From an uncultured Gammaproteobacteria bacterium (lineage in GTDB: Bacteria; Patescibacteriota; Microgenomatia; CAZETR01; Amesbacteraceae), in the NCBI GenBank assembly GCA_964543035.1, contig CAZIVL010000002.1, positions 58,340-122,339 of the forward strand: a stretch of 64,000 nt of DNA, in the 5' to 3' direction. The stretch's first letter is position 1, and each line of letters opens with the position of its first letter. Of the stretch, positions 1 through 64,000 are shown one piece after another. The translations under genes were made by a program, and so were the position numbers. A model generated the notes under the pieces. It made no database searches. It worked only from the letters and a program-made list of their open reading frames with translations, and had not been told where the DNA came from.

Positions 1-107
1 CCAACCATCAAGGCTGGGGTAAATGTGTAGAGACTATATACCTGGGAACCAGAACGGTTCATAAGATAGTCCGACCCTTTTGGTAACAAGAGGACTGTTG
101 TAACTTC

Positions 108-140
108 AAGGTTCGAGGTTCGAATCCTCGCGGGGGAGCT
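108..140 (+). other. tRNA 3'-end-like fragment: T-arm (CGAGG-TTCGAAT-CCTCG) plus a 7-nt acceptor 3' strand, with no matching 5' half in the window
   Basis: GGTTCGAATCC T-loop consensus at 117-127 inside a 5-bp stem (114-118/126-130), followed by CGGGGGA and G. No complementary TCCCCCG acceptor strand, D-arm or anticodon arm could be folded upstream. Could be an att-site remnant, the 3' exon of an intron-containing tRNA, or a tmRNA/tRNA-like 3' end. Confidence 0.3.
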
Positions 141-174
141 TAATACGATCTTAGAACTTTGGTAGAATTGGTTT

Positions 175-738
175 GTGAGTACAGAAGAGGAAAAGACTAA
201 TCTAAGGACAGAGATTGTTTTGGGAAGAGGCTTGTCACCTGAAACCATCGATATGATGAACAGCCAGAGGATTAAAGAGTATGGTGAAAATACAAAAGAT
301 TTTAGAAGAAATGAGCAGGAGTCAACCTTTTTCTTTCTCAAAGAGGGTGAGGAAGTCAAAGCTTTTGGAATGCTCAAGCCCGTGACGATCTATTACGAAG
401 ATAAGCCCTATCAAATCATGGGTATTGCTAATGTAATCGCGATTGAGAAAAGCAAAGGACTCGGGACTATCTTGATGCGACAAATAACGAATTATCTTGA
501 GGAGAATAATCAAGTTGGGGTAGGTAATACATATACGGGTAATTTCGAATTTTATAAAAAGTGTGGTTACACTTTCGTACCTGGTTTGCTTGAGCGTTTT
601 GTCTATATAAAAGATAGCGGAGAAGAGGAGAAGACGGAAACTGAAGGGTATGACTTGTTCGTCTATGACTCGAAGAACGCGCTCAAAGATGTCATAGAAG
701 GAGATGGTCCTGTGGTGATAAAGGTCCCATTCTGGTAA
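175..738 (+). CDS. GNAT family N-acetyltransferase (GTG start)
   Basis: 187-aa ORF; IANVIAIEKSKGLGTILM resembles the GNAT acetyl-CoA-binding motif A (Q/R-x-x-G-x-G/A). Confidence 0.45.
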   Translation: MSTEEEKTNLRTEIVLGRGLSPETIDMMNSQRIKEYGENTKDFRRNEQESTFFFLKEGEEVKAFGMLKPVTIYYEDKPYQIMGIANVIAIEKSKGLGTILMRQITNYLEENNQVGVGNTYTGNFEFYKKCGYTFVPGLLERFVYIKDSGEEEKTETEGYDLFVYDSKNALKDVIEGDGPVVIKVPFW

Positions 739-787
739 TTGAACTACTTTCTACTATGATTCGATCTTTTTTTGTTATACTTTTTAT

Positions 788-1120
788 ATGACAATTGATG
801 TATTGTTCTTTGGCGTATTTATTCTCTTCGCAATGTATTTTATTTTCTCTTTTTTTTCAAAAAGGGGGAAATTATTAAGTATCAAAATTATTTTTGGTTC
901 TGCTGAGGTAAAGGAAATAGCGACCTTACCTTCTACTCAATTTAGTACCAAACTGGGAATTACGACGACTCAAGACATCAAGATTTACGAGTGCTCTGAT
1001 GGAGACCAAAAATTTTACGTTTTGGAGACGACAAATAAAAATTTTGGAGCTATCGGCAGGCATTATACGAAGCTAACTCCTGAAACATTAAAAATGCTTA
1101 AAGACTTTACTGACAAATAA
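788..1120 (+). CDS. hypothetical protein with N-terminal hydrophobic segment
   Basis: 110-aa ORF with N-terminal TM/signal-like stretch (VLFFGVFILFAMYFIFSFF); no recognisable domain. Confidence 0.3.
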   Translation: MTIDVLFFGVFILFAMYFIFSFFSKRGKLLSIKIIFGSAEVKEIATLPSTQFSTKLGITTTQDIKIYECSDGDQKFYVLETTNKNFGAIGRHYTKLTPETLKMLKDFTDK

Positions 1121-1230
1121 GTCGCAGAGAATCCTGTATCTGTATGCTAGAATTAATATGGCCATCTCAAAATAAGATGACCATATATCTCGCTCAAAAA
1201 AACTACATTTTATTTTGAGCTCACTATAAA

Positions 1231-1731
1231 ATGAGTAGGCTAATCACATGTATCTGGTTTGCAAATAATGATGGGGAAATTGCTGCAAAGTACTATGTAG
1301 ATACTTTTAATTCTGCTCCGGGGGAACACACGGCCAAGTTGGGAGATATCACGAAAAACCCTAAGGCGTTTGAAGAAGTTTCTGGTAGACCTGAAGGATC
1401 CGTTCAGACTGCTGAATGTGAGCTGGATGGAATAAGCTTCATGTTTCTAAATGGTGGTCCGGTCGAACAATTTAAACTCAATGGGGCAACTTCACACATC
1501 ATAGAGTGTGAAACCCAGGAAGAAATTGATCATTTTTGGGGGAAGCTATCTGCTGTGCCTGAAGCTGAGCAATGCGGATGGTGCACGGATCAGTTTGGGA
1601 TCACATGGCAGGTAACACCTAGAATCCTGGACGAACTAATGCGTAATCCTGAAAAGGCAGAAGTAGTAGGGCCAGTATTTTTGCAAATGAAAAAACTGGA
1701 TCTGGAGGCAATACGAAAAGCAGGGGAATGA
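1231..1731 (+). CDS. VOC-superfamily protein, 3-demethylubiquinone-9 3-methyltransferase-domain (PhnB-like)
   Basis: 166 aa; [14 protein letters not shown] and FMFLNGGP motifs are typical of the PhnB/3-demethylubiquinone-9 3-methyltransferase glyoxalase-like fold. Confidence 0.6.
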
Positions 1732-2090
1732 GTACAAGTAACTCCAAACATAGGATCTATACAATGAGTGTCGCTTCCGTGTATCCACACTATGTAGCCA
1801 AGGCAGTGAAAAAAGGGAGAACTAAAGATGAGGTGGATGAAATCATTTGCTGGCTGACGGGATACAGTGAGAAAGAACTGGAGAAGCATCTGGAAAAAGA
1901 AACAGACTTTGAAACATTTTTTGGAGAAGCGCCGAAACTTAATCCGGCACGAAAACAGATCAAGGGTATCATCTGTGGCGTGCGAATAGAAGAGATACAG
2001 GATCCGCTCATGCGAGAGGTCAGGTATCTGGATAAGCTGATTGATGAGCTGGCAAAAGGAAAGACGATGGAGAAGATCCTAAGGGTTTAG
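1728..2090 (+). CDS. DUF2200-family protein
   Basis: 120 aa; [29 protein letters not shown] matches what I recall of DUF2200; start overlaps the upstream stop (ATGA), suggesting an operon. Confidence 0.45.
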
Positions 2091-2552
2091 TAAGACAATG
2101 GCTGCGTTCAGCATGGTGGCAAAGGTGACCCAGAGAAGATATGGTACAAGAAGATAGGCGGCGGGCCTAGATAGGGGGTAAAACTTTTTCATCGTCAATA
2201 CTATAAAAATCCACATGGACACAATGATTATCAATCCTAATGCTGGAGCTCTCAGACCAAAGAAAATAGGGGACCAAATAAAATTGAGAGCAAGCTGAAT
2301 GAGGAAAAACTTGCCGGCCTGTCTGACTTTATTTTTTTGGAAACCCTGCTTCCAAATCAAATAAATAGATATGCCCATCAGAAAATATAACAGCGTCCAG
2401 ACGGGGCCAAACAGCCAGTTGGGTGGGGAAAAGAAAGGCTTGTTAAGAGTAGTGTACCAAGTGGGGATGGATGAGATGGTGAATGGGGTACCGAGAATAC
2501 CTACTAGATCACAGCCGATTATAGAAATAAGAAGCTTGGGCAAGTCTTTCAT
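2079..2552 (-). CDS. tspO: TspO/MBR family tryptophan-rich sensory protein
   Basis: 157 aa, 5 predicted TM helices, Trp-rich; motifs [13 protein letters not shown] and [13 protein letters not shown] are characteristic of TspO. Confidence 0.8.
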
Positions 2553-2611
2553 CTAAACTAATTATGTACCTAAGTAATGTGGAGGGCAAATGGAAATGGG
2601 TATTAGTATAA

Positions 2612-3121
2612 TTGGGAAATATGATCAACTTTAAAACTAAGCTCATAAAAATCGGGGAGAAGGTGATTGTGAGGCTGCCAAGAGAGGCGAGCTCTAAGCT
2701 GCCGTCGCGAGGAATTGTGGCGGTTATGGGATCTGTAAACAAGCAAAAAATTACAACCGTACTGGAGCCGGATGGAGTGGGGAGCCACTGGTTTGAAGTA
2801 TCGGGAAAATCTGGAGATATGGTGACTGTCACACTCGAGACTACCGACGTCTGGCCAGAACCGAAAGTGTCTGGCGACATAAAAAAAGCGCTCGAAGAAT
2901 CGGACAGAGCTCATGAAGTGTGGAAAGATATAACCCCAATGGCTAGGTGGGACTGGGTGAGGTGGATAAACTCCACCAAAAATATGGAGACTAGGAAAAA
3001 ACGGATTGAGGTAGCCATGTCCAAGATGAGATCTGGGAAGAGAAGACCCTGCTGCTTTAATAGAACAGAGTGTACGGTGCCCGAAGTAGCAAATGGGGGA
3101 GTGTTAATGGGTACAGTCTGA
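2612..3121 (+). CDS. DUF1905 / YdeI-OmpD-associated family protein
   Basis: 169 aa; N-terminal IKIGEKVIVRLP DUF1905-like beta domain plus a C-terminal basic YdeI-like region (WVRWINSTK...RKKRIE). Confidence 0.5.
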   Translation: MGNMINFKTKLIKIGEKVIVRLPREASSKLPSRGIVAVMGSVNKQKITTVLEPDGVGSHWFEVSGKSGDMVTVTLETTDVWPEPKVSGDIKKALEESDRAHEVWKDITPMARWDWVRWINSTKNMETRKKRIEVAMSKMRSGKRRPCCFNRTECTVPEVANGGVLMGTV

Positions 3122-3126
3122 AATAA

Positions 3127-3687
3127 ATGAAAGAGGTGTTTGCAATTGTGGCGTCGGTGTTTGCCATCATGGGCAATATCTCTTATGTACGGGACGTATT
3201 TGCCAAAAAGGTCATACCCCATCCTTATACTTGGCTGGTGTGGTCGATGGTCTCGGGGATTACTTTTTTTGGACAAGTCGTACGGGGCGCTGGAGTGGGA
3301 GCGATACCGACTGGGATTGCAGAACTGTTTACTATCCTAATATTTTTATTTTCTTTGCGATATGGATTTTCGCAAATCAGAAAGATCGACACGTACTTTC
3401 TCATATTTGCTTTGGTGGGAATCGGAACTTGGATCTTGACCTCTGACCCCACCATATCTGTAATAATTGCGGTAGGGATAGACTTGATCGCGTTTGTACC
3501 TACACTTCGAAAAACTAGGCTAAATCCCAAGACAGAAACGCCCACGCTATATGGGATGAATGTGCTGCGGCATGGCCTGACACTGATGTCTCTTGAGAGC
3601 TATAACATAGTCACGACGCTGCACTCGCTGGCTATGGTAGTCGTGAACGGGATGATGACGGTCATGACTGTGGGTAAGAAAAAGTAG
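3127..3687 (+). CDS. integral membrane protein, function unknown
   Basis: 186 aa with about 5 hydrophobic helices. Confidence 0.4.
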   Translation: MKEVFAIVASVFAIMGNISYVRDVFAKKVIPHPYTWLVWSMVSGITFFGQVVRGAGVGAIPTGIAELFTILIFLFSLRYGFSQIRKIDTYFLIFALVGIGTWILTSDPTISVIIAVGIDLIAFVPTLRKTRLNPKTETPTLYGMNVLRHGLTLMSLESYNIVTTLHSLAMVVVNGMMTVMTVGKKK

Positions 3688-3693
3688 GAGGAG

Positions 3694-4077
3694 TTATAAA
3701 TGGTCGGAAGTATCTGAGTCGGCATCTTCTTTGGTTTTGTGAATTGTGCCGTCTACATGATGGGGAGGGGAGTAAAGAGTATAGAGCTTGAGAGGTTGTG
3801 TGTCTGAAATATTGATGACATTGTGCTCGGTGCCGGCGGGGACTACAAACGCATCACCATCTCGAACCTCGTGTTCCTGGCCGTCCATAATCAACTTGCC
3901 TACACCAGATTCGATCCTCAAAAATTGGTCAGTCACGGCATGAACTTCGGTGCCGATCTCTCCCCTGGGAACAATAGACATGACGACCAATTGGGTGTGC
4001 TGGCTGGTAAACAATACTTGTCTAAAAAACTCATTTTTTCTGGTCTTTTCCTCGATATTGCCTACGAAACCTGTCAT
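3694..4077 (-). CDS. cupin domain protein
   Basis: 127 aa; HxH...E...H-type cupin motifs (GTEVHAVTDQF ... GDAFVVPAGTEHNVIN). Confidence 0.7.
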   Translation of the reverse strand: MTGFVGNIEEKTRKNEFFRQVLFTSQHTQLVVMSIVPRGEIGTEVHAVTDQFLRIESGVGKLIMDGQEHEVRDGDAFVVPAGTEHNVINISDTQPLKLYTLYSPPHHVDGTIHKTKEDADSDTSDHL

Positions 4078-4112
4078 TACTAATAGTATATACCCTTTGG
4101 TAAAATACAGAG

Positions 4113-4535
4113 GTGGCGGAGCTGAAAACTAAATTGACTAGTCAAGACCCTAAAGAATTTTTGGCAACTATTGAACCCGTCGAGAAAAGAAAAGCCGGAC
4201 TAGTGCTCCTGGATCTATTTGAAAAAGTCACGGGAGAAAAAGGAAAGATGTGGGGGAGTAGTATCGTCGGATTTGGGATGTATCACTATAAATCAGAAAG
4301 AAGTACACAAGAAGGGGACTGGCCACTGGTGGGGTTTTCACCCCGAAAGCAAAATCTGACCTTGTATCTGATGGCAGGATTTGGAGAACATAGAGAATTG
4401 TTGTCTAAACTGGGGAAACACAAAACGAGTGCAGGATCTTGCTTGTATATAAACAAACTTGAGGATGTGGATATGCAGGTGCTTTCGGCACTCATCAAAA
4501 AATCATATCTGGAGGCAAAGAAGAAACTGACTTGA
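4113..4535 (+). CDS. DUF1801 (YdhG-like) domain protein, GTG start
   Basis: 140 aa; overall YdhG/DUF1801-like pattern (KAGLVLLDLFEKVTGE...WGSSIVGFGMYHY). Confidence 0.6.
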   Translation: MAELKTKLTSQDPKEFLATIEPVEKRKAGLVLLDLFEKVTGEKGKMWGSSIVGFGMYHYKSERSTQEGDWPLVGFSPRKQNLTLYLMAGFGEHRELLSKLGKHKTSAGSCLYINKLEDVDMQVLSALIKKSYLEAKKKLT

Positions 4536-4538
4536 ATT

Positions 4539-4958
4539 TTAGACCCAGAGGGCGAGGAGCGTGCCCATGGAGCAAAGAAGGACTAGATAGTAAGCATTGT
4601 TGAGAGCGTAAAGTTTCCAGGACTTGCCCTCCCAGAGAACTGAAGCCAGAGTCGTGGGAGCGACAAAGCCTAGCCAATTCCAGAATCCAGTCTGAAGACC
4701 GGCGGAGACACCACTGGTGCCAAGATAGGACATGGCGAAAACAATAGTGTGGGACAGAACAAAAGCCATGATAAGGGAGCCTAAAAGCTGGATGCCGTAT
4801 AACTTGCCCATCTCGCTACTACTCATATTGATATCTTTTTTTGATAATCCCATGAGCTTCATCCAGGGTTTGCCAAAGATTGGGCCATACCAGAGGGAAC
4901 CTATAACCATAGAAAGAACGGCGCAGGCGAGAACGGCAAGATAATTTATGGGAACCAT
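4539..4958 (-). CDS. DUF1761 family membrane protein
   Basis: 139 aa, 4 TM; SLWYGPIFGKPWMKLMGLSK resembles the DUF1761 signature. Confidence 0.6.
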   Translation of the reverse strand: MVPINYLAVLACAVLSMVIGSLWYGPIFGKPWMKLMGLSKKDINMSSSEMGKLYGIQLLGSLIMAFVLSHTIVFAMSYLGTSGVSAGLQTGFWNWLGFVAPTTLASVLWEGKSWKLYALNNAYYLVLLCSMGTLLALWV

Positions 4959-4988
4959 GGAAGTGATGATGACAAAAATGATTGATGC

Positions 4989-5180
4989 TTGTCAAGGCCG
5001 GTGTATAATAAATTTATGAAAAATGGGGGAGGAGGAGCAGTATATGGACTGGGGTTTTTGGGAGCTCTGGTGTACTACTTTCAGCAAGCAAACGGATTTT
5101 GGGAAGTGATTGTGGGGATATTTAAGGCCATGCTGTGGCCAGGGATATTGGTGTATCAGATACTGAATTTTTTGGCATGA
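4989..5180 (+). CDS. small membrane protein
   Basis: 63-aa ORF with two hydrophobic helices; weak. Confidence 0.25.
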   Translation: MSRPVYNKFMKNGGGGAVYGLGFLGALVYYFQQANGFWEVIVGIFKAMLWPGILVYQILNFLA

Positions 5181-5392
5181 GTGAGAAACGTTTCATTTAT
5201 GGACCTGCTTATACAGACGATGGTTGGACTGTTCGGCCACTTATGGATAGGCAAACAGGGGTGATACATGGATCGTCTGCTTTTAAACAGATTTCTCCTG
5301 AAATTCAGGCACAAATGCCAGTTGTTGTAGAGCGATTAACATTGAGAGAGGTAATCGGTAAAGCAATAGCTTGGTTACGGCGAGACTTTTAA
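5135..5392 (+). CDS. hypothetical protein
   Basis: 85-aa ORF; no motif; overlaps the 4989..5180 ORF. Confidence 0.2.
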   Translation: MARDIGVSDTEFFGMSEKRFIYGPAYTDDGWTVRPLMDRQTGVIHGSSAFKQISPEIQAQMPVVVERLTLREVIGKAIAWLRRDF

Positions 5393-5410
5393 AGTTGCTA
5401 CAATGGATAT

Positions 5411-6610
5411 ATGGATGAGATGACGCGGGTGGTGTTTTTTTCACTATTGGGAGTGGGGGTCGGGGCGCTGATTGCAGCTGTGGTCATGAAGATGCAGGCG
5501 GATGCGCTGCGGAGAAGAGTGAAGTATGAGGCACTTCTTGGAAGTCTGGGAGAAGGGATCGTGGTGACAGATGAAAAAGGAAATATAGAGCTAATTAACA
5601 AACAGGCGGAAGTGCTCGTGGGTTGGAGAAATGAGGAAGTGGTGGGAAAGAAATGGTATGAGATTGCCCCTCTGGAAAATGAAAAGGGTGAGCGAATCCC
5701 GCCGGAAAAAAGAGCTACCCAGGTGGTACTCACCACTGGTAAAGCGAGATCAAATGACAAATACAGTTATGTAAGACGGGATGGAACAAAATTTGCCGTA
5801 GGGACGACGGCGGCGCCGATTGTCGTGAACGGCAAGATAGTGGGAGTAATCGCGGTATTTCGTGACATTAGCCACGAAAAAGAAGTGGACCGAGCCAAAA
5901 GTGAATTTGTGTCACTGGCTTCACACCAGCTGAAGACTCCACTATCTGCTATCAAATGGTTTTCGGAAATGCTTTTGTCTGGAGACGTAGGAGCTCTAAA
6001 TGATGGACAGAAAGAATATGTAGACAACATTAACCAATCCAATGAAAGAATGATCACTCTGGTCAACTCACTTCTAAATATCTCGCGAATAGAATCGGGG
6101 AGAATAATAGTAGACCCGGAACCCACTGACATGTCTAAACTGCTGTCTGAGGTGACGGTAGGACTTAAGGCCAAGCTCGAGGAAAAACATATTGACCTGG
6201 TGGTGCAAGTACAAGATGGATTGCCCCTTATAGAAGTGGATCCAAAACTGATATCCCAGGTGTATGTAAACTTGCTCACAAATGCGATCAAATACTCACC
6301 AAAAGACAGTAAGGTGGTAGTGAGTGTGGTGAAAGATGGTGATGAAGTCCTGTCGCAAGTCTCGGACCGAGGATATGGAATACCCAAAGAGGAGCAACAC
6401 CGACTGTTTGATAAATTTTACCGGGGATCAAATGTCGTCAAATTGGAAACTGATGGAACGGGGTTGGGACTGTATCTGGTCAAAGCCATAATCACATCTT
6501 CGCAGGGGCGAATATGGTATGAATCTGAAGAGGGGAAGGGAACAAGCTTTTGGTTTGCATTACCCATCTCTGGTATGATCGCAAAAGAAGGGGAAGTGGG
6601 GCTGATATGA
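5411..6610 (+). CDS. PAS-domain sensor histidine kinase
   Basis: 399 aa; N-terminal TM, PAS-like region, H-box SLASHQLKTPLSAIKW, N/G1/G2 boxes (LLTNAIKYSP, DRGYGIP, GTGLGLYLVKAI). Confidence 0.9.
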   Translation: MDEMTRVVFFSLLGVGVGALIAAVVMKMQADALRRRVKYEALLGSLGEGIVVTDEKGNIELINKQAEVLVGWRNEEVVGKKWYEIAPLENEKGERIPPEKRATQVVLTTGKARSNDKYSYVRRDGTKFAVGTTAAPIVVNGKIVGVIAVFRDISHEKEVDRAKSEFVSLASHQLKTPLSAIKWFSEMLLSGDVGALNDGQKEYVDNINQSNERMITLVNSLLNISRIESGRIIVDPEPTDMSKLLSEVTVGLKAKLEEKHIDLVVQVQDGLPLIEVDPKLISQVYVNLLTNAIKYSPKDSKVVVSVVKDGDEVLSQVSDRGYGIPKEEQHRLFDKFYRGSNVVKLETDGTGLGLYLVKAIITSSQGRIWYESEEGKGTSFWFALPISGMIAKEGEVGLI

Positions 6611-6972
6611 AAAAAATCTTGATTGCAGAAGACGATAAATTTTTGGCCAATGCATATAGAGTCAAACTAGAAAAAGCCGGGTTTGAACTAAAAATTGCTG
6701 CCGATGGGGTGGAGGCTGTCGAAATACTCAAGACTTTTGTACCAGATGCCATCATGCTGGATCTGGTTATGCCCAACAAAGATGGGTTTGCCACACTTGA
6801 GGAGATAAAAAAAGATCCGAGACTCCAAAAAATCCCGGTACTGGTGGCATCTAATCTGGGACAAAAGGAGGATATTGAGAGAGCAAAGAAGCTGGGAGCG
6901 GGAGATTATGTGGTGAAGAGCGACCTGTCTATGAGTGATCTCGTATCCAAGGTGAACTCTTTGGTACAATGA
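6607..6972 (+). CDS. single-domain response regulator (CheY-like receiver)
   Basis: MKKILIAEDD...IMLDLVMPNKDGF...VLVASNLG...GAGDYVVKS; start overlaps the HK stop (ATGA). Confidence 0.9.
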   Translation: MKKILIAEDDKFLANAYRVKLEKAGFELKIAADGVEAVEILKTFVPDAIMLDLVMPNKDGFATLEEIKKDPRLQKIPVLVASNLGQKEDIERAKKLGAGDYVVKSDLSMSDLVSKVNSLVQ

Positions 6973-6976
6973 TTTT

Positions 6977-8662
6977 ATGCAACTGCCCTATCAAGATGCT
7001 GCCTTGTATCAGGCTCTTTCGGAACTCCAGGTAATAGAAAAAAACAAGCTGGATGAGGCTTATTTGGAAAGCCAGCAGAAAAAACTGAATCTGGCCAAAA
7101 TCCTTTTGGATAGAAACCTAATTGCGGATGAAAACCTGGGAAGAGTGGAGGCGGAACTGGCGGGGGTGCCGCTCGCTCGCCTGGGGGAAGTGGCGATACC
7201 GGACGATGTACTTCGAGTAGTGCCCGAGGTGATGGCGCGAAAGCAAAAAGTAATCGCTTTTGGACATGATGCCGCTGGCTGGAAACTGGCGATGGCAAAT
7301 CCCACTAACACTGAAGTCAGAGACTTTATCGCCAAAAAGACAGGAGAAAAAATAAATGTGTACTATGCCACTGAGCGAGACTTGGACATGGCCATGGGCT
7401 TCTATAAAAAAGATCTACAAAAATCTTTTGATGAACTGCTGGCGGCGCAGGTAAGTGAGGCCAGCCGGGGGGGACCGGCTAAATCTGAGGCGCCGATTAT
7501 AAAAATAGTCAGTCTCTTAATCGAATACGCGTTTGCCAACCGAGCATCGGATATCCATATAGATCCGGAGAAAAAGATAACTATTGTGCGATTTAGGGTA
7601 GATGGAGTGCTACATGATGTACTGGAACTGTCTCCTGAGATACAAGAACAAGTGGTGTCAAAGATAAAAGTGGCATCCAGACTACGAACTGATGAACATC
7701 TATCTGCTCAGGACGGGAAGATGCAGGCGATGGTCGAGAATGAAGAATTGGATATCCGTGTGTCAATAGTCCCGGTCGTGCATGGTGAGAAAATCGTGAT
7801 GCGCCTTCTGTCGTCTGGGATCAGGCAACTATCGATAGGAGACTTGGGAATGAGTGAAGTGGATCTGCAAAAAGTAAAAAGTGGATTTGATAAACCATAT
7901 GGAATGGTCCTGGTCACGGGGCCCACTGGATCAGGGAAGACGACGACTATCTATACAATTCTCAAAATTCTAAATGTGCGGGAGATCAATATCGCGAGTA
8001 TCGAAGATCCGGTGGAATATGACATCGAAGGTATTAACCAGATCCAAGTGAACCCTAAGACGAACCTGACATTTGCCAATGGACTCCGAGCAATCTTGCG
8101 TCAGGATCCAAATGCGATATTTGTGGGAGAAATCCGGGATGCGGAAACTGCCGATATCGCCGTCAACTCGGCCATGACGGGACACTTGGTCCTGTCGACC
8201 TTGCACACCAACGATGCAGCCACGACACTGCCGAGACTAATTGATATGGGAGTGGAACCCTTTTTGGTGGCATCGACTGTAAATATCATTGTGGGACAAA
8301 GACTTGTTCGAAAAATATGTGAGAAGTGCCGAGTATCACAGACTCTGACGCCTACTGAAGTGACAAGACACTTGCCGGAGGAGCTGGTCACGAAAGTATT
8401 TGGGACGGGAGAAATACGGGTGTATATGGGTAAGGGGTGCCCGGTGTGTCATGGAACAGGGTATACGGGGAGAGCGGGAATATTTGAAGTGTTGGAGATG
8501 ACCCCTGCTATCAAAGAGCTGATTATGAATAAAGCAGATGCCGACAAAATCCGTAAAGAAGCAGTGACTGCCGGTATGACTACAATGCTAGAAAATGGAC
8601 TCAAAAAAGCCGCTGCCGGTGTAACCACCATAGACGAAGTTATTCGAGTAACCAAAGAATAA
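6977..8662 (+). CDS. pilB: type IV pilus assembly ATPase PilB (GspE family)
   Basis: 561 aa; N-terminal GspII_E_N-like region, Walker A VTGPTGSGKTTT, His-box LVLSTLHTNDA, tetracysteine motif CEKC...CPVCHGTG. Confidence 0.9.
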   Translation: MQLPYQDAALYQALSELQVIEKNKLDEAYLESQQKKLNLAKILLDRNLIADENLGRVEAELAGVPLARLGEVAIPDDVLRVVPEVMARKQKVIAFGHDAAGWKLAMANPTNTEVRDFIAKKTGEKINVYYATERDLDMAMGFYKKDLQKSFDELLAAQVSEASRGGPAKSEAPIIKIVSLLIEYAFANRASDIHIDPEKKITIVRFRVDGVLHDVLELSPEIQEQVVSKIKVASRLRTDEHLSAQDGKMQAMVENEELDIRVSIVPVVHGEKIVMRLLSSGIRQLSIGDLGMSEVDLQKVKSGFDKPYGMVLVTGPTGSGKTTTIYTILKILNVREINIASIEDPVEYDIEGINQIQVNPKTNLTFANGLRAILRQDPNAIFVGEIRDAETADIAVNSAMTGHLVLSTLHTNDAATTLPRLIDMGVEPFLVASTVNIIVGQRLVRKICEKCRVSQTLTPTEVTRHLPEELVTKVFGTGEIRVYMGKGCPVCHGTGYTGRAGIFEVLEMTPAIKELIMNKADADKIRKEAVTAGMTTMLENGLKKAAAGVTTIDEVIRVTKE

Positions 8663-8667
8663 ATAAT

Positions 8668-9714
8668 ATGAGCGTATCGCCGGTAGAAAAACTTCTTCTG
8701 ACCAAACACTTGGCCATAATGCTCAAAGCCGGAATACCCCTGACTGAAGCCGTGAATGTGGTGATCGCACAGACGAAAAATAGCGCGTTCAAAAAACTCC
8801 TAGGGGGAATTGAGGCAAATCTGAGAAATGGGCAAACACTGGAAAAAAGTCTGTCTAAGTACCCCAAAGTATTTGATCCTCTATACCGAAGTATTGTGGC
8901 AATCGGGGAAGAGTCAGGGGTCTTGGAAAAAAACCTAAATTATTTGGCATCACAACTGGAAAGAACTTATGAATTTAGACGAAAAGTACAAGGGGCCCTC
9001 TTGTACCCGGTAATAGTCCTGATAACAATGGCGATTGTGGGGAGTGGCATAGCTTTGTTTGTGCTGCCACAACTTGTGGATCTGTTTGCCTCGCTGGAGG
9101 TGGAGCTGCCAATGTCTACCAAGGTGCTGCTGTTTGTGGCAACGGCTATGAAATCGCATGGAGTGATAATAATTGCCAGCTTGTTTGGGGCTGTGGGTCT
9201 ATTTGCATTACTTGTACAGACAAGACCCATCAAGCCTATTTGGCAGAGATTTCTTTTGAGACTGCCTATATTTGGTAACTTGAGACAACAAATGGAGATG
9301 GCTATGTTTTGTCGCAATTTGGGCATCATGCTTCGATCTGGACTGCCTATTGCCTCGGCTCTCAAATCTTGTGGTGAAGCCACGGAAAACCTGATCTATA
9401 AATCATATGTCTTGGGATTGGAAAGAGCAGTAGATGGGGGATCGACAATCGAAAACGAGCTTTCCAATGGAAAATATCCACTGGTGCCTACAATGGTGAC
9501 GAAGATGGTGGGGATTGGGGAAAAGTCAGGAAATCTGGATGAAGTACTTTTATATTTGGCGGACTTTTTTGAAGAAGAAGTGGATCATATGACAAAGAGT
9601 CTGTCTACGATACTTGAGCCGGTACTCTTGTTTGCTATTGCCATGGTGGTCGGATTTTTGGCATTGTCTATCATCTCACCTATCTATAAATTTACTGGTA
9701 GTGTAGGGAACTGA
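8668..9714 (+). CDS. pilC: type IV pilus platform protein PilC (GspF family)
   Basis: 348 aa, duplicated GspF-type domains with 3 TM segments. Confidence 0.85.
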   Translation: MSVSPVEKLLLTKHLAIMLKAGIPLTEAVNVVIAQTKNSAFKKLLGGIEANLRNGQTLEKSLSKYPKVFDPLYRSIVAIGEESGVLEKNLNYLASQLERTYEFRRKVQGALLYPVIVLITMAIVGSGIALFVLPQLVDLFASLEVELPMSTKVLLFVATAMKSHGVIIIASLFGAVGLFALLVQTRPIKPIWQRFLLRLPIFGNLRQQMEMAMFCRNLGIMLRSGLPIASALKSCGEATENLIYKSYVLGLERAVDGGSTIENELSNGKYPLVPTMVTKMVGIGEKSGNLDEVLLYLADFFEEEVDHMTKSLSTILEPVLLFAIAMVVGFLALSIISPIYKFTGSVGN

Positions 9715-9715
9715 T

Positions 9716-10132
9716 ATGCAAAAACCCGGGTTAACCATGATCGAGCTAACGCTGGTTTTGGGACTGGTAGTCATGCTATCGGCAATTTCGGTGGGATGGT
9801 ATTCGCGGTTTTTGACCCAAAATGCAGTGTCTGACACGACTGATTATCTGGTGGAAACACTGAGAAAGGCGCAAGTTTACACGACGTCGGGGAGGTATGA
9901 CAGCGGTTGGGGAGTGTCATATGTGGCACCTACTATTACGTTGTACGCAGTGGGTACAAGTGCGTATAACGAGACATATACTGTGAATTCCAATATCTCT
10001 ATCTCGGGACTAACTAGTATTGAATTTTCTAGTCCGGCTGGAATTCCGAGTGCGACGGCGTCTATTGTAGTTTCGGGTAACAATACTAGTAAGACGATTA
10101 CAGTTAATTCGGCTGGATCGATATCTAGATGA
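9716..10132 (+). CDS. prepilin-type N-terminal cleavage/methylation domain protein (minor pilin)
   Basis: N-terminus MQKPGLTMIELTLVLGLVVMLSAI is a class III signal peptide (G-L-T-M-I-E-L). Confidence 0.75.
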   Translation: MQKPGLTMIELTLVLGLVVMLSAISVGWYSRFLTQNAVSDTTDYLVETLRKAQVYTTSGRYDSGWGVSYVAPTITLYAVGTSAYNETYTVNSNISISGLTSIEFSSPAGIPSATASIVVSGNNTSKTITVNSAGSISR

Positions 10133-11940
10133 AAAGAAAATTGGGATTCTCTGTCGTGGAAGTCACATTGGCCGTCGCTTTGTTTGCCATATTTGGAGTG
10201 GGAGTAGTCGTGGCTGTGATATCAAATCTGAGCTTAAACCAGTCGGGACAAGAACAAACGATTGCTAGTCAATATGCTTCTGAAGGGGTGGAAGCAATAA
10301 GGTCTATTAAAAACCAAAATTTTTCGGCACTAACTAATGGTAATTGGGGAATCGTTCAAAGCGGGGGAGTGTGGACACTATCTGGGGCTAATAATACTTG
10401 GGATAAATATACGCGGGTGATAAATATCTCTTCTGTGCAAAGAGATGTGAGTGGGAATATCGTGGCATCGGGAGGAACAGTAGATCCGGATACAAAAAAA
10501 GTAACGGTGACTGTGTCTTGGAACGTGAATCCTGTAAGACCTGTGTCGTCTGTAACTTCGTCATATGTCACAAACTGGAAAGCAGGGGTGGATGACGGGG
10601 TGATCGTGTATGGAGATACAGGTAACGCTACTATTCAGAGATATCGACTGTTTAATGACTCGACTAATTCTTTTACTACAGAGGGACCTGCGGGGTCGGG
10701 ATTTTCGGACGCGAGTGTGGGAAGAAGATTTGTTACGGCTAGTTCTCCGACCAAAAAAGAAGCAGTGGCGGGGTATGAAAGTTCTAGTGGGGCAATGAGG
10801 ATAATGTGTTTTGACGGAAGTACTTGGAGTAATGAATTTACGGTCGCTTTGGGAGGAAACCCCCTTATAGATGGAAGATTTGATATTGGGTATGAAAAAA
10901 GTACTGGCGATGTGATCGTGGTGTATTCGAAAAATGTAGCGAATACAAATGAACTGGCATATCGGACAAAATCGGGAAGCGTCGGTTGCGGGGCGGCTAA
11001 TTGGAGTGGGGAAAATCTATATGACGCAGTACGGACTACTGGGACTGTGCATTGGATAAGAGTAGAAAGTAATCCGGTATCCTCGTCATCCGATGTGGCA
11101 GTCGCATGGGCGGACTCGAACTCAGATCTGTCGGTTGCTATCTGGACGGGTAATTCGTTTGGCATTGCAGAGCCTGCGACTGTTCTTGAAAATAACCTGG
11201 AGCGGGCATCTGGTTCACAGGATGTATTATCTTTTGATCTGGCTTATGAAAGCTTGACGGGCAATCTGATGGTTGTATGGGGACTATTGCAGGCAACAAC
11301 TTGCACAGCCGGTACGACGATTGCGACCACTAATTGTATTCGGTATGCCAGATACTCGGGCGCTTGGGAAGCCGTGGCTGTGATACCTACGGTTGCAGAT
11401 CCGGCTACAAATATAGATATAGCTGGGAATCCAGCTAGTAATGAGCTAGCTCTGATTGCAGTCGATAATTCTCAGGCTGATACATCACTGGCTTATTGGT
11501 CGGGGAGTACTTGGACTGGGACTGCGAATAGAGATACTTCGGCGCAAGCAGTTTCCGCTGGAGCAAAACGTGTGGCAATAGGGTGGCTCAAATCTGGATC
11601 TACGAGTAGAAGTATTGCTGTGTACGATGATGCCGGAGCGACAACAAATATAGGTTGGGTGGTGGGAAACGGAGCGGTATTTACGAGTCAAACAGACGTG
11701 GCACCAACACCGGCTTTTGGGGCACCGCAGACGTGGTATGAGATATATCCTGATCCCATAAACACTGACAAGCTGATGTTCGTTGTTTCAGACAACAACA
11801 ACGATCTGTTTGCCAAGAGGCTGGTAATGACGTCTGCCCCGGCTTTTACCTGGACTAATTCAGACGGGGGAGCGGCTTTGGAGACATTGATGGGACAAGC
11901 AGTCGGGGCTCCTTATGGTTTTTCGTATTGGAAGCAATGA
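10129..11940 (+). CDS. large (603 aa) prepilin-type protein, probable minor pilin/tip protein
   Basis: N-terminus MKRKLGFSVVEVTLAVALFAIFGVGVV is a prepilin-like signal with E at +5, followed by about 570 aa of extracellular sequence. Confidence 0.65.
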   Translation: MKRKLGFSVVEVTLAVALFAIFGVGVVVAVISNLSLNQSGQEQTIASQYASEGVEAIRSIKNQNFSALTNGNWGIVQSGGVWTLSGANNTWDKYTRVINISSVQRDVSGNIVASGGTVDPDTKKVTVTVSWNVNPVRPVSSVTSSYVTNWKAGVDDGVIVYGDTGNATIQRYRLFNDSTNSFTTEGPAGSGFSDASVGRRFVTASSPTKKEAVAGYESSSGAMRIMCFDGSTWSNEFTVALGGNPLIDGRFDIGYEKSTGDVIVVYSKNVANTNELAYRTKSGSVGCGAANWSGENLYDAVRTTGTVHWIRVESNPVSSSSDVAVAWADSNSDLSVAIWTGNSFGIAEPATVLENNLERASGSQDVLSFDLAYESLTGNLMVVWGLLQATTCTAGTTIATTNCIRYARYSGAWEAVAVIPTVADPATNIDIAGNPASNELALIAVDNSQADTSLAYWSGSTWTGTANRDTSAQAVSAGAKRVAIGWLKSGSTSRSIAVYDDAGATTNIGWVVGNGAVFTSQTDVAPTPAFGAPQTWYEIYPDPINTDKLMFVVSDNNNDLFAKRLVMTSAPAFTWTNSDGGAALETLMGQAVGAPYGFSYWKQ

Positions 11941-12446
11941 TAAAAAATAAAAACAAATTTGGTTTTACTTTGGTGGAGATTATTTTGTATATAGGGATTG
12001 TGTCTATGATACTGGTCTCTGTCTCGTCTCTGGGGTGGATAGTGGTCTCGTCTGGGGCTAAAAGTCGGGTGCAAGAAGAAGTGTCGGGGACAGCCAGATA
12101 TGTGGCGGAAAGGATTTCGTATGAAATACGAAGAGCGTCGGGGATTGGAAGCTGGTCTGCCAATAGTATTACTTTGAATAATTTTGCGCCGGATACGACG
12201 ACTGTGATTACCTGGGATTCTCCAACTGGCAAGGTGAGGATAAACAAAAACGGAACGGGATTTGTAGATTTGAATTCCAACGATACGGCGGTGACTACGC
12301 TCACTTTTACCAACAACACGTCGGTAGATAACAAGACAAAAAACATTGGATTTACTCTCACTGTATCGGCGAACACTGCTTCTGGAAGTCAAATATATAA
12401 GTCAGAGACGACAGTTAGATCGACGGTAGAATTGAGGAGTAACTGA
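11937..12446 (+). CDS. prepilin-type minor pilin
   Basis: MIKNKNKFGFTLVEIILYIGIVSMIL class III signal peptide; start overlaps the upstream stop. Confidence 0.7.
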   Translation: MIKNKNKFGFTLVEIILYIGIVSMILVSVSSLGWIVVSSGAKSRVQEEVSGTARYVAERISYEIRRASGIGSWSANSITLNNFAPDTTTVITWDSPTGKVRINKNGTGFVDLNSNDTAVTTLTFTNNTSVDNKTKNIGFTLTVSANTASGSQIYKSETTVRSTVELRSN

Positions 12447-13993
12447 TGAAAAAAAATATGCGAGGTGGCTTCATTGCCACATATTCAGTCCTGGTAGTAC
12501 TAGCAGTAGTCGCGTCTGTGGCTACGGTGACTACATATTTGGCAGTGGGAAATGCCAAGGGATCACTGTCTTTTGCCAAGGGAGTGGATGCTTTGGGATT
12601 TGCGGAAGGATGCGTGGAAGATGGACTGCTTAAGGCTCGAGCTGCTGCTACATTTGGTGATCCAGTGGGAACTATTGTAACCGTGACCAGACCAGAAGGG
12701 ACGTGTCAGCTGACTGTGGACTCTAAGGTGGGGGAGGTGTGGACGATGACGGTCACGAACTTTGTGCCGACGCCTACAATTGCGGCTACGCCTACTCCTT
12801 CGAATACGCCGACTCCTTCACCAACGCTTGCTCCAACGGCTACTCCAGCGCCTTGGCCTACTCCTACTCCTAATGGCCCAACGCCTACAGCAGGGCCGAC
12901 GTGTGTGATGCGAAATGTAAGTACGCCATTAACTGACTTGGGAGGGGGAGAGTATATGCGACTTACCACGATCAATCCCGAGACATATACAGCAACGGGG
13001 GTTATTGGGGGATTGTATCCTGGAGGAGTGAATATCCGGCCCGGAATACATAAAACAGATGGGCTGGCAGCGGCTGCCTCGATCCAACCACTTGATGCCA
13101 CCGGCGTGCCAGATGGGGAGGGACTGATCGGAATGACTTCGATCGGGATGTCAAACACGTCTACGGAATTTGGGGTGTTCAAGTCTTTGGCGGACGCCGA
13201 TTCGCAAAAAAATTCTAAAGTCAAAATCGCCAATGGGGCTTTGTCGGGGTCGGTCGTGGAAGTGTGGACGGATCCTTTGAATAATAACTTTAACTATGCT
13301 TGGAATACGCATTTACCCCAACAGATAACGCAAGCGGGGCTAACTAATGCTCAAGTGCAGGTCGCTTGGATAAAAGTGACGCAGTTTGCTTACCAACCTG
13401 ATTTTCCGGCTGCGATGGTGAATCTAAAAGGAATGTATGAAGAATTGGCTAGGCTTTTGAAAGCCAGATTTCCGAATCTGAGAATCACTTATTTTTCCAG
13501 TCGCACTCGGTCGTTTTCATATCTGGGAGGACTATCGGGTGAATCGACGGCTTTTGAAAATGCATTTGCCGTGCGGTGGATGATCGAGGATCAGATGAAT
13601 GGACTGGGAAATGTGAATTTTAATCCTAATAATGGTCCAGTTGTCGCTTCGTATATTACTTGGGGACCGTATTTGTGGATAGACGGCGAGAATGCGAGGG
13701 GTGATGGGCGAACGTGGCCTGCAAATAGTGTGGTCTCTGACTGTACTCATCCATCTACTTGGGGATCGACGATGGTGGCGGATATGTTGACCCAACACTT
13801 TAAGACTGATGAAACGGCCGCTCCTTGGTACTTGGCTGCTCCTGGAGGTACGCCCTCACCCACGCCAACTCCAACCGCGGCACCAACACCAACCCCCGCA
13901 CCTTATGTGAGCGTGCAAAATCAAAGAACGATACGAGTGATATTTAATCGGACTGGATCTGGGCTGACGCTAACTTCTTGGCAAGAGCTGTAG
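12446..13993 (+). CDS. pilus-locus protein with N-terminal hydrophobic anchor and two Pro/Thr-rich linkers
   Basis: 515 aa; N-term GFIATYSVLVVLAVV; linkers PTPTIAATPTPSNTPTPSPTLAPTATPAPWPTPTPNGPTPTAGPT and GGTPSPTPTPTAAPTPTPAP; no known catalytic motif recognised. Confidence 0.5.
   Translation: MKKNMRGGFIATYSVLVVLAVVASVATVTTYLAVGNAKGSLSFAKGVDALGFAEGCVEDGLLKARAAATFGDPVGTIVTVTRPEGTCQLTVDSKVGEVWTMTVTNFVPTPTIAATPTPSNTPTPSPTLAPTATPAPWPTPTPNGPTPTAGPTCVMRNVSTPLTDLGGGEYMRLTTINPETYTATGVIGGLYPGGVNIRPGIHKTDGLAAAASIQPLDATGVPDGEGLIGMTSIGMSNTSTEFGVFKSLADADSQKNSKVKIANGALSGSVVEVWTDPLNNNFNYAWNTHLPQQITQAGLTNAQVQVAWIKVTQFAYQPDFPAAMVNLKGMYEELARLLKARFPNLRITYFSSRTRSFSYLGGLSGESTAFENAFAVRWMIEDQMNGLGNVNFNPNNGPVVASYITWGPYLWIDGENARGDGRTWPANSVVSDCTHPSTWGSTMVADMLTQHFKTDETAAPWYLAAPGGTPSPTPTPTAAPTPTPAPYVSVQNQRTIRVIFNRTGSGLTLTSWQEL
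12775..12900 (+). repeat. coding low-complexity (Pro-Thr)n linker repeat
   Basis: ACGCCTACTCC-type degenerate tandem repeats encoding PTPTPSPT inside the 12446..13993 ORF. Confidence 0.6.
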
Positions 13994-14000
13994 AGGGCTG

Positions 14001-14029
14001 TTGACAAGCTCTCCAGAATAGTCTTTACT
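14001..14029 (+). promoter_or_regulatory. putative sigma70-like promoter of the major pilin gene
   Basis: TTGACA (14001-14006), 17-nt spacer, TTTACT (14024-14029), 10 nt before the ATG at 14040. Confidence 0.3.
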
Positions 14030-14039
14030 AGATGTAGAT

Positions 14040-14528
14040 ATGAAAACTGGTTTTAAGCGTGGTTTTACACTGATTGAACTTTTGATGGTGGTCGCGATTA
14101 TTTCTCTTTTGGCCGTATCGGTGTTTGTGGCTCTGAATCCCTCTAAGAGATTGCGTGATACTAAAGATGCGAGAAGAGCAACAGATGCGGATACGATTTT
14201 AACTGCCATTCATCAATATATTGTCGACAACAAAGGATCTTTGCCAACTGGTCTTACTACACCGATGGTTATCACAATGTTGGGAACAGGATCTGCTTGT
14301 AGTACCACTCCTGGTGCTTATTGCGGATCGGTACCGGCAGCTTGTGTGAACTTGACTACACCGTTGGCCACCTATTTGAAGAGTATGCCGATTGACCCCA
14401 ACGGAACCTCAGGAACACCAGCATTTGATGCAGCCAAGACTGGCTATGCAGTGACAGTAGACGCTAACGGTATTGTGACGGTCACTTCATGTTCTTCAGA
14501 AAATTCGGCCATTACTGTCTCCAGGTAG
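14040..14528 (+). CDS. pilA: type IV major pilin
   Basis: MKTGFKRGFTLIELLMVVAIISLLA canonical prepilin leader (G-F-T-L-I-E-L); 162 aa with a C-terminal Cys pair. Confidence 0.85.
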   Translation: MKTGFKRGFTLIELLMVVAIISLLAVSVFVALNPSKRLRDTKDARRATDADTILTAIHQYIVDNKGSLPTGLTTPMVITMLGTGSACSTTPGAYCGSVPAACVNLTTPLATYLKSMPIDPNGTSGTPAFDAAKTGYAVTVDANGIVTVTSCSSENSAITVSR

Positions 14529-14556
14529 GTCTCCGAATTTAGTGTAAAATTGATGT

Positions 14557-15156
14557 ATGAGATGGATTGTAAGGGTGGGGAACAGGGGAATTCAAATCGT
14601 ACAGGATCATCCTGATGCGACTTTCACCTGGGGATACCCGGAAAGTTTGGTGGTAAATGGTGATGTAATAGATGAAAAGAAGCTGTGCGAAGCATTTTTG
14701 CAATTTGTAAAAAACAACAGAAAAAGACCAGTGCAGACCGTGGTAACTCTGACTGAGGAAGTAGTGTTTTATAAAAAAGGTATATTAAAGACTGGGCTTC
14801 AGGAATTTTTGGATCTGGTACCCCTAGAAGAAGCGAAGATGATAAAAAAGATTGTCGAGTACAAAGATGGAAAGGTCGATGTGTGGGTATGCAATAAGAG
14901 CTTGGTAAATGCGATTGTGACTGCCCTGGATGGAAAACTGGAGGGGGTCGTCTCTGAGGCAATGCTAAAAGATGGGGACTATAAAAATGTGTGGAAAGAT
15001 AGAAACGGTTTGAGAAATGGAAGCTTTTTGACTAAAGGGAATGGGACGGCTGGGACATCTGAAAAAACTTGGACGTGGCTCGTGTGGGGAGTGGGAGTCA
15101 TGATCTGGCTGGGGATAATCGGGGCGCTCATATATTTTAAGGTGTTGACAAAATAA
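14557..15156 (+). CDS. hypothetical protein with C-terminal TM anchor, downstream of pilA
   Basis: 199 aa; C-terminal WTWLVWGVGVMIWLGIIGALIYF helix; no recognised domain. Confidence 0.35.
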   Translation: MRWIVRVGNRGIQIVQDHPDATFTWGYPESLVVNGDVIDEKKLCEAFLQFVKNNRKRPVQTVVTLTEEVVFYKKGILKTGLQEFLDLVPLEEAKMIKKIVEYKDGKVDVWVCNKSLVNAIVTALDGKLEGVVSEAMLKDGDYKNVWKDRNGLRNGSFLTKGNGTAGTSEKTWTWLVWGVGVMIWLGIIGALIYFKVLTK

Positions 15157-15194
15157 ATTTGTATTCGTAATATATCCCCATAGGGGGGATATAT
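15145..15194 (+). promoter_or_regulatory. promoter (TTGACA-N17-TAATAT) overlapped by a C/G-rich inverted repeat, candidate CsoR operator
   Basis: TTGACA at 15145-15150 and TAATAT at 15168-15173; palindrome TATATCCCCATAGGGGGGATATAT at 15171-15194 overlaps the -10 and the csoR start codon. This resembles known CsoR operators (C-tract/G-tract inverted repeats). Confidence 0.5.
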
Positions 15195-15465
15195 GACATA
15201 CAGACCAAAAGATACTAAAGAAAGAATAATTCACAGACTAAAGATCTCCCGGGGACATCTGGATCGGGTAATAAAAATGGTAAGTGAGGACGCGTATTGT
15301 ATTGATGTCATGCATCAGCTGCAAGCCATTGAGTCAGGACTATCTGAAACTGGAAACACACTTTTGGAAAATCATTTGAAGTCGTGTGTGGCAGATGCTA
15401 TCAAGGGTGGGAGGGCACAAGAATCGATAGAGGAAATTATGCAAGTGTTTAAGAAAAAGAAATGA
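15193..15465 (+). CDS. csoR: copper-sensing transcriptional repressor CsoR (CsoR/RcnR DUF156 family)
   Basis: 90 aa; [16 protein letters not shown]...[16 protein letters not shown] with a conserved Cys-His-Cys pattern (C36/H61/C65-like). Confidence 0.85.
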
Positions 15466-17558
15466 TCAAAAAGACTTATGAAATAAAAGGAATGCACTGT
15501 GCATCTTGCGTGAGTGTGATCGAAAAAAGTCTAAAAAAAGTGCCTGGAGTAACCGATGTGGTGGCAAATCTGGCCAGTAATAAGGCTACGGTGACAATGG
15601 AACATGAGTTGCCAGAGGCCGAATTGGCAACTGCTGTAAAAAAAGTAGGGTACACCCTGGGGATAAGTGAACACGAGCATGCGAACGGATCACATGTGGT
15701 AATCCCCATGACTTTGGTGGGAGTGAGTGTAGTAATAATGCTTTGGGAGTCCTTACTGCCTATGAGTGCTTTTGTAGAAGAATTGTTTCATCATATTTTG
15801 CCACTGATGGCCACATATATGATGTTTTCTGTGGGGAGGCCATACTTATTGGGAATATGGCGGTTTTTGAAATATAAAAAGGCGGATATGGATGCACTTG
15901 TAGGAATCGGGACGGGAGTGGCGTTTCTTTATAGCTTTTGGTCATCGGTGACTGGAGGCGAATATGTATATTATGATGTGGTAATTGTGGTCATAGGGTT
16001 GGTTACCTTGGGCAAACATCTGGAAGCGGTAGCGCGAGCCCACACGTCGGATGCGATCAAAAAACTTTTGGGATTGTCACCCAAGCAAGCCCGAGTGATA
16101 CGAGGTGAAAATGAGATAGATGTGCCAATCGAACAAGTGGTTCTGGGAGACATGATCCGGGTGCGACCAGGGGAAAAAGTACCCGTGGATGGAGTGGTAG
16201 TAGAAGGTGAATCGGCGGTGGATGAATCGATGGTGACAGGAGAAAGTATGCCAATTGAGAAAAGAGTGGGTATGGATGTAATTGGGGCGACAGTGAATAA
16301 AACGGGTAGTTTTGTCATGAAGGCGAAAAGAGTCGGATCTGAGACCATACTTTCACAAATTATTAGGCTGGTCGAAGAGGCGCAAGGATCGAAAGCGCCT
16401 ATTCAGAGGCTCGCAGACTCGGTGTCAGAATATTTTGTGCCGGTAGTTTTGATACTAGCCCTGGCGACATTTCTGATATGGGGATATGTGCTGGGAGACT
16501 TCAGACAGGGAACAATCGCTGCAGTGACGGTTCTGATCATTGCTTGTCCGTGTGCGATGGGACTGGCTACACCCACGGCTATTATGGTGGGTACGGGACT
16601 GGGAGCCTCGCGGGGAATATTGATAAAAAATGCAGCTGCTTTGGAAATGGCAAATAAGGTACAAACAGTAGTGTTTGATAAAACTGGAACTCTCACTCAG
16701 GGTCGGCCTGAGGTGGTGTATTTTTCTTCTAAAAAAGTACTTGCAATTGCAGCAAGCATCGAAAAAGCTTCGGAACACGTGCTGGCAGAAGCAATAGTCC
16801 GAAAAGCTCACGATGAAGGAGTGAAACTGGAGAAGGTAACAAAGTTTGCTGCAATTGTAGGACAGGGAGTGGAGGGAGTGGTGATGGGTAAGAAGTGGGT
16901 AGTGGGTCGTGTTTTGACAAAGGAGTATGAGGAACAGGTTAGAAAATTGGAGAGCGAGGGGAATACAGTCATTTATGTGTCACAGGGAGAAAATGTAGAA
17001 GGAATAATAGCGGTTGCTGACACAGTGAAAGAAACGGCTGTGGAGGGGATATTGGTACTACAAAAATTGGGACTTGAGGTAGTGATGATGACAGGGGATA
17101 ACAAGAGGACAGCTGATGCTATTGGGACGCAACTGGAAATAGACAGGGTACTTTCTGAAGTAAAACCCGCTGACAAAGAATCTGAGGTGCGAAAGATACA
17201 GAAAGAAGGAAAAATTGTGGCTATGGTGGGAGATGGAATAAATGATGCGCCGGCACTGGCTGTTTCGGATGTGGGGATGGCTATGGGGACGGGGACTGAT
17301 GTAGCAATAGAAGCCTCATCGGTGACCCTCGTTAACCGAGATCTGAAAACAGTAGCAGCCACCATAGAGCTATCCAGAAAGACAATGAGAACAATTGTCA
17401 TGAACCTGGTCTGGGCATTTGGATACAATATTGTCCTTATACCCGTGGCCATGACGGGAAATCTAAATCCGATGCTTGCTGGCCTGGCAATGGCTCTGTC
17501 CTCGGTCTCGGTCGTGACTAACTCATTACTTTTGAAACGTGCGAAAATACATATATGA
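15462..17558 (+). CDS. copA: copper-translocating P1B-type ATPase
   Basis: 698 aa; N-terminal HMA domain [11 protein letters not shown] motif [19 protein letters not shown] phosphorylation site, GDGINDAP hinge. Confidence 0.95.
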
Positions 17559-18484
17559 ATCTGTGGGTCATACTATTTACGGGACTGACTGTGGGAGGGC
17601 TGACGTGTCTGGCTGTCCAGGGAGGACTTTTGGCTTCGATTATTGCTACAAATGAAAACAAAAATACACTGAGGCCAACCTTGATATTTTTGATGGCAAA
17701 ATTAGCGGCGCATGCTGCTTTGGGATTTGGGCTGGGGGCGTTTGGGAGTGTGGTGGGAATATCGGATAACGTTACTTTGACAGTGCAAATACTAGTCGGG
17801 GTATACATGATCTTGGTGGCACTGAATCTACTGGATATCCACCCAATATTTAGGTATGTGCAGATCCAACCGCCAAAGTTTCTGGCAAAAAAGATTAGAA
17901 CAGCATCGACTCCGGCACTTCTGGGACTCATGACGGTATTTATGCCTTGTGGAACAACTTTGGCTATGGAAGCGCTGGCGGTGGGAAGTGGAAATCCGGT
18001 AACGGGGGCTCTTATTATGGCGGTATTTGTCCTGGGGACTACACCTGCTTTTTTGGGAATTGGATACGCTTCCTCTAAACTGGGGGATAAATATAGAAAG
18101 AACTTTTTTAGACTGGCGGCCATACTGGTCATGTACTTGGGACTGTCTTCTATAAATGGAGCGTTGATTGTAAAAGGGATAAATATACTTCCTCAAAGAG
18201 AAAGTGGAGAATCAGAGACGACACAAAATGTGACTATAAATGTGATGGCTTATGGATACGAGCCGCGATATGTGAAAGTAAAACAAGGTGAGGAGGTCAC
18301 TGTGACCCTGGTCGGAAAAGGGGGATACTCTTGTGCTTCGGCATTTAGAATACCGAGCTTGTCGATTGGGAAAAACCTGCTTCCTGATGAAAAATATACT
18401 TTTTCTTTTACACCAACTAAGAAAGGTAAAATACCTTTTACTTGTTCGATGGGAATGTACACTGGCGTAATCGAGGTCATATGA
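17555..18484 (+). CDS. polytopic membrane protein (DsbD_2/TauE-like, Cys-containing) fused to a C-terminal cupredoxin-like domain
   Basis: 309 aa; about 6 TM helices with LTCLAVQGG and [11 protein letters not shown]; the C-terminal 90 aa ([25 protein letters not shown]...[14 protein letters not shown]) looks like a cupredoxin beta-sandwich. Placement between copA and copZ suggests a copper-related function. Confidence 0.5.
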
Positions 18485-18687
18485 AAATCAAAAAGAAATT
18501 GAAAATTGAGGGGATGCATTGTGCGGCGTGTGCTATGAACATAGATTTTGATGTGGAGGATATAAAAGGGGTGCTGTCATGCAAAACAAGCTACGCCCGG
18601 GCGGAGACAGAAATAGAAATGGAGGAGGGGTTGGATATGAGTCTTGTCAAAAAGGCTGTGTCAAAACTGGGATATGTCGTAAAATAG
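18481..18687 (+). CDS. copZ: heavy-metal-associated copper chaperone CopZ
   Basis: 68 aa from the ATG at 18481 (ATGA overlap with the upstream gene); GMHCAACAMNI is the MxCxxC metal-binding motif. Confidence 0.8.
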   Translation: MKIKKKLKIEGMHCAACAMNIDFDVEDIKGVLSCKTSYARAETEIEMEEGLDMSLVKKAVSKLGYVVK

Positions 18688-20463
18688 GTGGTCGTGAAGA
18701 GTATTTGGAAAATCATCAAATTGTCGAAGCCCCAACATAAGTGGATTGGGGTGGCGTGTGTTCTGATCACCATTCAAGCAGTCCTTCAGCAGGCGACGCC
18801 CATCACTCTAAAATATGTAGTAGACGAGCTGGCAAAACAGATATCCTCTGGAAGTGGTGATTATCAGACTCTGTCTTATCTATTTGCTTTGATCTTGGTC
18901 ATAAACCTAGTAGGAGTACTCCTAAACACAATCAACCAAAGAATGGGAGATCATATTGCTTCTCGTCTAGGAAGATATCTGACGGAAAAATACTACAGGA
19001 AGATATTTACTCTACCGCAAAAATATTTTGACTCAGAAATATCCGGCAAGATAGTCGCTCAACTAAATAGAGGGATTGCCTCTATCCGCGAATTTGTGGG
19101 AGGGGCGACGAATTTTATAATGCCAGCCCTCCTGCAGGCAGTCTTTGGGGTAGGGGTGCTTATGTATTTTGATCCGGTGATCGGATTTTTGGCCCTGGCT
19201 GTATTTCCTGTTTATATCGCCATATCTTCGTATTCGACCAGACGATGGGGAATGTTGCAGGAGGAAAAGAATGTGCATGAGGATGCAACTCGGGGAAGAA
19301 TATCGGAAGCGGTCGGGAATATAAAACTCGTAAAAACTTACAACACGCAAAACAGCGAATGGAAATATGTGTCGGAAAAATACGATGTCATAAATCGCTT
19401 GTATGACCGGCAGTCGACGCAATATCATGTCCTAAACTTTGCCCGGGAGTTTGGACTGGAGGCAGTCCTTGTCATTATCCTATTTTTGATATTTAGAAAC
19501 ACATTTTTGGGATATCTGAGCTTGGGAGAAATGGTACTAATTATTCAGATACTCAATCAACTGAGGTGGCCACTGTTTGGAATGAGCTACATACTGGAAC
19601 AAGTACAAAGAGCGGAAGCGGACTCGAAGGCATTTTTTGAAGTGCTGGATGTGGAAGGACAGGAAGCATTTCAAACCAAAAAGATGGCCGCACTGTCAAA
19701 GACCCCTGAAATTGAGTTTGAGCACGTGAACTTTTCTTATGAGGACGGATCACCTGTTCTTTCGGATATCAATCTGAAATTGAGGTCTAAAGAAAAGATT
19801 GCCCTGGTGGGGAACTCGGGAGCCGGGAAGACGACACTGATTAACCTGATACTGAAACTATATGACCCCACGAGTGGTGAGATAAAACTAGGTGGCAAGG
19901 ACTACTCGAAGACGGATCACGCTTGGGTGAGAGAGCACATGGCCCTCGTGTTTCAGGAGAGCGAACTTTTTTCGGCGACCATCGCTGAAAATGTGGCGTA
20001 TGGACTGCAAGATGCGACTGAGCAACAGATCGTGGAGGCTTTGAAGCAGGCGAATGCATACGATTTTGTCATGAAATTTAAGGATGGTCTGAATGCACAA
20101 ATAGGGGAACGGGGAGTGAAACTGTCTGGTGGGCAGAGGCAAAGAATACAGATCGCACGAGCGATATTGCATGACAAACCGATACTGATACTGGATGAGG
20201 CTACGAGTAGTCTGGACTCAAATTCGGAGAGACAAGTGCAGGAAGCTCTCGAAAAACTGTTTAAGAATAGACTGGTCATAATCATTGCCCACAGATTTTC
20301 GACTATCCAAAATGTGGATAGAATAATAGTGTTGGATCAAGGAACTATCGTGGACTCGGGTACACCTAAGGATCTGGCTAAAAGAAAAGGCCTGTATACA
20401 GAACTGCTGCAATACCAAATCGAGGGCAACAAAAAACTTCTCTCTGCATATGAGATTTATTAG
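18688..20463 (+). CDS. ABC transporter, fused permease/ATP-binding exporter (MsbA/type I exporter-like), GTG start
   Basis: 591 aa; 6 TM N-domain; Walker A GNSGAGKTT, signature LSGGQRQRIQIARA, Walker B ILILDEATS, H-loop IIIAHR. Confidence 0.9.
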   Translation: MVVKSIWKIIKLSKPQHKWIGVACVLITIQAVLQQATPITLKYVVDELAKQISSGSGDYQTLSYLFALILVINLVGVLLNTINQRMGDHIASRLGRYLTEKYYRKIFTLPQKYFDSEISGKIVAQLNRGIASIREFVGGATNFIMPALLQAVFGVGVLMYFDPVIGFLALAVFPVYIAISSYSTRRWGMLQEEKNVHEDATRGRISEAVGNIKLVKTYNTQNSEWKYVSEKYDVINRLYDRQSTQYHVLNFAREFGLEAVLVIILFLIFRNTFLGYLSLGEMVLIIQILNQLRWPLFGMSYILEQVQRAEADSKAFFEVLDVEGQEAFQTKKMAALSKTPEIEFEHVNFSYEDGSPVLSDINLKLRSKEKIALVGNSGAGKTTLINLILKLYDPTSGEIKLGGKDYSKTDHAWVREHMALVFQESELFSATIAENVAYGLQDATEQQIVEALKQANAYDFVMKFKDGLNAQIGERGVKLSGGQRQRIQIARAILHDKPILILDEATSSLDSNSERQVQEALEKLFKNRLVIIIAHRFSTIQNVDRIIVLDQGTIVDSGTPKDLAKRKGLYTELLQYQIEGNKKLLSAYEIY

Positions 20464-20545
20464 TATTGGCAGGTGAACTACGGCTGCTTTTTAAAGCAAT
20501 TCATCTGCCTGTGATTTTGTATCAGTCCAAAGAGGGGAATGTATA

Positions 20546-20956
20546 ATGCTGTTGTTTATGGGAGAAATTGATTTTGAACAAAGATATTCTTTGGTGAAGT
20601 CAAAAGAGTTTGGGACCAAGTTAAATGCAGCTTGTCTGGAAATGGGACCTCAAAAAGTACTCCCAGACTATAGACACTTGTGGAGACCTAATAAACCTAC
20701 AGTGGGATACTGTTATGTGATCACCCGGTATCTCAAACACGTGTTTGGAGCTTATGCCGAAGGGAGGAGATTGTTGACTCCTGAAGGGGCCCATTATTTT
20801 ATCTGCTTACCAAATTTGAATGAGATATTGGATTTTGCTGTTGATAGGGAATTTCCGTATTCCGAGGGTCGGAAGAAAACTCTGAATAAGGGTCTTTGTA
20901 AAAGAGGAGTGCAACTCAGTGGATTGATGGGATATGAGTGGGTAGACAGCTTGTGA
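20546..20956 (+). CDS. hypothetical protein
   Basis: 136-aa ORF, several Cys/His, no recognised domain. Confidence 0.3.
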   Translation: MLLFMGEIDFEQRYSLVKSKEFGTKLNAACLEMGPQKVLPDYRHLWRPNKPTVGYCYVITRYLKHVFGAYAEGRRLLTPEGAHYFICLPNLNEILDFAVDREFPYSEGRKKTLNKGLCKRGVQLSGLMGYEWVDSL

Positions 20957-20968
20957 TAAGCTGGAAGT

Positions 20969-21283
20969 ATGGTAAAAAACCCGGTGGTGAGTGCGCTTCT
21001 GGCTTCGGGATATATAACACTGGTGGCAACCGTGATGCAGCTGGGGGCGAAGGTATCAAGGCCTGAGGACACATTTTTAGGACCGATTGCTTTTATCTCT
21101 GTATTTACACTGTCTGCGGCAGTCATGGTGTATCTATTTGGATTTGCCCCAGCCACACTGTATCTGGATGGTAAAAAGAAAGAAGCGGTAAAGCATTTTT
21201 TGCAGACACTAGCCAGCTTTGGGGTAATCACGATAGCTCTTCTGGTACTGGTCTTTTCGGGGGTACTTACAGGGAAGATGTAG
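20969..21283 (+). CDS. small membrane protein
   Basis: 104 aa, 3 hydrophobic helices. Confidence 0.3.
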   Translation: MVKNPVVSALLASGYITLVATVMQLGAKVSRPEDTFLGPIAFISVFTLSAAVMVYLFGFAPATLYLDGKKKEAVKHFLQTLASFGVITIALLVLVFSGVLTGKM

Positions 21284-21287
21284 GAGA

Positions 21288-22583
21288 TTATTTTCCTTGG
21301 TATAGGGCAAAGTCTTCAGTGTGAATTGAGCGAGATTTCATCCCTAGATCTGTCAACTGCTTTTTGAGTGAATCCATCATGGGGAGTGGGCCGCAAATAA
21401 AAACGTCCCGAGACAAAAGATCTGGAACCAGAGAGGCAATCTTTTTTGCATCTAGGCGACCTGATTCTTTGGATGAATACAGATGAAAATGAAATTGGGA
21501 ATTGGTCTTTGCTTGGGTTTCAAATTCGTTGATATACACAGCTTCGTTTGGGGTTGCCACTGCATAAATAAGATCAATCGTGTAAGGACTACCCTGATCC
21601 ATGTGTCTGCACATGCTCAAAAATGGAGTGATACCGATGCCGCCTGCTATCCAGATCTGATGAATGTTGGCTGTATTGAGATATGAAAATACCCCGTAAG
21701 GACCCTCAATAAGCACATGATCCCCAGGCTTTACTAATTTGAGTGTCTCGGTGTAATCGCCTAAAGATTTGGCGGCTATGCTGATGTCTGCCGTGTTGGG
21801 GTTACTAGTAAGAGAAAATGGATGAACCTCGGAACTGACACCTTTTGAGGATACTTCTAAAAATACGAATTGACCCGGTCGGTAGGTGAGACTTTTTGTT
21901 ATTGGGGAAAGACAGATTTCGGTGACTTCGCCTATTACAGTGGAGGAAGTGATTGTAAAGGGTAATCTGCGAACCATCTTTTTGAAGAACACTGTTCTAT
22001 ATATGAATGAAATTAAGGCAAGAGCAGAGAGAATAAGAAGATATCCTTTTAGGATGTAATTTTGGTTTAGATTTCCCGGCACAATTAACATATGGACAAT
22101 AGCTGCAGCAAAAGAAATACCTAATAACTGATGTGAAAGTTTCCATAGCTGATATTTTATTTTTGTAAAAAAAGTAATGGAAAGAAGAATGATCATGATA
22201 AACAACGCGATTCCTCCAATAAGATTTGCTGGAAGTGAGCGGGAGGGGATAAAAAATTGTGCGACGAATACGATAGAGGCAGGAAGATACTCTAGCGAAA
22301 GAAGTACGGGGTGGAAAAGAAGCAAGATAAGAGATATGGCACCTATGTAATGGTGATAAAAGTATATTCGGTTTAGGCCAACAAATATCTTTTCTAAAAA
22401 GTGATATCTGGCCGAGAGAATGAAATTGAGGGCAAATAAAGCCGTGCCTACGATAGCAGTAAGTTGTCCCAGCGAAACAATGGGGCTAGAGGACGATCTT
22501 GAAAAAAAATACCAGAGAAAAACTGGGCAAATTGTTATAATCGAGACGAATATTAATCCTTGTGACTCACGAAATGACCTCAT
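21288..22583 (-). CDS. ferric reductase-like flavocytochrome (FRD transmembrane domain + FAD-binding + NAD(P)-binding FNR-like domains)
   Basis: 431 aa; N-terminal 6-TM region with conserved His (HHYIGAISL...FHPVLL ... HQLLGISFAAAIVHMLIV), then RPGQFVFLE (FAD-binding RxYS-like) and GGIGITPFLSM (NAD-binding GGxGxxP). Confidence 0.75.
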   Translation of the reverse strand: MRSFRESQGLIFVSIITICPVFLWYFFSRSSSSPIVSLGQLTAIVGTALFALNFILSARYHFLEKIFVGLNRIYFYHHYIGAISLILLLFHPVLLSLEYLPASIVFVAQFFIPSRSLPANLIGGIALFIMIILLSITFFTKIKYQLWKLSHQLLGISFAAAIVHMLIVPGNLNQNYILKGYLLILSALALISFIYRTVFFKKMVRRLPFTITSSTVIGEVTEICLSPITKSLTYRPGQFVFLEVSSKGVSSEVHPFSLTSNPNTADISIAAKSLGDYTETLKLVKPGDHVLIEGPYGVFSYLNTANIHQIWIAGGIGITPFLSMCRHMDQGSPYTIDLIYAVATPNEAVYINEFETQAKTNSQFHFHLYSSKESGRLDAKKIASLVPDLLSRDVFICGPLPMMDSLKKQLTDLGMKSRSIHTEDFALYQGK

Positions 22584-23137
22584 ATAAGTATTATCTCATA
22601 GCAGTTCTCTTGGGTGTCGTAGTAGCGGTATTTTTATTGGGGTCTTTGAAGAAGGAGGCCACCAGAGCGGTAATTGTTACCAATCTGGGAAATATTGAGA
22701 TTGAACTGAATCCCAAGACGCCAAATGCGGTTGAGCATTTTGTCATGCGGGCGAGATCTGGATATTATGCGGGAACTAGATTTCATAGAGTAGTTCCAGG
22801 TCTCTTGATAGAAGGAGGAGATCCGTTGACTTCTGATTTGGAAAACAAGATCAAATGGGGGAAGGGTGGGAGTGGAAAGCTGTTTGATGATGAGATATTT
22901 GCAGAAGACAAGATGGTGAGGGGGGTCGTGGCGATGTCGAACCATGGCAAAAATACAAATGACACTCAATTTTTTATAGTAGCGGCGGAAGAAGTGCCGT
23001 GGTTGTCTGGACTACATACAATATTTGGGCGTGTAATATCGGGAATTGAATTGGTGGAAAATATTTCACGGATGGAGGCTGGGGTGACGGGAATACCGAA
23101 TGAGGAAATAAAAGTTATTAAGATAATCCTAAGATAA
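22562..23137 (+). CDS. cyclophilin-type peptidyl-prolyl cis-trans isomerase
   Basis: 191 aa with N-terminal TM; RFHRVVPGLLIEGGDP, GVVAMSNHGKNTNDTQFFIV, GLHTIFGRVISGIELVENI. Confidence 0.9.
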   Translation: MTHEMTSYKYYLIAVLLGVVVAVFLLGSLKKEATRAVIVTNLGNIEIELNPKTPNAVEHFVMRARSGYYAGTRFHRVVPGLLIEGGDPLTSDLENKIKWGKGGSGKLFDDEIFAEDKMVRGVVAMSNHGKNTNDTQFFIVAAEEVPWLSGLHTIFGRVISGIELVENISRMEAGVTGIPNEEIKVIKIILR

Positions 23138-23142
23138 CTTTT

Positions 23143-24447
23143 ATGAAACTAAACAAGATTCAAATTGCAGTGGGGGTATCGTTAGTTTTGTTTTTTGTAA
23201 CTGTCACAGGTCTAGTCGGAACAGGACTGTGGGTCATGAAATTTCAGGAGAAGAAATCTCTTCCAGAGAAGACAGAAGACGTGGTGGTAAACAGTGTCCT
23301 TTCGGTAGAGGATGTGGCGGTACATAAGACAGTTGGTGACTGTTGGATTATTATTTCCGGAAAAGTATATGCTGTGTCTGGTTATCTGGGAACACATCCT
23401 GGAGGGGCGCTAGTAATTGCTCCGTACTGTGGAAAAGATGCAACTGAGGCATTTGCAACTAAGGGACGAATGCCTGCAGAATCACATAGTGGGACGGCGA
23501 CTGGTTTGCTGGATGAATATTTTGTAGGAAATATTGGGGAGATAATCACACAGATGGTGCCAACTACTGGGCCTACTCTTGTACCTGGACAGATAACACC
23601 GACCTCTGTATCCAAGCAATCTGTGGGAAATACAAATACTCAAGTTTCTTTGACGAATTCTGAGGTGTCGTCTCACAATACACTTTCTAACTGTTGGCTC
23701 ATCATATCTGGCAATGTATACAATGTAACTAGTTATTTGTATCAACATCCAGGAGGTGCAAGTGCGATATCTCCATACTGTGGTAAAGATGGAACTACGG
23801 CTTTTGCCACCAAAAATAAAGGTTCGTCTCACTCGTCTGTCGCAAATAATTTATTGAACAATTATTTGATAGGCACCATAGGACAGTTGGTGGTACTTGC
23901 ACCGAGTCCTACGACAGCGGTAGTAATTTTTGTACCTACGAATACCCCGGTACCACAAAATTTGACCCTAACCTCATCTGAAGTCGCAACTCACAATACG
24001 TTGCAAAACTGCTGGATGATTATCTCCAATAATGTGTACAACATTACGAGCTACGTATATCAACATCCTGGTGGGTCATCGATCTTGGCACAGTATTGTG
24101 GACGCGAAGCAACTACCGCATTTCAAACACAGGGCGGGAGGGGGAGTCACTCTAACAATGCTTCAAATTTACTGAATAATTTTCTAATAGGAACTCTGAA
24201 TTCTTCAGTAGTCGTCAACCCAACTAACACACCAGGCCCGGGAGGTACAAATCCAACTGCGACTCCAGCATCTTTTGGAGGAAGCTTGCCGGCTGCGATT
24301 ACAAACATGTACCCCGGGGCAACCAAAAAAAGTGGGGGATACGAAGATAATGGAAGTTGGGAAGGGAAGATAAATACCTCCTCTGGACAATGCAGGGAGA
24401 TGAAAGTTAATAGTTCGGGAAGTATAACTGAGAACCAAAGCTGCTAA
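23143..24447 (+). CDS. membrane-anchored protein with three tandem cytochrome b5-like heme-binding domains
   Basis: 434 aa; N-terminal TM; three repeats of about 100 aa each with HPGG and downstream SHS (VHKTVGDCWIIISGKVYAVSGYLGTHPGGALVIAPYCGKDATEAF...SHS; SHNTLSNCWLIISGNVYNVTSYLYQHPGGASAISPYCGKDGTTAF...SHS; THNTLQNCWMIISNNVYNITSYVYQHPGGSSILAQYCGREATTAF...SHS). Confidence 0.75.
   Translation: MKLNKIQIAVGVSLVLFFVTVTGLVGTGLWVMKFQEKKSLPEKTEDVVVNSVLSVEDVAVHKTVGDCWIIISGKVYAVSGYLGTHPGGALVIAPYCGKDATEAFATKGRMPAESHSGTATGLLDEYFVGNIGEIITQMVPTTGPTLVPGQITPTSVSKQSVGNTNTQVSLTNSEVSSHNTLSNCWLIISGNVYNVTSYLYQHPGGASAISPYCGKDGTTAFATKNKGSSHSSVANNLLNNYLIGTIGQLVVLAPSPTTAVVIFVPTNTPVPQNLTLTSSEVATHNTLQNCWMIISNNVYNITSYVYQHPGGSSILAQYCGREATTAFQTQGGRGSHSNNASNLLNNFLIGTLNSSVVVNPTNTPGPGGTNPTATPASFGGSLPAAITNMYPGATKKSGGYEDNGSWEGKINTSSGQCREMKVNSSGSITENQSC
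23300..24150 (+). repeat. three tandem intragenic repeats of about 300 bp (cytochrome b5 domain triplication)
   Basis: Protein-level repeat seen directly in the translation; DNA copies have diverged. Confidence 0.6.
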
Positions 24448-24474
24448 GCAGTTTGATATTATAAGGAATAGATT

Positions 24475-25806
24475 ATGAGAATTAAATTCTTGGGGGCAGC
24501 GGGGACGGTGACGGGATCATCTTATGCTCTGACCTCTGATTCGGGAACATCGATACTTATTGATCTGGGAATGTTTCAGGGGACGTATGAAATCGATAAA
24601 CTAAATTATCAGAATTATGACTATGATCCCAGTAAGTTATCGGGAGTAGTGCTCACTCACGCGCATCTGGATCACTGTGGCAGATTGCCGATACTAATCC
24701 CCAAGGGATTTGTGGGAAACATCTGGATGACAGAACCCACGCGAGATCTGACTGAAATATCGCTTCTGGATTCGGCAAAGATCGCAAAATATGATAAGAA
24801 AAAAGCGCTATATGATGAGGAGCAGGTGTATAAAACCACAGATAAATTTAAAACGACTGGATATGGAAAACAATTTGAAGTGGAAGATTTTTTGGTCACA
24901 ATGCGGGATGCGGGACACATGTTGGGATCGACTTCACTGGAAATAATAGATACCAGAGCAAAATCTGATATCAAAAAAATTGTATTCTCAGGAGATCTGG
25001 GGAACACACCAGAAGAATTGGTACGAGAAACGGAGACAATAACAGATGCGGATGTAGTGGTCATGGAATCCACATATGGAGGAAGGATGCACCCTCTCGA
25101 AAACCCAGTAGATGTGATCGCGAATGAAATAAATATCGTCCAAAAGACAGGGGGAACTCTACTCATCCCGGCCTTTTCACTGGAAAGAACTCAGGAGCTA
25201 CTGCATATGATCAAACACTTGATACTTCTTAAAAAAATATCTTCCAACACGCCAATATTTATGGATGGGCCGATGGCCAAGAAGGCGACGGCAGTGTATC
25301 TGAAATATCCGGATCTGTTTAACCCACATATACAATCTGAGATGAGAGATGAGAACCCATTTTCTTTTGAAAGTCTGGAAGAAGAGATGCGAGATGTGTC
25401 GGGGACAAAAGTCATAATAGCAGGATCAGGAATGATGATGGGGGGAAAGATAATGGAGCATGCAAAAAGATACTTGCCTGACTCTGATAATAGAATACTT
25501 ATTGTGGGGTATCAGGGAGAAGGTACTGTGGGAAGACAAATACTGGAGGGAGAAAAAGTGGTGGAAATATATGGCGAAAAAGTCACAGTGCTGGCAAATG
25601 TAAATAGTACTCAGGCCATGAGCTCGCACGCTGACTCGGGACAACTCGTCTCGTGGCTGGGTGCTATAAAAGGAGTCAAAAAAGTATTTTTGACCCACGG
25701 GGAAGATGAATCGAGAGTGGCTCTCGCAAGCGAGGTCAAAGAGAAATTGGGGATAGGGGATATCTCTCTGCCTGTTTTGAATCAAGAAGTATCATTATCC
25801 AGTTGA
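24475..25806 (+). CDS. MBL-fold metallo-hydrolase of the beta-CASP family (RNA-metabolising, RNase J/CPSF-like)
   Basis: 443 aa; VLTHAHLDHCGRLP (HxHxDH), downstream GHMLGS, and beta-CASP motifs (ESTYGG, ...SSHAD). Confidence 0.8.
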   Translation: MRIKFLGAAGTVTGSSYALTSDSGTSILIDLGMFQGTYEIDKLNYQNYDYDPSKLSGVVLTHAHLDHCGRLPILIPKGFVGNIWMTEPTRDLTEISLLDSAKIAKYDKKKALYDEEQVYKTTDKFKTTGYGKQFEVEDFLVTMRDAGHMLGSTSLEIIDTRAKSDIKKIVFSGDLGNTPEELVRETETITDADVVVMESTYGGRMHPLENPVDVIANEINIVQKTGGTLLIPAFSLERTQELLHMIKHLILLKKISSNTPIFMDGPMAKKATAVYLKYPDLFNPHIQSEMRDENPFSFESLEEEMRDVSGTKVIIAGSGMMMGGKIMEHAKRYLPDSDNRILIVGYQGEGTVGRQILEGEKVVEIYGEKVTVLANVNSTQAMSSHADSGQLVSWLGAIKGVKKVFLTHGEDESRVALASEVKEKLGIGDISLPVLNQEVSLSS

Positions 25807-25960
25807 GTACTTTGTATGGCACCGATACTCGCCCACCCGCGCGGTTATCTGCATTCTCGCTAGCCACCGAACCATAATCTTAATCTTATTACTCACCACA
25901 CAGGCTAGCTGCGAAATTCTGCCCACAAAGTACATCAACTAGGATAATATTTATTAAGAC

Positions 25961-26938
25961 ATGATAAAGCGGGTAGATGTTTTGGTGACAATTCTAGTTT
26001 TTTTGGTGGCTGCAATCGACTGCTACAAATATCCGGATAAGGTATTTAAATTGATTGGGGTGGATTCGGGAGTGATATTACTGGGATTTGTGGTACTGGC
26101 TTTGGTGCTACGCCTTAAGAACTATCAGTTCTCAAACATACTGAAAAAGGTAAATGGATATCTGGTGATGCCTGCTTCAGTCGTATTGGCCGTGAGTGTG
26201 GCAATCGTGAATGATATGACCTCGGTGAATTATGTGTATTCCCAATACGGATTGAATATCCATAGACTGGGATATATGGCTCTCGGGAGTGTGGCCCTAC
26301 AACTAATAATGCTGGGAGACACATGGTGGAAGAAAAATTGGGAGAGAGCAATATTTTGGGGAGCAGTATTGGGATCGGGGATACTTTTCCTAATAAGCCT
26401 GTGGCCTTTTGATTACTTTTTGCGGCTGGTTTCGGAAGACCATCTGATTGAGTACCTGCAATTTTTTGCTGTATTTGCCTCTGGAATTTTGGCCTGGGTT
26501 ACATCTTGGAAAGTGTATCCAAAAAACAAATTTTGGGGAATTTGTTTTTTGCTCTTTGGAGCAGGACTCCTGTTTGTGGCTGGAGATGAGATATCGTGGG
26601 GGCAAAGACTCTTTGGCCTAACTACCCCGGAATCGCTGTCACAAATTAATGCCCAAAATGAAATAACTGCTCATAATATAAAAGCAATCAGTCCTTATAT
26701 CTGGTGGGGATATATGAGTGTGGGGATAGTCGGGAGTCTGGGATGGATGCTGTCGGCAAAATACTTTCATGTGCCTTGGTATGCGGCGCCTTATTTTGGG
26801 GCACTACTGGTGTACAACAGTCTGGCGCAGCCTGGAAGGATCCATGGAATAGGAGAATGGTCAGAAGTGGCAGAACTGGCTATGTATATGGGGATACTTA
26901 TTTACTGCGTGTACGCAAATCGGTTGAGTAGAGAGTAA
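25961..26938 (+). CDS. polytopic membrane protein, unknown function
   Basis: 325 aa, about 8 hydrophobic helices. Confidence 0.4.
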   Translation: MIKRVDVLVTILVFLVAAIDCYKYPDKVFKLIGVDSGVILLGFVVLALVLRLKNYQFSNILKKVNGYLVMPASVVLAVSVAIVNDMTSVNYVYSQYGLNIHRLGYMALGSVALQLIMLGDTWWKKNWERAIFWGAVLGSGILFLISLWPFDYFLRLVSEDHLIEYLQFFAVFASGILAWVTSWKVYPKNKFWGICFLLFGAGLLFVAGDEISWGQRLFGLTTPESLSQINAQNEITAHNIKAISPYIWWGYMSVGIVGSLGWMLSAKYFHVPWYAAPYFGALLVYNSLAQPGRIHGIGEWSEVAELAMYMGILIYCVYANRLSRE

Positions 26939-26981
26939 ATGATTTGTTGCTAAAGGCTAGGTGTGCAAATATAATGGTCGG

Positions 26982-27398
26982 ATGTCTGATGTGAGTGCAA
27001 AGAATAATGCGGTGGTGCATTTTGAAATGCCGTATGAGGATGCCAGTAGGGTAGCTGAGTTTTATAAAAAATCTTTTGGTTGGGATATGCAGGTGATGGG
27101 AGAGCAATGGGGAGGATATGTGATGGCAATGACAACTGACTCCACGCAAGATGGACCGAAAAATCCGGGAGCTATCAATGGAGGATTTTTCCCCAAGAGT
27201 CCTACTTATCCTGCTGTTACGACAGTAGTGGTGCAAGTGGTGAATCTGGAAGAGGCAATGAAGAAAGTGACCGAGGCAGGAGGAAAACTACTCCTCCCTA
27301 AACCTATGGAGATCCCACAAGTGGGGCTGTATATGGCGATAGAAGATAGTGAAGGCAATCGAGTGGGTGTGCTACAACCTGCTCCAACGAATGGGTAA
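26982..27398 (+). CDS. VOC family (glyoxalase-like) protein
   Basis: AVVHFEMPYEDASRVAEFYKKSFGWDM and EDSEGNRVGVLQP fit the glyoxalase/bleomycin-resistance fold; the start at the MSDV Met is chosen over the upstream ATG at 26961. Confidence 0.6.
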   Translation: MSDVSAKNNAVVHFEMPYEDASRVAEFYKKSFGWDMQVMGEQWGGYVMAMTTDSTQDGPKNPGAINGGFFPKSPTYPAVTTVVVQVVNLEEAMKKVTEAGGKLLLPKPMEIPQVGLYMAIEDSEGNRVGVLQPAPTNG

Positions 27399-27741
27399 AG
27401 CACCTGACATCGAAGAAATAAAAAGAATTGCTGAGAAGAACTGGCCTATTGCATTGCCCTTGGTGGGTGGGCTGGCTGCAATTTCCGCTGTAGTGTATCT
27501 AACCTGGTCACTCAAGAGGCGGGCTGATGCTCATAAACAACAAGAAATTGATAAGGCTATGCAAACAGTTACAGGAATAGGAAATCCGGGAGCTTTGCTT
27601 CTGGAAGTGGCAGAAGTGCTGCCTGAGGTAGATTCAACGGCCGCTGGGATAGCTGCGAGAATGGCGAAGAAAATGAAAGGACCAAATGGTGAAGCTATGC
27701 AAGTTGTAGCTCAGAATGCAAAAACTAGGGTGATAAAGTAG
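27391..27741 (+). CDS. hypothetical membrane-anchored protein
   Basis: ORF with one TM (IALPLVGGLAAISAVVYLTW); it overlaps the VOC gene end by a few bases, so the real start is uncertain. Confidence 0.3.
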   Translation: MGKAPDIEEIKRIAEKNWPIALPLVGGLAAISAVVYLTWSLKRRADAHKQQEIDKAMQTVTGIGNPGALLLEVAEVLPEVDSTAAGIAARMAKKMKGPNGEAMQVVAQNAKTRVIK

Positions 27742-28402
27742 GAGTGGGAGTTACTTCCGGTGTGGAGACTGCGAGAGAGTTGTGGGGACTGACTTCGAGA
27801 TCAGAAAAGTAGGCGCCGGTGAGGCCGATCGCGACAAATAATGCACAGGCTATAGGAACTGCGATGGCTACTCGGGGAGAAAACTTAGGTCTGGGGAGCT
27901 TTCGCAAATTGTTTACCAATGATCTTAATTCTTCGTAAACAATAATAGTCCCGGGAACCACGACTAAGAAAATAAAACCCATGGGAGTCTTGGCAATGCT
28001 CGTTATGCGACCTACGTAGGGAACAGTGAGGAGGACCTTGCCCACTATCTTGTCCGATGCTAGCTGATTGGTGTCGAGAGAATCGTTGGCATCACCTTTG
28101 GTAACAAAACTTGGGGATTTGAAAATACCATCGGGCCAAGTCTTGGCGAGAACTCGGTGAGTAGTAGTCGTCTTGGGGCCGGAAGAAAAAGTCAAAATAT
28201 CGTTTGTAAAATACTCAGCTCTTTTTCCTACCATAATCACACTGCCTGTGGGAATGGTGGGCTCCATGGAGCCGGAAGTGACGACATAAAAACGAAAAGC
28301 ATTGACTCCTAGAAACTGATTGACAACAAAGAAGCCAGCAATAGTGAGACTCGTGTATAAAATAAAATCGGAAGCAAATTTTAGAAACTTGTTAATGGTC
28401 AT
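27725..28402 (-). CDS. sipW: signal peptidase I, SipW/archaeal-eukaryotic (S26B) type
   Basis: 225 aa; N-terminal TM, catalytic VVTSGSMEPTIPTGSVIMV (SGSMEPT Ser motif), C-terminal TM anchor; sits in an operon with TasA-like genes. Confidence 0.8.
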   Translation of the reverse strand: MTINKFLKFASDFILYTSLTIAGFFVVNQFLGVNAFRFYVVTSGSMEPTIPTGSVIMVGKRAEYFTNDILTFSSGPKTTTTHRVLAKTWPDGIFKSPSFVTKGDANDSLDTNQLASDKIVGKVLLTVPYVGRITSIAKTPMGFIFLVVVPGTIIVYEELRSLVNNLRKLPRPKFSPRVAIAVPIACALFVAIGLTGAYFSDLEVSPHNSLAVSTPEVTPTPTLSP

Positions 28403-29081
28403 ATTTCTTGGGTTTTTTGGTAGGTGTGGGAGTAGCTGTAGGCTTGGTTACACACTTTTTTTGACTGGGGCTCCAGACCCTGCCAGATCCGGTGACGGGA
28501 GTAGGAGCATCGGGACTAACTGCAATGAACTCCTCGGTAAAAGTAAGGATATCGCCCTGGGCCCAGTTGGTAACGGACTGGGGCATATGGAAGCTCTGAG
28601 TGGCCGTCACGTGCTTGTTTTTTTTTACCTCTCCCAATGGAATCCAACAAGAGACGGCATCTGGAAAGGGGAGGAGATCACCTTCTGCGATGATCGTCTT
28701 CTCACCAAATGAGAGGTCGTAATATAAATAATTTTGAATATCGGATTTGGGAACACCATTTTCTTCTTTGGATTCTGGCTCTGTCGTTGCTCCTTGGGAG
28801 GCGACGAGATTGGTTAGGTGAACAAAGACTTTGGCATCACCGTCTTTTACATATATATCTTTGTCTACATACCGATTGTCCCCGGGTTTTACATCATCTA
28901 GGCTTACGACAGTGGGGGGATTGTCTACTCCGTTGACCTTGAGGTCGATACGGCGCTCTTCGTGATGATCTCGGTCACGATGATCGCGATCATCGCGGTC
29001 ACCTAAAATCTTGGGATGATTGTTGAATGAAGAAAATATGGCAATACATCCGGCTACGAATGACTTGAAAAAATTATGCAT
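28392..29081 (-). CDS. TasA/camelysin-like paralog B (degenerate N-terminal signal, charged DRDDRDHRDRDHHEERR insert)
   Basis: Core IDLKVNGVDNP...DAVSCWIPLG...VTNWAQGD...TGSGRVW is shared with the 30006..31205 product; C-terminal PT-rich tail. Confidence 0.55.
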   Translation of the reverse strand: MHNFFKSFVAGCIAIFSSFNNHPKILGDRDDRDHRDRDHHEERRIDLKVNGVDNPPTVVSLDDVKPGDNRYVDKDIYVKDGDAKVFVHLTNLVASQGATTEPESKEENGVPKSDIQNYLYYDLSFGEKTIIAEGDLLPFPDAVSCWIPLGEVKKNKHVTATQSFHMPQSVTNWAQGDILTFTEEFIAVSPDAPTPVTGSGRVWSPSQKKCVTKPTATPTPTKKPKKYDH

Positions 29082-29155
29082 CTATTTGGCAAGTCAGAAT
29101 CCCTAACCGGGACTCTGAGCTGCCCTCCCGCTGGAAACGGGAGAGAGCAAAGAGA

Positions 29156-29992
29156 TTACTGAACTACTGGGTTACACAAGAAATCCGGGTTGTTTCTGTG
29201 CTGCTCTACTCTAAAGCGGACATCGGCAGTCAGAGAATCGGTCTGAGACTCGTTGCCCATAGATGCGCCGTCACAAGTGATTGTGAAGTTGATGCCATCG
29301 ATGGTCATTGTGCCTGCACACCAGGCCAGGCCCAGATTTTGGGTTGAACCACCTGGGAATGGAGTGGGCAGAAGAGAAGCTGAGTCTACAAGAGTATAGG
29401 TCTTGCCATTGAGAACATCGCTGGCTGGACCTTGCTCATTGGTGAACAACAAAGGCTCACCTTGCTCCCAGATATTGTCTCCATCGTCAGCCCAAGCTGT
29501 GAAATGGATATTTTGAGCCAATTCTCCTCCTTGTGGATCGTCGGTCAAATCTAGAGCTTCGACTTCAGGATCAATACGATCATTTTCAGCATTATTTAGA
29601 TTGAAAATATCGATACAGGCCCAGACGGGATTGTCTTCTACGTGCATACTGATCGTGTTTTCACCATAATCACCAGGTTTAACATCGATTAGGTCCCAGA
29701 ACTTTTCACTAGTGAGATCGCCTGCTGGCCAGGAGCCAGTACACGCCAATCCTACTAATTCTGGACGAGGTAAAACTTCGACTGATCCATCAGGCTGCCA
29801 TTGGCCGCCTTCGCAGATCATACCGTCGTAATGAGCAGTTGAGTCGATGGTGAGATCTACTTTTCCTGCTGTCAGATTGTTTGCTGGAGAAGTCTCAGTG
29901 TCTGAAAAGAAAGCTGAAGAGGCTCCCCAGACAGTCCCAGTCACTGCTCCTACTACTAACAAACTTATTAGTATGTTTTTCATTGTTGTCAT
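29156..29992 (-). CDS. TasA/camelysin (peptidase M73-like) family protein with SipW-cognate signal peptide
   Basis: 278 aa; signal MKNILISLLVVGAVTGTVWGASSAFFSDTETSPANNLTAGKVDLTI matches the SipW-cognate class (A-F-F-S-D-T-E-T, then NN..AG..DL as in TasA/CalY). Confidence 0.7.
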   Translation of the reverse strand: MTTMKNILISLLVVGAVTGTVWGASSAFFSDTETSPANNLTAGKVDLTIDSTAHYDGMICEGGQWQPDGSVEVLPRPELVGLACTGSWPAGDLTSEKFWDLIDVKPGDYGENTISMHVEDNPVWACIDIFNLNNAENDRIDPEVEALDLTDDPQGGELAQNIHFTAWADDGDNIWEQGEPLLFTNEQGPASDVLNGKTYTLVDSASLLPTPFPGGSTQNLGLAWCAGTMTIDGINFTITCDGASMGNESQTDSLTADVRFRVEQHRNNPDFLCNPVVQ

Positions 29993-30005
29993 TCACCCCC
30001 CTTCA

Positions 30006-31205
30006 CTACTGTATAGCTGTCGTACAGGAGGCACGAACCGCGTCGAGGTCGTAGCCATCTGCATCGGACGTAAATAACGCAATGTTTGAAACGTCGGTTA
30101 AGCGGACGTATTGGGCCGATGGCACGGGACTCATGTCCACTGTGCCGTCGCGGTTTAGACTCGCGGCAACGGTGGTCCAGGAAGAACCGTCAGGACCGAC
30201 TTCTACTTTTACAAGCTCATCGGGATAAGGAGGATTGGTAGCTCCTGTCACTTCGTAGACGGAAAGATCGGGGCCGGGCTGGTCGATGAAGGGACTACTA
30301 AATTTGAGAACTATAGAACCATTGGTGAAACCAAGACTAAAGAAAGAATTGGCCGCGACGGGATTGTCTGTCGGAGTGCCTGCTGATTGGGGAGCACCCA
30401 AGGCAAAATTGCCATTGCTTCTGCTGGCTAGAACTGCGGCACCACCCTTTTGAGTGCCCTGGGCGATTTGTTCAAATGAAGATGCAAAGGCGGGGATACA
30501 GGCGATGGGAGTTGGGGTCGGGGTAACCGTGGGAGAGGGAGTGATAGTCGGAGTAGGAGTAGTATTTGGGACACAGTGCTTGAGCTCGGGGTCCCAAACC
30601 CTGCCGGAGCCAGTGTCGGGGATGGTGGGATCATTTAGCTGTTGGGCTAGGAACTCTTCGGCGAAATCCAACGTGTCGCCCTGGGCCCAGTTGGTAACAT
30701 TTTTGTCAAAGTGAAAACTCTGAACTAGATTGACATGGGTGTTGCCCGGAATAGTGCCAATGGGGATCCAACAGGAGACGGCGTCGGGTAAAGATACATC
30801 GTCGGCAAAATCGATAATGACACTGGCTGATGGTGAGGATATAGAAAGGTCGTAGGTAATGTAGTTTTGGATATCAAACTTGGGAGTACCATTTTCTTCC
30901 AAATCCTCCGGTTCAGTCTGGGTGCCTTGGGTAACTTCCAGGCTTTTGATGTGCAACCAGATCTTGGTGGGATTGAAGTCCACAAATAAATCTTTGTCAA
31001 AAAATTTGTCATCACCGGGCTTGAGATCGGCAAATGACACGACTGATTCGGGATTGTCTACGCCGTTTACTTTGAGGTCGATTTTGCCGGCTGTGAAGTT
31101 GTTTGCTGTGGCTGTCTCTGTGTCTGAAAAGAAAGCGCGGGAGAGACCTATAACTGAGGGGATGGTTACACCGAGAACAATGAGGCTGGCTAGAACTTTG
31201 TTCAT
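30006..31205 (-). CDS. TasA/camelysin-like paralog C with SipW-cognate signal and extra C-terminal domain
   Basis: Start chosen at MNKVLASLIVLGV...SRAFFSDTETATANNFTAGKIDLKVNG; core shared with paralog B; PT linker TPTPTITPSPTVTPTPTP followed by a C-terminal domain of about 170 aa. Confidence 0.7.
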   Translation of the reverse strand: MNKVLASLIVLGVTIPSVIGLSRAFFSDTETATANNFTAGKIDLKVNGVDNPESVVSFADLKPGDDKFFDKDLFVDFNPTKIWLHIKSLEVTQGTQTEPEDLEENGTPKFDIQNYITYDLSISSPSASVIIDFADDVSLPDAVSCWIPIGTIPGNTHVNLVQSFHFDKNVTNWAQGDTLDFAEEFLAQQLNDPTIPDTGSGRVWDPELKHCVPNTTPTPTITPSPTVTPTPTPIACIPAFASSFEQIAQGTQKGGAAVLASRSNGNFALGAPQSAGTPTDNPVAANSFFSLGFTNGSIVLKFSSPFIDQPGPDLSVYEVTGATNPPYPDELVKVEVGPDGSSWTTVAASLNRDGTVDMSPVPSAQYVRLTDVSNIALFTSDADGYDLDAVRASCTTAIQ

Positions 31206-31337
31206 AGTATCACCATAACCTAGAGTGTCTTGGGGGATCAATTGGGACAATCAGTATCAAAGATGCACTCAAATATCTTAAAATTTTGGTTTTTTTTGAG
31301 AAATAAAGATTTGCGTGCAACAGAAATTTTATATATC

Positions 31338-31628
31338 ATGAAACATGTGGAAAACTTTCCTGCTCAGTTTTTTTATCTATCTGCCGGAGTGGGTGTGTGG
31401 GTAGGTGTGGGACTCCTTGTAATAGTCGGAATACTTCTTATCAAAATGCTCTCTAAGTTCAACCATGTGGCAGATGAAGTGAAGCAGACTGTGGATGAGG
31501 TGGCTTCGATAAAATCCAAAGTGGGAGAAGTACTAGGCGGATTTGTATCTACATTATTGGATAACAAAACAAATACAAAAAAGCGGAGAGGGGGTGTAAA
31601 GCATGTCAGGAAACAAAAAAGGAAGTAA
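31338..31628 (+). CDS. DUF948-like general stress protein (TM helix plus coiled region)
   Basis: Start chosen at MKHV; single TM GVGVWVGVGLLVIVGILLI followed by VADEVKQTVDEVASIKSKVGEV, as in DUF948 proteins. Confidence 0.4.
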   Translation: MKHVENFPAQFFYLSAGVGVWVGVGLLVIVGILLIKMLSKFNHVADEVKQTVDEVASIKSKVGEVLGGFVSTLLDNKTNTKKRRGGVKHVRKQKRK

Positions 31629-31833
31629 TTTCTTAGTCGCGGCCCTAGGGGCTGTAGTCGGAGTGGCAGCGGGTGTCGCGGGAACTCTACTGTCTGACAA
31701 AAAAAATCGTCAAGTTCTCGAAAAGAAAGCTGGTGAACTCGTAAAGGAAGGAAAAGTGCTCGCCAAGAGAGCGAGTAAGGAAGTAGCTTCCGTATCAAGA
31801 AAAATCAAAAAATCAGTAAGGAGAAGTAAGTAA
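31603..31833 (+). CDS. YtxH-like domain protein
   Basis: 76 aa; GSNFLVAALGAVVGVAAGVAGTLL followed by a K-rich helix, as in Bacillus YtxH. Confidence 0.5.
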   Translation: MSGNKKGSNFLVAALGAVVGVAAGVAGTLLSDKKNRQVLEKKAGELVKEGKVLAKRASKEVASVSRKIKKSVRRSK

Positions 31834-31837
31834 TCTT

Positions 31838-32593
31838 ATGAATCTTCTCGTCGCTTTTGTCTTGGCTGTGGTCGAGGGATTGACAGAATTTCTGCCTGTC
31901 TCGTCCACGGGACACTTGATACTGGCAGTCAAGATATTGGGAATCTCGCCCTCGGAGTTTGTATCTACTTTTGAGATAGGGATACAACTGGGGGCGATAT
32001 TGGCTGTAGTATCTCTATATCTGAAAAGATTACTTGGGAATCCAAAGTTGTGGACGAGATTGGGAATCGCATTTTTGCCGACTGTAGTAGTCGGTTTTTT
32101 GTTGTACCCATTTGTAAAAACACAGCTGGCATCTGGGACTAACCTGACACCGGTGATGCTCTTTGTAGGAGGGGTGGCGCTGATTTTTTGGGAGAAGTGG
32201 CATAAACCTGGGAAGGGAAAGATAGAAGAGCTGAGCTGGTCCAAGTGTGTATTGGTGGGACTTGGACAGTCGGTGTCGCTCGTCCCTGGAGTATCAAGAG
32301 CAATGGTGACTATCATGGCGGGTGTGGGAGTGGGACTGTCTCGCACTGAGGCGGTAGAAATGTCATTTTTGCTGGCAGTACCTACTATGATGGCGGCGGT
32401 GGTACTGGATATGTCGCATACCGCGGGCGGTATTACTCAGAATGAGTGGGGAATACTGATATTTGGAATGGGGACCGCGTATGTGGTGGCGGCGTTGACC
32501 GTCAAATGGCTGACAAACTTTGTCAAACGATCTGATCTGTCCCGATTTGGATGGTATAGGATGGCAGTCGGTATGGTGTGGCTACTTGCCTAA
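31838..32593 (+). CDS. uppP: undecaprenyl-diphosphate phosphatase
   Basis: 251 aa; VEGLTEFLPVSSTGHLIL and the overall 8-TM BacA pattern. Confidence 0.9.
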   Translation: MNLLVAFVLAVVEGLTEFLPVSSTGHLILAVKILGISPSEFVSTFEIGIQLGAILAVVSLYLKRLLGNPKLWTRLGIAFLPTVVVGFLLYPFVKTQLASGTNLTPVMLFVGGVALIFWEKWHKPGKGKIEELSWSKCVLVGLGQSVSLVPGVSRAMVTIMAGVGVGLSRTEAVEMSFLLAVPTMMAAVVLDMSHTAGGITQNEWGILIFGMGTAYVVAALTVKWLTNFVKRSDLSRFGWYRMAVGMVWLLA

Positions 32594-32849
32594 GGCGTCA
32601 CGAAACATCTGGCCTATAAAGCGAAAGGTGGCGACAAAGGCCCGGGCCGTAAAATTGATGGCCGTACCGATAACTGTGGGAGCAGCTTTGGCTATTTTTA
32701 CTTGGACTTGTTTTTGGAATGAATCTGGCATGTGGCTATTTGGTATGATCATACCAGAGTATGAAGATGCCTTTGGTCAATAAAATTGTGGTGGGGGGGA
32801 TAATCCTTGTGATATTGGGACTCATGTTATCTGCTGGGGTGGCGACAAA

Positions 32850-33410
32850 ATGAAAACGACAATACTGATTGTGGTGCTTTTGGCTGTGGGGATAATCGGA
32901 TCTGTGAAAGAATACAAACAATGGAGAGTGGATGAGACAAGTAATTATGGGCAAGGCCCTCTCGGTAAAACGAATACGGGAGATACAAAGCTGAGTGCTG
33001 ACAAGCTGTACCAAAATGATGTCGCGGGATTTCGGATAAAGTATCCGTCCTCTTGGGAAGTAGTCGCAAATCCTAAATTTAGTGATGGTAAGTACAGTCT
33101 CTCTCAGATTGCACGTATGGATGAGAGGGCAGAAGTAGTTCTCTTTGGGGGGCGAATCAGAGTAAGTGTAGTGCGAAATAGCTTGAATTTTACAGACTTG
33201 GTGGATCAGGAGGCCAGAAAAATGGAAATGGTGCGGGAACGAGAATATCTAAATACTGAAAAAGTTAGTATCGTTATTTTGACTTGGAAGCAGAATGGAC
33301 GAGAAAGACAGACCGCATTTGCACACAAAGGGGGAGATAAAGTATTTGTCCTGGAACAAGATGGAGTAGGTGGCTGGGAAGAAGTGCTTAGGAGTATGGT
33401 GATACTTTAG
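32850..33410 (+). CDS. hypothetical secreted protein
   Basis: 186 aa with N-terminal signal/TM; no recognised domain. Confidence 0.35.
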   Translation: MKTTILIVVLLAVGIIGSVKEYKQWRVDETSNYGQGPLGKTNTGDTKLSADKLYQNDVAGFRIKYPSSWEVVANPKFSDGKYSLSQIARMDERAEVVLFGGRIRVSVVRNSLNFTDLVDQEARKMEMVREREYLNTEKVSIVILTWKQNGRERQTAFAHKGGDKVFVLEQDGVGGWEEVLRSMVIL

Positions 33411-33970
33411 CGATTCTTTTTGGTTTTTTTGTGAAGACTAGGCTTGATGTGGTAGGTGATGAAATAGAGAGCGATAATAATCAGGATGACGGCAAAAACT
33501 GCGAGCTGAAAGACGGGGAGAGAAAGAGGAGAAAGAGAAGTCTCGGGTGGAGTGGTAGTAAAAGAGGCTGTGGATACAGTCTTGGGGATGAGGGCTGTGT
33601 GGGCATTGGTTACTAATTCGGCTTGTACGGTGTGGGGGCCATATTTGAGATTTGTGAGAGTATAAGTGTCGCTGGTGACTTCTATGGCATTTTCGGAAGT
33701 GGGGCGGTCTTGGTCTACCCAGAGATGAATATGGCCTTGGCCATAAGTCGCTTTGGGGCGAGTATGGTAGTCAGTGAGTGTGATGTAGGAAGGGATAGAA
33801 AAAGTAAGCGTATTTCCCTCTTTTGGAGCAGCGACTGAGAAGGAGGTTTCGGCGCGAGCCTTGACTACTCCTGCTACAAAAAGAAAGAACGCGGCCATGA
33901 GGAGAATCTTTTTCAGGTGTTTGCGAGCAGTCACATGTATCATTGTGAAGTGTTGTAAAAAGGGTGTCAA
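33407..33970 (-). CDS. hypothetical exported protein with C-terminal TM anchor (His-rich GQGHIHLWVD motif)
   Basis: 187 aa; signal peptide, beta-rich region with HxH, C-terminal anchor LAVFAVILIIIALYFI plus a basic tail. Confidence 0.35.
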   Translation of the reverse strand: MTPFLQHFTMIHVTARKHLKKILLMAAFFLFVAGVVKARAETSFSVAAPKEGNTLTFSIPSYITLTDYHTRPKATYGQGHIHLWVDQDRPTSENAIEVTSDTYTLTNLKYGPHTVQAELVTNAHTALIPKTVSTASFTTTPPETSLSPLSLPVFQLAVFAVILIIIALYFITYHIKPSLHKKTKKNR

Positions 33971-34008
33971 GTTGGTATATTTTGGAAACTGTGAATAAAA
34001 ACTTACTA

Positions 34009-34428
34009 ATGGGAGTGGCGGTAGTCTTGGTAGTTGGAGGATTGGGAGTATGGTACTTGGGACGAAATCCTAAAACTGAAATTCTAAATTCTAAAGACGT
34101 TGTCGAAAGTACACCAGCTCCGACGCCTGGACCTACGGTAGAGTCACTGGGAGAAGTAAAGGAGTTTGTAGTAAATGGAAATGACTTTAAATTTGATGTA
34201 ACTGAGATAAGAGTAAAAGTTGGGGATAAGGTAAAAGTGACGTTTAAAAACACTGGAGGATTTCACGACTGGGTCTTGGATGAATTTAACGTAAAGACCG
34301 CCCAACTTAAAGATGGAGCGGAGGAAACAGTGGAGTTTGTGGCAGAAAAAGCAGGGACATTTGAATACTATTGTTCTGTAGGCAAGCACAGACAAATGGG
34401 AATGGTGGGAAAGCTGATTGTGGAGTAA
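34009..34428 (+). CDS. cupredoxin (type 1 blue copper protein), membrane-anchored
   Basis: N-terminal TM; type-1 Cu ligands H(DWV)...C..H....M in FHDWV...YYCSVGKHRQMGMVGKLIVE; PT linker before the domain. Confidence 0.8.
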   Translation: MGVAVVLVVGGLGVWYLGRNPKTEILNSKDVVESTPAPTPGPTVESLGEVKEFVVNGNDFKFDVTEIRVKVGDKVKVTFKNTGGFHDWVLDEFNVKTAQLKDGAEETVEFVAEKAGTFEYYCSVGKHRQMGMVGKLIVE

Positions 34429-34794
34429 TTATTTTAGCGTGTAGGTTGAGGTAGTAGTGCCACCAGAGCGAAGAGTGTAAGTGACTGAGAGATTGAAACC
34501 TGAAGGGGATTTTTGAAAGACGCAGTAGCGGGACGAGCAGGTACCTAGGATTTGCTTGCGGGTGGTTTTGGAAGTACGTCCATTTAACTTAAAGCCGCCT
34601 TCGAATCCTCGTTCCCGGCCCCCTGATGTATAGGTGAGCACATAACTGACTTTTGAAACTTGTGACAGGTTTTTGAAGGTGAGATAAACATAGTGACGAT
34701 CACGAGTTGGCAAGAGTGTGGCTGATGGAGCTGCTGCTGAGGCGATCGGAGCAAACAAAAGAAATATGAATAAGACCCATGACCAGATGCGCAT
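34429..34794 (-). CDS. hypothetical secreted protein
   Basis: 121 aa with signal peptide MRIWSWVLFIFLLFAPIASA; Thr/Ser-rich. Confidence 0.3.
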   Translation of the reverse strand: MRIWSWVLFIFLLFAPIASAAAPSATLLPTRDRHYVYLTFKNLSQVSKVSYVLTYTSGGRERGFEGGFKLNGRTSKTTRKQILGTCSSRYCVFQKSPSGFNLSVTYTLRSGGTTTSTYTLK

Positions 34795-34811
34795 GAATCA
34801 ATTGTGGAGGG

Positions 34812-35291
34812 TTGAGAAGCATACGTCAAGTTTGGTATATTTGGGTGGTGAATAAGTATGTAGTGATAGGGGTTGTGGTAATTGGAATAGTAGTAGGGGG
34901 AGTCGCGATCTGGTACGCCGGCTCAAACTCTAAACCTCAAGAGACAAATACAAAAACGGAAGAAGTAGTAACCATTGAGCCGACACAACCGCCAGTTGAT
35001 GAAACGACCACGGGTGAGGTGAAAGAAATAACTGTAGAGGGAAGTAGCTTTAAATTTGAGCCGGCAGTGATCAGAGTCAAAAAGGGAGACACAGTGAACC
35101 TGACATTTAAAAGTGTGGGGACCATACACGACTTTGTGATAGATGAGCTTGGTGTGAAGACAAATCAAATTGGGGATGAAGAGGAAGAGACGGTGGAATT
35201 TGTGGCAAATAAAGCTGGAACTTATGAGTATTATTGCTCTGTAGGCAAGCACAGGCAAATGGGGATGGTGGGGAAATTAATAGTTGAATAG
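34812..35291 (+). CDS. cupredoxin paralog (type 1 blue copper protein), membrane-anchored
   Basis: IHDFV...YYCSVGKHRQMGMVGKLIVE is the same Cu site as the 34009 gene; the true start may be a GTG near 34845. Confidence 0.8.
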   Translation: MRSIRQVWYIWVVNKYVVIGVVVIGIVVGGVAIWYAGSNSKPQETNTKTEEVVTIEPTQPPVDETTTGEVKEITVEGSSFKFEPAVIRVKKGDTVNLTFKSVGTIHDFVIDELGVKTNQIGDEEEETVEFVANKAGTYEYYCSVGKHRQMGMVGKLIVE

Positions 35292-35367
35292 GGTGGGTAG
35301 TGAGTAGTGTGTAGTGAGATAGGTAGTGGGGATGGGGAGTTTGTGGGGATGGGAGTAATATAAATAT

Positions 35368-35745
35368 ATGGCAGTTGTAAGTTTTTTGGATTTGAATGTA
35401 TACAAAAATTTGTATCAGGTGATGCTGAGAATACACAAAGAAGTTCTACCCAAATTGCCAAAGACTGAAAAGTTCGACTTAGTTGATCAAATGGGTAGGG
35501 CCTCAAAGTCTCCATGCGCCTTAATTGCAGAAGGATACGCAAGGAGAACATCTGGTAAGGAGTGGGCTAAGTATTTGAGAGATGCAGTGGGAGAGTGCAA
35601 TGAAATGATTGTGCATCTGAGCATGGTCCGTGACTTGTATGGAAGCAGTATTGGAGTTGAGATGTGTAACGAGTTAATTTCTTGCTACAACATTTCAGGC
35701 AAACAGCTATACAGATTGGGTGAAAGTTGGGGTAGGGTAGAGTAA
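35368..35745 (+). CDS. four-helix-bundle protein (TIGR02436 / 23S rRNA intervening-sequence protein family)
   Basis: 125 aa; family-typical pattern FDLVDQMGRASKSPCALIAEGYAR...EWAKYLRDAVGECNE. Confidence 0.7.
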   Translation: MAVVSFLDLNVYKNLYQVMLRIHKEVLPKLPKTEKFDLVDQMGRASKSPCALIAEGYARRTSGKEWAKYLRDAVGECNEMIVHLSMVRDLYGSSIGVEMCNELISCYNISGKQLYRLGESWGRVE

Positions 35746-35788
35746 TAGTGTATTTGACAATTGGTGACAAAAAATTCACAATAATCTG

Positions 35789-36118
35789 GTGAAGAAAAGT
35801 TTTTGGGTGTGGGTTCTCGCTTTGGGAGTTGTGATCGTGGCTATGGGATTTGGGTGGGTGTGGCCAGTCAAACTGACTGGGTTTTTGGCAGTGTTTGCTG
35901 CCTGGATGGGCTGGTGGGACAAGAGAAAAAATGATGTGCAGTGGTATGCGATGGGATTTGTCCTGGGGCCGTTTATTGACTTGGTGGGAGTCTATGGGGG
36001 ATCGTGGCAGTATGGAGCACCGTTTGTGCTAGGTATTCCTGTGTGGCTACCATTTGCATATGGATTGAGTGGGCTGCTGCTACGAAGACTAGCTGAGAGT
36101 TGGATATCGAAAAAATAA
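35789..36118 (+). CDS. small membrane protein
   Basis: 109 aa, 3-4 TM helices, Trp-rich. Confidence 0.3.
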   Translation: MKKSFWVWVLALGVVIVAMGFGWVWPVKLTGFLAVFAAWMGWWDKRKNDVQWYAMGFVLGPFIDLVGVYGGSWQYGAPFVLGIPVWLPFAYGLSGLLLRRLAESWISKK

Positions 36119-36249
36119 TTTTTTGTTGCTTTTCGCCTACGCTTTGTTTGCTGCGCGTTTCCCTCGCCTGCTGGCTCAGTCCAAATGCATCCGCAAAAAA
36201 GCTACGGCTGCAAAGCATGTGCAAGGTTTAATGATATTATTGAAATGTA

Positions 36250-36897
36250 ATGATCGTAATAAACTTTAAAACATATAAAGAGGCGACGGGGTACAGAGCC
36301 ATAGAGCTTTCTCGAATATGTAAAAAAATCCAAGATGAGACGGGTGTGCGAATTGTGGTGGTGCCGCAGCTGGCAGACCTCAGAAACTGTGTAGAAACTG
36401 GTGTGGACTGCTGGGTGCAGCACATTGACGCCGTAGAGCAAGGCAAGAATACGGGATATGTCACGCGTGAATCAGTGGAAGAAGCCGGAGCTCGGGGAAC
36501 GCTCTTGAATCATTCTGAGCATAAATTGCAAGAAGAAGAATTACAGAAAATTTTGAAGGAGACTGAACAACTAGCGTTTGAAACATGTGTGTGTGCGGCC
36601 GATGTGGCAGAGGCTCAAAAATGGAATGGGTTGAGACCGAACTATATTTTGTATGAACCACCGGAGTTAGTCGGAAGCACTGACAAGTCAGTAAGTACAG
36701 AAAAACCAGAAGTAATCGAGGCTGTGGTAAAAGCAGTCACACAACCTGTCCTGGTGGGAGCAGGAGTAAAAAATGCAGAAGATGTGAAAACGGCAGTGAA
36801 GCTGGGGGCGAGGGGAGTAGGACTGGCATCTGGCTTCGTGCTGAGTCAAAATCCTGAAGATGCATTGCGTGAACTGGCTTTGGGATTTAAGATATAG
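36250..36897 (+). CDS. tpiA: triosephosphate isomerase, short archaeal-type
   Basis: 215 aa; MIVINFKTYKEATG N-terminus and LLNHSEHKL (catalytic His region) resemble archaeal TIMs; the length fits the archaeal-type enzyme. Confidence 0.7.
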   Translation: MIVINFKTYKEATGYRAIELSRICKKIQDETGVRIVVVPQLADLRNCVETGVDCWVQHIDAVEQGKNTGYVTRESVEEAGARGTLLNHSEHKLQEEELQKILKETEQLAFETCVCAADVAEAQKWNGLRPNYILYEPPELVGSTDKSVSTEKPEVIEAVVKAVTQPVLVGAGVKNAEDVKTAVKLGARGVGLASGFVLSQNPEDALRELALGFKI

Positions 36898-36900
36898 CCG

Positions 36901-37599
36901 ATGGATAAGAGAGTCGTATTTGTAACGGGAGCGTCTAAAGGAATCGGAGCTGCAACTGTAAAAAAGTTTGAAAAAGAGGGTTGGGCTGTAGTCGGGTTTT
37001 ATAACAAAAATAAGGTCGAAGACAGCGATAATGTGAAATTTGTGCAAATGGACATAGAGGATCCTCAGAGTATCAAAACATCATTTGAAAAAGCCTTTGC
37101 AATATATGGAAAAGTAAATGCATTGGTGAATAATGTAGGAGCATTTGGGGCTTCCGGGCTCTCAAACTATACCTCGGAAAAAATGGACTTTGTGTATCAC
37201 GTCAATGAGAGGGGAACATATCTGTGCACGCAAAATATATTGAAATGGTTAAGTGAGGGATCAATCGTAAATGTGAGTTCAACTGCTGGGCAAGTAGGGT
37301 CTACAGACCCAGTGTATGCAGGGGCAAAAGCTGCGGTGGCGGCATTTACTAAGAGTATGGCGAAAGCCCTGGCTCCTAAAATAAGAGTCAATTGTGTGGC
37401 CCCAGGTGTGGTAGATACGGAAATGCTAAGAAGCTACTATAATGAAGATAAGATGGAGAAAAGGAAACAAGAAATTCTTCTAAAAGAAATTGCTAAACCT
37501 GAGCAAATAGCAGATGGGATATACTTCCTGGCAAGTGACAATGCGAGCCATATTACTGGGGCTTGCTTGGACATCAATGGAGGATATGTACTGAGATGA
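36901..37599 (+). CDS. SDR family oxidoreductase
   Basis: VVFVTGASKGIGAAT (TGxxxGxG), NNVG, and the YAGAKAAV catalytic YxxxK. Confidence 0.85.
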   Translation: MDKRVVFVTGASKGIGAATVKKFEKEGWAVVGFYNKNKVEDSDNVKFVQMDIEDPQSIKTSFEKAFAIYGKVNALVNNVGAFGASGLSNYTSEKMDFVYHVNERGTYLCTQNILKWLSEGSIVNVSSTAGQVGSTDPVYAGAKAAVAAFTKSMAKALAPKIRVNCVAPGVVDTEMLRSYYNEDKMEKRKQEILLKEIAKPEQIADGIYFLASDNASHITGACLDINGGYVLR

Positions 37600-38057
37600 T
37601 CTATATAGGAGCTGACCACAGGGGTTTTGAGCTGAAGGGCAAGATCAACAAATGGCTGTCGGGCCGAGAATACGAGTTTGAGGATATGGGGGCTTATGCC
37701 TATGAACATGGGGATGATTATGTGGATTTTGCTGTAGCTGTGGCTCAGGGAGTGGCCAAAAATCCAAACAAAAATAGAGGGATAGTAATCTGTGGGTCGG
37801 GAGTGGGTGTGGATATCACAGCCAACAAAGTGCGAGGAGTGAGATGTGGATTGGGATTTGAACTAGATCAAGTGTATGAAGCTCGCAAAGATGACGATAT
37901 AAACGTGCTGGCGGTGGCTTCTGACAATCTGACTGAAGAAGAAGTGTTTTCTTTTGTGGAAAAGTTTTTGGAAACTGAATTTGTGACGACGGATAGGTAT
38001 TTAAGAAGACTTGAGAAGATCAAGCGCTATGAAAATGAAGTGGCCTGTGGTTTCTAG
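37596..38057 (+). CDS. rpiB: ribose-5-phosphate isomerase B (RpiB/LacAB family)
   Basis: MIYIGADHRGFELKGKI and IVICGSGVGVDITANK; ATGA overlap with the SDR gene. Confidence 0.8.
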   Translation: MIYIGADHRGFELKGKINKWLSGREYEFEDMGAYAYEHGDDYVDFAVAVAQGVAKNPNKNRGIVICGSGVGVDITANKVRGVRCGLGFELDQVYEARKDDDINVLAVASDNLTEEEVFSFVEKFLETEFVTTDRYLRRLEKIKRYENEVACGF

Positions 38058-38904
38058 TCAGGATGTATCGGACAAAGCGGTCTTGGTGCGAGGGGATCTG
38101 GATGTGGATGACATGGATAATCCGAGATTTAACTCGGTGCGTGAAATAGTTAAATGGTTAAATGGTCAGACGGTCAAGAGAGTAAAAGTAATTGGGCATG
38201 GAGGAAATATTGGGATGGTGTCAGAGCTGAATGTGGATCTGAACTGGGATCTGCGAGCGGATGAACGGGAGAAAAAAAATGATGTGGAGTTTGCCCGGGA
38301 GCTGGCGCTGGGATTTGATGTCTATATCAATGAATCGTTTGCCGTGAGTCACCGCAAACACACTTCAATAGACGCATTGCCTAGGCTTATGAAATCTGAG
38401 GGGAAGCCCGTGGCCATAGGCCTGCGGTTTGCAAAAGAGCTGGAGATGCTAGGACGGGTAATGGAAAGCTCTGAGCCGAAACTACTGGTCGTCGGGGGAA
38501 CTAAAGTGGAAGATAAAAACAGATATGCTCTCGATCTTGAGAAAAAGGGATGGACAGTGCTTCGTGGCGGCAAGTTGGAAGGAGCAAAGTTGCGAGAAGA
38601 TGGGCTAGATATATCTTCTGAATCAGTCGCCCTTTACAAAGACAAAATCGCATCGGCCAAATACATTGTGGCCGCGGGGGTAATGGGAAAGTATGAAGAC
38701 AGTGCGTCGGAAACGGGCACGAAAGAGATACTGGAGGCGATTGCAGGTAATACGGAGGCTTATAAAATCGCGGGAGGGGGAGATATTGAATCTGCGATAT
38801 CTAAATACGGATTGAGTGAAAAATTTGATTGGATATCGGTGGGTGGGGGAGCGATGCTGGAATATATCACGACTGGGACCTTGGTGGGACTAGAGGCGAT
38901 ATAA
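38011..38904 (+). CDS. short, divergent phosphoglycerate kinase-like protein
   Basis: VLVRGDLDV (PGK N-term VLxRVDxNVP-like), [12 protein letters not shown] (AHRAHAS-like), GGGAMLEYI (GGGASLE-like), but only about 290 aa versus about 400 for canonical PGK; the real start is probably MKMKWP near 38029. Confidence 0.5.
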
Positions 38905-40182
38905 GAAAGAGCCGTTGCAGTATAGCCATTCGGTGGAGAGATTGCCTTTTGTACAGGTGTCTTGAGGAGTGCGTGCTCCTTTGCCAAGAGTGGTGGGACT
39001 TTCGGTTTCGTAATCAACATAATTTAGGGAAATTTTGTCTACCATTAGGTTTCGGTCACCGAGACCTATGATGTTCAGGTCGTTTGTATAAAGAATCTCA
39101 ATTTTGTCTGTTGGCAGAATTGATTTGGGATAAGTGAAAGAGAAGTGTTGGAAGGTGCGAGTGGTGGGGTCACCACGAACATCAGTCCATTTGACCTGAG
39201 GAACACCGTTGATGCGAAGAATCATGTGAGGATACACGCCACTACTGGGAGTGCCGGCGGCAAATATATCAATAAGGGTTGACTGAGGAAATGGGGTGGG
39301 AAGGGGTGCGTCTGTGGGGGAGGGAATAGGACTGGGTACTACTGTGGGTTCGGGTGTGGCAGTGGGCTCTGGAGTGGGCTCCGGAGTAGGTTCTGGAGTG
39401 GGCTCCGGAGTAGGCTCGGGAGAGGGGGTGGGCGTATTGGTTGGCAGAGAGGTGACTACTACGTATCTGGAGTATGTATTTAGGTGATTAAATCCAGTTG
39501 ATGCTGATATGGGATTGATGTAGACATAGTAGAAACCTGCTTGGGCTGAGTAACTTGAGATATAAGTCATGATGGTAGACACGGTTTGGCCTGGAGCTAC
39601 TGTGAGTGATGATGGATTTGCGTAACTAGACCATCCGGCTGGCAAATTTGCGGTGGTAAATGAACTGATGAAAGCAGGAGGGCAAAAAACTGAATCGTTA
39701 TTGGTCACTGTGTAGGTGTATCTCAGAGGTGTGCCGGCAAGACCTGATTGAGTACTAGGAGTGAAAGAAAAAGTAGGAGTTGTGCGAGTACATTCGCCAA
39801 TAGAAACGGGAATGGATTTGATTTGGGTGCCGGATGAATGTGTGGCTCTGACCCAGAGGTCACCGTAGCCTGCAGCTTGGGGTATTAAAGTGGCTAAATT
39901 GGCATTTGGAATAAGATTTCCAACTCCTGATGAGCTGAAGCCCCATTCGTAAATCACATCGGTCCAAATGGGTTGGTTATTGGTGTCATAGGCCAGTGCA
40001 GATAGTCTGATTGGTGATCCGGATGGAGTGGTTACTATTTGGCCCGGATTGATGGCGACAAATGCAATTTGGGAAAATTCATCGGCGCTGGACTGAAGTC
40101 TCAGAGGATTGTTGAGAAGATAATTTGCGGCAACAAGAGAAATGAGAAGAAAGACGAGAGCGGCAAGTTTTTTTGTGGACAC
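38890..40182 (-). CDS. large secreted protein with (PEPT)n repeat linker
   Basis: 430 aa; signal [19 protein letters not shown]; [28 protein letters not shown] linker; Cys-containing C-terminal domain. Confidence 0.45.
39340..39430 (-). repeat. in-frame tandem 12-nt repeats encoding (PEPT)n
   Basis: GGCTCCGGAGTAGG / GGCTCTGGAGTGGG units visible on the plus strand within the 38890..40182 ORF. Confidence 0.6.
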
Positions 40183-40191
40183 GAATATATG

Positions 40192-41349
40192 CTACTGGTT
40201 ATTTAATTTGGTTGCAAGAGTGGCTTGCTCTTGGGACAATTTGATGTCCTCCGATAAATACGCTGATTCAGTGTCGGTGAGCCACTCGGCAGAATTTATT
40301 TTTTTGATAATGGGGGTGAGATTTTTTATACGCAAATTTATGATCTCGTTGATGCGACGGGCGTCAGGAGTGCCAGTGAGGGTCGCCCAGCCGGGGGCAA
40401 TTTCTCTAAGAAGAGTCAGGGTCTGAGTCCAGCCGGAAATAAACTGGGATGAGTAATTGGGCGGTACATAGCCTGAAAAGGTCACTAAGATTTTCTGATT
40501 TGGACAAGAATTGATATTGCTGGGAACTTGAGAAACGTGAACAAACTGGTAATCTTTTTCGAGCACTAATTTTTTGAAGCTGGGGGAGGATATCTGGTAA
40601 TCAAAGAGCTCAGAGGCTGTGTAATACCCGTTGTGCTGAATGTAGCCTGTGAGGGGTTGCCAATTGTTTGTAGATGTATATGCTAGCTTGGGAAGATTGT
40701 TTTGAGTGCGGTATTCGTTTATTAAATTTGTGTATTCGGTGGAATCGATTTTGGGTTTGTGGCCGGAATCTGTATCATCTTTGGGATCGTGCCAACCAGT
40801 GTCGAGATTTTTCAGCTGCAGATAATAGGGAATAGTGGCGCTGATACTGGCCTCCTCAATAAATCCAATTTCCCTTGAGTCGAGACTGTTTTTGCGATTG
40901 TCACCTAGGACAAAAAACTGACCCTCTGGCACTGTAACCTCTTTGCAATCTGGAAGAAATGCGTGGCCATAGGTGGAGTAGGGACTCTTAATAAACCCCT
41001 CTTTTTGGGGAACCGAGTTGAGATATACCAAGCCATCTCTGAGCTCTATCTTGTCTCCTGGTACACCTATGATTCTTTTTATTAGTCCGGAGGTAGTAGC
41101 CGTGGAATCAAAAGTAATGATGTCTCCGCGAACAAGGGGAATTCTCTTTTGGGGATATGCGTAACCTAGAGTCTGTCCGGGAATGCCTTCGGGCAGAGTA
41201 GGATGCATGGAGCCGGATCCGGTCCAGCGCACGGGAATAAGATAGGGATCGGGAAGAAACTCCGGGGCTAAAGGACGTGACAGAGGAATAAGTAGCGAAA
41301 GAAGGATGATGGTGGGTAGGAAACAAAAGAAGAGGAGTACTTTTCGCAT
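40192..41349 (-). CDS. lepB: signal peptidase I (LepB, S26A) with about 200-aa C-terminal extension
   Basis: GSGSMHPTL (SM Ser motif), GDIITF, GDKIELRDG, VLGDNRKNSLDSR (Lys box); followed by an extra domain of unknown function. Confidence 0.8.
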   Translation of the reverse strand: MRKVLLFFCFLPTIILLSLLIPLSRPLAPEFLPDPYLIPVRWTGSGSMHPTLPEGIPGQTLGYAYPQKRIPLVRGDIITFDSTATTSGLIKRIIGVPGDKIELRDGLVYLNSVPQKEGFIKSPYSTYGHAFLPDCKEVTVPEGQFFVLGDNRKNSLDSREIGFIEEASISATIPYYLQLKNLDTGWHDPKDDTDSGHKPKIDSTEYTNLINEYRTQNNLPKLAYTSTNNWQPLTGYIQHNGYYTASELFDYQISSPSFKKLVLEKDYQFVHVSQVPSNINSCPNQKILVTFSGYVPPNYSSQFISGWTQTLTLLREIAPGWATLTGTPDARRINEIINLRIKNLTPIIKKINSAEWLTDTESAYLSEDIKLSQEQATLATKLNNQ

Positions 41350-41365
41350 GGTATATTTAGTATAT

Positions 41366-42427
41366 ATGGTGAAAGTTGCTGTGAACGGTTTTGGAAGAAT
41401 TGGGAGACTCGCTTTTAGGCTGTGGCTTCTTAAGCATCATAACCAGATGGACATTGTGGCGGTGAACACCAGCGGATCGATGAATGTGGCCGGCTGGGCG
41501 CATCTGGTTAATCAAGACACTGCTTATCGAAAACTGGAAATACCGGTGACTTATGAGGAAAAGATTGAGGGGGATTTGATCGGATATCTGACTGTACCAA
41601 GCATGAGTATCAAAGTGCCGGTACTGGCTCAAAGAGATCCGGAGAAACTGCCTTGGGGACAGTACGGTGTGGATGTGGTGATGGAATGTACGGGGAAATT
41701 TACAGATGAAGAAGGAGCTCTCAAGCACGCAAAAGCGGGAGCAAAAAAAGTGATAATCTCGGCGCCTTCTAAGGGTGGAAACGTGGGGACGTATGTCATG
41801 GGAGTTTCAGATGTGCAAAGTGGCAAAGGTGCAGAGGTGATATCAAATGCGAGCTGCACGACAAACTGTGTCACTCCAATTGCGGCCGTAATACACGCTA
41901 AATTTGGGATTGCCAAAGCGGCTATGACGACCGTCCATGCATATACTGATGACCAAGCTTTGCAAGACGGATCGCATCGGGATCTGAGACGAGCGCGGGC
42001 GGCGGGAATGAATATAGTGCCCACGAGTACGGGAGCGGCTATTGCCACCACTGAGGTGATACCAGAACTTAAAGGACTGTTTGATGGAATTTCTCTTCGA
42101 GTACCGGTGATTACGGGATCGATTACGGATTTTACTTTTGTTCTGGCTAAAAAAACGACGCGAGAGGAAATAAACCAGGCTCTAAGTGAGGCGGCTGATC
42201 TGCCACAATATCAGGGTATATTGGGAGTAAGTGGAAAAAATGGGGTGCCAGAACATCTGGTGTCGTCGGATATAGTGGGATCATCTTATTCAGCGATAGT
42301 CGATCCAGAGTTTACACAGGTGATAGATGGAGATCTGGTCAAGCTACTCGCATGGTATGACAATGAGTGGGGATATACGAATAGATTGGTTGAACAGACG
42401 ATAAAATTTGGTGAATTGGTTAATTAG
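41366..42427 (+). CDS. gap: glyceraldehyde-3-phosphate dehydrogenase (type I)
   Basis: MVKVAVNGFGRIGR, active site ASCTTNCVTP, WYDNEWGY. Confidence 0.9.
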   Translation: MVKVAVNGFGRIGRLAFRLWLLKHHNQMDIVAVNTSGSMNVAGWAHLVNQDTAYRKLEIPVTYEEKIEGDLIGYLTVPSMSIKVPVLAQRDPEKLPWGQYGVDVVMECTGKFTDEEGALKHAKAGAKKVIISAPSKGGNVGTYVMGVSDVQSGKGAEVISNASCTTNCVTPIAAVIHAKFGIAKAAMTTVHAYTDDQALQDGSHRDLRRARAAGMNIVPTSTGAAIATTEVIPELKGLFDGISLRVPVITGSITDFTFVLAKKTTREEINQALSEAADLPQYQGILGVSGKNGVPEHLVSSDIVGSSYSAIVDPEFTQVIDGDLVKLLAWYDNEWGYTNRLVEQTIKFGELVN

Positions 42428-42442
42428 TGATTAGTTAGATAA

Positions 42443-42802
42443 ATGGCTGGTACTTTTAAGGACTTGCTGATTTGGCAGAAAGGACTGGAATTACTGCTGA
42501 TTGTTTACAAGATCACCGCTTCGTATCCAAAAGATGAAAGATATGGATTGGTCGATCAGACGAGGAGATCTTCGAATTCCATAATCGCATTAGTTGCTGA
42601 GTCTCACGGTAGATACCATTATGCCGATAAATGTAGAGTACTTTATCAGGCGCGAGGTGAATGCGAAGAAACACAAAGTCATTTGTTAGTTGCTGAACGA
42701 TTGGGATATGTGGATAAAAAAGTAATATCTGATTTGGAACAAGAGTATGAGATACTTGGAAAAAGGATTAATTCATACATTAATTCGATTAAAACCGATT
42801 AA
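42443..42802 (+). CDS. four-helix-bundle protein (TIGR02436 family)
   Basis: 119 aa; YGLVDQTRRSSNSIIALVAESHGRYHYADKCRVLYQARGECEE, same family pattern as the 35368 gene. Confidence 0.7.
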   Translation: MAGTFKDLLIWQKGLELLLIVYKITASYPKDERYGLVDQTRRSSNSIIALVAESHGRYHYADKCRVLYQARGECEETQSHLLVAERLGYVDKKVISDLEQEYEILGKRINSYINSIKTD

Positions 42803-42830
42803 CTTATCACAAATTAACTAATTAACTGAG

Positions 42831-43415
42831 ATGATTATTGTACCGGCGATATTGACGAATGATACTTATGAGCTGGATAGCTTGCTGAGGCAAGTAAGAG
42901 ATAGTAAAAAGTTTGAGCGGGTGCAGATCGATTTTATTGATGGCGAGTTTGCAAATAACAAAACCATTAAACCCTCTGAGTGTGATCTGATCCCATACCT
43001 GCCCCTCAAGTTTGATGCGCATCTGATGGTATCGGAAAACAATATAGTAGAGTGGTCAAAACTGGCCGAGAAGATGGGATTTGATCGCATAATTTCTCAA
43101 ATGGAGAGTATTTCTAATCCTGAGGAATTTGAGAATCTAGCAATAGATGACAATACGCCAGTGGAGGCGGTCGAATCATATCTGGCAAAACTGAAATGTC
43201 TGGTCGTGATGACTGTCAATCCGGGATTTGGAAACCAGGAGTTTGAAACCAGGTTATATGACAAAATAAGACAAATAGGACAAATAAGGCAAATAGGTGG
43301 CTATAAATTTAAAATATGTGTGGATGGGGGAGTAGAAAAAGAACATTTAAAGATACTCCAAGAATTGGGCGTGGATGAAGTAGCTGTGGGGGCGAAGCGA
43401 GTGCTTGGATGGTAA
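42831..43415 (+). CDS. ribulose-phosphate 3-epimerase-like protein
   Basis: MIIVPAILTND, DAHLMV, MTVNPGFGNQEF, CVDGG; contains an unusual inserted RQIGQIRQIG repeat. Confidence 0.7.
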   Translation: MIIVPAILTNDTYELDSLLRQVRDSKKFERVQIDFIDGEFANNKTIKPSECDLIPYLPLKFDAHLMVSENNIVEWSKLAEKMGFDRIISQMESISNPEEFENLAIDDNTPVEAVESYLAKLKCLVVMTVNPGFGNQEFETRLYDKIRQIGQIRQIGGYKFKICVDGGVEKEHLKILQELGVDEVAVGAKRVLGW

Positions 43416-43424
43416 TATTGTTGT

Positions 43425-44048
43425 ATGGCAGATGACATGAGTAATAAGCTGATAAAGACGGTATCGTGCTTGGGATTTGCGGATGCGGCTCCAGACGACC
43501 CGCTATATAAAGAAGCCTATGATGTATCGGCAGCCCTGGCTTCCGCTGGATTTGTAACTGCAAACGGGGGTGGTCCGGGAGTGATGCGAGCTTGTACTGA
43601 GGGAGCCAAATCCAAAGGAGGACATGTGATCGGAGTGACTTTTTATCCTGAAGACGTGGCCAATTTTGAGGGTCGGGATAAAAATAATTTGTTTGATGAA
43701 GAGATCAAGACGGAAAATTATCTGGAAAGAACACTAAAGCTTTTGGAAGTGGGACAAGCGTATGTAATATTTAAGGGAGGGACTGGGACTATCTCTGAAT
43801 TTGGCATGGCATGGGGACTGGCTCGTCTGTACTACGGACACCACAAACCACTAGTTCTGTATGGCAAGTTTTGGGAAAATATTATGGCTTCATTTATGGC
43901 AAACATGAGAATGAGACCAGAAGAGTTTCAGGTATACCGGGTGGCTACCACGCCTGAGGAAGTAGTGAAATCACTCCAAGTGTTTGAGTACATGCTGTCT
44001 CATGATGGAAAGACATTTAATCCGGCAGAGAGTGCATTCCAATTATAA
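43425..44048 (+). CDS. LOG family protein (TIGR00730 Rossmann-fold, cytokinin-riboside-phosphate hydrolase-like)
   Basis: TANGGGPGVMRA and FKGGTGTISEFGMAW are LOG-family signatures. Confidence 0.7.
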   Translation: MADDMSNKLIKTVSCLGFADAAPDDPLYKEAYDVSAALASAGFVTANGGGPGVMRACTEGAKSKGGHVIGVTFYPEDVANFEGRDKNNLFDEEIKTENYLERTLKLLEVGQAYVIFKGGTGTISEFGMAWGLARLYYGHHKPLVLYGKFWENIMASFMANMRMRPEEFQVYRVATTPEEVVKSLQVFEYMLSHDGKTFNPAESAFQL

Positions 44049-44086
44049 ATACTAAAAACTAAATTCTAAGGACCAAATAAAAACTA

Positions 44087-44317
44087 ATGATTAAACATTT
44101 GTTGATATTATTATTGATTTTATTTGGTGGGTTTGTGGGGTGGATGAATGTGACACCGGGACATTTTCAAAAGAAGGGATGTTGTATTTGTACCGTAGAT
44201 TATTACGTCGATGTTCCAGCCAATTACTGCATTGCTTTGGATTGTGCACCTACTTGTGGATGGTCTTTGCGTGACAGGTTTTTGTTATTTGTAAATAAAT
44301 TTGATTACAATAAATAA
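44087..44317 (+). CDS. small Cys-rich hypothetical protein
   Basis: 76 aa, N-terminal TM, 6 Cys; weak. Confidence 0.2.
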   Translation: MIKHLLILLLILFGGFVGWMNVTPGHFQKKGCCICTVDYYVDVPANYCIALDCAPTCGWSLRDRFLLFVNKFDYNK

Positions 44318-44327
44318 TATGGCGATG

Positions 44328-45179
44328 ACTGACGATCAAATAAAAAAACTGGAACTCAAGGCGGATGAAATCCGTCAGGATATTATCAAAATGCTTGTGG
44401 CCGCTGGATCGGGACACTCGGCTGGGCCTCTGGGAATGGCGGATATATTTACTGCCCTATATTTTTCGGGAGTACTTAACTTGGATCCTAGTAATCCTTG
44501 GAAAGAAGACCGAGACCGGGTGATACTGTCCAACGGACATATTTGTCCTGTCTGGTACTCGACACTTGCTCATGCTGGGTATTTTCCCAAAGAGGAATTG
44601 ATGACGCTTCGTAAATTGAACTCTAGACTACAGGGACACCCGCATTTTCGGGAACTACCGGGAGTCGAAAACACTGGGGGACCCTTGGGGCAGGGGTTGT
44701 CTCAGGCAGTCGGACATGCGCTGTCCGCTCGAATAGATGATAAAAAATGGCGGACAATTGCCCTCATGTCTGATGGGGAGCTACAAGAAGGACAGAACTG
44801 GGAAGCCATCATGTTTGCCGGAAAAAACAGCTTGAGAAACCTGACGGCAATCGTGGATCGCAACAATATCCAAATAGACGGATATACAGAAGAGATCATG
44901 CCACTGGAGCCCCTTTCAGATAAATTTATAGCTTTTAATTGGTCGGTTATCGAAATCGATGGACACAACTTTACTGAAATCGTAGATGCGCTGAATAAAT
45001 CTAAAGCTATATATGAAAACCCCACGGTGATAATTGCGCATACAATACCTGGTAAGGGTGTGGACTTTATGGAAGGGGAATATGAGTGGCACGGGAAGCC
45101 ACCGAAAAAAGATGAAGCCGAAAAAGCGTTAGCCCAACTGCGCACGCTGCAGGGTAAAATCATGTCTGAACATGAGTAA
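44328..45179 (+). CDS. transketolase, N-terminal (thiamine diphosphate-binding) subunit
   Basis: GSGHSAGPLGMADIF and GHPHF...TGGPLGQGL; a split TKT N-half. Confidence 0.9.
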   Translation, partial: TDDQIKKLELKADEIRQDIIKMLVAAGSGHSAGPLGMADIFTALYFSGVLNLDPSNPWKEDRDRVILSNGHICPVWYSTLAHAGYFPKEELMTLRKLNSRLQGHPHFRELPGVENTGGPLGQGLSQAVGHALSARIDDKKWRTIALMSDGELQEGQNWEAIMFAGKNSLRNLTAIVDRNNIQIDGYTEEIMPLEPLSDKFIAFNWSVIEIDGHNFTEIVDALNKSKAIYENPTVIIAHTIPGKGVDFMEGEYEWHGKPPKKDEAEKALAQLRTLQGKIMSEHE

Positions 45180-46161
45180 CACTAATCCGAAACTAAATGA
45201 TCCAGATGTGGAGCAGGTGCCCACCAGAAATGGATATGGGGAGGCGCTCATGGAGCTGGGAGAAAAAGATCCCAGAGTAGTGGTCCTGACTGGGGATCTA
45301 GCTGAATCCACCCGAGTGCTCGAATTCTGGAAAAAATATCCAGCCCGATTTGTGGAATGTGGAGTGGCGGAGCAAAATATGACTGGGATAGCCGCTGGAC
45401 TGGCGGCCGCCGGAAAAATGCCATTTATATCCTCATACGCTGTGTTTTCCCCCGGTCGGGCTTGGGATCAAGTAAGAGTATCGATCGCTTACTCTAACCT
45501 CCCGGTCAAAATAGCGGGAGCTCACACGGGAGTATCGGTAGGACCAGATGGAGCGACACATCAGGCACTGGAAGATATCGCCATCATGCGAGTGCTGCCA
45601 AATATGACAGTGGTTGTGCCTTGTGACAGTATAGAAACCAAGAAGGCGACGCTTGCTAGTATGGATATCCCTGGGCCGTTTTATTTTCGTTTTGCCCGGG
45701 AGAAGACTCCGGTAATAACAACTCCCGAGACTCCTTTTCAGATCGGGAAAGCGGAAATTTTTGCTGAATATGGACACGACTGTGCAATTGTGGCTTGTGG
45801 ACCTCTAGTCTATCAATCACTAATAGCCGCCAAAGAACTGGACGATGAAGGAGTAAAAGTGACTGTCGTAAATAACCATACTGTTAAACCTATGGATGTG
45901 GGGACAATCATGAAAGTGGCCAGAGATACGGGAGCGATTGTGACCGTCGAGGAACATCAAACAATGGGAGGAATGGGATCGGCAGTATCGGAAGTGCTAT
46001 CTCAAAACTACCCGGTGCCGGTCGAAATGATCGGGATGCCAAACACTTTTGGGCAATCAGGAGAACCGAATGAACTGCTTTCAAAATATGGGATGTCCGT
46101 TTCTGCTATAAAAGAGAAAGTTAAAAAAGTTATCGAGAGGAAAAATGAAAACAAAAAGTAA
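45172..46161 (+). CDS. transketolase, C-terminal (pyrimidine-binding/C-terminal domain) subunit
   Basis: FVECGVAEQNMTGIAAGLA and GPDGATHQALEDIAIMR; overlaps the N-subunit gene by 8 nt. Confidence 0.9.
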   Translation: MSNTNPKLNDPDVEQVPTRNGYGEALMELGEKDPRVVVLTGDLAESTRVLEFWKKYPARFVECGVAEQNMTGIAAGLAAAGKMPFISSYAVFSPGRAWDQVRVSIAYSNLPVKIAGAHTGVSVGPDGATHQALEDIAIMRVLPNMTVVVPCDSIETKKATLASMDIPGPFYFRFAREKTPVITTPETPFQIGKAEIFAEYGHDCAIVACGPLVYQSLIAAKELDDEGVKVTVVNNHTVKPMDVGTIMKVARDTGAIVTVEEHQTMGGMGSAVSEVLSQNYPVPVEMIGMPNTFGQSGEPNELLSKYGMSVSAIKEKVKKVIERKNENKK

Positions 46162-46465
46162 ACTCTCGGCATCTGTGTGGGATTTCTTTTACGCTGTAGC
46201 TCTGGCTGAAGCCACTGTATATCTGTTTGGAATCATGTATATCCAACCCACTTGGGAGCTGATACTGAATCCGACGTTGAAGTATCTAGCGCTAAATGGA
46301 GTCTATTCCTGGTCATATCTATTTTTGTGGATATTTGGAGAAGAGGCGATACTCAAGTATTCGGCTTGGGAGATGGTGATAAGATTTTTTGTACTTTGCT
46401 ATGCCATGATCCTGGCCTGGTGGTTTGTTATAAAGGCGTACAAAGAAAGACCTAGGAGAAAATAA
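46145..46465 (+). CDS. small membrane protein
   Basis: 106 aa, 3 TM, Trp-rich. Confidence 0.3.
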   Translation: MKTKSKLSASVWDFFYAVALAEATVYLFGIMYIQPTWELILNPTLKYLALNGVYSWSYLFLWIFGEEAILKYSAWEMVIRFFVLCYAMILAWWFVIKAYKERPRRK

Positions 46466-46466
46466 T

Positions 46467-46889
46467 ATGTGGCTAATATACGCTCTTTTGACTGCATTGT
46501 TCTATGTAGGTTTGGACTTTTGTGTAAAAAGAGCAGCGGGTAAGATCGATGACTTTTGGGGGATGCTGATTATTAATGCTGTCGCAGTGATCCCTGCATT
46601 GGTAGGTTTTTTGATATTGAAAATGTCTAGGTCAGAACTGCTAGTTACTCGAGAGGGGATAACATGGTCGATACTGGCTGGAATATCAATTGGACTTGGA
46701 AGTGTAACTCTGATTAAGATGTTTTCATCGGGAGCGAATCTATCCATTGGATCCCCACTGGTTAGAATCGGAACAGTGGTAGGAGTAGTTATTGTGGGAA
46801 TGTTTTTCTTGCGAGAAACTCTGAGCGTAAAACAGATCTTTGGTTTGGCAGTATCAATCGGAGGATTGTTTTTATTGGTTGTGAAATGA
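46467..46889 (+). CDS. EamA-like / DMT-superfamily small transporter
   Basis: 140 aa, 4 TM, glycine-rich helices typical of half-size EamA/SMR-like proteins. Confidence 0.5.
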   Translation: MWLIYALLTALFYVGLDFCVKRAAGKIDDFWGMLIINAVAVIPALVGFLILKMSRSELLVTREGITWSILAGISIGLGSVTLIKMFSSGANLSIGSPLVRIGTVVGVVIVGMFFLRETLSVKQIFGLAVSIGGLFLLVVK

Positions 46890-46905
46890 AAGGCGGTGAA
46901 ATAAA

Positions 46906-47148
46906 TTGGCAAAAAAAGTAACTGAAGAAAAAAAGATGAACTCTAAAGCCTGTGAAACATGTAACTGTACATGTGGAGGAAGATGGGCCACCCTAGGCTG
47001 GGTGCTCCTTTTGGCTGGAGGACTATCTCACATGCTGCCTACACAAATGGCACCACTACTTGCTTGGAACCTATGGGGAGTCACTCTGCAGATGATAGTG
47101 GGGGTCGTGTCTGTGATCTTGGCTTTGTATTATTTGTTAGGAGAGTAA
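46906..47148 (+). CDS. small Cys-containing protein with C-terminal TM
   Basis: 80 aa; CETCNCTCGG followed by two hydrophobic helices. Confidence 0.25.
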   Translation: MAKKVTEEKKMNSKACETCNCTCGGRWATLGWVLLLAGGLSHMLPTQMAPLLAWNLWGVTLQMIVGVVSVILALYYLLGE

Positions 47149-47275
47149 ATTTTTGTGTTCGGCATGCACAAAGATCGTGCTCGACTCCCGGTTCCGCTAT
47201 GGTAACTGCGGACACGGTCTCGCTGCGCGCGACTTTGTTAGCATGCCTGCACACATTTTTTGATACACTGAATGT

Positions 47276-48202
47276 ATGAGTCTGCAGGATGTGGCAAAGA
47301 GATTGGTGATGGAAGGAAAGGGGATACTGGCTGCTGATGAGAGCTTGCCTACCATTGAGAAAAGATTTTCTGCTCATGGGATAGAGAACAGCTTTGAAAA
47401 TAGAAAAGCATATAGAGAAATGTTGTTTAGTACCGTTGGGCTGGAGGAATATATTTCTGGTGTGATCTTGTTTGAGGAGACTGTAGAACAAGGGTTGCAT
47501 GAAGTTCTTACGAATAAAGGAATAATGTGGGGAATAAAAGTGGACGAGGGGGTAAAAGATGGAGTCACACAAGGGTCGGAAACTTTACAAACGAAGCTAG
47601 ATATGTATAAAAAAATGGGTGCGACTTTTTGTAAATGGAGAGCGGTGTTTGAGGTCGGTCTTGAGATCAAAAGTGCCAATGTGGAAAACCTGGCACTATA
47701 TGCCAAAAAGTGCCAAGAATCGGGCTTGGTGCCGATAGTAGAGCCCGAAGTATTGTGGAAAGAAGGGATTGATGTGAATGAATATGCATTGAGCACCAGT
47801 AAGGTACTAGCCCGAGTATTTGAAAAACTTTTTGACTTAAAGGTTAGGTTGGAAGAAATGATTTTGAAACCAAATATGATTGTGGGAACAACTTCTCAAC
47901 AAACGGCCAAAAGAACAGTGGAAGTAATGCAAAAAGGAGTGTCGGTGGCAGTACCGGGAATCGCATTTTTGTCAGGAGGACAAACCGAAACTCAAGCGAC
48001 TGAAAATCTGAATGAAATTAACAAAATGGGAGCAGGTCCTTGGAAGATGACTTATTCTTTTGGGAGAGCTTTGCAAAATAGTGCGTTGACTGCTTGGGGA
48101 GGTAAAAGTGAAAATGTGAGTCAGGCACAAGAGAAGCTCTTACACAGAGCGAAGATGAATAGTCTGGCAAGTATGGGGAAGTATGTGAGTGAGAAAGACT
48201 AA
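47276..48202 (+). CDS. fructose-bisphosphate aldolase, class I
   Basis: 308 aa; GKGILAADES and the FbaB/class I aldolase pattern, with a Lys in VDEGVKDG / KPNMIV contexts. Confidence 0.8.
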   Translation: MSLQDVAKRLVMEGKGILAADESLPTIEKRFSAHGIENSFENRKAYREMLFSTVGLEEYISGVILFEETVEQGLHEVLTNKGIMWGIKVDEGVKDGVTQGSETLQTKLDMYKKMGATFCKWRAVFEVGLEIKSANVENLALYAKKCQESGLVPIVEPEVLWKEGIDVNEYALSTSKVLARVFEKLFDLKVRLEEMILKPNMIVGTTSQQTAKRTVEVMQKGVSVAVPGIAFLSGGQTETQATENLNEINKMGAGPWKMTYSFGRALQNSALTAWGGKSENVSQAQEKLLHRAKMNSLASMGKYVSEKD

Positions 48203-48241
48203 ACACTAAATTCTAAGAACCAAATAAAAACTAAAATCTAA

Positions 48242-48577
48242 ATGGCATTTGAACTTGAAGCCAGAACATTGGAATTTGGAAAGAGGGTGATTGGACTGTG
48301 TAATCGGTTGCCAAAGAATCAAATTAATTTTCGATTGGCAGATCAACTTGTGAGGTCTGGTACCTCAGTAGGCGCAAACTATCGTGAAGCTAATGAAACA
48401 GATACAAGCAAGGATTTCAAAAACAGAATCAGGATAGCCAAAAAATAGGCAAAAGAAGCTGTTTATTGGCTAAATCTAGTTTTGGATTCTAATCCTGAAC
48501 TATCCTCTGAAATTAACTATTTATTAGATGAAGCTGGGCAGCTCGTAAAAATCCTGGCTGCTATTTACTCTAAATAG
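48242..48577 (+). pseudogene. four-helix-bundle (TIGR02436) family gene interrupted by an in-frame TAG at 48446-48448
   Basis: MAFELEARTLEFGKRVIGLCNRLPKNQ...NRIRIAKK then TAG, then in-frame AKEAVYWLNLVLDSNPELSSEINYLLDEAGQLVKILAAIYSK. The homologous paralogs continue through this position (family consensus ...AKKEAKE..YWL). Confidence 0.55.
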
Positions 48578-48644
48578 TTTCCTTTTTAGTGTTTTTAGGG
48601 TTTAATGTTTATTTGGAGCTTAGTTATTAGTTCTTTAGTTTTTT

Positions 48645-49622
48645 ATGAAATACGATGTGTTGAGTCTGGGACCTGCGAGGATGGATGTGTTTGTAAAACT
48701 GCCGGAGGAAATATCGGAATGGTGCAGTATAGACAAAAAGAGGTGCATGATAGAACTCGGGTTTGGGGAAAAAATTGCGGTGAAATCGGTAAGCTATGCA
48801 GTGGGTGGGAATACCGGAAACAATGCCGTGGGGGTGACGAGACTAGGACTGAAAGCGGCCATGCTGGGGGGAATGGGAGATGGATGGGGAGACGCGGAAG
48901 CGCTCAAGATATTGCAAAAAGAGGGCGTAAACACGGAGCATGTACAAGTGATACCCGGAAAATCTGGATTTGGAGTCGTCATCAACTACCAAGAAGAAAG
49001 AACAATCCTCTCTTATTATGCTGACACTAATGTCCAAATACCCTCTAATCTGGATATCTCAGCTGAGTGGATGTACTTGACTACTGCGGGGGAAACGTAT
49101 GAGGATTTTTACCATCAAGCCATTGAACTAGCTAAGAGCAAACATATAAAAATCGCTTTTAACCCCGGAAGTAGACAGCTCAAAGCCGGAATTGAAAAGC
49201 TAAAGGCTGTGTACGATATGGCGGAGATACTGTTTGTAAACAAAGAAGAAGCAGCTATGCTGATCTCTGGTGACGTGGGAAATGTAAAGGCACTTCTCAA
49301 TGGACTGCATAATCTGGGGCCGAAGACCGTAATTATTACTGATGGACCGGCAGGTACCTATGCTTATGATGGAACGAAGTATTGGCATATGCCGATAGTG
49401 CCTGCTCCGGTCGTGGAGCGCACGGGAGCGGGAGATGCATTTGGATCTGGGTTTCTCTCGGCCATTATTAAGGGCAAAGAATTGCCCGAAGCTCTAAGGT
49501 GGGGAACAGTAAACAGTGCGTCAGTCCTTGGGTTTATTGGTCCACAAGCGGGACTTTTGAATGAGAGTGGAATACGAGAGTGGCTTATAAAATCTGCTGG
49601 TGTTGTGCCAACTGAGGTTTGA
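48645..49622 (+). CDS. PfkB-family carbohydrate kinase
   Basis: 325 aa; N-terminal GG motif (AVGGNTGNNA) and C-terminal TGAGDAFGSGFLSA PfkB signature. Confidence 0.8.
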   Translation: MKYDVLSLGPARMDVFVKLPEEISEWCSIDKKRCMIELGFGEKIAVKSVSYAVGGNTGNNAVGVTRLGLKAAMLGGMGDGWGDAEALKILQKEGVNTEHVQVIPGKSGFGVVINYQEERTILSYYADTNVQIPSNLDISAEWMYLTTAGETYEDFYHQAIELAKSKHIKIAFNPGSRQLKAGIEKLKAVYDMAEILFVNKEEAAMLISGDVGNVKALLNGLHNLGPKTVIITDGPAGTYAYDGTKYWHMPIVPAPVVERTGAGDAFGSGFLSAIIKGKELPEALRWGTVNSASVLGFIGPQAGLLNESGIREWLIKSAGVVPTEV

Positions 49623-49936
49623 AACTAGAGGCGGAGATTTTCAAGATAGAGCTTTGATGCAGCTGTGACTCGAGCACTAAGAACCATTACCAATGTTCTT
49701 GCGTAGTCTAATTCTGATTTTGGTATCTCTCCATTTTTATGTTTTCCCAGGCTTCATTGAAGTCTATTATTGCTGATACCAATTGTTCCCGTCTACTATC
49801 GTAAACTTGAGTAAGAGCCTCAAATCCACCTCTTGAGAGCATGAAAAGATGATAACTTTCTTTCGTATGGATTTCAAATTTGGTAGACTAAATGTATAAA
49901 CCTGGATCCTTCACTGCGGTTCAGGATGACAACGAT

Positions 49937-50842
49937 ATGAGTAAGATTTTGGTTACGAGAAAGATACCGTATTGGGAGGAGCTGGCGAAGCCATTGGGGG
50001 ATGCTGGACATGAAGTGGTATTGGGGAAGCTGGAACAACTGGATGAAAGCTATGAGGGGTTGTTGTGCCTTCTTACTGACAAGATCACGGCATCTGTCTT
50101 GGAAAAAGGGACGGGTCTAAAAATCATTGCCAACTATGCAGTGGGGTATGACAACATCGATGTGGCAGCATGCGCCGCAAAAAATATATTGGTCACAAAC
50201 ACACCTTGCGACGAAGTGAGTGAAAGTGTAGCTGAGTTTACATGGACTCTCATACTGGCTCTGGCCCGGAGACTCAATGAAGCCGGAGAATATATGCGAA
50301 ATGCGGCGTATCATGGCTGGGAGCCAGATATATTTGTGGGGACTGATCTGTCTGGAAAAACACTGGGAGTAATCGGTAAAGGGAGAATCGGATCACGAGT
50401 GGAAAGTCGGGCGGTGGGGTTTGGGATGAAAATCTTAAACTTTGAACGTGGGGGGAAACTGGAAGAATTTCTACCGCAATGCGATGTTGTGACTCTCCAT
50501 GTGCCTCTCACGCCTGAGACTAAACACCTGATAAATGGCAAGAACCTGCCGCAGTTTAAAAAAGGCGCATTGCTTGTGAATACTGCCCGGGGGCCGGTCG
50601 TGTTTGAGGAAGAAGTGGCCCAAGCGCTACGAGCGGGAATGATAGGAGGATACGGCGCAGACGTGTTTGAAAACGAGCCTAACCCATATGCGGAACTACT
50701 GCAAATGGAAAATGTGATACTGACTCCACATATTGCCTCGGCGACGGTATCTGCACGGAAGGCGATGGGGAGGCTTGCCGTACAAAACCTAGTTGAGGGT
50801 CTAAGTGGAAAGACACCGAGCAATCTGGTAAAAGTGAGATGA
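49937..50842 (+). CDS. D-isomer-specific 2-hydroxyacid dehydrogenase (glyoxylate/hydroxypyruvate reductase-like)
   Basis: GVIGKGRIGSRV NAD-binding motif, TLHVPLTPETKHLI, catalytic VNTARG...E...LTPHIAS. Confidence 0.85.
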   Translation: MSKILVTRKIPYWEELAKPLGDAGHEVVLGKLEQLDESYEGLLCLLTDKITASVLEKGTGLKIIANYAVGYDNIDVAACAAKNILVTNTPCDEVSESVAEFTWTLILALARRLNEAGEYMRNAAYHGWEPDIFVGTDLSGKTLGVIGKGRIGSRVESRAVGFGMKILNFERGGKLEEFLPQCDVVTLHVPLTPETKHLINGKNLPQFKKGALLVNTARGPVVFEEEVAQALRAGMIGGYGADVFENEPNPYAELLQMENVILTPHIASATVSARKAMGRLAVQNLVEGLSGKTPSNLVKVR

Positions 50843-51687
50843 AAAAATTGATGCTAGTACTGGTAATAGTAGTTGCTGTAGCGGGAGGAGCGGTATTTAC
50901 GCAGATAAAACCGACTGAACTGAAGCTAGGCATGCCGCCTGCGGTGGACATAGTCACTCCCACACCAGACGCGAGAGACCGGGAAACTGAAGACAAGCTT
51001 ACGAAACTGGTCGAGAATGCAGAAGGAACATATGGGGTGCATGTGCGAAGACAAAAATCTGGGCAAGAGTACGGGATAAATAGAGAAATGCAATTTGAGG
51101 CGGCTTCGATGTTTAAACTCGTACCACTGATTAATGCACTTCGAAAAGTAGAAGCAGGGGAATGGAAGCTGAATCAAAAGTTTGTAATCCTGGCGTCTGA
51201 CATTGCAACTGGATCTGGTCCACTCCAGTTTATGGACCCTGGGACTGAGGTAACTCTGGATAGGATGCTAACTGAACTGGGCGCAAAGTCTGACAATACT
51301 GCTTGGAGAATGCTGAATAGGCTAATTGGGATGGAGGAGATGCAAAAAACAATCGATGGTCTTAGTATGCGAGATAGTAACTATAAAGATCTGATGACTA
51401 CCCCGGTTGATATGGGACATCTGTGGACTTACATCTCAGTTGAGAAGATGGGCTGGAAATATCTGGTGGATAGTATCTATGAAGACAGGATCCCTCTGGG
51501 GTTACCTAAAGGAACTAATCTAATTCATAAAGTGGGAACCGATGTGGGGGTGTGGAGTGACTCGGGAGTGGTAGATAATAAATTTATCTTGGTCGTGATG
51601 ACAAAAGGTGCACCACGCAAGGAAGCTGAGAAGCTAGTGCCTGAGATTACAAAGCTTGTTTGGGATTTTGAAGTTTCGAGAAATTAA
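50839..51687 (+). CDS. class A beta-lactamase-like serine hydrolase
   Basis: Signal/TM N-terminus; AASMFK (SxxK), SDNTAW (SDN), KVGTD (KTG-like) in the right order and spacing. Confidence 0.6.
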   Translation: MKKLMLVLVIVVAVAGGAVFTQIKPTELKLGMPPAVDIVTPTPDARDRETEDKLTKLVENAEGTYGVHVRRQKSGQEYGINREMQFEAASMFKLVPLINALRKVEAGEWKLNQKFVILASDIATGSGPLQFMDPGTEVTLDRMLTELGAKSDNTAWRMLNRLIGMEEMQKTIDGLSMRDSNYKDLMTTPVDMGHLWTYISVEKMGWKYLVDSIYEDRIPLGLPKGTNLIHKVGTDVGVWSDSGVVDNKFILVVMTKGAPRKEAEKLVPEITKLVWDFEVSRN

Positions 51688-52396
51688 AGTTACTCCTAAC
51701 ATATTTTTTTATTTGTGAAAATCGTTTTGCTTGATCAAGCAGTCTAGATAAATTGTCATTTGATCTTCTTTGAACATTTAGTTTGAACGAAAAACCAAGT
51801 CCTCCAATTAATTGAAACTTTTCGGTTAAAAAATTATCATCGTATACATATTTGAGGTTTAAAACTTTTTCCATTTTTTCATAATCATCTAGTCCATTTA
51901 TGAGGTTATATGCTGATTTCAGAAAAATACCGTTGCACCCGTACAGGAAATGACATGATTTGAAAAAATCATTTAGTAAATAAATTACACGACTTTTATC
52001 AAGAAAATATGTAATATTTTTGTTTGTTGCCTGTAGAGGACCAGAAGCACACACATATTTTTTTGTAGACATAATTCTGATTGCATTTTCAATCCATTGA
52101 GGATTTAGAATTGTATCAGCATCAATAGTCGCAATTAGGTCGCAGGTTGCTTTTTTGAAACCTAATCTTCGCGTGGGTAACAATCCTTGTTGAGACTGTT
52201 GGGAGATAAGAAGGTCGCATTTTTTTTCTTTGAACTTTGAAATAAATGAAATTGCTATGTTTTGTGAATCGTCTGTCGAATTGTTGTCTACAAAGATAAT
52301 TTCATTTGGAGCTACGCTCTGATGCAGAAGACTGTCCAAGCAGATCGGTAAATACTTTTGATCGTTGAAACAAGGAATAACTACACTTACCTGCAT
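51647..52396 (-). CDS. family 2 glycosyltransferase
   Basis: VSVVIPCFNDQKYLPICLDSLLHQS and DADT/DxD region typical of GT2. Confidence 0.8.
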   Translation of the reverse strand: MQVSVVIPCFNDQKYLPICLDSLLHQSVAPNEIIFVDNNSTDDSQNIAISFISKFKEKKCDLLISQQSQQGLLPTRRLGFKKATCDLIATIDADTILNPQWIENAIRIMSTKKYVCASGPLQATNKNITYFLDKSRVIYLLNDFFKSCHFLYGCNGIFLKSAYNLINGLDDYEKMEKVLNLKYVYDDNFLTEKFQLIGGLGFSFKLNVQRRSNDNLSRLLDQAKRFSQIKKYVRSNFNFSKLQNPKQAL

Positions 52397-52559
52397 ACAA
52401 GATGACTATTGGGGGAGTAGATATTTGAAGTAGCGGAAGATGATGGCCACGGTTGCCAGAGCCGTGAGAAAAGAAATTAATAACATTGTATTTTTAAATT
52501 TGGACACCATATATTTGTATTCTACAGGACTGGATTCCCGGTCGTAGCCGGGAATGACG

Positions 52560-54812
52560 TTATCTGCGGCGGGGAGATGGTTTTTTGTTTGGAGTAGGAG
52601 TAGGTGCTTGGGGATTTTGGGTGGAGGCGCCAGTCAGAATCTGATCTTTGATCTTCTGGATGGTCTCGTCGGAACAAGTCTTCTCGGGCTCGGTGCCTGG
52701 TAAGAAGTACTCAAACTTGCCACCACAACTGTTGCAGGCTTTTTCGCCAGTAATAGGGCAGATGGCAACTCGGTTTAGTCCGGAAGGAGCTACAAAATCC
52801 TCAGATGGATACCGGGCAATGGCCTCTAACATGAGTTTTTTCCAGATGGGAGAGGCGCCAGTAACACCGGAGGCGACGTAGCTCATGGGAGTGTTGTCAT
52901 TGTTGCCCACCCAGACGAGGGTGACCAAATCGCTCGTGTAGCCGATGGTCCAATTGTCCCGCAGACTATTGGTAGTCCCTGTCTTGACTGCCACGCGGTG
53001 GGGAGCGAGATTGAGCTGAGAATTGGTGCCAAATGTGGGGGCGCGGGCGGCGTTGTCCGAAAGAATATCGGTGATCATGTAGGCAATGCCGGGACCTAGG
53101 ACCTCTTCTGATGGACAGGATGTGATCTCGGTGACGAGAGCCTCTGCGGCATTGGCCGCGGGGATGAATGGTGAGTAGTGAGTAGTGGGAGATTTTTTGT
53201 CACAGCGAAATTCTTCGAGTAATCTGCCGCGGGAGTCGCGAACGGAAAGAATGGATTGGGTAGGAACTCTTTGGCCCATGTTTGCAAATGTGCCATAAAC
53301 TTGGGCCATGTCCAGCATAGTGACTTCGCCACCACCCAATGTCAATGATAGTCCAAAACGGGAGGTATCGGTCCAAGTGGTAATGCCCATCTGGGTGCCA
53401 AGGGCAATCATGTTTTCAATACCATTTGCGGATAACAGCTTTACTGCCGGAATGTTGTACGAAGAAGCCAGAGCCGTCCTCAGAGATACTCGACCGTGGT
53501 AACGATTGTCATAATTTTGGGGAGAATAGTTTGGTTGACCTGGAGTCTTATAAGTAATAGGGGAATCTTCGATGATGGAAGAAGGGGTAAAGCCTTTTTG
53601 AAAAGCTAATGCATAGTTGACTGGCTTGATACTAGAGCCGGGCTGACGAATGGCTTTGGTGACATTTACCTGACCATCGGAGGCAATGTCAAAATAATTT
53701 TTTGACCCGACCATAGCTAAGATCTCACCCGTTTTGGGATTGGTCACCAGAGCCGCGCCATTGGTAATGTGCAAATAATTTACCTTGGCTACTTCGGTTG
53801 CGACGATCTCCTCGGCTTTTTTTTGCAGATCCAAGTCAAGCGAAGTGATGACATCGAGGCCGCCTTGTTCGACCAACTCGGGTCCATATTTTCGAGTCAG
53901 TATTTCTTTTATGTACATGACAAAGTGAGGAGCTGAGATGGTAGTGGCTGGGGGCTTGAAAGTCAGATCTAGACCGGAGGCTTCTTCGGCTTGTTCCCAG
54001 GTGATATATCCGTCTTCGACCATTCTTCGCAAAACTTCTTTTTGGCGAGATTTGGCTAGCTCTGGGTGAGAACCGTAGGGAGAGTACACGGTAGGTGAGG
54101 CGGGGAGACCGGCTAAAAGAGAAACTTGGGCCAGACTCAACTGAGCTGCGGGAATGCCAAAATATGTCTGAGCTGCTTCTTCGATGCCATAACTAGAACC
54201 CCCAAAACCTACGCGATTGAGATACATCTCCAAAATCTCGTCTTTTGTGTAGATGTATTCGACGGCAATTGATAAAGCCAGTTCACGAAGTTTTCTGATC
54301 AGTGTGCGCTCGGGGGAAAGAAGAGAAATCTTTACTAACTGTTGGGTAATGGTGGATCCACCCTGAAGAGTAGAATCTTTTTTTAGATTTGATACAAAAG
54401 CCCGAAATAACCCAGTGGGTGAGAAACCACGATGGTTGTAAAAATCTTTGTCTTCGATAGCAATCACTGCCTGTTTTACGTGGTCTGGAAGATCTGCCAG
54501 TTTGATGGGAGTGCGATTTTCTCCGGAATAAATCTTGTAAAGCTCAGTACCATTTCTGTCTCTGATATGAGTCGTCTGAGGAATCGGAGTGACTGATAGT
54601 GATTGGGGAGAAGGGAGACCCTTGAGTATAAAAAAATAAACACTAAATCCTAAAATACAAATAAAGAATAAGGGGATAAAATATAAAAATCTAACTCTGG
54701 GAAGTTTGATTAATTGAAGTACTGTGACGGCTGGATAAATGGATTTGAGAAAATTGTGAAGGGTCATATAAAGCGGATTATCTCTTTGGAATGCGATTTT
54801 CACAAGACGCAT
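52560..54812 (-). CDS. class A penicillin-binding protein (PBP1A family; glycosyltransferase + transpeptidase)
   Basis: GT51 motifs (AIEDKDFYNHRGF, GGSTITQQLVK), transpeptidase SxxK (GSSIKP), SxN and KTGT; ends with a C-terminal Cys-rich tail. Confidence 0.9.
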   Translation of the reverse strand: MRLVKIAFQRDNPLYMTLHNFLKSIYPAVTVLQLIKLPRVRFLYFIPLFFICILGFSVYFFILKGLPSPQSLSVTPIPQTTHIRDRNGTELYKIYSGENRTPIKLADLPDHVKQAVIAIEDKDFYNHRGFSPTGLFRAFVSNLKKDSTLQGGSTITQQLVKISLLSPERTLIRKLRELALSIAVEYIYTKDEILEMYLNRVGFGGSSYGIEEAAQTYFGIPAAQLSLAQVSLLAGLPASPTVYSPYGSHPELAKSRQKEVLRRMVEDGYITWEQAEEASGLDLTFKPPATTISAPHFVMYIKEILTRKYGPELVEQGGLDVITSLDLDLQKKAEEIVATEVAKVNYLHITNGAALVTNPKTGEILAMVGSKNYFDIASDGQVNVTKAIRQPGSSIKPVNYALAFQKGFTPSSIIEDSPITYKTPGQPNYSPQNYDNRYHGRVSLRTALASSYNIPAVKLLSANGIENMIALGTQMGITTWTDTSRFGLSLTLGGGEVTMLDMAQVYGTFANMGQRVPTQSILSVRDSRGRLLEEFRCDKKSPTTHYSPFIPAANAAEALVTEITSCPSEEVLGPGIAYMITDILSDNAARAPTFGTNSQLNLAPHRVAVKTGTTNSLRDNWTIGYTSDLVTLVWVGNNDNTPMSYVASGVTGASPIWKKLMLEAIARYPSEDFVAPSGLNRVAICPITGEKACNSCGGKFEYFLPGTEPEKTCSDETIQKIKDQILTGASTQNPQAPTPTPNKKPSPRRR

Positions 54813-55042
54813 TTGATATGCTAGAGAAGATGGCGGAGAAAGATCTAAGTGAGAGACAGAAAACTGTATTGGAAATAATTGTGAATCATACGAGTGGGGT
54901 GCCTACAAAAGATTTGTTGGAGACAGCCAGTAAAGACGGAGGAATGAGCGAAAGAGCTGCGAGGAGAATTGCTTGGCGGCTTGTGCGATTGGGTGAGGTA
55001 CGTTTTGAAAATGGAGTTTGGGAAGTTCAGAGCGAGGATTAG
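54791..55042 (+). CDS. small hypothetical protein (possible winged-helix)
   Basis: 83 aa; weak; lies between the two convergent/tandem PBP genes. Confidence 0.25.
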   Translation: MRFSQDAFDMLEKMAEKDLSERQKTVLEIIVNHTSGVPTKDLLETASKDGGMSERAARRIAWRLVRLGEVRFENGVWEVQSED

Positions 55043-57378
55043 AAATTTTGAGCTCGACCAGTCCGATCCAGAACAATAGTATTGGCATCGCCGTAACCTC
55101 CGGCACAATCGAGACACAGATCAATACCTAGGGGATCCGTGATGACCAAATGATCTTGGTATTCGATGTCTCCCGCAAAATCTGTCACTTGTCTGGGAGT
55201 GGCTGGTACATTGCGTGACTTGAGAATGGGAATGGATTTTCTGACCGACCCTTGGACTGCAGGAACTGTGCCAGCAAGAAAATATTCGTACCTGGGGGAG
55301 CAGGTAGCTGGATCTGCACCGTCTGGGGCCTTGTAACCTGAGAGGGAACAGACGAGAGTACCTACGACTTCGGCGGGCTGGGATGGCCAGTGCTGGGGCA
55401 TACCTGTGAGAGCTCTTCGCATCACTTTGTTCCAAATGGGGGAGGCGCCGGTGACACCGGAGGCCACATTTGACATGGGAGTGTTGTCATTATTTCCAAC
55501 CCAGACTGCAGTCAGGAGACTCGGGGTGTAGCCCACTGTCCAATTGTCTCTTTTGTTGTTTGTCGTCCCAGTCTTTACAGATACTTCTGGGTGGCCTGGG
55601 ATATTTAGAAATGAGGACACACCAAAAGTGGCGGCACGGGCGCCGGGATCGTAGAGAATGTGGGAAATAATGAAGGCCGTGCCGGGGGAGATGACACGAG
55701 TGTCGGAAACACCCTGTATAACGTATCTTGTATCTTGTATCTTGTATTCTGAATAAGGATTTGGCTGGTTGTCAGTATTTACTTCACGACTTTTTACTTG
55801 TTCGAGAATTTTTCCGTTGCGGTCCATGACGACTAAAATGGGATTGAGGTCTACTCTTTTGCCAGCGTTGGCCAGAACTCCATAGGCAGTTGAGAGATCG
55901 AGCATGGTGACCTCGCCCCCGCCCAAAGCAATACTAGGCCCATATTTGGTGGGATCGGTGTATGTCGAGAATCCGAAAGCTGAAGCCGAGGCCACAAAAT
56001 TGCCTAAGCCTTCCATGACGAGGGCTTTGACGGCTGGAATGTTGAAAGAATTGCCGAGAGCAAAACGAACTTGGGTGGGGCCGTGGAACTGGACATCGTA
56101 ATTTTGGGGACAATAAATCTCTTGACCTGCTTGAGCAAAACACGTAGCTTTGTCTGCAAGAAGGGTGCTGGCTGTAAATGTGCGATGCTCGATACCTAGA
56201 GCATAGGTAATGGGTTTGATACTGGAGCCTGGCTGACGCTTGGCCAAAGTTACATTTACATTGCCATCATCTTCAATATTGAAATAATCTTTGGATCCAA
56301 CCATAGCCAGAACTTCACCGGTTTTGGGATTGGTGACCAAGGCTGCACCGTTTCCGACTTTTTCGCGGGTGAGCTTGGCTACTTCGGAAGCGACAGTGTC
56401 TTGGGCAAAATTTTGGAGCTCAAGATCGAGGGTGGTGATGACGGTCAGACCATCTTGCTCGACTTTTTCGATGCCGTATTTTTCGATGAGCTTGTCTTTT
56501 ACCCAAAGAGAGAAATGAGGAGCTTTGAGAACTGGAGGGGATGAGAAGACTAATTCGGTGTTGATGGCTGAGTCATACTCTTCTTGAGAAATAAACTTGG
56601 CATCCAGCATCTGACTCAAAATATATTTTTGACGATCGAGACCCAGCTCGGGACGGGATCCAAAGGGAGAATAATACGAAGGGGCTTGGGGGAGGGCCGC
56701 CAGAAGAGCGGCTTCGGAGAGAGTAAGAGCTGTCGCTGGTTTGCCAAAATAAGCGTTGCTGGCTGCTTCCAATCCATATGCTGTGCCACCATATGGAATC
56801 TGGTTGAGATAGAGCTCCAGAATCTCATCTTTTTTGTAGAGGTTTTCGACAGCTAGACTCAAGACCAACTCACGAATCTTTCTTCTGATGGTTCTGTCAT
56901 CAACTAAGAGGGCTTTTTTTACTAACTGCTGAGTAATAGTGGAACCACCTTGGAGTTTTTGTCTAAAAAATGTACTAAAAAGGGCTCTACTTATGCCTTT
57001 TAAAGAGAAACCTGAGTGAGAATAAAAATCGCGATCTTCGGCGGCGAGGGTGGCTTGCCAGACGTACTTGGGGAGAGTGTCTAACTTGATGGGAGTCCTA
57101 CGACCTACGGAAAAAATCTCATAAATGATTTTGCCGTTTCTATCTAATAGTTTTGTGGAAGCGGGAGCGGGGTGGGTGGTGAGCTCGCGGGGATTTGGGA
57201 GATCCCAGAAGATATAGATGGACATAAGCACTAAAAAAATAAATCCTAAGGACCAAAAGAGGCGTTTTTTTCCTGACGGAAATTTCCACTTGGTCTGGAA
57301 GCGGGCGACTAGCTTGTCCTTATACTCCTTGGTTTTTGCTTGATCGTAGGTTCTTGCCTTTTTGGGCATATATTGCAA
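55039..57378 (-). CDS. class A penicillin-binding protein, second paralog
   Basis: AAEDRDFYSHSGF, GGSTITQQLVK, GSSIKP, KTGTTNN; same architecture as the 52560 gene. Confidence 0.9.
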   Translation of the reverse strand: MQYMPKKARTYDQAKTKEYKDKLVARFQTKWKFPSGKKRLFWSLGFIFLVLMSIYIFWDLPNPRELTTHPAPASTKLLDRNGKIIYEIFSVGRRTPIKLDTLPKYVWQATLAAEDRDFYSHSGFSLKGISRALFSTFFRQKLQGGSTITQQLVKKALLVDDRTIRRKIRELVLSLAVENLYKKDEILELYLNQIPYGGTAYGLEAASNAYFGKPATALTLSEAALLAALPQAPSYYSPFGSRPELGLDRQKYILSQMLDAKFISQEEYDSAINTELVFSSPPVLKAPHFSLWVKDKLIEKYGIEKVEQDGLTVITTLDLELQNFAQDTVASEVAKLTREKVGNGAALVTNPKTGEVLAMVGSKDYFNIEDDGNVNVTLAKRQPGSSIKPITYALGIEHRTFTASTLLADKATCFAQAGQEIYCPQNYDVQFHGPTQVRFALGNSFNIPAVKALVMEGLGNFVASASAFGFSTYTDPTKYGPSIALGGGEVTMLDLSTAYGVLANAGKRVDLNPILVVMDRNGKILEQVKSREVNTDNQPNPYSEYKIQDTRYVIQGVSDTRVISPGTAFIISHILYDPGARAATFGVSSFLNIPGHPEVSVKTGTTNNKRDNWTVGYTPSLLTAVWVGNNDNTPMSNVASGVTGASPIWNKVMRRALTGMPQHWPSQPAEVVGTLVCSLSGYKAPDGADPATCSPRYEYFLAGTVPAVQGSVRKSIPILKSRNVPATPRQVTDFAGDIEYQDHLVITDPLGIDLCLDCAGGYGDANTIVLDRTGRAQNF

Positions 57379-57606
57379 TTATACCGGTTCTTCTTATATG
57401 ATGTAGCTATGGCAGCCAAGAAGAAGGCTCAAGGTGGCAAAGAAGCAGAGGTGCAAAGTGAAGCTCTTGATGGCGAAGAGAAGCTAGATCCTCAAGAAGA
57501 AAAAGTATTGGACTGGATACTCAAAGGAATCGTGATATTTGTCCTGGCCTGGCTCGGACTATCGGTACTACTGGTCATCGGGGGACTATTTGGGGTGTGG
57601 AAGTAA
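57340..57606 (+). CDS. small protein with C-terminal TM helix
   Basis: 88 aa; acidic/lysine-rich N-part then IVIFVLAWLGLSVLLVIGGLFGV. Confidence 0.3.
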   Translation: MIVGSCLFGHILQLYRFFLYDVAMAAKKKAQGGKEAEVQSEALDGEEKLDPQEEKVLDWILKGIVIFVLAWLGLSVLLVIGGLFGVWK

Positions 57607-58284
57607 ATGGATGGAGAACCGCTGAGCGAGAGAATAGGAGAAGTAAAAGAAAGAGAGAGTAAAGAGGCCAGGAGACTGTATGTAGTGGTACATGCACAAA
57701 ATGTGGCGAGTGCAGATATCGCAAATGTAGATTTGGGACACAGGCTTGAAGAAAGGTTTCGAATGGATAAGGATGATGTGATGTGGTTTATGCCCATGAA
57801 TTTTGATAAGTCACTAAGCCAACAAAAAACTGAAGTGCGTAAGAACCTGTTTGCAAAAGCTGCAAATCCTAATGTTGGAGATTGGATAAGTTTATACAGA
57901 AGTTTTAAAGGAAAAAGTCCAGAACAGGTGATGCTGAGTCATGAGATGGTATTTAGCGAAACTATTCAATCTTCAGGGAAACAAAAGATTGATGATATGG
58001 TGGAAAGGACTGAACAGAAAGGATGGGAGATTACAAATAACACTGAGGTAATCGTAGGTGGAGAGATTACCGAGTGGTGTGTAAAAAATGCTGTATTGGC
58101 TATTTTTAAATCTCCTAAATTTAATAGGATATGGATTGATACTGCCGCGTCTAAACCTGAGAGAACTACTGACAGAGCGGTTGAAAGAATAGTGGGTGAA
58201 ATTGAATACACCGAAAGGTGGGGTCTTCATGCCAAATATAATCAGGAGAGAAAAATGGTGGAGGTTACTCGAAGAGTGAATTAG
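57607..58284 (+). CDS. hypothetical protein (weak isochorismatase/cysteine-hydrolase-like pattern)
   Basis: LYVVVHAQNV and EVIVGGEITEWCV resemble the two core strands of isochorismatase-family proteins, but the usual Asp is replaced; speculative. Confidence 0.3.
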   Translation: MDGEPLSERIGEVKERESKEARRLYVVVHAQNVASADIANVDLGHRLEERFRMDKDDVMWFMPMNFDKSLSQQKTEVRKNLFAKAANPNVGDWISLYRSFKGKSPEQVMLSHEMVFSETIQSSGKQKIDDMVERTEQKGWEITNNTEVIVGGEITEWCVKNAVLAIFKSPKFNRIWIDTAASKPERTTDRAVERIVGEIEYTERWGLHAKYNQERKMVEVTRRVN

Positions 58285-59507
58285 GATTGGGTGAGCCATT
58301 CTTGAGCGACGAGAGTTTGGAGAGCTGTTCTTTGGGGTGTGAAGACGTCAATTTGTTCGGGTTGGATGTCTAACTTTGGGAGAGTGGGTTGGACTTGGCC
58401 GGTTTGAATTACGGCATCGAGGTTGTCGGCAATCAACGCGTAGGTAATTGCCGTATGGCGCATATTGTTGCCCTCGATGTTTTTTAGAATAATTTCATTG
58501 ACGGCTTTGCCTAAATCTTGTGGATTGTAGCCTGCAATCCTGGCTTCAATAAGAGTTCTGCACATTCTGGAGACGTCTTTTCGTAAAGGATGATTGCGCC
58601 ACTCTCTGAAAACTTCGTCGTCGGATATTCCTCGGGCTCTGAGATCGCCTACCAAATTTCCAATTTTGTGAGCAATAAACAAATCGTCAGGGAGAGTTTT
58701 TATATCAGTGCCTAGTATCTCTGAAGCTGCCAATTCTACTACTGCCTCTTGCCAGGTAGATATGGCAGAGTGATCTCCTGCTTGATCGCCAACTGTTAAA
58801 TGATCTGCAGGCCGGGCTTGTTTTTCTCTTCTGTCTGCAGCATCCACTATCTGACTGTAGTCAGGGTTCAGATAGGTATGACCAGTCTCGTGTGTACCTA
58901 CTCGATATGCTAAATCGGCGTTTTTCCCCTGGCAAGATTCGGGATATAAACTGGAATAATCGTCGGTAAGAAGCTGGGTGGTGGTAATCAAACTGAGCTC
59001 TCCTGCTGAAATACTTGTGGTGAGGGTTCGATTGTCTAGCGAGACTGCAGCAACTGCTTTTTGGGTGGGATCTATGTTTACGGAAACAGTGGGAGGTCGG
59101 TCAAGAAGGGGATTGTAACCACCATACTTTAGATGGTCGGTGTATTGGCGAAGGTGGGGATAGGCTTCTAAATATTTGTTCCAGGCGGAGTGGGCGACCG
59201 CAGCAAATGTAGCTTCGTCTAGACCTGCAAGTTCGTGGGCAAGGCGATTTAGATCCTCGGTTGTAAGAGGTGAGTGGTCTCCTACTTTTGTGCGCAACTC
59301 TTCTACTGGTGATTTTGGGGTTTCTAGACTTTGGATATTTGTGGCTAGTAGTTTTCTGTTGTCAGGTTGGTTTTTGATTTCAGTTTTACTATTTTTTTTG
59401 GGTAGATCGGTAGGCTCGATTGAATCTGGAATGGGATTCATGGGATGATTGTAGCACCAGAGTATTGAGTCCTTGATTTGATAAAATTGACCTATGGGGA
59501 TGTACAA
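58281..59507 (-). CDS. hypothetical protein with HExxH zincin-like motif
   Basis: 408 aa; VGTHETGHTYLNPDYSQIVDAADRRE contains HETGH plus a downstream Glu; no signal peptide obvious. Confidence 0.35.
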   Translation of the reverse strand: MYIPIGQFYQIKDSILWCYNHPMNPIPDSIEPTDLPKKNSKTEIKNQPDNRKLLATNIQSLETPKSPVEELRTKVGDHSPLTTEDLNRLAHELAGLDEATFAAVAHSAWNKYLEAYPHLRQYTDHLKYGGYNPLLDRPPTVSVNIDPTQKAVAAVSLDNRTLTTSISAGELSLITTTQLLTDDYSSLYPESCQGKNADLAYRVGTHETGHTYLNPDYSQIVDAADRREKQARPADHLTVGDQAGDHSAISTWQEAVVELAASEILGTDIKTLPDDLFIAHKIGNLVGDLRARGISDDEVFREWRNHPLRKDVSRMCRTLIEARIAGYNPQDLGKAVNEIILKNIEGNNMRHTAITYALIADNLDAVIQTGQVQPTLPKLDIQPEQIDVFTPQRTALQTLVAQEWLTQS

Positions 59508-59715
59508 CGTGATATTGACTGATAAACCATGCTCTGTGTGTGGGGCTAAAGTTCAGTGGCAGACAAAAGATCTTGTGATTGATGATATCTACCCTGTTGC
59601 AAATTATTGTGACAGCTTTCAGTTGAATGAAAGGATGGATGCTGAAATTTATACAACTTGCGATAAATGTGGGACATCCTTGGAACTGAAAATTGTAAAG
59701 GGGAAGATAGTGTAG
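59494..59715 (+). CDS. small zinc-ribbon protein
   Basis: 73 aa; CSVCGAK ... CDKCGTS, two CxxC pairs about 45 aa apart. Confidence 0.4.
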   Translation: MGMYNVILTDKPCSVCGAKVQWQTKDLVIDDIYPVANYCDSFQLNERMDAEIYTTCDKCGTSLELKIVKGKIV

Positions 59716-59718
59716 AAT

Positions 59719-60228
59719 TTGGTGATGGAAAATTATCAGAGCTCTAATTGGTGGAACTACATGGATGACACGATGAGGGATCTGGCGACACAATCGCACA
59801 CGCTTTTGGAAACATTTAAGGACGATGGAAAGTCTGGACATCATGACTACTCATTTGTCGTGTTTCCGATGTCCAAAGCCTATGAGGGTTTCCTCAAAAA
59901 GCTATTTTTGGATATGGGGCTGATTGGAATGGCGCAGTACAAAGGGGAGCACTTAAGAATCGGAAAAATACTCAATCCAAACCTACCAAGAAGATATAGA
60001 TCGGGTTGGGTGTTTGAAAAACTATCTGCTGCTTGTGGCGGAGAAGACCTACCGCTGACTCTGTGGGAAACATGGAAGAGAGCCCGAAACCGAGTATTTC
60101 ATTTTTTTCCGGATCACGCTGAATTTCTCACCTATGAAGAAGCGAAAAACCTAATAAATAAAATAATGGAAGCTATGGATAAAGCCTTGGCTGGATGTGA
60201 AGTGAAGAGTATGCCCAACGCTGTATAA
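59719..60228 (+). CDS. hypothetical protein with HEPN-like R-x4-H motif
   Basis: 169 aa; ARNRVFHF (R-N-x-x-x-H) near the C-terminal third in a predicted helical protein; 3 nt downstream of the zinc-ribbon ORF. Confidence 0.3.
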   Translation: MVMENYQSSNWWNYMDDTMRDLATQSHTLLETFKDDGKSGHHDYSFVVFPMSKAYEGFLKKLFLDMGLIGMAQYKGEHLRIGKILNPNLPRRYRSGWVFEKLSAACGGEDLPLTLWETWKRARNRVFHFFPDHAEFLTYEEAKNLINKIMEAMDKALAGCEVKSMPNAV

Positions 60229-60303
60229 TTTGCAAGCAAATTTGGTTGTGCATATATCCAACTTCGTTGTATGTTGTTGGCTATAGTTGAGACCCTTGAC
60301 TGA

Positions 60304-60945
60304 TTGTGGCATACTGATTGGTGCCCTATGGGAGAGAAGTCAGAAATGATTCGGACTTGGGGGAGCCTGAGAGCTGCTGCTTTTGGTAGTGTAGCTGCTG
60401 TGTTTTTGGGAAGCTTGGTACTTTTGGTCTCGCTACTGGCAATATCGCCTTCGGTTGTGTCTCCGCATGAAGTCACGGCCCTAATCGGGGAAGTGCCCAA
60501 GGTCGAATACTACTTGCCATATCCGGGAATACTGCCAGACAGTCCGCTGTATAAGATCAAAGCGGCTCGGGATAAAGTATCGCTACTTGTGACTCTAAAC
60601 CCAGAAAAGAAGGCTGAGAAAGAACTGTTTTTGGCTGACAAAAGAATAAACGCAGCTCTGGCTCTTTATGATGGCGGAAAAGTAGATCTGGCAATATCGG
60701 TGGCTACTAAAGCTGAGAAATATCTGGCTTCGTCTGTAAAGGGGGCAGTGAAACTGGCGTCTGAAGGAAAAGATGTCAAATCTCTTTTGAACCGATTGTC
60801 TCTTGCTACTATGAAGCATGTGGAACTGCTGAACTCTTTTAAGACAAAATCGAACGGAACGCAGGGAGTAGTGTTGGAAACAGTTATGGTAGAGGTGGAT
60901 GCCCTACATGATCTGGTGGATCAAGCCTTGGTGGAGAGTGAGTGA
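60304..60945 (+). CDS. DUF5667-like secreted/anchored protein
   Basis: N-terminal TM; YYLPYPGILPDSPLYKIK motif as recalled for DUF5667; helical remainder. Confidence 0.4.
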   Translation: MWHTDWCPMGEKSEMIRTWGSLRAAAFGSVAAVFLGSLVLLVSLLAISPSVVSPHEVTALIGEVPKVEYYLPYPGILPDSPLYKIKAARDKVSLLVTLNPEKKAEKELFLADKRINAALALYDGGKVDLAISVATKAEKYLASSVKGAVKLASEGKDVKSLLNRLSLATMKHVELLNSFKTKSNGTQGVVLETVMVEVDALHDLVDQALVESE

Positions 60946-60960
60946 TCTGATTAGATATAG

Positions 60961-61013
60961 TTGACATTGGTTATCTAGTGTTTTAGTCTAGTGTTCGTCA
61001 CTAAATGTAGTAT
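60961..61013 (+). promoter_or_regulatory. putative nrdR promoter (TTGACA-N17-TAGTCT) and NrdR-box-like imperfect palindrome
   Basis: TTGACA 60961-60966; TAGTCT 60984-60989; CACTAAATGTAGTA at 60999-61012 approximates the ACTA-N4-TAGT core of NrdR boxes and overlaps the nrdR ATG. Confidence 0.3.
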
Positions 61014-61461
61014 GCGTTGCCCTTTTTGTGCGGTCCTTGACACATCAGTATTGGAGTCCAGGGTGGCCGAAGACGGTCAATCTTTGCGACGCAGAAGAGA
61101 GTGCCAAAAATGTGAGAAAAGGTTTACTACTTTTGAAAGAGTAGAAGGACCCACAATTTTTGTCATCAAGCGTGACGGAGGTCGAGAACCATTTGACCGG
61201 GAAAAGATCATCCGGGGGGTGAGTCGGTCATTTGATAAAAGACCAGTGTCCATTGATCTGATACATCATCTGGCTGATGAAGTAGAAAGAGAAGTGAGAC
61301 GCAAAGAAGTCTCTGAGATATCTTCTAAGGCTATTGGCCGGATGGTACTTAAGAGACTCAAAAATATAGACAAGGTGGCCTGGGTGAGGTTCGCCAGCGT
61401 GTATCTGGAGCTGACAGACTTGACCGCTTTCGAAAGACTCATTGAAAAGATAACTAGTTAA
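61012..61461 (+). CDS. nrdR: transcriptional repressor NrdR
   Basis: MRCPFC...ECQKCEKRFTTFE zinc ribbon followed by an ATP-cone; start chosen at the conserved MRCPFC. Confidence 0.9.
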   Translation: MRCPFCAVLDTSVLESRVAEDGQSLRRRRECQKCEKRFTTFERVEGPTIFVIKRDGGREPFDREKIIRGVSRSFDKRPVSIDLIHHLADEVEREVRRKEVSEISSKAIGRMVLKRLKNIDKVAWVRFASVYLELTDLTAFERLIEKITS

Positions 61462-61512
61462 AAACTAAAAACAAAAAAACTAAGTACCAAATAACAACTA
61501 AGTAATCAAATT

Positions 61513-64000
61513 ATGACCGATATACAATTACAATCTGCCCTTGTAAAAAAGACCAGGGGAAGGCCCAAAAAGACAAATGGACACGTCAAAACAGAGGTGG
61601 TAAAGAGTGAAGTGGTGTGGCCCACCAAGATCATGAAGAGAGATGGGCGGGAAGTGGAATTTGACATAAAGAGAATAGAGCGAGCGATTGAAAAATGTTT
61701 TTTGGAGATGAAAAAACAACCAGAAACTTCGTATGAGGAGTTGGGGCGCCGGGTCGTAAATATAGTGGCAGCAAAATATACAGAGCCCACTGTCGAACAA
61801 GTACAAGACATTGTAGAAATGGTACTCCAGGCCGCCGGTGAATTTGAGGCTGCTAAAAGATATATCCTCTACCGAGCTGAAAAAGCAAAACTTCGAGAAG
61901 TAAGACCTGTACCTGCTTCGGTCAAAGCGGCTTTTGAGGAAGCGGATAAATATTTTCCCACTCAACTACAAAAATTTCAGTTTTTTGATAAGTACTCACG
62001 ATTTAATTATGACCTAGGTAGACGCGAAACCTGGGTGGAGACGGTGGACCGCTCGATCGATTTTTTGCGAGATCTGACAAAACAAACTACGGGACTGCCG
62101 GAAGCAACATTTGACCGACTGCGAAAATCGATACTGAAAATGGAAGCGGCGCCATCGATGCGACTCCTGGCTATGGCGGGGTCTGCGGCTAAGAGATCCA
62201 ATATTGCTATCTATAACTGCTCGTATCAGCCGGTGGAAAGCATTGATTCTTTTGTGGAGGCACTCTTGATCTCTATGAACGGGTGCGGAGTAGGATTTTC
62301 GGTAGAAGGAAAATATGTGGAGAGCCTGCCGCGAGTCAAAAGACAAATCCAGTCACTACCGCTCAAATACACAGTAGAAGATTCGACTGAGGGGTGGGCT
62401 AATGCAGTGCGACTGGGACTGTCTACTTGGTTTGAGGGAGGAGATATCCAGTTTGATTATTCTCAAGTCAGACCAGCGGGGGCGATACTAAAAATCAAGG
62501 GAGGAAGAGCGTCAGGTCCTGACCCTTTACGCAAAATGCTGGATTTTGCCCGGGCGAGAATACTATCTAGACAAGGCAGCTTCCTGCGCCCAATTGACGC
62601 TCACGACATCATGTGTGAAGTGGGAAATGCGGCCGTGTCGGGAGGGATGAGGAGGACCGCTATGATCTCGCTATTTGACTGGGATGATGAAGAAATGCGT
62701 AACTGCAAAAGTGGTGACTTTGAGCGGGAAAACTCACAAAGGTGGAATGCCAACAATTCTGTCGTCTGGCCGGACCGGGGAATCACGCAAGAAGAACTGA
62801 TGACCCAGATGCTGGAGATGGCCAAAGGGGGAAGAGGAGAGCCGGGAATATTTAATAGGCGGGGAGCCATCGATATGAGGCCGGCCAGAAGACAGGCGGC
62901 TGAGTTTGGGACCAATCCTTGTGTTACTGCTGATACCTGGGTAATGACAAGTAATGGCCCGAGGCAAGTAAATGATTTGATAGGGAATGATTATGTGGCG
63001 GTCGTGAACGGTAAAAAGTTTTTGGCCAAAGGATTTTGGAAAACAGGTGAGAAATTGGTATTGAAAGTCACAACAAAAGAAGGCCTTAGTCTGAAATTAA
63101 CCGACAACCATAAGGTTCTGTCGGTCCCTTATATGAGCAGGAAAATTGAGAAGACTGAGTGGGTAGAGGCGGGGAAATTGAAGATTGGCGATAAGATAAA
63201 AATTCACAATCATGGAAATAACTCGTGGGCAGGTGAGGGTAATGTCGACGGTGGATGGTTGTTGGGTTCATTAGTGGGTGATGGGACTTTTGATAAAAGG
63301 ACTGCCCATCTTACTTATTGGGGAGAAAATAGGTTAGCTATGGCACAGAAGGCAACGGAGTTTATCCATAAAAACTTGAATGCTAGGTCTGACCTGAGTG
63401 GACACAATCAGATTAAACACAACAGAAGCACAATAGGATCTGTCGGATTGATGGAATATGCGGCTGATTTTGGAATCAAATGGGGATTGAAGACCGTGAC
63501 TGACTTGGTCGAAAAAGGATCGAGTGATTTTTATAAGGGTTTTTTGCAAGGGTTATTTGATGCTGATGGGACAGTTGGCGGAACTCAGGAGAAAGGTGTG
63601 AGTGTGAGGTTGGCTCAGTCGGACTACTCTTTATTGGAAGGTGTGCAAAGGATGTTGCTAAGACTGGGAATCGCATCTGTGATCTATAAGAATCGTCGTA
63701 TTTCAGGTATGAGAAAACTGCCTGATGGTCATGGTGGGTACAAACTGTTTGATTGTAGAGCAGACCATGAGTTGGTAATTGCTAACGATAACTTAAACAG
63801 ATTTGCAGGAGTGATTAATTTTTCTGATCCTGATAAGAAAGCTCGGTTGGATGTAGCGATGGGATCATACAAAAGGAAATTGAATAGAGAGAGATTTGTG
63901 GTTACGGTGGAAAAAGTGGAAGTGGTGGGAGTAGAAGATGTATACGACTGCGCTGTTGATGTGGTTCATGCATTTGATGCTAATGGACTATATGTACACA
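61513..64000 (+). CDS. ribonucleotide reductase catalytic subunit with N-terminal ATP-cone, probably class II/adenosylcobalamin-type by the NPC(GE)-type active site; contains an intein; 3' end beyond window
   Basis: Frame-1 ORF open from the ATG at 61513 to the window end (not in the ORF track because no stop is reached). ATP cone KIMKRDGREVEFDIKRIERAIEKCF; radical-site context GTNP then C at 62920. Confidence 0.75.
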   Translation, partial: MTDIQLQSALVKKTRGRPKKTNGHVKTEVVKSEVVWPTKIMKRDGREVEFDIKRIERAIEKCFLEMKKQPETSYEELGRRVVNIVAAKYTEPTVEQVQDIVEMVLQAAGEFEAAKRYILYRAEKAKLREVRPVPASVKAAFEEADKYFPTQLQKFQFFDKYSRFNYDLGRRETWVETVDRSIDFLRDLTKQTTGLPEATFDRLRKSILKMEAAPSMRLLAMAGSAAKRSNIAIYNCSYQPVESIDSFVEALLISMNGCGVGFSVEGKYVESLPRVKRQIQSLPLKYTVEDSTEGWANAVRLGLSTWFEGGDIQFDYSQVRPAGAILKIKGGRASGPDPLRKMLDFARARILSRQGSFLRPIDAHDIMCEVGNAAVSGGMRRTAMISLFDWDDEEMRNCKSGDFERENSQRWNANNSVVWPDRGITQEELMTQMLEMAKGGRGEPGIFNRRGAIDMRPARRQAAEFGTNPCVTADTWVMTSNGPRQVNDLIGNDYVAVVNGKKFLAKGFWKTGEKLVLKVTTKEGLSLKLTDNHKVLSVPYMSRKIEKTEWVEAGKLKIGDKIKIHNHGNNSWAGEGNVDGGWLLGSLVGDGTFDKRTAHLTYWGENRLAMAQKATEFIHKNLNARSDLSGHNQIKHNRSTIGSVGLMEYAADFGIKWGLKTVTDLVEKGSSDFYKGFLQGLFDADGTVGGTQEKGVSVRLAQSDYSLLEGVQRMLLRLGIASVIYKNRRISGMRKLPDGHGGYKLFDCRADHELVIANDNLNRFAGVINFSDPDKKARLDVAMGSYKRKLNRERFVVTVEKVEVVGVEDVYDCAVDVVHAFDANGLYVH
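62920..64000 (+). mobile_element. intein with LAGLIDADG homing-endonuclease domain inserted at the RNR active-site Cys
   Basis: Block A CVTADTWVMTSNGPRQVNDL directly after N-P; LAGLIDADG motifs GWLLGSLVGDGTF and GFLQGLFDADGTV; block F/G EDVYDCAVDVVHAFDANGLYVH, where the terminal Asn codon would fall just past position 64000. Confidence 0.8.

Follow-up and report, generated by a model that had tools for sequence, protein, structure and literature searches.

The window that we have analysed, a stretch of 64,000 nucleotides, carries on its minus strand four co-directional genes at positions 27725-31250, in the order C-A-B-peptidase. An earlier reading of the same DNA, made from the letters alone (the sequence-only reading), had claimed four such genes; the ORF check found all of them, and the motifs quoted there were present in the sequences. 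C and A are full TasA/CalY-like proteins with SipW-cognate signals, B is a C-like paralog, and the fourth gene encodes a signal peptidase of the ER/SipW type.

Gene C was listed as 30006-31250, but its actual start codon is the ATG at 31205. The resulting gene (30006..31205, minus strand) encodes 399 aa, in agreement with the NCBI/Logan protein call. The protein comprises a SipW-type signal (aa 1-24), a donor-strand motif (FFSDTETATANNFTAG), a TasA-like jelly-roll (aa ~41-213) and, joined to it by a PT linker, a CBM32/discoidin-like domain (aa ~236-396); alignments A1 and A2 placed the predicted cleavage site, an Ala directly before FFSDTETATANNFTAG, and the donor strand at 31086..31136 (minus strand). 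C scored 32.8 bits against Pfam PF12389 (cut-off 22.5) and 20.5 bits against TIGR04088, cognate_SipW (cut-off 19). In the AF2 model of the monomer (pLDDT 82), residues 19-38 and the donor-strand region were disordered. Foldseek matched the N-domain to TasA (5of2) with an E-value of 2.8e-4 and a probability of 1.0, the fold likeness being modest (TM 0.48 on the target), and TasA was the sole PDB sequence match of the C-type profile (profile E 0.052), at very low identity. The TasA donor strand spans residues 28-39 (PMC9674648). Within FFSDTETATANNFTAG, an invariant Asn precedes the hydrophobic anchor Phe by two residues, and N-x-hydrophobic was kept in 104/104 motif-bearing homologs.

Gene A (29156..29992, minus strand, 278 aa) encodes a divergent, Cys-rich, second TasA-like subunit, in which a SipW-cognate signal ending in Ala is followed by the donor-strand motif FFSDTETSPANNLTAG. 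It scored 19.6 bits against TIGR04088 (cut-off 19) and 15.6 bits against PF12389, under the cut-off of 22.5. The hhalign comparison of the A-type and C-type profiles gave a probability of 99.9% and an E-value of 1.6e-32 over 195 columns; judged by this alignment, A is a true, distant paralog of C over the whole domain. About 1000 A-type homologs were found, named TasA/CalY family in CPR.

Gene B (28392..29081, minus strand, 229 aa) encodes a C-like TasA core beginning at IDLKVNG (phmmer against the C core, E 2.7e-60), with a short hydrophobic stretch and a His/Asp/Arg-rich linker in place of signal and donor strand. B matched neither TIGR04088 nor our custom signal profile, and its export is assumed, since its N-terminus has no clear signal-peptide features. 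The strand-less class to which it belongs accounted for 14 of the 120 best C homologs, in which the core and the Lys of KPGD were kept; the B-type gene was syntenic in loci L004 and L013, and in B-type proteins of different genomes the core was intact and a pair of Cys residues was invariant. Sequence conservation thus identifies B as a member of a conserved strand-less class and no casual truncation.

These comparisons (phmmer, hhalign) bore out the earlier view that the three proteins A, B and C are paralogous, and together with the AF2 model of C they confirmed that B and C share a core and that C has an extra domain after its PT linker, the predicted fold of which is CBM32/discoidin-like, that is, lectin-like. 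Two paralogs had been credited with SipW-cognate signals, and A and C both reach the curated cut-off of TIGR04088. The parallel statement that all three carry the AFFSDTE signal holds for A and C and fails for B, as the mention of two paralogs had implied. In the proposed search with TIGR04088 and PF12389, A and C reached the former cut-off, and the latter was passed by C and missed by A.

The peptidase gene (27725..28402, minus strand; signal peptidase I, S26B, 225 aa) overlaps the end of gene B by 11 nt. Its product is arranged as TM1, a catalytic beta domain (Ser45, His82, Asp104), TM2, a basic loop, TM3 and an extracytoplasmic tail, and S45, H82, D104 and D110 were invariant in 65 homologs. 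It passed TIGR02228 with 79.9 bits (cut-off 51.85), and failed both the bacterial LepB-type family TIGR02227 (27.1 bits, cut-off 47) and the Bacillus SipW equivalog NF046067 (92 bits, cut-off 190). The AF2 model (pLDDT 88.7) showed three helices, and its best Foldseek matches were human SEC11C (7p2q_A, 8e-7) and SEC11A (7p2p_A, 8.1e-6), LepB and SpsB reaching only 2e-3 to 5e-2. This agreed with the S26B SipW-like peptidase proposed before, an ER/SipW-type, SEC11-like enzyme. An ordinary LepB-type peptidase was rejected on the failed TIGR02227 search and on LepB structures matching more weakly than SEC11.

The most unusual feature of the operon, absent from the sequence-only reading, is a signal and a strand fused to the C-terminus of the peptidase (TM3 and tail, 27728..27877, minus strand). 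The third membrane helix (aa 176-198) follows RKLPRPKFSPR, with positive charges adjoining it on the cytoplasmic side, and closes as a cognate-type signal in ...GLTGA; together with the YFSDLEVSPHNSL that comes after this last Ala, it forms an internal cognate signal with a donor-strand-like peptide. The tail beyond TM3, YFSDLEVSPHNSLAVSTPEVTPTPTLSP, is such a peptide without a core, and extends 27 residues past the putative cleavage site; a convergent gene comes next. We have built a custom profile from 211 homologous signal-plus-strand segments and searched the 544 ORFs of the window with it. A scored 54.5, C 48.2 and the peptidase tail 28.4 bits (E 2.6e-8), the third-best score in the window, the best other ORF reaching 6.1 bits. 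TIGR04088 was the best specific family for the tail (13.7-16.9 bits, under the cut-off of 19). The alignment of the tail with the strands of C and A extends as far as AG, the exact point at which the two cores begin.

This module recurs widely. It was present in 136/142 of the best new cluster representatives (clustered at 50% identity) and in loci with the C and A cassette; D201 and N208 were invariant in 18 fused homologs, and the tail is conserved in its strand segment, Y-F-x-D-x-E-x-S-x-x-N-x-L-x-A. The tails of fused peptidases ranged from 19 to 532 aa and consisted mostly of lamin-tail domains (after the module in 70/96 long members), with RTX repeats in one. The lamin-tail domain is normally extracytoplasmic.

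The order C-type, A-type, optional B-type, peptidase was also found in loci L004, L006-L010 and L013, and the order A, C, peptidase in the archaeal loci L014-L016. The B-type gene was missing from several related loci, so that the system can do without B. Homologs number from hundreds to about a thousand and bear the NCBI names TasA family, CalY family and SipW-dependent-type signal peptide-containing protein (Patescibacteria), close ones being called "TasA/CalY family protein [Patescibacteria]"; moreover, Patescibacteria were among the phyla listed with PF12389 in a 2022 paper (PMC9245690). The claim that such an operon is not characterised in CPR was therefore only partly right: this is a known system of a catalogued kind, with a variant architecture apparently not described so far. 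The interpretation as a TasA-type fibre operon gained support from the SipW-type peptidase and the TasA/camelysin-like proteins with cognate signals. As to the tapA-sipW-tasA architecture, the peptidase with its cognate substrates was recovered, and the gene order differs.

The B. subtilis tapA-sipW-tasA operon (5OF1, 5OF2, 8AUR) likewise encodes a dedicated ER-type signal peptidase with its substrates, and its TasA, like C and A, bears a SipW-cognate signal ahead of a jelly-roll core; an N-terminal segment of C and A takes the position of the TasA donor strand. The operon described here differs in its C-A-B-peptidase order without a separate tapA gene, in having two divergent full subunits and a strand-less one, in the CBM32-like domain on one subunit and in a peptidase below the Bacillus SipW equivalog cut-off (92 vs 190 bits). 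In B. subtilis, TasA receives its first strand from the accessory protein TapA, and a tapA construct secreting only 14 residues past the signal still supports biofilm formation (PMC10151520, PMC9674648), whereas here it is the C-terminus of the peptidase that bears a fused TapA-like signal and strand. By analogy, we infer that the tail may be a built-in fibre starter, a fused TapA-like initiator.

The C. perfringens sipW-bsaA-bsaB-bsaC operon also combines SipW with several TasA-like paralogs, one of which, BsaB, does not form long oligomers. The N-terminal strand of the BsaA monomer is disordered (PMC11580942), as is the same region in our C model, and BsaA V33-N35-F37 has its Asn two residues before the anchor, as in N35-F37 of C, N38-L40 of A and N208-L210 of the tail. 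Here the DLKPGD Lys, which is invariant, could possibly pair with an acidic residue in an isopeptide lock equivalent to BsaA K74/E56. In a published survey, proteins with the N-E-K triad came mainly from Clostridia, Coprobacillaceae, Enterococcaceae and Thermococcus, and not from CPR (PMC11580942). Unlike the bsa locus with its exchange-and-lock fibres, the operon here encodes neither a von Willebrand A domain protein nor a sortase.

The archaeal AbpA/AbpB bundling pili (Pyrobaculum) are donor-strand-complemented jelly-roll filaments, as proposed here, but their AbpA operon does not encode a peptidase of its own (PMC9245690). Loci L014-L016 contain the same cassette of A-type, C-type and peptidase genes at about 41% identity, with peptidases lacking the fused signal and strand tail. 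With the chaperone-usher pili (Fim/Pap) the analogy is functional only: strand-less FimH/PapG are confined to one fibre end, as B might be, special subunits for initiation and termination define the ends, and a lectin domain mediates adhesion. Those pili are unrelated in sequence and need an outer-membrane usher and a periplasmic chaperone, of which we found no counterpart in the operon.

We consider it likely, with a probability of roughly 70%, that the operon serves a TasA-type extracellular fibre of its CPR (Patescibacteria) host, assembled by donor-strand exchange with the tail as initiator and B as terminator. This host is probably Microgenomates-like. Sec would export C and A, and the operon's own peptidase would cut them after the Ala that precedes FFSD, exposing the N-terminal strand FFSDTE..N.[FL].AG. 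By analogy with TasA and BsaA, this strand would enter the jelly-roll of the next subunit, giving a polymer on which C would display its modelled CBM32/discoidin-like domain, probably glycan-binding, on the PT linker. B, having an acceptor core and no donor strand, could only end a chain, and would be a terminator and possibly a membrane-proximal anchor; a major subunit with accessory subunits, as suggested previously, would agree with this anatomy. TM3 would mimic a cognate signal, and the strand-only tail would be a minimal TapA-like initiator: freed by self-cleavage between A198 and Y199, or still tethered, YFSDLEVSPHNSLAV would occupy the first subunit's acceptor groove, thereby starting or anchoring the fibre. 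The Ig-like lamin-tail domain on the same strand in most relatives would be the counterpart of TapA's Ig domain. The growth polarity implied here is borrowed from what has been proposed for BsaA.

The operon could instead be an ordinary TasA/CalY-SipW matrix operon, in which TM3 and the tail are a membrane stabiliser or a decaying fusion remnant, B is a decaying duplicate, and neither has a role in assembly. The shortness of the tail, which is followed by a convergent gene, its score below the TIGR04088 cut-off, and the large number of CPR and archaeal cassettes in which the peptidase is plain and B is absent are compatible with this explanation. However, a tail whose module is kept in nearly all cluster representatives, with invariant D and N and real domains downstream, does not look like one in decay, its profile match is specific, and B-type proteins are conserved across genomes with their cores and Cys pair. 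We therefore regard this explanation as unlikely. Slightly less probable still is that the tail is a fused secreted cargo, either a self-cleaved lamin-tail protein or a small peptide, with a role of its own in adhesion or signalling rather than in priming or anchoring a fibre. The broad range of tail lengths, the prevalence of lamin-tail domains and the single RTX example would fit a cargo, as would the JGI label for such SipW-signal proteins, predicted ribosomally synthesised peptides. Yet what is conserved is not cargo: it is the strand segment matching the donor strands of the neighbours and stopping where their cores start, and the fusion occurs in loci with the C and A cassette.

The idea that the three proteins A, B and C might be secreted metalloproteases of the camelysin type, or cell-surface lectins that do not polymerise, draws on the Pfam name of PF12389 (Peptidase_M73, camelysin) and on the CBM32-like domain of C. 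We hold it to be very improbable, as the HExxH motif is absent from the A, B and C sequences, CalY is considered to have probably been mislabelled as a peptidase (PMC11580942), and the strand motif and TasA-like fold suggest polymerisation.

Finally, the spacer between A and B contains two adjacent stable RNA hairpins (29088..29143, minus strand) with a folding energy of -39.8 kcal/mol (z = -4.7), and none of 200 shuffled sequences folded as well. The hairpins are not followed by a T-run and matched no Rfam family. They may act as an attenuator within the operon or as an mRNA-stability element between the genes for the abundant (C, A) and minor (B, peptidase) products. In locus L004, hairpin 1 was identical and hairpin 2 was preserved through compensatory changes.

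Four co-directional open reading frames (ORFs) were found on the minus strand at 27725-31250 of the window, which confirmed the operon that the sequence-only reading had placed there; the motifs quoted in that reading were likewise found in the sequences. The genes follow one another in the order C, A, B and peptidase, the first three coding for TasA/CalY-like paralogs. Gene C is listed at 30006-31250, with an ATG at 31205 that is preceded by a GGTGA Shine-Dalgarno-like motif, and the 399-aa protein read from this ATG is identical to the one on record in NCBI and Logan (P0001). Gene A (29156-29992) codes for 278 aa and gene B (28392-29081) for 229 aa, and the peptidase gene (27725-28402, 225 aa) starts inside B, sharing 11 nt with its end. 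Protein A had no exact match in the contig index and was present in the cluster look-up. Since scanning for promoters and terminators returned sites no more numerous than in shuffled sequence, the operon boundaries were drawn solely from gene spacing.

We have then examined the family and fold of the peptidase, for which a SipW-type rather than a LepB-type assignment had been proposed. Enzymes of the ER/SipW type are expected to carry a Ser-His-Asp set instead of a Ser-Lys dyad. Among 65 aligned homologs, S45 (GSM), H82 (THR), D104 (GDAN) and D110 were invariant, and no Lys was found among the invariant residues. The protein passed the archaeal/ER-type model TIGR02228 (79.9 bits, cut-off 51.85) and failed the bacterial LepB-type model TIGR02227 (27.1 bits, cut-off 47). 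The best Foldseek matches of its AF2 model (pLDDT 88.7) were human SEC11C (7p2q_A, 8.3e-7) and SEC11A (7p2p_A, 8.1e-6), ahead of both SpsB (2e-3) and LepB (4e-3 to 5e-2). A LepB-type peptidase was rejected on the TIGR02227 score, the catalytic residues and the SEC11-like fold, and the proposed assignment held. As the score against the Bacillus SipW equivalog NF046067 (92 bits) lies below its cut-off of 190, the enzyme is SipW-like and not a SipW ortholog by NCBI's criterion.

The expectation of a SipW-cognate signal in two of the paralogs was borne out by A (19.6 bits) and C (20.5 bits), both above the TIGR04088 cut-off of 19 bits. The gathering threshold of PF12389 (IPR022121; 22.5 bits) was passed by C alone (32.8 bits), with A scoring 15.6 bits and B giving no match; PF12389 is annotated in many A-type homologs. 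A profile built from ten A-type proteins aligned with that of the C/B type by hhalign over 195 columns (99.9%, E 1.6e-32), taking in DxKPGD, TEPE and the last strand Q(T/G)DxLT...Q.RNNP. Based on this profile alignment, A is best regarded as a true but distant paralog, despite its unlike look by eye.

The AF2 model of C (pLDDT 82), the one of the three paralogs whose fold was predicted, consists of two beta domains joined by a PT linker; in this monomer residues 19-38, including the AFFSDTE...NNF segment, are disordered. Foldseek matched the N-domain to B. subtilis TasA (5of2) over 201 columns with an E-value of 2.8e-4 and a probability of 1.0, the likeness being modest (TM 0.48 on the target). 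Among PDB sequences, the C-type profile matched TasA alone (E 0.052) and the A-type profile none. The C-terminal domain of C (aa 236-399) was found joined to A-type N-domains in other genomes, and it therefore behaves as a mobile module. A metalloprotease (camelysin) role for these proteins is unlikely: the HExxH motif is absent, and the peptidase label of CalY/camelysin is regarded as a likely misidentification (PMC11580942). Cleavage of the co-encoded TasA-like precursors by the operon peptidase is suggested by the fit to the (-3,-1) rule, the residues at the predicted cuts being SRA↓F in C, SSA↓F in A and TGA↓Y in a third segment, which belongs to the peptidase itself.

This third segment lies in a C-terminal tail. 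After the catalytic domain follow TM2, a basic loop (RKLPRPKFSPR) and a third hydrophobic helix ending in GLTGA, from which the peptidase runs on into YFSDLEVSPHNSLAVSTPEVTPTPTLSP up to the C-terminus. This segment, which includes the tail peptide YFSDLEVSPHNSLAVSTPE, aligned residue for residue with the signal and N-terminal donor-strand motif ("strand") of both C, SRA↓FFSDTETATANNFTAG, and A, SSA↓FFSDTETSPANNLTAG, and the alignment extended up to AG, where the cores of C and A start. In this peptidase, only 27 residues remain after the predicted cut. We have built a custom profile from 211 signal and strand segments of TasA-like proteins of the candidate phyla radiation (CPR) and searched it against 544 window ORFs. 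The tail scored 28.4 bits (E 2.6e-8), with A and C alone scoring higher and the next ORF reaching 6.1 bits.

All 18 of the nearest peptidase homologs carried the fused module, Asp201 and Asn208 being invariant among them. Of the best 142 new representatives (50% identity) from an exhaustive profile search, 136 had it as well, with tails of 19 to 532 residues. On this recurrence, a frameshift or an artefact of assembly was rejected. Among the members of at least 330 aa, 70 of 96 carried a Pfam lamin-tail domain after the module; plain peptidases without a tail occurred in archaeal and more distant CPR cassettes. In NCBIfam, TIGR04088 came out as the best specific match for these tails (13.7-16.9 bits, below the cut-off of 19), and no NCBIfam model covers the fused part. 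In the literature, no report was found on a lamin-tail domain with a signal peptidase or on a peptidase fusion of this kind.

Paralog B showed the reverse arrangement. It matched the core of C in phmmer (E 2.7e-60), and gave no match to either TIGR04088 or the custom signal and strand profile. Its layout, a short hydrophobic N-terminus, a short or His/Asp-rich linker and a core from (I/L)DLxxNG, was common to 14 of the 120 best C homologs, and the D-E-S-N strand motif was absent from all 14. B-type genes adjoin the peptidase gene in two related loci (L004 and L013). We have rejected a truncated pseudogene, the class being conserved and syntenic. B is, then, a conserved core without the strand, and the peptidase tail is the strand without a core. 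The N-terminal linker of B contains GDRDDRDHRDRDHHEERR (28950-29010, minus strand). This His-, Asp- and Arg-rich segment has counterparts similar in kind in the closest B-type proteins (P0059, P0060 and that of L004) and might bind metal. RTX calcium-binding repeats (PF00353) were seen at the C-terminus of the strand-less B homologs P0058, P0073 and P0082, and also in one fused peptidase tail.

A locus scan with one genome per species, seeded with 21 sequences, gave 26 related loci. The order C-type, A-type, optional B-type and peptidase recurs in CPR loci (L004, L006-L010 and L013), and the order A, C and peptidase in archaeal loci (L014-L016). The latter, from Thermoplasmata and other archaeal MAGs, carry cassettes with about 41% identity to C and are closer to C than several CPR loci, which suggests, as far as sequence similarity goes, a transfer of the A-type, C-type and peptidase cassette between CPR and archaea. 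The nearest named relatives of the operon proteins are Patescibacteria, including Curtissbacteria (55% identity), Amesbacteria and the Microgenomates group, so that a CPR origin, probably Microgenomates-like, is well founded; further close relatives are several records named only "Patescibacteria group bacterium." CPR-type cassettes were also seen in records named "uncultured Gammaproteobacteria bacterium" (L003, L004, L008, L009, L011, L012, L022 and L027), of which L003 and L004 share 84-89% identity with gene C; the label on those records is probably a placeholder or an error.

Homologs are numerous, and some are labelled by NCBI as TasA family, CalY family or SipW-dependent-type signal peptide-containing proteins of Patescibacteria; PF12389 itself is readily found in phyla including Patescibacteria (Wang et al. 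2022, PMC9245690). The basic finding is for these reasons a member of a known, automatically annotated kind, and the operon is ordinary for its family. The TasA-type reading of the operon was accordingly largely right, and its novelty in CPR did not stand. Our literature search on SipW in the Candidate Phyla Radiation returned nothing relevant, and no study of this operon type in CPR was found. It is the signal and strand fused to the peptidase, together with the strand-less paralog B, that make up an apparently undescribed variant architecture, and a widespread one.

Within a TasA fibre, each subunit inserts its mature N-terminus (residues 28-38 plus F39) into the following one, and the first strand is thought to come from TapA (PMC9674648). 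Biofilms were still normal with a tapA allele secreting just 14 residues past the signal (PMC10151520). By analogy, C and A would be the shaft subunits, processed by the operon's peptidase, and the peptidase tail would be a fused, minimal TapA-like initiator or anchor, whose strand, self-cleaved or still tethered, would prime a TasA-type fibre or anchor it through donor-strand complementation. B, being able to accept a strand and not to donate one, would end the chain, and the CBM32-like domain of C would make the fibre adhesive. All of these roles, shaft, initiator, terminator and adhesion, are proposed by likeness to known systems, and the TapA-like label stands for a functional analogy, not for family membership. 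The tail shares with TapA a SipW-type signal and a strand-like segment (profile score 28.4 bits); for TapA itself, the 44-57 peptide accelerates the polymerisation of TasA. The tail differs from a true TapA homolog, which would be secreted on its own and have a complete Ig-type domain: the module is here fused to the peptidase, and its relatives bear a lamin-tail, not a TapA, domain.

The BsaA fibre of C. perfringens is built by the same exchange, followed by an isopeptide bond between N35 and K74 as a lock, and appears to be membrane-anchored (PMC11580942). This lock calls for a donor-strand Asn between two hydrophobic anchors, an acceptor Lys and a catalytic Glu. In our proteins, the strand Asn lies two residues ahead of the hydrophobic anchor, with the same spacing as N35 of BsaA, and this [FL]-2 position was occupied by Asn in 104 of 104 homologs; N208 was likewise seen in each of the 18 tails. 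An invariant Lys is also present in DLKPGD, and TasA has it as well. A covalent Asn-Lys lock as in BsaA would be no more than a possibility.

The tail and B could instead be neutral remnants, but both are conserved; the tail could also be cargo unrelated to the fibre, but its conserved part is the strand and not cargo. We give a probability of roughly 35% to the fibre reading in full, namely that a large, apparently undescribed CPR peptidase family carries its own substrate module, minimal here, whose strand primes or anchors a TasA-type fibre (lamin-tail-bearing in relatives), maybe with an Asn-Lys lock, and that B caps the other end. This would amount to a self-contained initiator-shaft-terminator pilus system in bacteria that are ultra-small and probably epibiotic.

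CPR bacteria are believed to spend their lives attached to other cells, and to our knowledge little is known of their surface appendages beyond type IV pili. If the fibre reading is true, a TasA-type fibre with a lectin-like domain, a strand-less capping paralog and a peptidase with its own initiator strand would give a compact, testable model of how such cells build an adhesive or matrix fibre, and the lectin-bearing subunits would be candidates for host-cell attachment. The nucleation and anchoring of fibres is an open question in the TasA field, on which the fusion bears, a TapA-like function appearing physically coupled to the processing enzyme; the idea is testable since at least 136 clusters (50% identity) carry the fusion. 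Should the plain reading alone hold, the operon is one more automatically annotated TasA/SipW operon.

Two adjacent, stable hairpins occupy the A-B spacer (29088-29143, minus strand; -39.8 kcal/mol, z -4.7). The first is unchanged in the closest relative (L004), where compensatory changes preserve the second; there is no T-run after them, and no Rfam family matched. The amounts of C and A relative to B and the peptidase could be set by these hairpins, which predict a large excess of C and A. A convergent ORF of 130 aa (27349-27741, plus strand), called as a 116-aa gene in the Logan contig, shares 17 nt with the 3' end of the peptidase gene.

Elsewhere in the window, a membrane-anchored protein that contains three cytochrome b5 domains (23143-24447, plus strand; Pfam 214 bits) is encoded about 560 bp from an upstream, opposite-strand gene for a NOX/ferric-reductase-like flavoprotein with Ferric_reduct, FAD and NAD domains (21288-22583, minus strand). 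For a CPR genome, such a redox pair appears out of the ordinary. Near the fibre operon lie two paralogous small cupredoxins of plastocyanin/azurin-like type (33964-34428 and 34812-35291, plus strand), with N-terminal membrane anchors and identical C-termini. Two tandem class A penicillin-binding proteins with transglycosylase and transpeptidase domains are encoded at 52560-54812 and 55039-57378 (minus strand). No tRNA gene and no Rfam family were detected in the 64 kb. The GC skew was positive in all 2-kb bins of the window (0.06 to 0.40), with its minimum at 28-30 kb, the site of the minus-strand operon.

Follow-up and report, generated by a model that had tools for sequence, protein, structure and literature searches.

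The window analysed here, a 64-kb stretch of DNA from a fermentative bacterium with a tiny genome, a member of the Candidate Phyla Radiation (CPR; Microgenomates, Amesbacteria-like), encodes two proteins, cupA and cupB, that by their sequences are type-1 copper cupredoxins with complete His/Cys/His/Met ligand sets. Together with four partner genes (w186, w187, w121 and w109), they form a cluster that is conserved in Amesbacteria-like Microgenomates. We propose, with about even confidence, that the locus may encode a blue-copper module at the cell surface that carries electrons drawn from NAD(P)H. CPR bacteria, or Patescibacteria, are seen as fermenters that lack electron-transport chains, and we know of no photosystem, bc1/b6f complex or oxidase in this organism.

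Four ORFs were confirmed at window positions 33407-35291 (Table 1). We consider all four to be genuine genes rather than chance ORFs because of the numbers of their homologues and, for w187 and w121, the confidence of the AF2 models. The true coding sequences of cupA, cupB and w187 are likely to be shorter than the maximal ORFs. The shorter cupB product has the same length, 147 aa, as a public protein with which it is 99% identical (P0018), and the GTG start of w187 aligns with the Met of homologue P0001. In the automatic gene call of an identical public contig (L001), w187 and w121 were both missed, and short plus-strand ORFs were called over w187 instead.

Table 1. Features of the cupredoxin locus and of related genes, as positions in the window
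Feature	Position	Strand	Description
DsbD_2-cupredoxin fusion beside CopA	17555-18484		CupA-like Cu(I) pattern
FRE/NOX-like flavocytochrome	21288..22583	(-)	Ferric_reduct TM, FAD and NAD Pfam domains
3x cytochrome b5 anchored protein	23143..24447	(+)	Pfam domains, hydrophobicity
w186	32850..33410	(+)	186 aa, N-terminally anchored, PsbP/DUF1795/DcrB-like
w187, maximal ORF	33407-33970	(-)	187 aa
w187, likely CDS	33407..33934	(-)	GTG start 33934, 175 aa
Divergent overlapping promoter-like sites, w187/cupA	33942..33981	both	consensus matches
cupA, maximal ORF	33964-34428	(+)	154 aa
cupA, likely CDS	33991..34428	(+)	GTG start 33991, 145 aa
w121 ORF	34429-34794	(-)	121 aa
Divergent overlapping promoter-like sites, w121/cupB	34801..34841	both	consensus matches
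cupB, maximal ORF	34812-35291	(+)	159 aa
cupB, likely CDS	34848..35291	(+)	GTG start 34848, 147 aa
w109	35754..36118 (CDS 35789-36118)	(+)	small polytopic membrane protein

The initial annotation described cupA and cupB as interleaved, membrane-anchored type-1 cupredoxin paralogues, and this description held. Both exceeded the Pfam gathering cut-offs for Copper-bind (PF00127, cut-off 21.2 bits; cupA 40.8, cupB 43.2) and Cupredoxin_1 (PF13473, cut-off 27 bits; cupA 36.8, cupB 43.0). The two proteins are 59% identical, and their C-terminal copper sites are the same, as originally reported (EYYCSVGKHRQMGMVGKLIVE in both). The copper ligands are H92, C128, H133 and M138 in cupA, and H94, C130, H135 and M140 in cupB. 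All four were invariant in an alignment of 42 cupredoxin homologues; among 87 distinct relatives derived from the loci, both His residues and the Cys were each retained in 87/87 and the Met in 86/87. Each protein begins with a single hydrophobic helix (residues 5-23 in cupA and 4-22 in cupB), followed by a Pro/Thr linker and then the cupredoxin domain, and in one relative (L077) a canonical lipobox, LLAAC, replaces the helix. We infer that cupA and cupB are tethered to the outer face of the cytoplasmic membrane by the helix and flexible linker, an orientation that, like the topology of the cytochrome b5 protein considered below, is deduced from hydrophobicity only.

In their fold, His...Cys-x4-His-x4-Met ligand pattern, export and single-domain form, cupA and cupB resemble the type-1 copper cupredoxins of the plastocyanin/azurin kind (PF00127), and among solved structures they best match a cupredoxin domain of a NirK (2dv6, considered below). 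The C-x4-H-x4-M spacing is also that of rusticyanin. None of the named NCBIfam subfamilies (plastocyanin, amicyanin, pseudoazurin, halocyanin, nitrosocyanin and rusticyanin) could be assigned, all scores being far under the equivalog cut-offs; for the plastocyanin equivalog TIGR02656, cupA and cupB reached 34.5 and 41.0 bits against a cut-off of 87.85. The family has >1264 relatives, many of them publicly named 'plastocyanin' or 'blue (type 1) copper domain-containing protein', is carried by at least 498 CPR species representatives, and is ordinary for these bacteria. A single-domain Patescibacteria 'plastocyanin', 'pcy', has been proposed as the electron donor to NirK in some Patescibacteria, and the same work connects it with an unknown quinol oxidase as well (PMC12931201). 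As cupA and cupB are likewise CPR-wide, single-cupredoxin proteins and proposed electron carriers, they probably belong to the same broad family. The original view that such components were unexpected for this organism was therefore overstated, given that the family is widespread in the CPR and already discussed. Our literature search combining CPR with plastocyanin or blue copper found little. The present locus differs from the published account of 'pcy' in that FRE/NOX-like, RnfD-like/ApbE/FMN_bind and cytochrome b5 genes are the recurrent neighbours of the cupA/cupB family. A pair of paralogues and four conserved partners are further features of the window.

Synonymous divergence between cupA and cupB is saturated (pS 0.74 overall and 0.81 in the domain), and the dN of the cupredoxin domain is 0.23. 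The last 25 codons contain 15 synonymous differences versus 1 non-synonymous difference. As judged from these substitutions, both genes are under strong purifying selection and their duplication is old. Ligand loss or pseudogene status would have undermined the initial annotation; the pseudogene possibility was rejected on ligand conservation and the substitution pattern. Recent gene conversion was likewise rejected as the source of the identical C-termini, because nearly all synonymous sites there differ (15 of ~15.7). The same cup-w121(-)-cup arrangement is present at a second locus (L092). In a neighbour-joining tree, one of the two L092 copies groups with cupA and the other with cupB; the tree is poorly resolved at depth and was used only for this pairing. 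Where relatives have a single cluster cupredoxin, it lies at the position of cupB.

The proposal that the locus is a duplicated module could be kept in part. The intergenic region between w187 and cupA is homologous to that between w121 and cupB, and the duplicated unit is the putative bidirectional promoter plus the cupredoxin gene, not the whole module: tandem duplication of the latter was rejected, as w187 and w121 belong to unrelated families. Only 17 nt separate w121 from the cupB ORF, so that remnants of a module are impossible there. Each cupredoxin gene seems to share one compact bidirectional putative promoter with one partner, cupA with w187 and cupB with w121. At w187/cupA the sites read TTGACA-17-CACAAT (minus) and TTGTAA-17-TGgTATATT (plus), and at w121/cupB they read TTGACG-17-CACAAT (minus, ending 6 nt before the ATG) and TTGAGA-18-TGgTATATT (plus). 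A further promoter-like site, TTGACA-17-CACAAT, lies 6 nt upstream of w109. It should be noted that these promoter calls are consensus matches, the total count of which is no higher than in shuffled sequence. The motif TTGAC-N17-CACAAT occurs four times in the window versus 0.22 expected, and three of the four occurrences are at w187, w121 and w109.

Relatives usually have a single cupredoxin accompanied by w121(-), w186(+), w187(-) and w109(+), the last again downstream of the cupredoxin. Clustering of w121, w186 and w187 with a cupredoxin persists despite rearranged gene orders (L002-L011, L013, L015, L018, L045 and L076) and is also seen in 15 metagenome loci, and w186 directly adjoins the cupredoxin in L002, L005, L008, L011, L013, L015, L018, L045 and L076. 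The w121 product, with 16 relatives, has a signal peptide and is predicted to be a secreted all-beta Ig-like sandwich (AF2 mean pLDDT 88.5); it carries the invariant motif QILGTCSxxxC (CX4C) and is conserved beside the cupredoxin cluster in relatives. The w186 protein gives weak but consistent HMM matches to the Mog1-PsbP-like fold of PsbP, DUF1795 and DcrB, every one of them under the curated cut-off. It scored 24.2 bits for PsbP_2 (PF18933; gathering score 27), 4/10 members of its family match PsbP_2 and 2/10 match PsbP, and the family profile finds DUF1795 (6e8a) and DcrB weakly in the PDB. Like DcrB, w186 is membrane-anchored and extracytoplasmic. The w186 family is set apart from these proteins by its own juxtamembrane motif, W-E-Y-R-x-W-R-x-x-E-T-x-N-Y-G-Q-G, and w186 has no conserved His, Cys or Met.

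The proteins flanking the cupredoxins had been called exported or anchored, which agrees with the signal peptide of w121 and with the layout of w187: a signal peptide, one beta-sandwich, a C-terminal TM helix and a basic tail. The w187 sequence contains GQGHIHLWVD, and its AF2 model (mean pLDDT 89) has a DUF4399-like sandwich of the FN3/Ig type. A His cluster (GHxH...D, GxH, NxH) is conserved across 385 domain copies of the family, with H80 in 98%, H82 in 88%, D86 in 87%, H113 in 88% and H124 in 88%. We found 505 representative relatives at E<=1e-3. The match of w187 to DUF4399 (PF14347; 19.4 bits, E 1.4e-3) is under the gathering score of 28, and its type-I anchored architecture differs from DUF4399, with which w187 and its relatives share the GHxH...D and NDH motifs. 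DUF4399 was matched by 39/54 aligned relatives at E<=0.01, and fused or multi-repeat relatives exceed the gathering threshold. The suggestion that w187 might have a CopC/PCuAC fold found no support: it is likewise a small exported beta-sandwich with potential metal ligands, but neither a specific fold match nor the copper-ligand motif of these chaperones was found. A C-terminal cupredoxin or sulfocyanin domain is fused in 9 or 10 of the top 149 representatives of the w187 family. This link between DUF4399-like domains and cupredoxins in other lineages looks new against the literature searched, and no function for DUF4399 was found in the literature and database descriptions searched.

A candidate redox partner lies within ~0.8 kb of the cupredoxin in 15/80 related genomes, comprising 11 NOX/FRE-type flavocytochromes, one RnfD-like/ApbE/FMN system and three anchored cytochromes b5; at the other 65 loci no exporter gene was present within that distance. 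The 11 full FRE/NOX-type genes are 0-800 nt from the cupredoxin, on either side of it, and 10 share the strand of the cupredoxin, at gaps of 0-257 nt. By a rough estimate that assumes ~1000 genes per genome, ~0.03 cases of FRE adjacency in 80 would be expected by chance. The remaining neighbours are an RnfD-like-FAD-NAD protein with ApbE and FMN_bind (1/80 loci) and a single-b5 gene 4-19 nt downstream of the cupredoxin (L040, L060 and L090), followed by DoxX in two of the three loci. Only 19% of CPR genomes have a Ferric_reduct domain, and a pairing of FRE and b5 specific to the CPR has been described, in which a locus is defined by a Ferric_reduct gene and cytochrome b5 gene(s) within 10 kb (bioRxiv 10.1101/2021.11.17.468889). 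The window contains such a pFre-b5 locus, a FRE-domain flavocytochrome paired with an anchored multi-b5 protein, ~11 kb from the cupredoxins and not adjacent to them. The terms 'cupredoxin' and 'plastocyanin' are absent from that preprint, to which the present analysis adds FRE or b5 genes beside this cupredoxin family in 14/80 genomes and one RnfD-like case. The adjacency of the family to FRE/NOX-like, RnfD-like and b5 genes looks new against the literature searched. It fits the extracytoplasmic redox role originally suggested, and the same adjacency in other CPR genomes backs the tie that had been drawn to the FRE/b5 pair of the window.

In the electron-carrier model, cupA and cupB would act as one-electron carriers. 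Electrons would come from a transmembrane NAD(P)H-oxidising flavocytochrome, here perhaps the FRE/NOX-like protein, with the anchored 3x cytochrome b5 protein as the probable intermediate carrier, and the outcome would be quinone-independent disposal of reducing equivalents outside the cell. As terminal acceptors, O2, nitrite, metal ions or an acceptor derived from a host come into question. We speculate that the conserved His/Asp site enables w187 to supply the cupredoxin with copper, to hold copper for it or to dock it, and that w186, w121 and w109 may be scaffolding or assembly factors. A bolder version, which we think quite unlikely, would make the w187 domain a new copper centre working directly with the cupredoxins, either a type-2-like site with a catalytic or acceptor function or a dedicated extracytoplasmic copper-insertion factor, within a quinone-independent chain from NAD(P)H through haem b and blue copper to a surface acceptor that includes the FRE/NOX-like and b5 proteins. 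If that were so, 'non-respiring' CPR bacteria could discharge electrons to the exterior, perhaps to a host.

It is possible that the cupredoxins are instead classical shuttles to NirK or another terminal enzyme encoded elsewhere, local partners being irrelevant; we regard this as unlikely. The role proposed for 'pcy' as a NirK donor is a precedent (PMC12931201). The best solved-structure match, to residues 50-128 of 2dv6 with the loop YYCSIAGHRQAGM, is to the extra N-terminal electron-relay cupredoxin domain of Hyphomicrobium denitrificans NirK (2dv6, E 4.6e-13), and the view of the genome is limited to 64 kb. cupA (145 aa) and cupB (147 aa) differ from this HdNIR-type architecture in being stand-alone single domains, tethered by a TM helix and linker and not fused to NirK. 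Nitrite reductase or oxidase partners had been suggested, but NirK, multicopper oxidase, haem-copper or bd oxidase and bc1 were not found by Pfam scans of the window, which covered 70 further ORFs, including all but one of those >200 aa. Nor was any terminal oxidoreductase recognised among the recurrent neighbours of the cupredoxin in the 80 related loci, where FRE, RnfD-like and b5 genes recur; the cupredoxin profile used there would detect NirK only weakly. A shuttle to NirK would also still require an upstream donor, since we know of no complex III in CPR bacteria. This alternative overlaps with the electron-carrier model and does not exclude it, because NirK could be the acceptor.

The remaining alternatives are less probable again. 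One, which we doubt, is that w186, w187, w121 and w109 are joined to the cupredoxins only through a gene order that a single clade has inherited, and serve the envelope in unrelated ways; w187 would then be a surface or stalk protein of the Ig-like kind. Only a narrow clade has the cluster (5/80 genome loci of the cupredoxin scan), the folds are generic beta-sandwiches, and many w187 relatives carry 2-10 tandem domain copies and look more like adhesin-type surface or stalk proteins. In a metagenome scan, only the close clade had the w187-cupredoxin neighbourhood (15/60 loci), and since ~40/60 of the more distant w187 relatives (31-39% identity) lack a cupredoxin within 5 kb, the DUF4399-cupredoxin link is not general. 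Against this, the four families stay together through several orders and orientations, DUF4399-cupredoxin and DUF4399-sulfocyanin fusions occur in unrelated architectures, the putative bidirectional promoters and the rare motif connect the partner genes, and an invariant His cluster would be unusual in a mere spacer. We give the lowest probability to copper buffering, sequestration or chaperoning at the surface by the cupredoxins and w187, in the manner of CopI or CupA and together with the CopA exporter. Cupredoxin-fold copper-resistance proteins are known, namely the plastocyanin-like periplasmic CopI and the anchored chaperone CupA of Streptococcus pneumoniae, which resembles cupA and cupB in its fold and N-terminal helix tether (PMC7558416), and w187 offers four conserved His and an Asp. 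The window also encodes CopA and the DsbD_2-cupredoxin fusion, originally counted as a redox component; the fusion looks like a CupA-type Cu(I) site (cf. PMC7558416), because it lacks the His ligands and has the C...CxMxM pattern. However, that pattern is confined to the fusion: cupA and cupB have the invariant canonical T1 site, no Cys/Met Cu(I) cluster and no His/Met-rich tracts, and scored 27-29 bits with the CopI HMM (NF051440; cut-off 280), over the last ~28 residues only. Moreover, w187 lacks the Met/Cys ligands typical of Cu(I) chaperones, CopA and the CupA-like domain lie, like the FRE and b5 genes, 11-18 kb upstream of the cupredoxins, and a CopA-type ATPase is within 5 kb of the cupredoxin in only 3/80 loci.

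Although regarded as fermenters, hundreds of CPR species retain a tethered blue-copper protein. If the links described here are not functional, the locus is merely another 'plastocyanin-like' gene pair with clade-specific envelope neighbours. If they are functional, the locus would represent a minimal, testable extracytoplasmic redox chain for CPR bacteria, and would provide a first functional handle on DUF4399.

The window comes from a CPR/Microgenomates bacterium; its genes have homologues in groundwater metagenome-assembled genomes (MAGs) as well as in Amesbacteria, and its glycolysis/pentose-phosphate genes follow the order typical for CPR/Microgenomates. The four ORFs described in the initial annotation are all found where they had been placed, and include the paralogous cupredoxin genes cupA and cupB. 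The two proteins share 59% identity, and their last 21 residues, which bear the copper loop, are identical. The probable true start of cupA is GTG 33991, giving 145 aa, and that of cupB is GTG 34848, giving 147 aa, the same length as the public protein P0018 (99% identity to CupB). In both proteins a single hydrophobic helix at the N-terminus is joined by a Pro/Thr-rich linker to the cupredoxin domain.

Coordinates of the genes and promoter-like motif copies discussed in the text
Feature	Position	Strand	Description
CopA	15462-17558		Adjoins the DsbD_2 fusion
DsbD_2 fusion	17555-18484	+	DsbD_2 membrane domain + cupredoxin-like domain
FRE gene	21288-22583		11-18 kb upstream of the cupredoxins, with b5, CopA and the DsbD_2 fusion
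3x b5	23143-24447		Anchored protein
w186	32850-33410	+	Anchored PsbP/DUF1795/DcrB-like protein
w187	33407-33934 (maximal ORF to 33970)	-	Signal peptide, one beta-sandwich domain, C-terminal TM helix, basic tail
cupA	33964-34428 (maximal ORF)	+	Pfam Copper-bind + Cupredoxin_1, above gathering score
w121	34429-34794	-	16 relatives; invariant QILGTCSxxxC
cupB	34812-35291 (maximal ORF)	+	Pfam Copper-bind + Cupredoxin_1, above gathering score
TTGAC-N16-19-CACAAT	23650-23679	+	Within the 3x b5 gene
TTGAC-N16-19-CACAAT	33942-33970	-	Directly upstream of w187
TTGAC-N16-19-CACAAT	34801-34829	-	Directly upstream of w121
TTGAC-N16-19-CACAAT	35754-35782	+	Directly upstream of w109

The copper ligands, H92/C128/H133/M138 in CupA and H94/C130/H135/M140 in CupB, include a C-x4-H-x4-M loop. 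As the initial annotation had supposed, they are retained on alignment, being unchanged in all 42 aligned homologues; among 87 distinct relatives from the fetched loci, the His, Cys and second His were present in 87 and the Met in 86. Among proteins of solved structure, the nearest in sequence is the additional cupredoxin domain at the N-terminus of Hyphomicrobium NirK (2dv6, E 4.6e-13), with plastocyanins next, and none of the NCBIfam equivalogs for plastocyanin, amicyanin, pseudoazurin, halocyanin, nitrosocyanin, rusticyanin or CopI came near its cut-off. The prediction that CupA and CupB are tethered extracytoplasmic one-electron carriers is well supported. A copper-resistance role of the CopI or CupA type fits poorly, as the CopI model scores far under its cut-off and type-1 ligands are present.

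The similarity of the two copies could reflect recent gene conversion, and one copy could be a pseudogene. Over the full genes, Nei-Gojobori dN was 0.33 (0.23 for the cupredoxin domain alone) with synonymous sites saturated (pS 0.74), and the final 25 codons contain 15 synonymous differences and one non-synonymous difference. The 15 synonymous differences rule out recent conversion as the origin of the identical C-termini, which are instead explained by purifying selection; the low dN against saturated pS, together with the near-absence of non-synonymous change at the C-terminus, rules out pseudogene status for either copy. The locus L092 (GCA_964531395.1) shows the identical order cup-w121(-)-cup-w109, where w109 encodes a small membrane protein, and in a neighbour-joining tree its two cupredoxins group with CupA and CupB respectively; the duplication is therefore older than the split from L092.

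Both divergent intergenic regions (w187/cupA and w121/cupB) hold overlapping promoter-like sites on the two strands, TTG(T/A)(A/G)A-17/18-TGgTATATT on the plus strand towards the cupredoxins and TTGAC(A/G)-17-CACAAT on the minus strand towards w187 and w121, although these are consensus matches only and their total number in the window is not above that in shuffled sequence. The two regions align over about 72 columns, 47 of them invariant, and given the matching sites the duplicated unit is therefore a bidirectional promoter plus a cupredoxin gene. To this extent the duplicated module of the initial annotation stands; it does not extend to the minus-strand genes, as w187 and w121 bear no relation to each other. 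The window has four copies of the TTGAC-N16-19-CACAAT motif, whereas 0.22 would be expected; none of 100 shuffles reached four. Three of the four copies stop 6-8 nt short of the start codons of w187, w121 and w109. This arrangement suggests that the three genes may have leaderless transcripts and be co-regulated as a shared regulon.

The opposite-strand genes w187 and w121 are real genes. Both are absent from the automatic gene call on L001, the public contig identical to the window (9444-10007 and 10466-10831, equal to window 33407-33970 and 34429-34794), where plus-strand ORFs of 61 and 68 aa were called over w187 instead. It is possible that a strong strand compositional bias caused these omissions. 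GC skew is positive in all 2-kb bins of the window (0.06 to 0.40) and almost every gene lies on the plus strand; an unusual strand composition disparity is reported for one complete Microgenomates genome (PMC7143001). The 16 relatives of w121 include a Candidatus Amesbacteria protein, and its AF2 model is an all-beta Ig-like fold (pLDDT 88.5) for which no specific structural relative was found. No conserved metal ligands were seen in w186. The w186 and w187 genes are convergent and share 4 nt at their 3' ends in the window (33407-33410) and 77 nt in the related locus L013 (6465-6541), where w121 and w186 are divergent with start codons 3 nt apart.

An exhaustive profile search recovered 505 representatives related to w187 (E<=1e-3), many with the same architecture and many with 2-10 tandem domain copies. 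Pfam DUF4399 matched 39 of 54 aligned relatives, the window's w187 itself falling under the gathering score. Across 385 domain copies, H80 (98%), H82 (88%), D86 (87%), H113 (88%), N122 (91%) and H124 (88%) are conserved, and the AF2 model is a seven-strand sandwich (pLDDT 89); judged from strand register only, it is plausible that the conserved His residues form a metal site. Among the 149 best representatives of the family, 9 or 10 have a Cupredoxin_1, Copper-bind or sulfocyanin domain at the C-terminus, in several cases together with a wall-associated Cu_amine_oxidN1 domain, and these fusions are independent domain-fusion evidence for a link between DUF4399 and cupredoxins. However, this link is tempered by about 40 remoter single-domain relatives with no cupredoxin inside 5 kb. 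Outside the window, P0164, P0169, P0259, P0269 and P0286 combine Cu_amine_oxidN1, 0-2 Pfam-detectable DUF4399 copies (none in P0259) and a plastocyanin-like domain, and P0280 joins DUF4399 to sulfocyanin (SoxE); all six are uncharacterised multidomain copper proteins.

The canonical order in relatives is BacA/PAP2 - w121(-) - w186(+) - w187(-) - cupredoxin(+) - w109(+) - TIM - SDR - RpiB - PGK, and the four families remain clustered despite varied order and orientation (L002, L005, L008, L011, L013, L015, L018, L045, L076 and L092). The cluster is limited to a narrow clade, with 5 of 80 genome loci in the cupredoxin scan; a cupredoxin lay <=2.7 kb away in 15 of 60 metagenome loci retrieved via w187 relatives, nearly all 15 with w186 or w121. 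We speculate that the partner proteins help with the loading of copper, with docking or with assembly. Two '23S rRNA intervening sequence protein' genes (PF05635, bAvd-like four-helix) interrupt otherwise conserved orders in the cupB/w109 gap (35368-35745, +) and the GAPDH/Rpe gap (42443-42802, +), and L008 has a 79%-identical copy at the same site. In a sub-clade (L015, 4619-5682; L098, L099, L105, L133), two additional genes precede the canonical cluster: one encodes a 234-aa polytopic protein weakly similar to the RnfD-like TM domain; the product of the other is an anchored cupredoxin-like protein of 120 aa without the Cys ligand, and thus with a degenerate site.

Four genes each side of the cupredoxin were clustered at 80 species-level loci, and the redox neighbour that recurred was homologous to the FRE/NOX-like flavocytochrome of the window. 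At 11 loci a full Ferric_reduct + FAD + NAD protein lay 0-800 nt from the cupredoxin, upstream or downstream depending on the locus; 10 of the 11 shared the cupredoxin's strand, at gaps of 0-257 nt. If a genome has about 1000 genes, we roughly estimate that chance would give about 0.03 such cases in 80; the FRE domain is present in only 19% of CPR genomes (bioRxiv 10.1101/2021.11.17.468889). At one locus, L017 (3967-7399), an FMN_bind protein, ApbE and an RnfD-like-TM + FAD + NAD fusion precede the cupredoxin, a flavinylation-type transmembrane electron-transfer system in place of FRE. An anchored single cytochrome b5 follows the cupredoxin by 4-19 nt at L040, L060 and L090, with DoxX next in two, and an FRE TM-only protein (L055) and DoxX (L065) also occur nearby. 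MsrA (four loci), MsrB (five) and thioredoxin-like genes (four) recur as well. TspO/MBR (tetrapyrrole-binding family) is encoded in the window (2079-2552, -), and TspO genes lie 0.5-5 kb from the cupredoxin at 6 of 80 loci (L012, L020, L022, L036, L066, L072).

The tie drawn in the initial annotation between the copper proteins and the FRE/b5 pair is thus backed by recurrent FRE/NOX-like, RnfD-like and b5 adjacency. The preprint cited above for the FRE domain describes the pairing of FRE with b5 as specific to CPR; the words 'cupredoxin' and 'plastocyanin' are absent from it. From the recurrent adjacency to the cupredoxins, we infer that the FRE/NOX-like flavocytochrome, which oxidises NAD(P)H, would be their likeliest donor, possibly via cytochrome b5. 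The 'cupredoxin fusion' also listed as a redox component belongs elsewhere: in its cupredoxin-like domain the type-1 His ligands are missing, and ...GGYSCASAF... is seen instead as part of a C...CxMxM pattern (C...CSMGM), that of the Cu(I) cluster of Streptococcus pneumoniae CupA. On this motif, the DsbD_2 fusion probably handles Cu(I) as a partner of CopA instead of carrying electrons. The copper genes have a type IV pilus-like set upstream of them (6977-15156), with a T2SSE ATPase, a T2SSF platform, several prepilin-like proteins of the N-methyl type and large proteins that carry no annotation.

The initial annotation had named nitrite reductase and oxidases as partners to look for elsewhere in the genome. 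No terminal acceptor enzyme was found within the 64-kb window; a NirK encoded elsewhere in the genome is a possible electron acceptor. A 2025 paper proposed that in some Patescibacteria 'pcy', their 'plastocyanin', carries electrons to NirK (PMC12931201). The cupredoxin family has >1264 matching clusters and is present in at least 498 GTDB species representatives, spanning Microgenomates, Parcubacteria, WWE3, Gracilibacteria and Saccharibacteria-labelled MAGs, under the public labels 'plastocyanin' or 'blue (type 1) copper domain-containing protein'. Given this breadth and the earlier 'pcy' proposal, blue-copper proteins in a CPR genome are not surprising per se, contrary to the view that they were unexpected for the organism. 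The locus is a lineage-specific version of an already known type of system, and it is of value for two links that can be tested, cupredoxin with FRE/b5 and cupredoxin with DUF4399.

Follow-up and report, generated by a model that had tools for sequence, protein, structure and literature searches.

A predicted RnlA/LsoA-class HEPN gene held in synteny across Microgenomates, and a variable insert site beside it

To our knowledge, HEPN domains of the RnlA/LsoA class are known only from multi-domain anti-phage toxins that are paired with an antitoxin. In E. coli, RnlA and LsoA (PDB 5hy3, 7aex, 6y2r) carry N-terminal TBP-like domains (NTD, NRD) or RNase H-like domains, are encoded next to an antitoxin gene of the RnlB/LsoB type, and are distributed patchily, on plasmids or islands. 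All characterised proteins of this type are toxins held in check by a partner (PMC3710099, PMC8266594), and in RnlA the residues R255, E258, R318 and H323 are each needed for activity (PMC8266594). The HEPN gene described here, which lies in a window of 64,000 nucleotides (the whole stretch of DNA that was analysed), differs from these systems in several ways: its product has only about 165 residues, the N-terminal domains are missing from its family, no gene of the RnlB/LsoB type lies beside it, and it is chromosomal, syntenic and class-wide in Microgenomates. It also differs from the type VII toxin-antitoxin system HepT/MntA (HEPN/MNT), since an adjacent MNT nucleotidyltransferase gene is lacking and the sequence family is a different one, with no match to PF01934. 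At one related locus (L064), a genuine HepT/MntA pair is present as a separate module beside the HEPN gene.

Our analysis indicates that the region from 57340 to 60945 is likely a composite of a conserved core locus and a strain-specific insert, and no single system (Table 1). Every ORF and motif named in the sequence-only reading of this DNA is present in the ORF list, bounded by two PBP1A genes and nrdR. The ORF of 408 aa begins at an upstream TTG, whereas its homologues and the public gene calls begin at ATG 59441, giving a protein of 386 aa. We place the start of the HEPN gene at ATG 59725 (167 aa) because the N-terminus NWWxY is conserved there; this start leaves 9 nt after the zinc-ribbon stop, versus the 3 nt given previously. 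For the 88-aa ORF at 57340, ATG 57409 is the most likely start (65 aa). Its product, TM88, is small, conserved and membrane-anchored, and had not been mentioned before. An Rfam scan over 54.5-62.5 kb produced no match.

Table 1. Genes and other features of the locus, with positions in the window.
Feature	Position	Strand	Remarks
Second PBP1A paralogue	52560-54812	-	From the ORF list
PBP1A-type bifunctional penicillin-binding protein	55039..57378	-	Left anchor; conserved divergent neighbour of the HEPN gene
TM88, small C-terminally membrane-anchored protein, 65 aa from ATG	57409..57606	+	Left border of the variable hot spot
Strain-specific insert, 2.1 kb, three genes	57607..59715		Fully coding
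225-aa soluble ORFan	57607..58284	+	
386-aa soluble all-alpha HExxH protein	58281..59441	-	The 408-aa ORF with HETGH spans 58281-59507
73-aa four-cysteine zinc ribbon, CSVC...CDKC	59494..59715	+	C13/C16 and C56/C59
167-aa standalone HEPN protein, predicted RnlA/LsoA type (RNase LS), RNRVFH	59725..60228	+	The 169-aa ORF begins at 59719
DUF5667 protein, 213 aa	60304..60945	+	N-terminal membrane anchor; conserved downstream neighbour of the HEPN gene
NrdR repressor (zinc ribbon and ATP-cone)	61012..61461	+	Right anchor; the ORF spans 60991-61461

The proposal that the 169-aa ORF encodes a HEPN protein with an R-x4-H motif is borne out by structure prediction and profile comparison. The AF2 model (pLDDT 90.1) is an all-alpha, four-helix up-down bundle, which is the fold of the HEPN superfamily. 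The family profile matches LsoA (E=0.008, residues 22-155), and Pfam PF18869 (HEPN_RnaseLS) and PF19034 (RnlA-toxin_DBD) match 72 of 73 (at E<=0.01, best 3e-7) and 67 of 73 family members, respectively; the window protein alone stays below the gathering scores of both (22.5 vs 29 bits and 17.3 vs 27). The predicted active site comprises K51, E54, R121, N122 and H126 (numbered from ATG 59725). The R-x4-H motif itself runs from R121 to H126 (R-N-R-V-F-H), with a polar residue after the arginine, and all five residues are invariant in the 73-sequence alignment. Alignment with LsoA places the RnlA residues R255, E258, R318 and H323 at K51, E54, R121 and H126, so that only the first position of the tetrad shows a change, a conservative one from R to K. 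These data support the assignment of the protein, on predicted fold and motif, to the RnlA/LsoA (RNase LS) class. In RnlA, the residue equivalent to K51, R255, chiefly affects substrate binding.

We found 697 homologues of the HEPN protein, and the 120 listed are 141-194 aa long, with no domain besides HEPN. Relatives are encoded in at least 550 GTDB species genomes, and among the 80 genomes listed all records with a usable taxon name belong to Patescibacteria, mainly Microgenomates. Identity to the window's HEPN protein correlates with the identity of the neighbouring proteins (rho 0.37-0.46, p<0.002), and the mean HEPN identity of 47% falls between those of DUF5667 (40%) and PBP1A (54%). Neither IMG/VR viral contigs nor PADLOC yielded a member of the family. 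The HEPN gene is thus a syntenic, vertically inherited core gene and not a mobile module.

We examined the best 80 of at least 550 loci, a sample beyond which more distant members may have other contexts, and found a recurrent gene order: PBP1A on the minus strand, a small membrane protein, the HEPN protein, DUF5667, and NrdR with ribonucleotide reductase. In 63 of 69 GTDB loci, a divergent PBP1A gene is no more than 3 kb away from the HEPN gene. DUF5667 comes after the HEPN gene in the same orientation at 65 of 74 loci, and NrdR is also downstream at 50 of 67; in L001, L003 and L005, ribonucleotide reductase comes next after NrdR. The PBP1A homologues in relatives carry the Pfam domains Transgly and Transpeptidase, and NrdR of the window is recognised by Zn_ribbon_NrdR (E=4e-19) and ATP-cone (E=7e-22). 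The 213-aa protein is DUF5667-like, as had been proposed: it matches PF18915 above the gathering score (E=1.8e-12, 47.9 bits vs a cut-off of 27) and is membrane-anchored, with a hydrophobic segment at residues 21-55. TM88 has its hydrophobic segment at residues 32-65, was detected by tblastn in about 20 loci, is conserved in the Amesbacteria-like clade, and ends in ...GVWK in L001, L003, L005 and L007. In Woesebacteria a gene for CPBP (an Rce1-like protease) sits between the HEPN and DUF5667 genes, and in L053, L078 (Gottesmanbacteria) and L080 both PBP1A and DUF5667 are missing. Because synteny within one class can last without functional meaning, these neighbours tell little about the role of the HEPN protein. 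Full-text literature searches (DUF5667; HEPN with CPR) found no paper on this HEPN family.

By analogy with RnlA, the HEPN protein most likely forms the canonical HEPN homodimer, which would unite two R-x4-H motifs (R121...H126) with K51 and E54 in a metal-independent endoribonuclease site. No conserved small cytosolic partner is encoded at the HEPN loci, where the neighbours are PBP1A, TM88, DUF5667 and CPBP. Vertical inheritance, synteny, an ordinary rate of evolution and the lack of a conserved cytosolic partner gene lead us to infer that the gene product is most likely a lineage-specific cellular RNase without a partner antitoxin, which would process or turn over RNA or serve in the stress response and would not be an addictive toxin; possibly, an unlinked, membrane-bound or RNA antitoxin exists. 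More tentatively, Microgenomates may hold a class-wide, vertically inherited RnlA-type HEPN endoribonuclease without antitoxin that was co-opted from a toxin lineage for rRNA, tRNA or mRNA processing or for envelope-stress-linked RNA decay, and that is kept beside PBP1A and DUF5667, next to a hot spot collecting toxin-antitoxin modules and orphan genes. If so, a minimal, partnerless HEPN protein of the RnlA/LsoA class at one locus in hundreds of CPR species, with genomes of roughly 1 Mb, would exemplify a toxin fold taken over for cellular use, and would supply a candidate lineage-specific RNase for organisms in which RNA metabolism is not well understood.

How might such a protein be controlled if it were still a toxin? 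It could have been fixed in the ancestor of Microgenomates as a domesticated component of a toxin-antitoxin or abortive-infection-like system, restrained by DUF5667, by the CPBP protein of Woesebacteria, by TM88 or by a factor encoded elsewhere, and freed upon envelope or phage stress. The partner-checked behaviour of the characterised RnlA/LsoA-type proteins speaks for this, as do the frequent presence of DUF5667 downstream, the position of the CPBP gene in Woesebacteria and the gathering of toxin-antitoxin modules at the adjoining site. However, DUF5667, CPBP and TM88 reside in the membrane or outside the cytoplasm and are therefore unlikely direct inhibitors of a cytosolic RNase. No candidate restrainer is universal either (TM88 is clade-specific, CPBP is found in Woesebacteria only, and DUF5667 is missing from L053, L078 and L080), and the HEPN family evolves at a housekeeping-like rate. 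We therefore regard a restrained toxin as unlikely.

It is less probable still that the protein does not cleave RNA at all and serves instead as an RNA- or nucleotide-binding regulator tied to the envelope genes or to nrd, in the manner of MtlR or of nucleotidyltransferase substrate-binding domains. MtlR is indeed a non-catalytic HEPN protein. Non-catalytic HEPN domains typically lose the R-x4-6-H motif, whereas here R, N and H as well as K and E are kept in all 200 members compared, the tetrad K51, E54, R121 and H126 matching the residues needed for catalysis in RnlA.

Immediately upstream of the HEPN gene, the window departs from its relatives. The three insert genes (for the 225-aa protein, the HExxH protein and the zinc ribbon) are missing from all 80 GTDB loci. 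In L007, whose flanks share about 80% DNA identity with the window, TM88 lies only about 30-60 bp from the HEPN gene: the site is empty. L008, whose HEPN protein is 97% identical, has a VapBC pair in place of the insert, and its DNA similarity to the window begins at 59707. Across the loci, the gap between TM88 and the HEPN gene ranges from 3 to 4997 bp with differing contents, and the slot is either empty or occupied by other cargo, such as RHH+PIN VapBC pairs and various proteins without a Pfam match. VapBC pairs (RHH antitoxin and PIN toxin) sit in this slot, immediately before the HEPN gene, in L003, L008, L012, L014, L016 and L025; the window has none, and three orphan genes fill the slot. 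The insert flanks carry only chance-level repeats of 12-14 nucleotides and no integrase or tRNA hallmark, and scans for promoter and terminator consensus sequences in this DNA remained at background level. This variable slot could be used as a marker for orphan and toxin-antitoxin cargo in Amesbacteria-like genomes. We considered whether the 3' end of the zinc-ribbon gene (...KIV*) derives from the 3' end of a displaced vapC (...RIV*); the shared stretch is too short for a verdict.

The insert proteins themselves are nearly without relatives. The 225-aa protein has no homologue but itself among 5.8 billion proteins and gave nothing significant in Pfam, NCBIfam or PHROGs; the suggestion that it resembles cysteine hydrolases found no support, as no isochorismatase matched at E<=1 in Pfam or NCBIfam. 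A marginal PADLOC match to AbiEi (E=0.0012, 17 bits) was its only other signal apart from PDB 10xn_A (related to lipases of the alpha/beta-hydrolase type; E=6.7e-4), from which we draw no functional assignment because the match is weak and leaves the nucleophile Ser unaligned. For the 386-aa protein, a word-indexed homologue search found only itself, and an exhaustive HMMER search added four distant relatives, giving a family of five members. The HETGH motif on which a zincin-like assignment had been based is present, and its HExxH residues (H184, E185, H188) are invariant in the family and lie within a long helix (177-209), with E232 and E241, also invariant, on the next helix. The protein is a possible zincin: as in the gluzincin/zincin metallopeptidases (HExxH...E), an invariant HExxH lies in a helix, and the downstream invariant Glu residues are candidates for a third zinc ligand. 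No zincin fold was recognised, no peptidase family matched, and a single-sequence PDB search returned only noise. The 73-aa protein has weak Pfam zinc-ribbon matches and one homologue, which is 56% identical over 72 aa and in which both CxxC pairs and the initial MGMYN are retained. In L093 this homologue is encoded between an unrelated 245-aa gene and GAPDH, with no HEPN gene as neighbour. The 73-aa zinc ribbon is thus a real gene and not a partner of the HEPN gene, beside which it probably came to lie by accident of insertion.

Taken together, the three insert genes could be read as a new mobile cassette independent of the HEPN gene, for example one for protease-based defence or counter-defence. 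They form one compact, fully coding block in a hot spot where other genomes carry toxin-antitoxin modules, and HExxH is invariant in the family of the 386-aa protein. Yet the relatives of the HExxH protein (L091, L092, L094) and of the zinc ribbon (L093) never co-occur with each other or with a homologue of the 225-aa protein, and the short contigs of P0127-P0130 already suggest unrelated neighbours. Repeats, an integrase and a tRNA are lacking as well, and the 386-aa protein was found neither in phage records (tblastn) nor in viral contigs (scan). Scans of the region's six proteins against PADLOC, NCBIfam and PHROGs gave nothing significant, with no match in PADLOC-DB v2 for the five proteins other than the 225-aa one, in agreement with the earlier statement that no named defence system fits. 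A cassette of this kind is accordingly very improbable.

The zinc-ribbon and HEPN genes had been put forward as a possible toxin-antitoxin or abortive-infection module, with the HExxH protein as an associated effector or immunity peptidase; although the two genes run in the same direction with just 3-9 nt between them, the HEPN protein retains an intact predicted active site of the RNase LS type and small zinc-ribbon antitoxins exist in other systems, a type II module of this composition is extremely unlikely, given that no zinc ribbon precedes the HEPN gene at any of the 80 GTDB loci or at the five distinct relatives' loci from gene look-up, that the sole homologue of the ribbon lies beside GAPDH, that the HExxH relatives (L091, L092, L094) have no zinc-ribbon or HEPN neighbours, and that PADLOC found nothing. 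In these loci the homologues, including the 97%-identical HEPN protein, are never genomically linked, and on this ground the new defence module as first framed does not hold. Tight adjacency and a HEPN motif alone do not indicate a toxin-antitoxin pair. As for the layout of the insert, the 225-aa gene starts directly at the TM88 stop, its own stop overlaps that of the 386-aa gene, and 52 nt separate the divergent 386-aa and zinc-ribbon genes.

The reading made from the sequence alone had proposed a HEPN protein on the evidence of an R-x4-H signature, and homology searches bear this out, placing the protein in the RnlA/LsoA (RNase LS) type. By itself, the window protein matches the Pfam families HEPN_RnaseLS (E=1.6e-4) and RnlA-toxin_DBD (E=6.5e-3) at sub-threshold levels. 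At the family level (697 homologues detected, with the 120 listed all between 141 and 194 aa), 72 of the 73 aligned members match PF18869 and 67 of 73 match PF19034 at E≤0.01. A search of the PDB with the family profile gave LsoA (5hy3) as its sole match (E=0.008, residues 22-155). In RnlA, both RNase activity and toxicity require each of R255, E258, R318, and H323 (PMC8266594). In the LsoA alignment, these positions correspond to K51, E54, R121, and H126 of the window protein (numbered from ATG 59725), which are invariant across the 73-sequence alignment; the K-x2-E and R-x4-H motifs occur in all 200 family members examined. The family matches in Pfam, the LsoA profile match, and the conservation of the active site thus establish the HEPN assignment. 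The arginine-to-lysine change is conservative and lies at a substrate-binding position, and the protein probably retains catalysis; its RNase activity is inferred. The domain assignment is not new, since UniRef already names one family member 'Bacterial toxin RNase RnlA/LsoA DBD domain-containing protein', and our literature search found no paper on this family.

All the genes of the proposed cluster were found, with two PBP1A genes, divergently oriented, on one side and nrdR on the other (see table), and the DUF5667-like call for the 213-aa protein held. Three starts differ from those first called. For the HEPN gene, the start is most likely ATG 59725 (167 aa), which is where the conserved NWWxY segment of the N-terminus sets in; for the HExxH gene, it is most likely ATG 59441 (386 aa), the start used in public gene calls and by homologues. 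The third belongs to the 88-aa ORF at 57340, which encodes a conserved membrane-anchored protein of 65 aa (TM88) whose start is most likely 57409.

Open reading frames in and near the cluster, in window coordinates
Feature	Position	Strand	Remarks
83-aa ORF	54791-55042	+	between the two PBP1A paralogues, opposite strand to them
225-aa ORF	57607-58284	+	
408-aa ORF	58281-59507	-	HETGH
73-aa ORF	59494-59715	+	CSVC...CDKC
169-aa ORF	59719-60228	+	RNRVFH
213-aa ORF	60304-60945	+	Pfam DUF5667 above curated cut-off, E=1.8e-12

The 83-aa ORF is called as a gene in the contig's public records; its sole matches are weak and winged-helix-like (LexA_DNA_bind, E=0.07), and the relative L007 has just ~130 bp at that place.

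To define the genomic setting, we combined gene look-ups for five distinct HEPN homologues with a scan of GTDB species genomes, at least 550 of which encode a relative. Among the best 80 listed of these, all records that carry a usable taxon name belong to Patescibacteria, the main groups being Amesbacteria, Woesebacteria, Gottesmanbacteria, Collierbacteria, and other Microgenomates. Both data sets show one conserved order: PBP1A(-), PBP1A(-), HEPN(+), DUF5667(+), NrdR(+), RNR. Among the 80 listed loci, a divergent PBP1A gene lies within 3 kb upstream of the HEPN gene in 63 of 69, DUF5667 within 3 kb downstream on the same strand in 65 of 74, and NrdR within 4.5 kb downstream in 50 of 67. In Woesebacteria, a gene for a ~215-aa Rce1-like/CPBP intramembrane protease (PF02517, E ~3e-14) stands between the HEPN gene and DUF5667 (L028 6492-7133, L029 6585-7241, L046 6495-7133, and other Woesebacteria loci); none occurs in the window's clade. 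In the Collierbacteria locus L064 (6501-7356), DUF5667 is replaced by a true toxin-antitoxin pair, HepT (PF01934, E=4e-28) with the nucleotidyltransferase MntA, which lies directly downstream of the HEPN gene and convergent to it. TPA MAG titles reading 'uncultured Gammaproteobacteria' (many) or 'Alphaproteobacteria' (one) appear on loci with the Microgenomates-type PBP1A-HEPN-DUF5667-NrdR arrangement, and on L013, L019, L021, L022, L025, and many other GTDB loci they look like taxonomic mislabeling.

The zinc ribbon had been proposed to form a toxin-antitoxin pair with the HEPN protein, an idea that depends on homologues of the two being linked. They are not: none of the 80 listed GTDB loci encodes the zinc ribbon, the 225-aa protein, or the 386-aa protein, all three of which are confined to L009 and L010, the contigs of the window itself. 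The one zinc-ribbon homologue found (L093 862-1107, 81 aa, 56% identity over 72 residues) retains the two CxxC pairs as well as the MGMYN start; its neighbors are an unrelated 245-aa gene, of unknown family, on one side and GAPDH (VAINGFGRIGR...) on the other. Its position beside GAPDH indicates that the zinc-ribbon protein moves between contexts independently, and the proposed pair is refuted.

Together, these three genes fill a compact, fully coding 2.1-kb block (57607-59715) between TM88 and the HEPN gene. In the closest relative, L008 (97% protein identity), a PIN-domain gene (PF01850) stands directly upstream of the HEPN gene instead, read together with the preceding 68-aa ORF as a VapBC pair, and DNA similarity to the window starts at 59707, the end of the zinc-ribbon gene. 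In L007, the flanks are ~80% identical in DNA and the TM88-HEPN spacing is just ~30-60 bp. We compared the slot in the window (57606/59725), L003, L005, L012, L014-L016, L024-L026, and L066: in Amesbacteria-like relatives the spacing varies between 3 bp and 5 kb, and filled slots carry RHH+PIN VapBC pairs, an AAA_14/DUF4143 ATPase, or proteins of 165-600 aa without a Pfam match that vary from genome to genome. The slot is a variable hot spot in Amesbacteria-like genomes, and apart from the HEPN gene the cluster is made up of orphan genes within it. Repeats flanking the insert were looked for and none were found, nor were any viral or phage relatives.

For the 225-aa protein, the suggested cysteine hydrolase finds no support: a search of 5.8 billion clustered proteins gave no homologue, and its matches to PADLOC AbiEi (E=0.0012) and to a lipase-related alpha/beta hydrolase (E=6.7e-4, nucleophile serine unaligned) are marginal. 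A search of 1.84 billion representatives found four distant relatives of the 386-aa protein, at 37-44% identity; these are encoded in unrelated gene contexts without zinc ribbons. The HExxH motif (H184, E185, H188), within a long helix, and the downstream E232 and E241, within the next, are invariant in this family; sequence searches match no peptidase family, and the protein is possibly a zincin-like hydrolase.

How does the HEPN protein compare with RnlA and LsoA? By analogy, it would work like their HEPN domain, but it lacks the TBP-like N-terminal domains and falls under the Pfam threshold, and its gene has no RnlB/LsoB neighbor and is neither patchy nor island-borne. We class it as a minimal, partner-less, class-wide RNase LS-type HEPN. 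RnlA activity depends on a canonical HEPN dimer that brings the R-x4-H motifs together (PMC8266594); the 167-aa protein may likewise be an endoRNase that works as a homodimer and independently of metal. Several observations weigh against a toxin of the classical addictive kind: the family is confined to one class yet very widespread inside it; the gene is found at a single syntenic locus; sequence divergence is correlated between it and its neighbors (Spearman rho 0.37-0.46, p<0.002), and its mean identity is 47%, between DUF5667 (40%) and PBP1A (54%); no cytosolic partner is conserved (TM88, DUF5667, and the Woesebacteria Rce1-like CPBP protein are all membrane proteins); and the family has no match in PADLOC or in viral contigs. 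We therefore favor a role as a lineage-specific cellular RNase. The main rival, which is less probable, is that the lineage has fixed a toxin kept under control by a neighbor or an unlinked factor; in its favor, every characterized relative is a toxin (PMC3710099). Full conservation of the active-site residues makes a non-catalytic role unlikely.

Across the wider window (1-64000), GC skew of the plus strand is positive throughout (+0.14 to +0.38 in 4-kb windows), including over the minus-strand PBP1A genes, indicating a strong asymmetry that does not depend on gene orientation. GC content falls to 0.35-0.39 at ~51000-52500, compared with ~0.45 around it.
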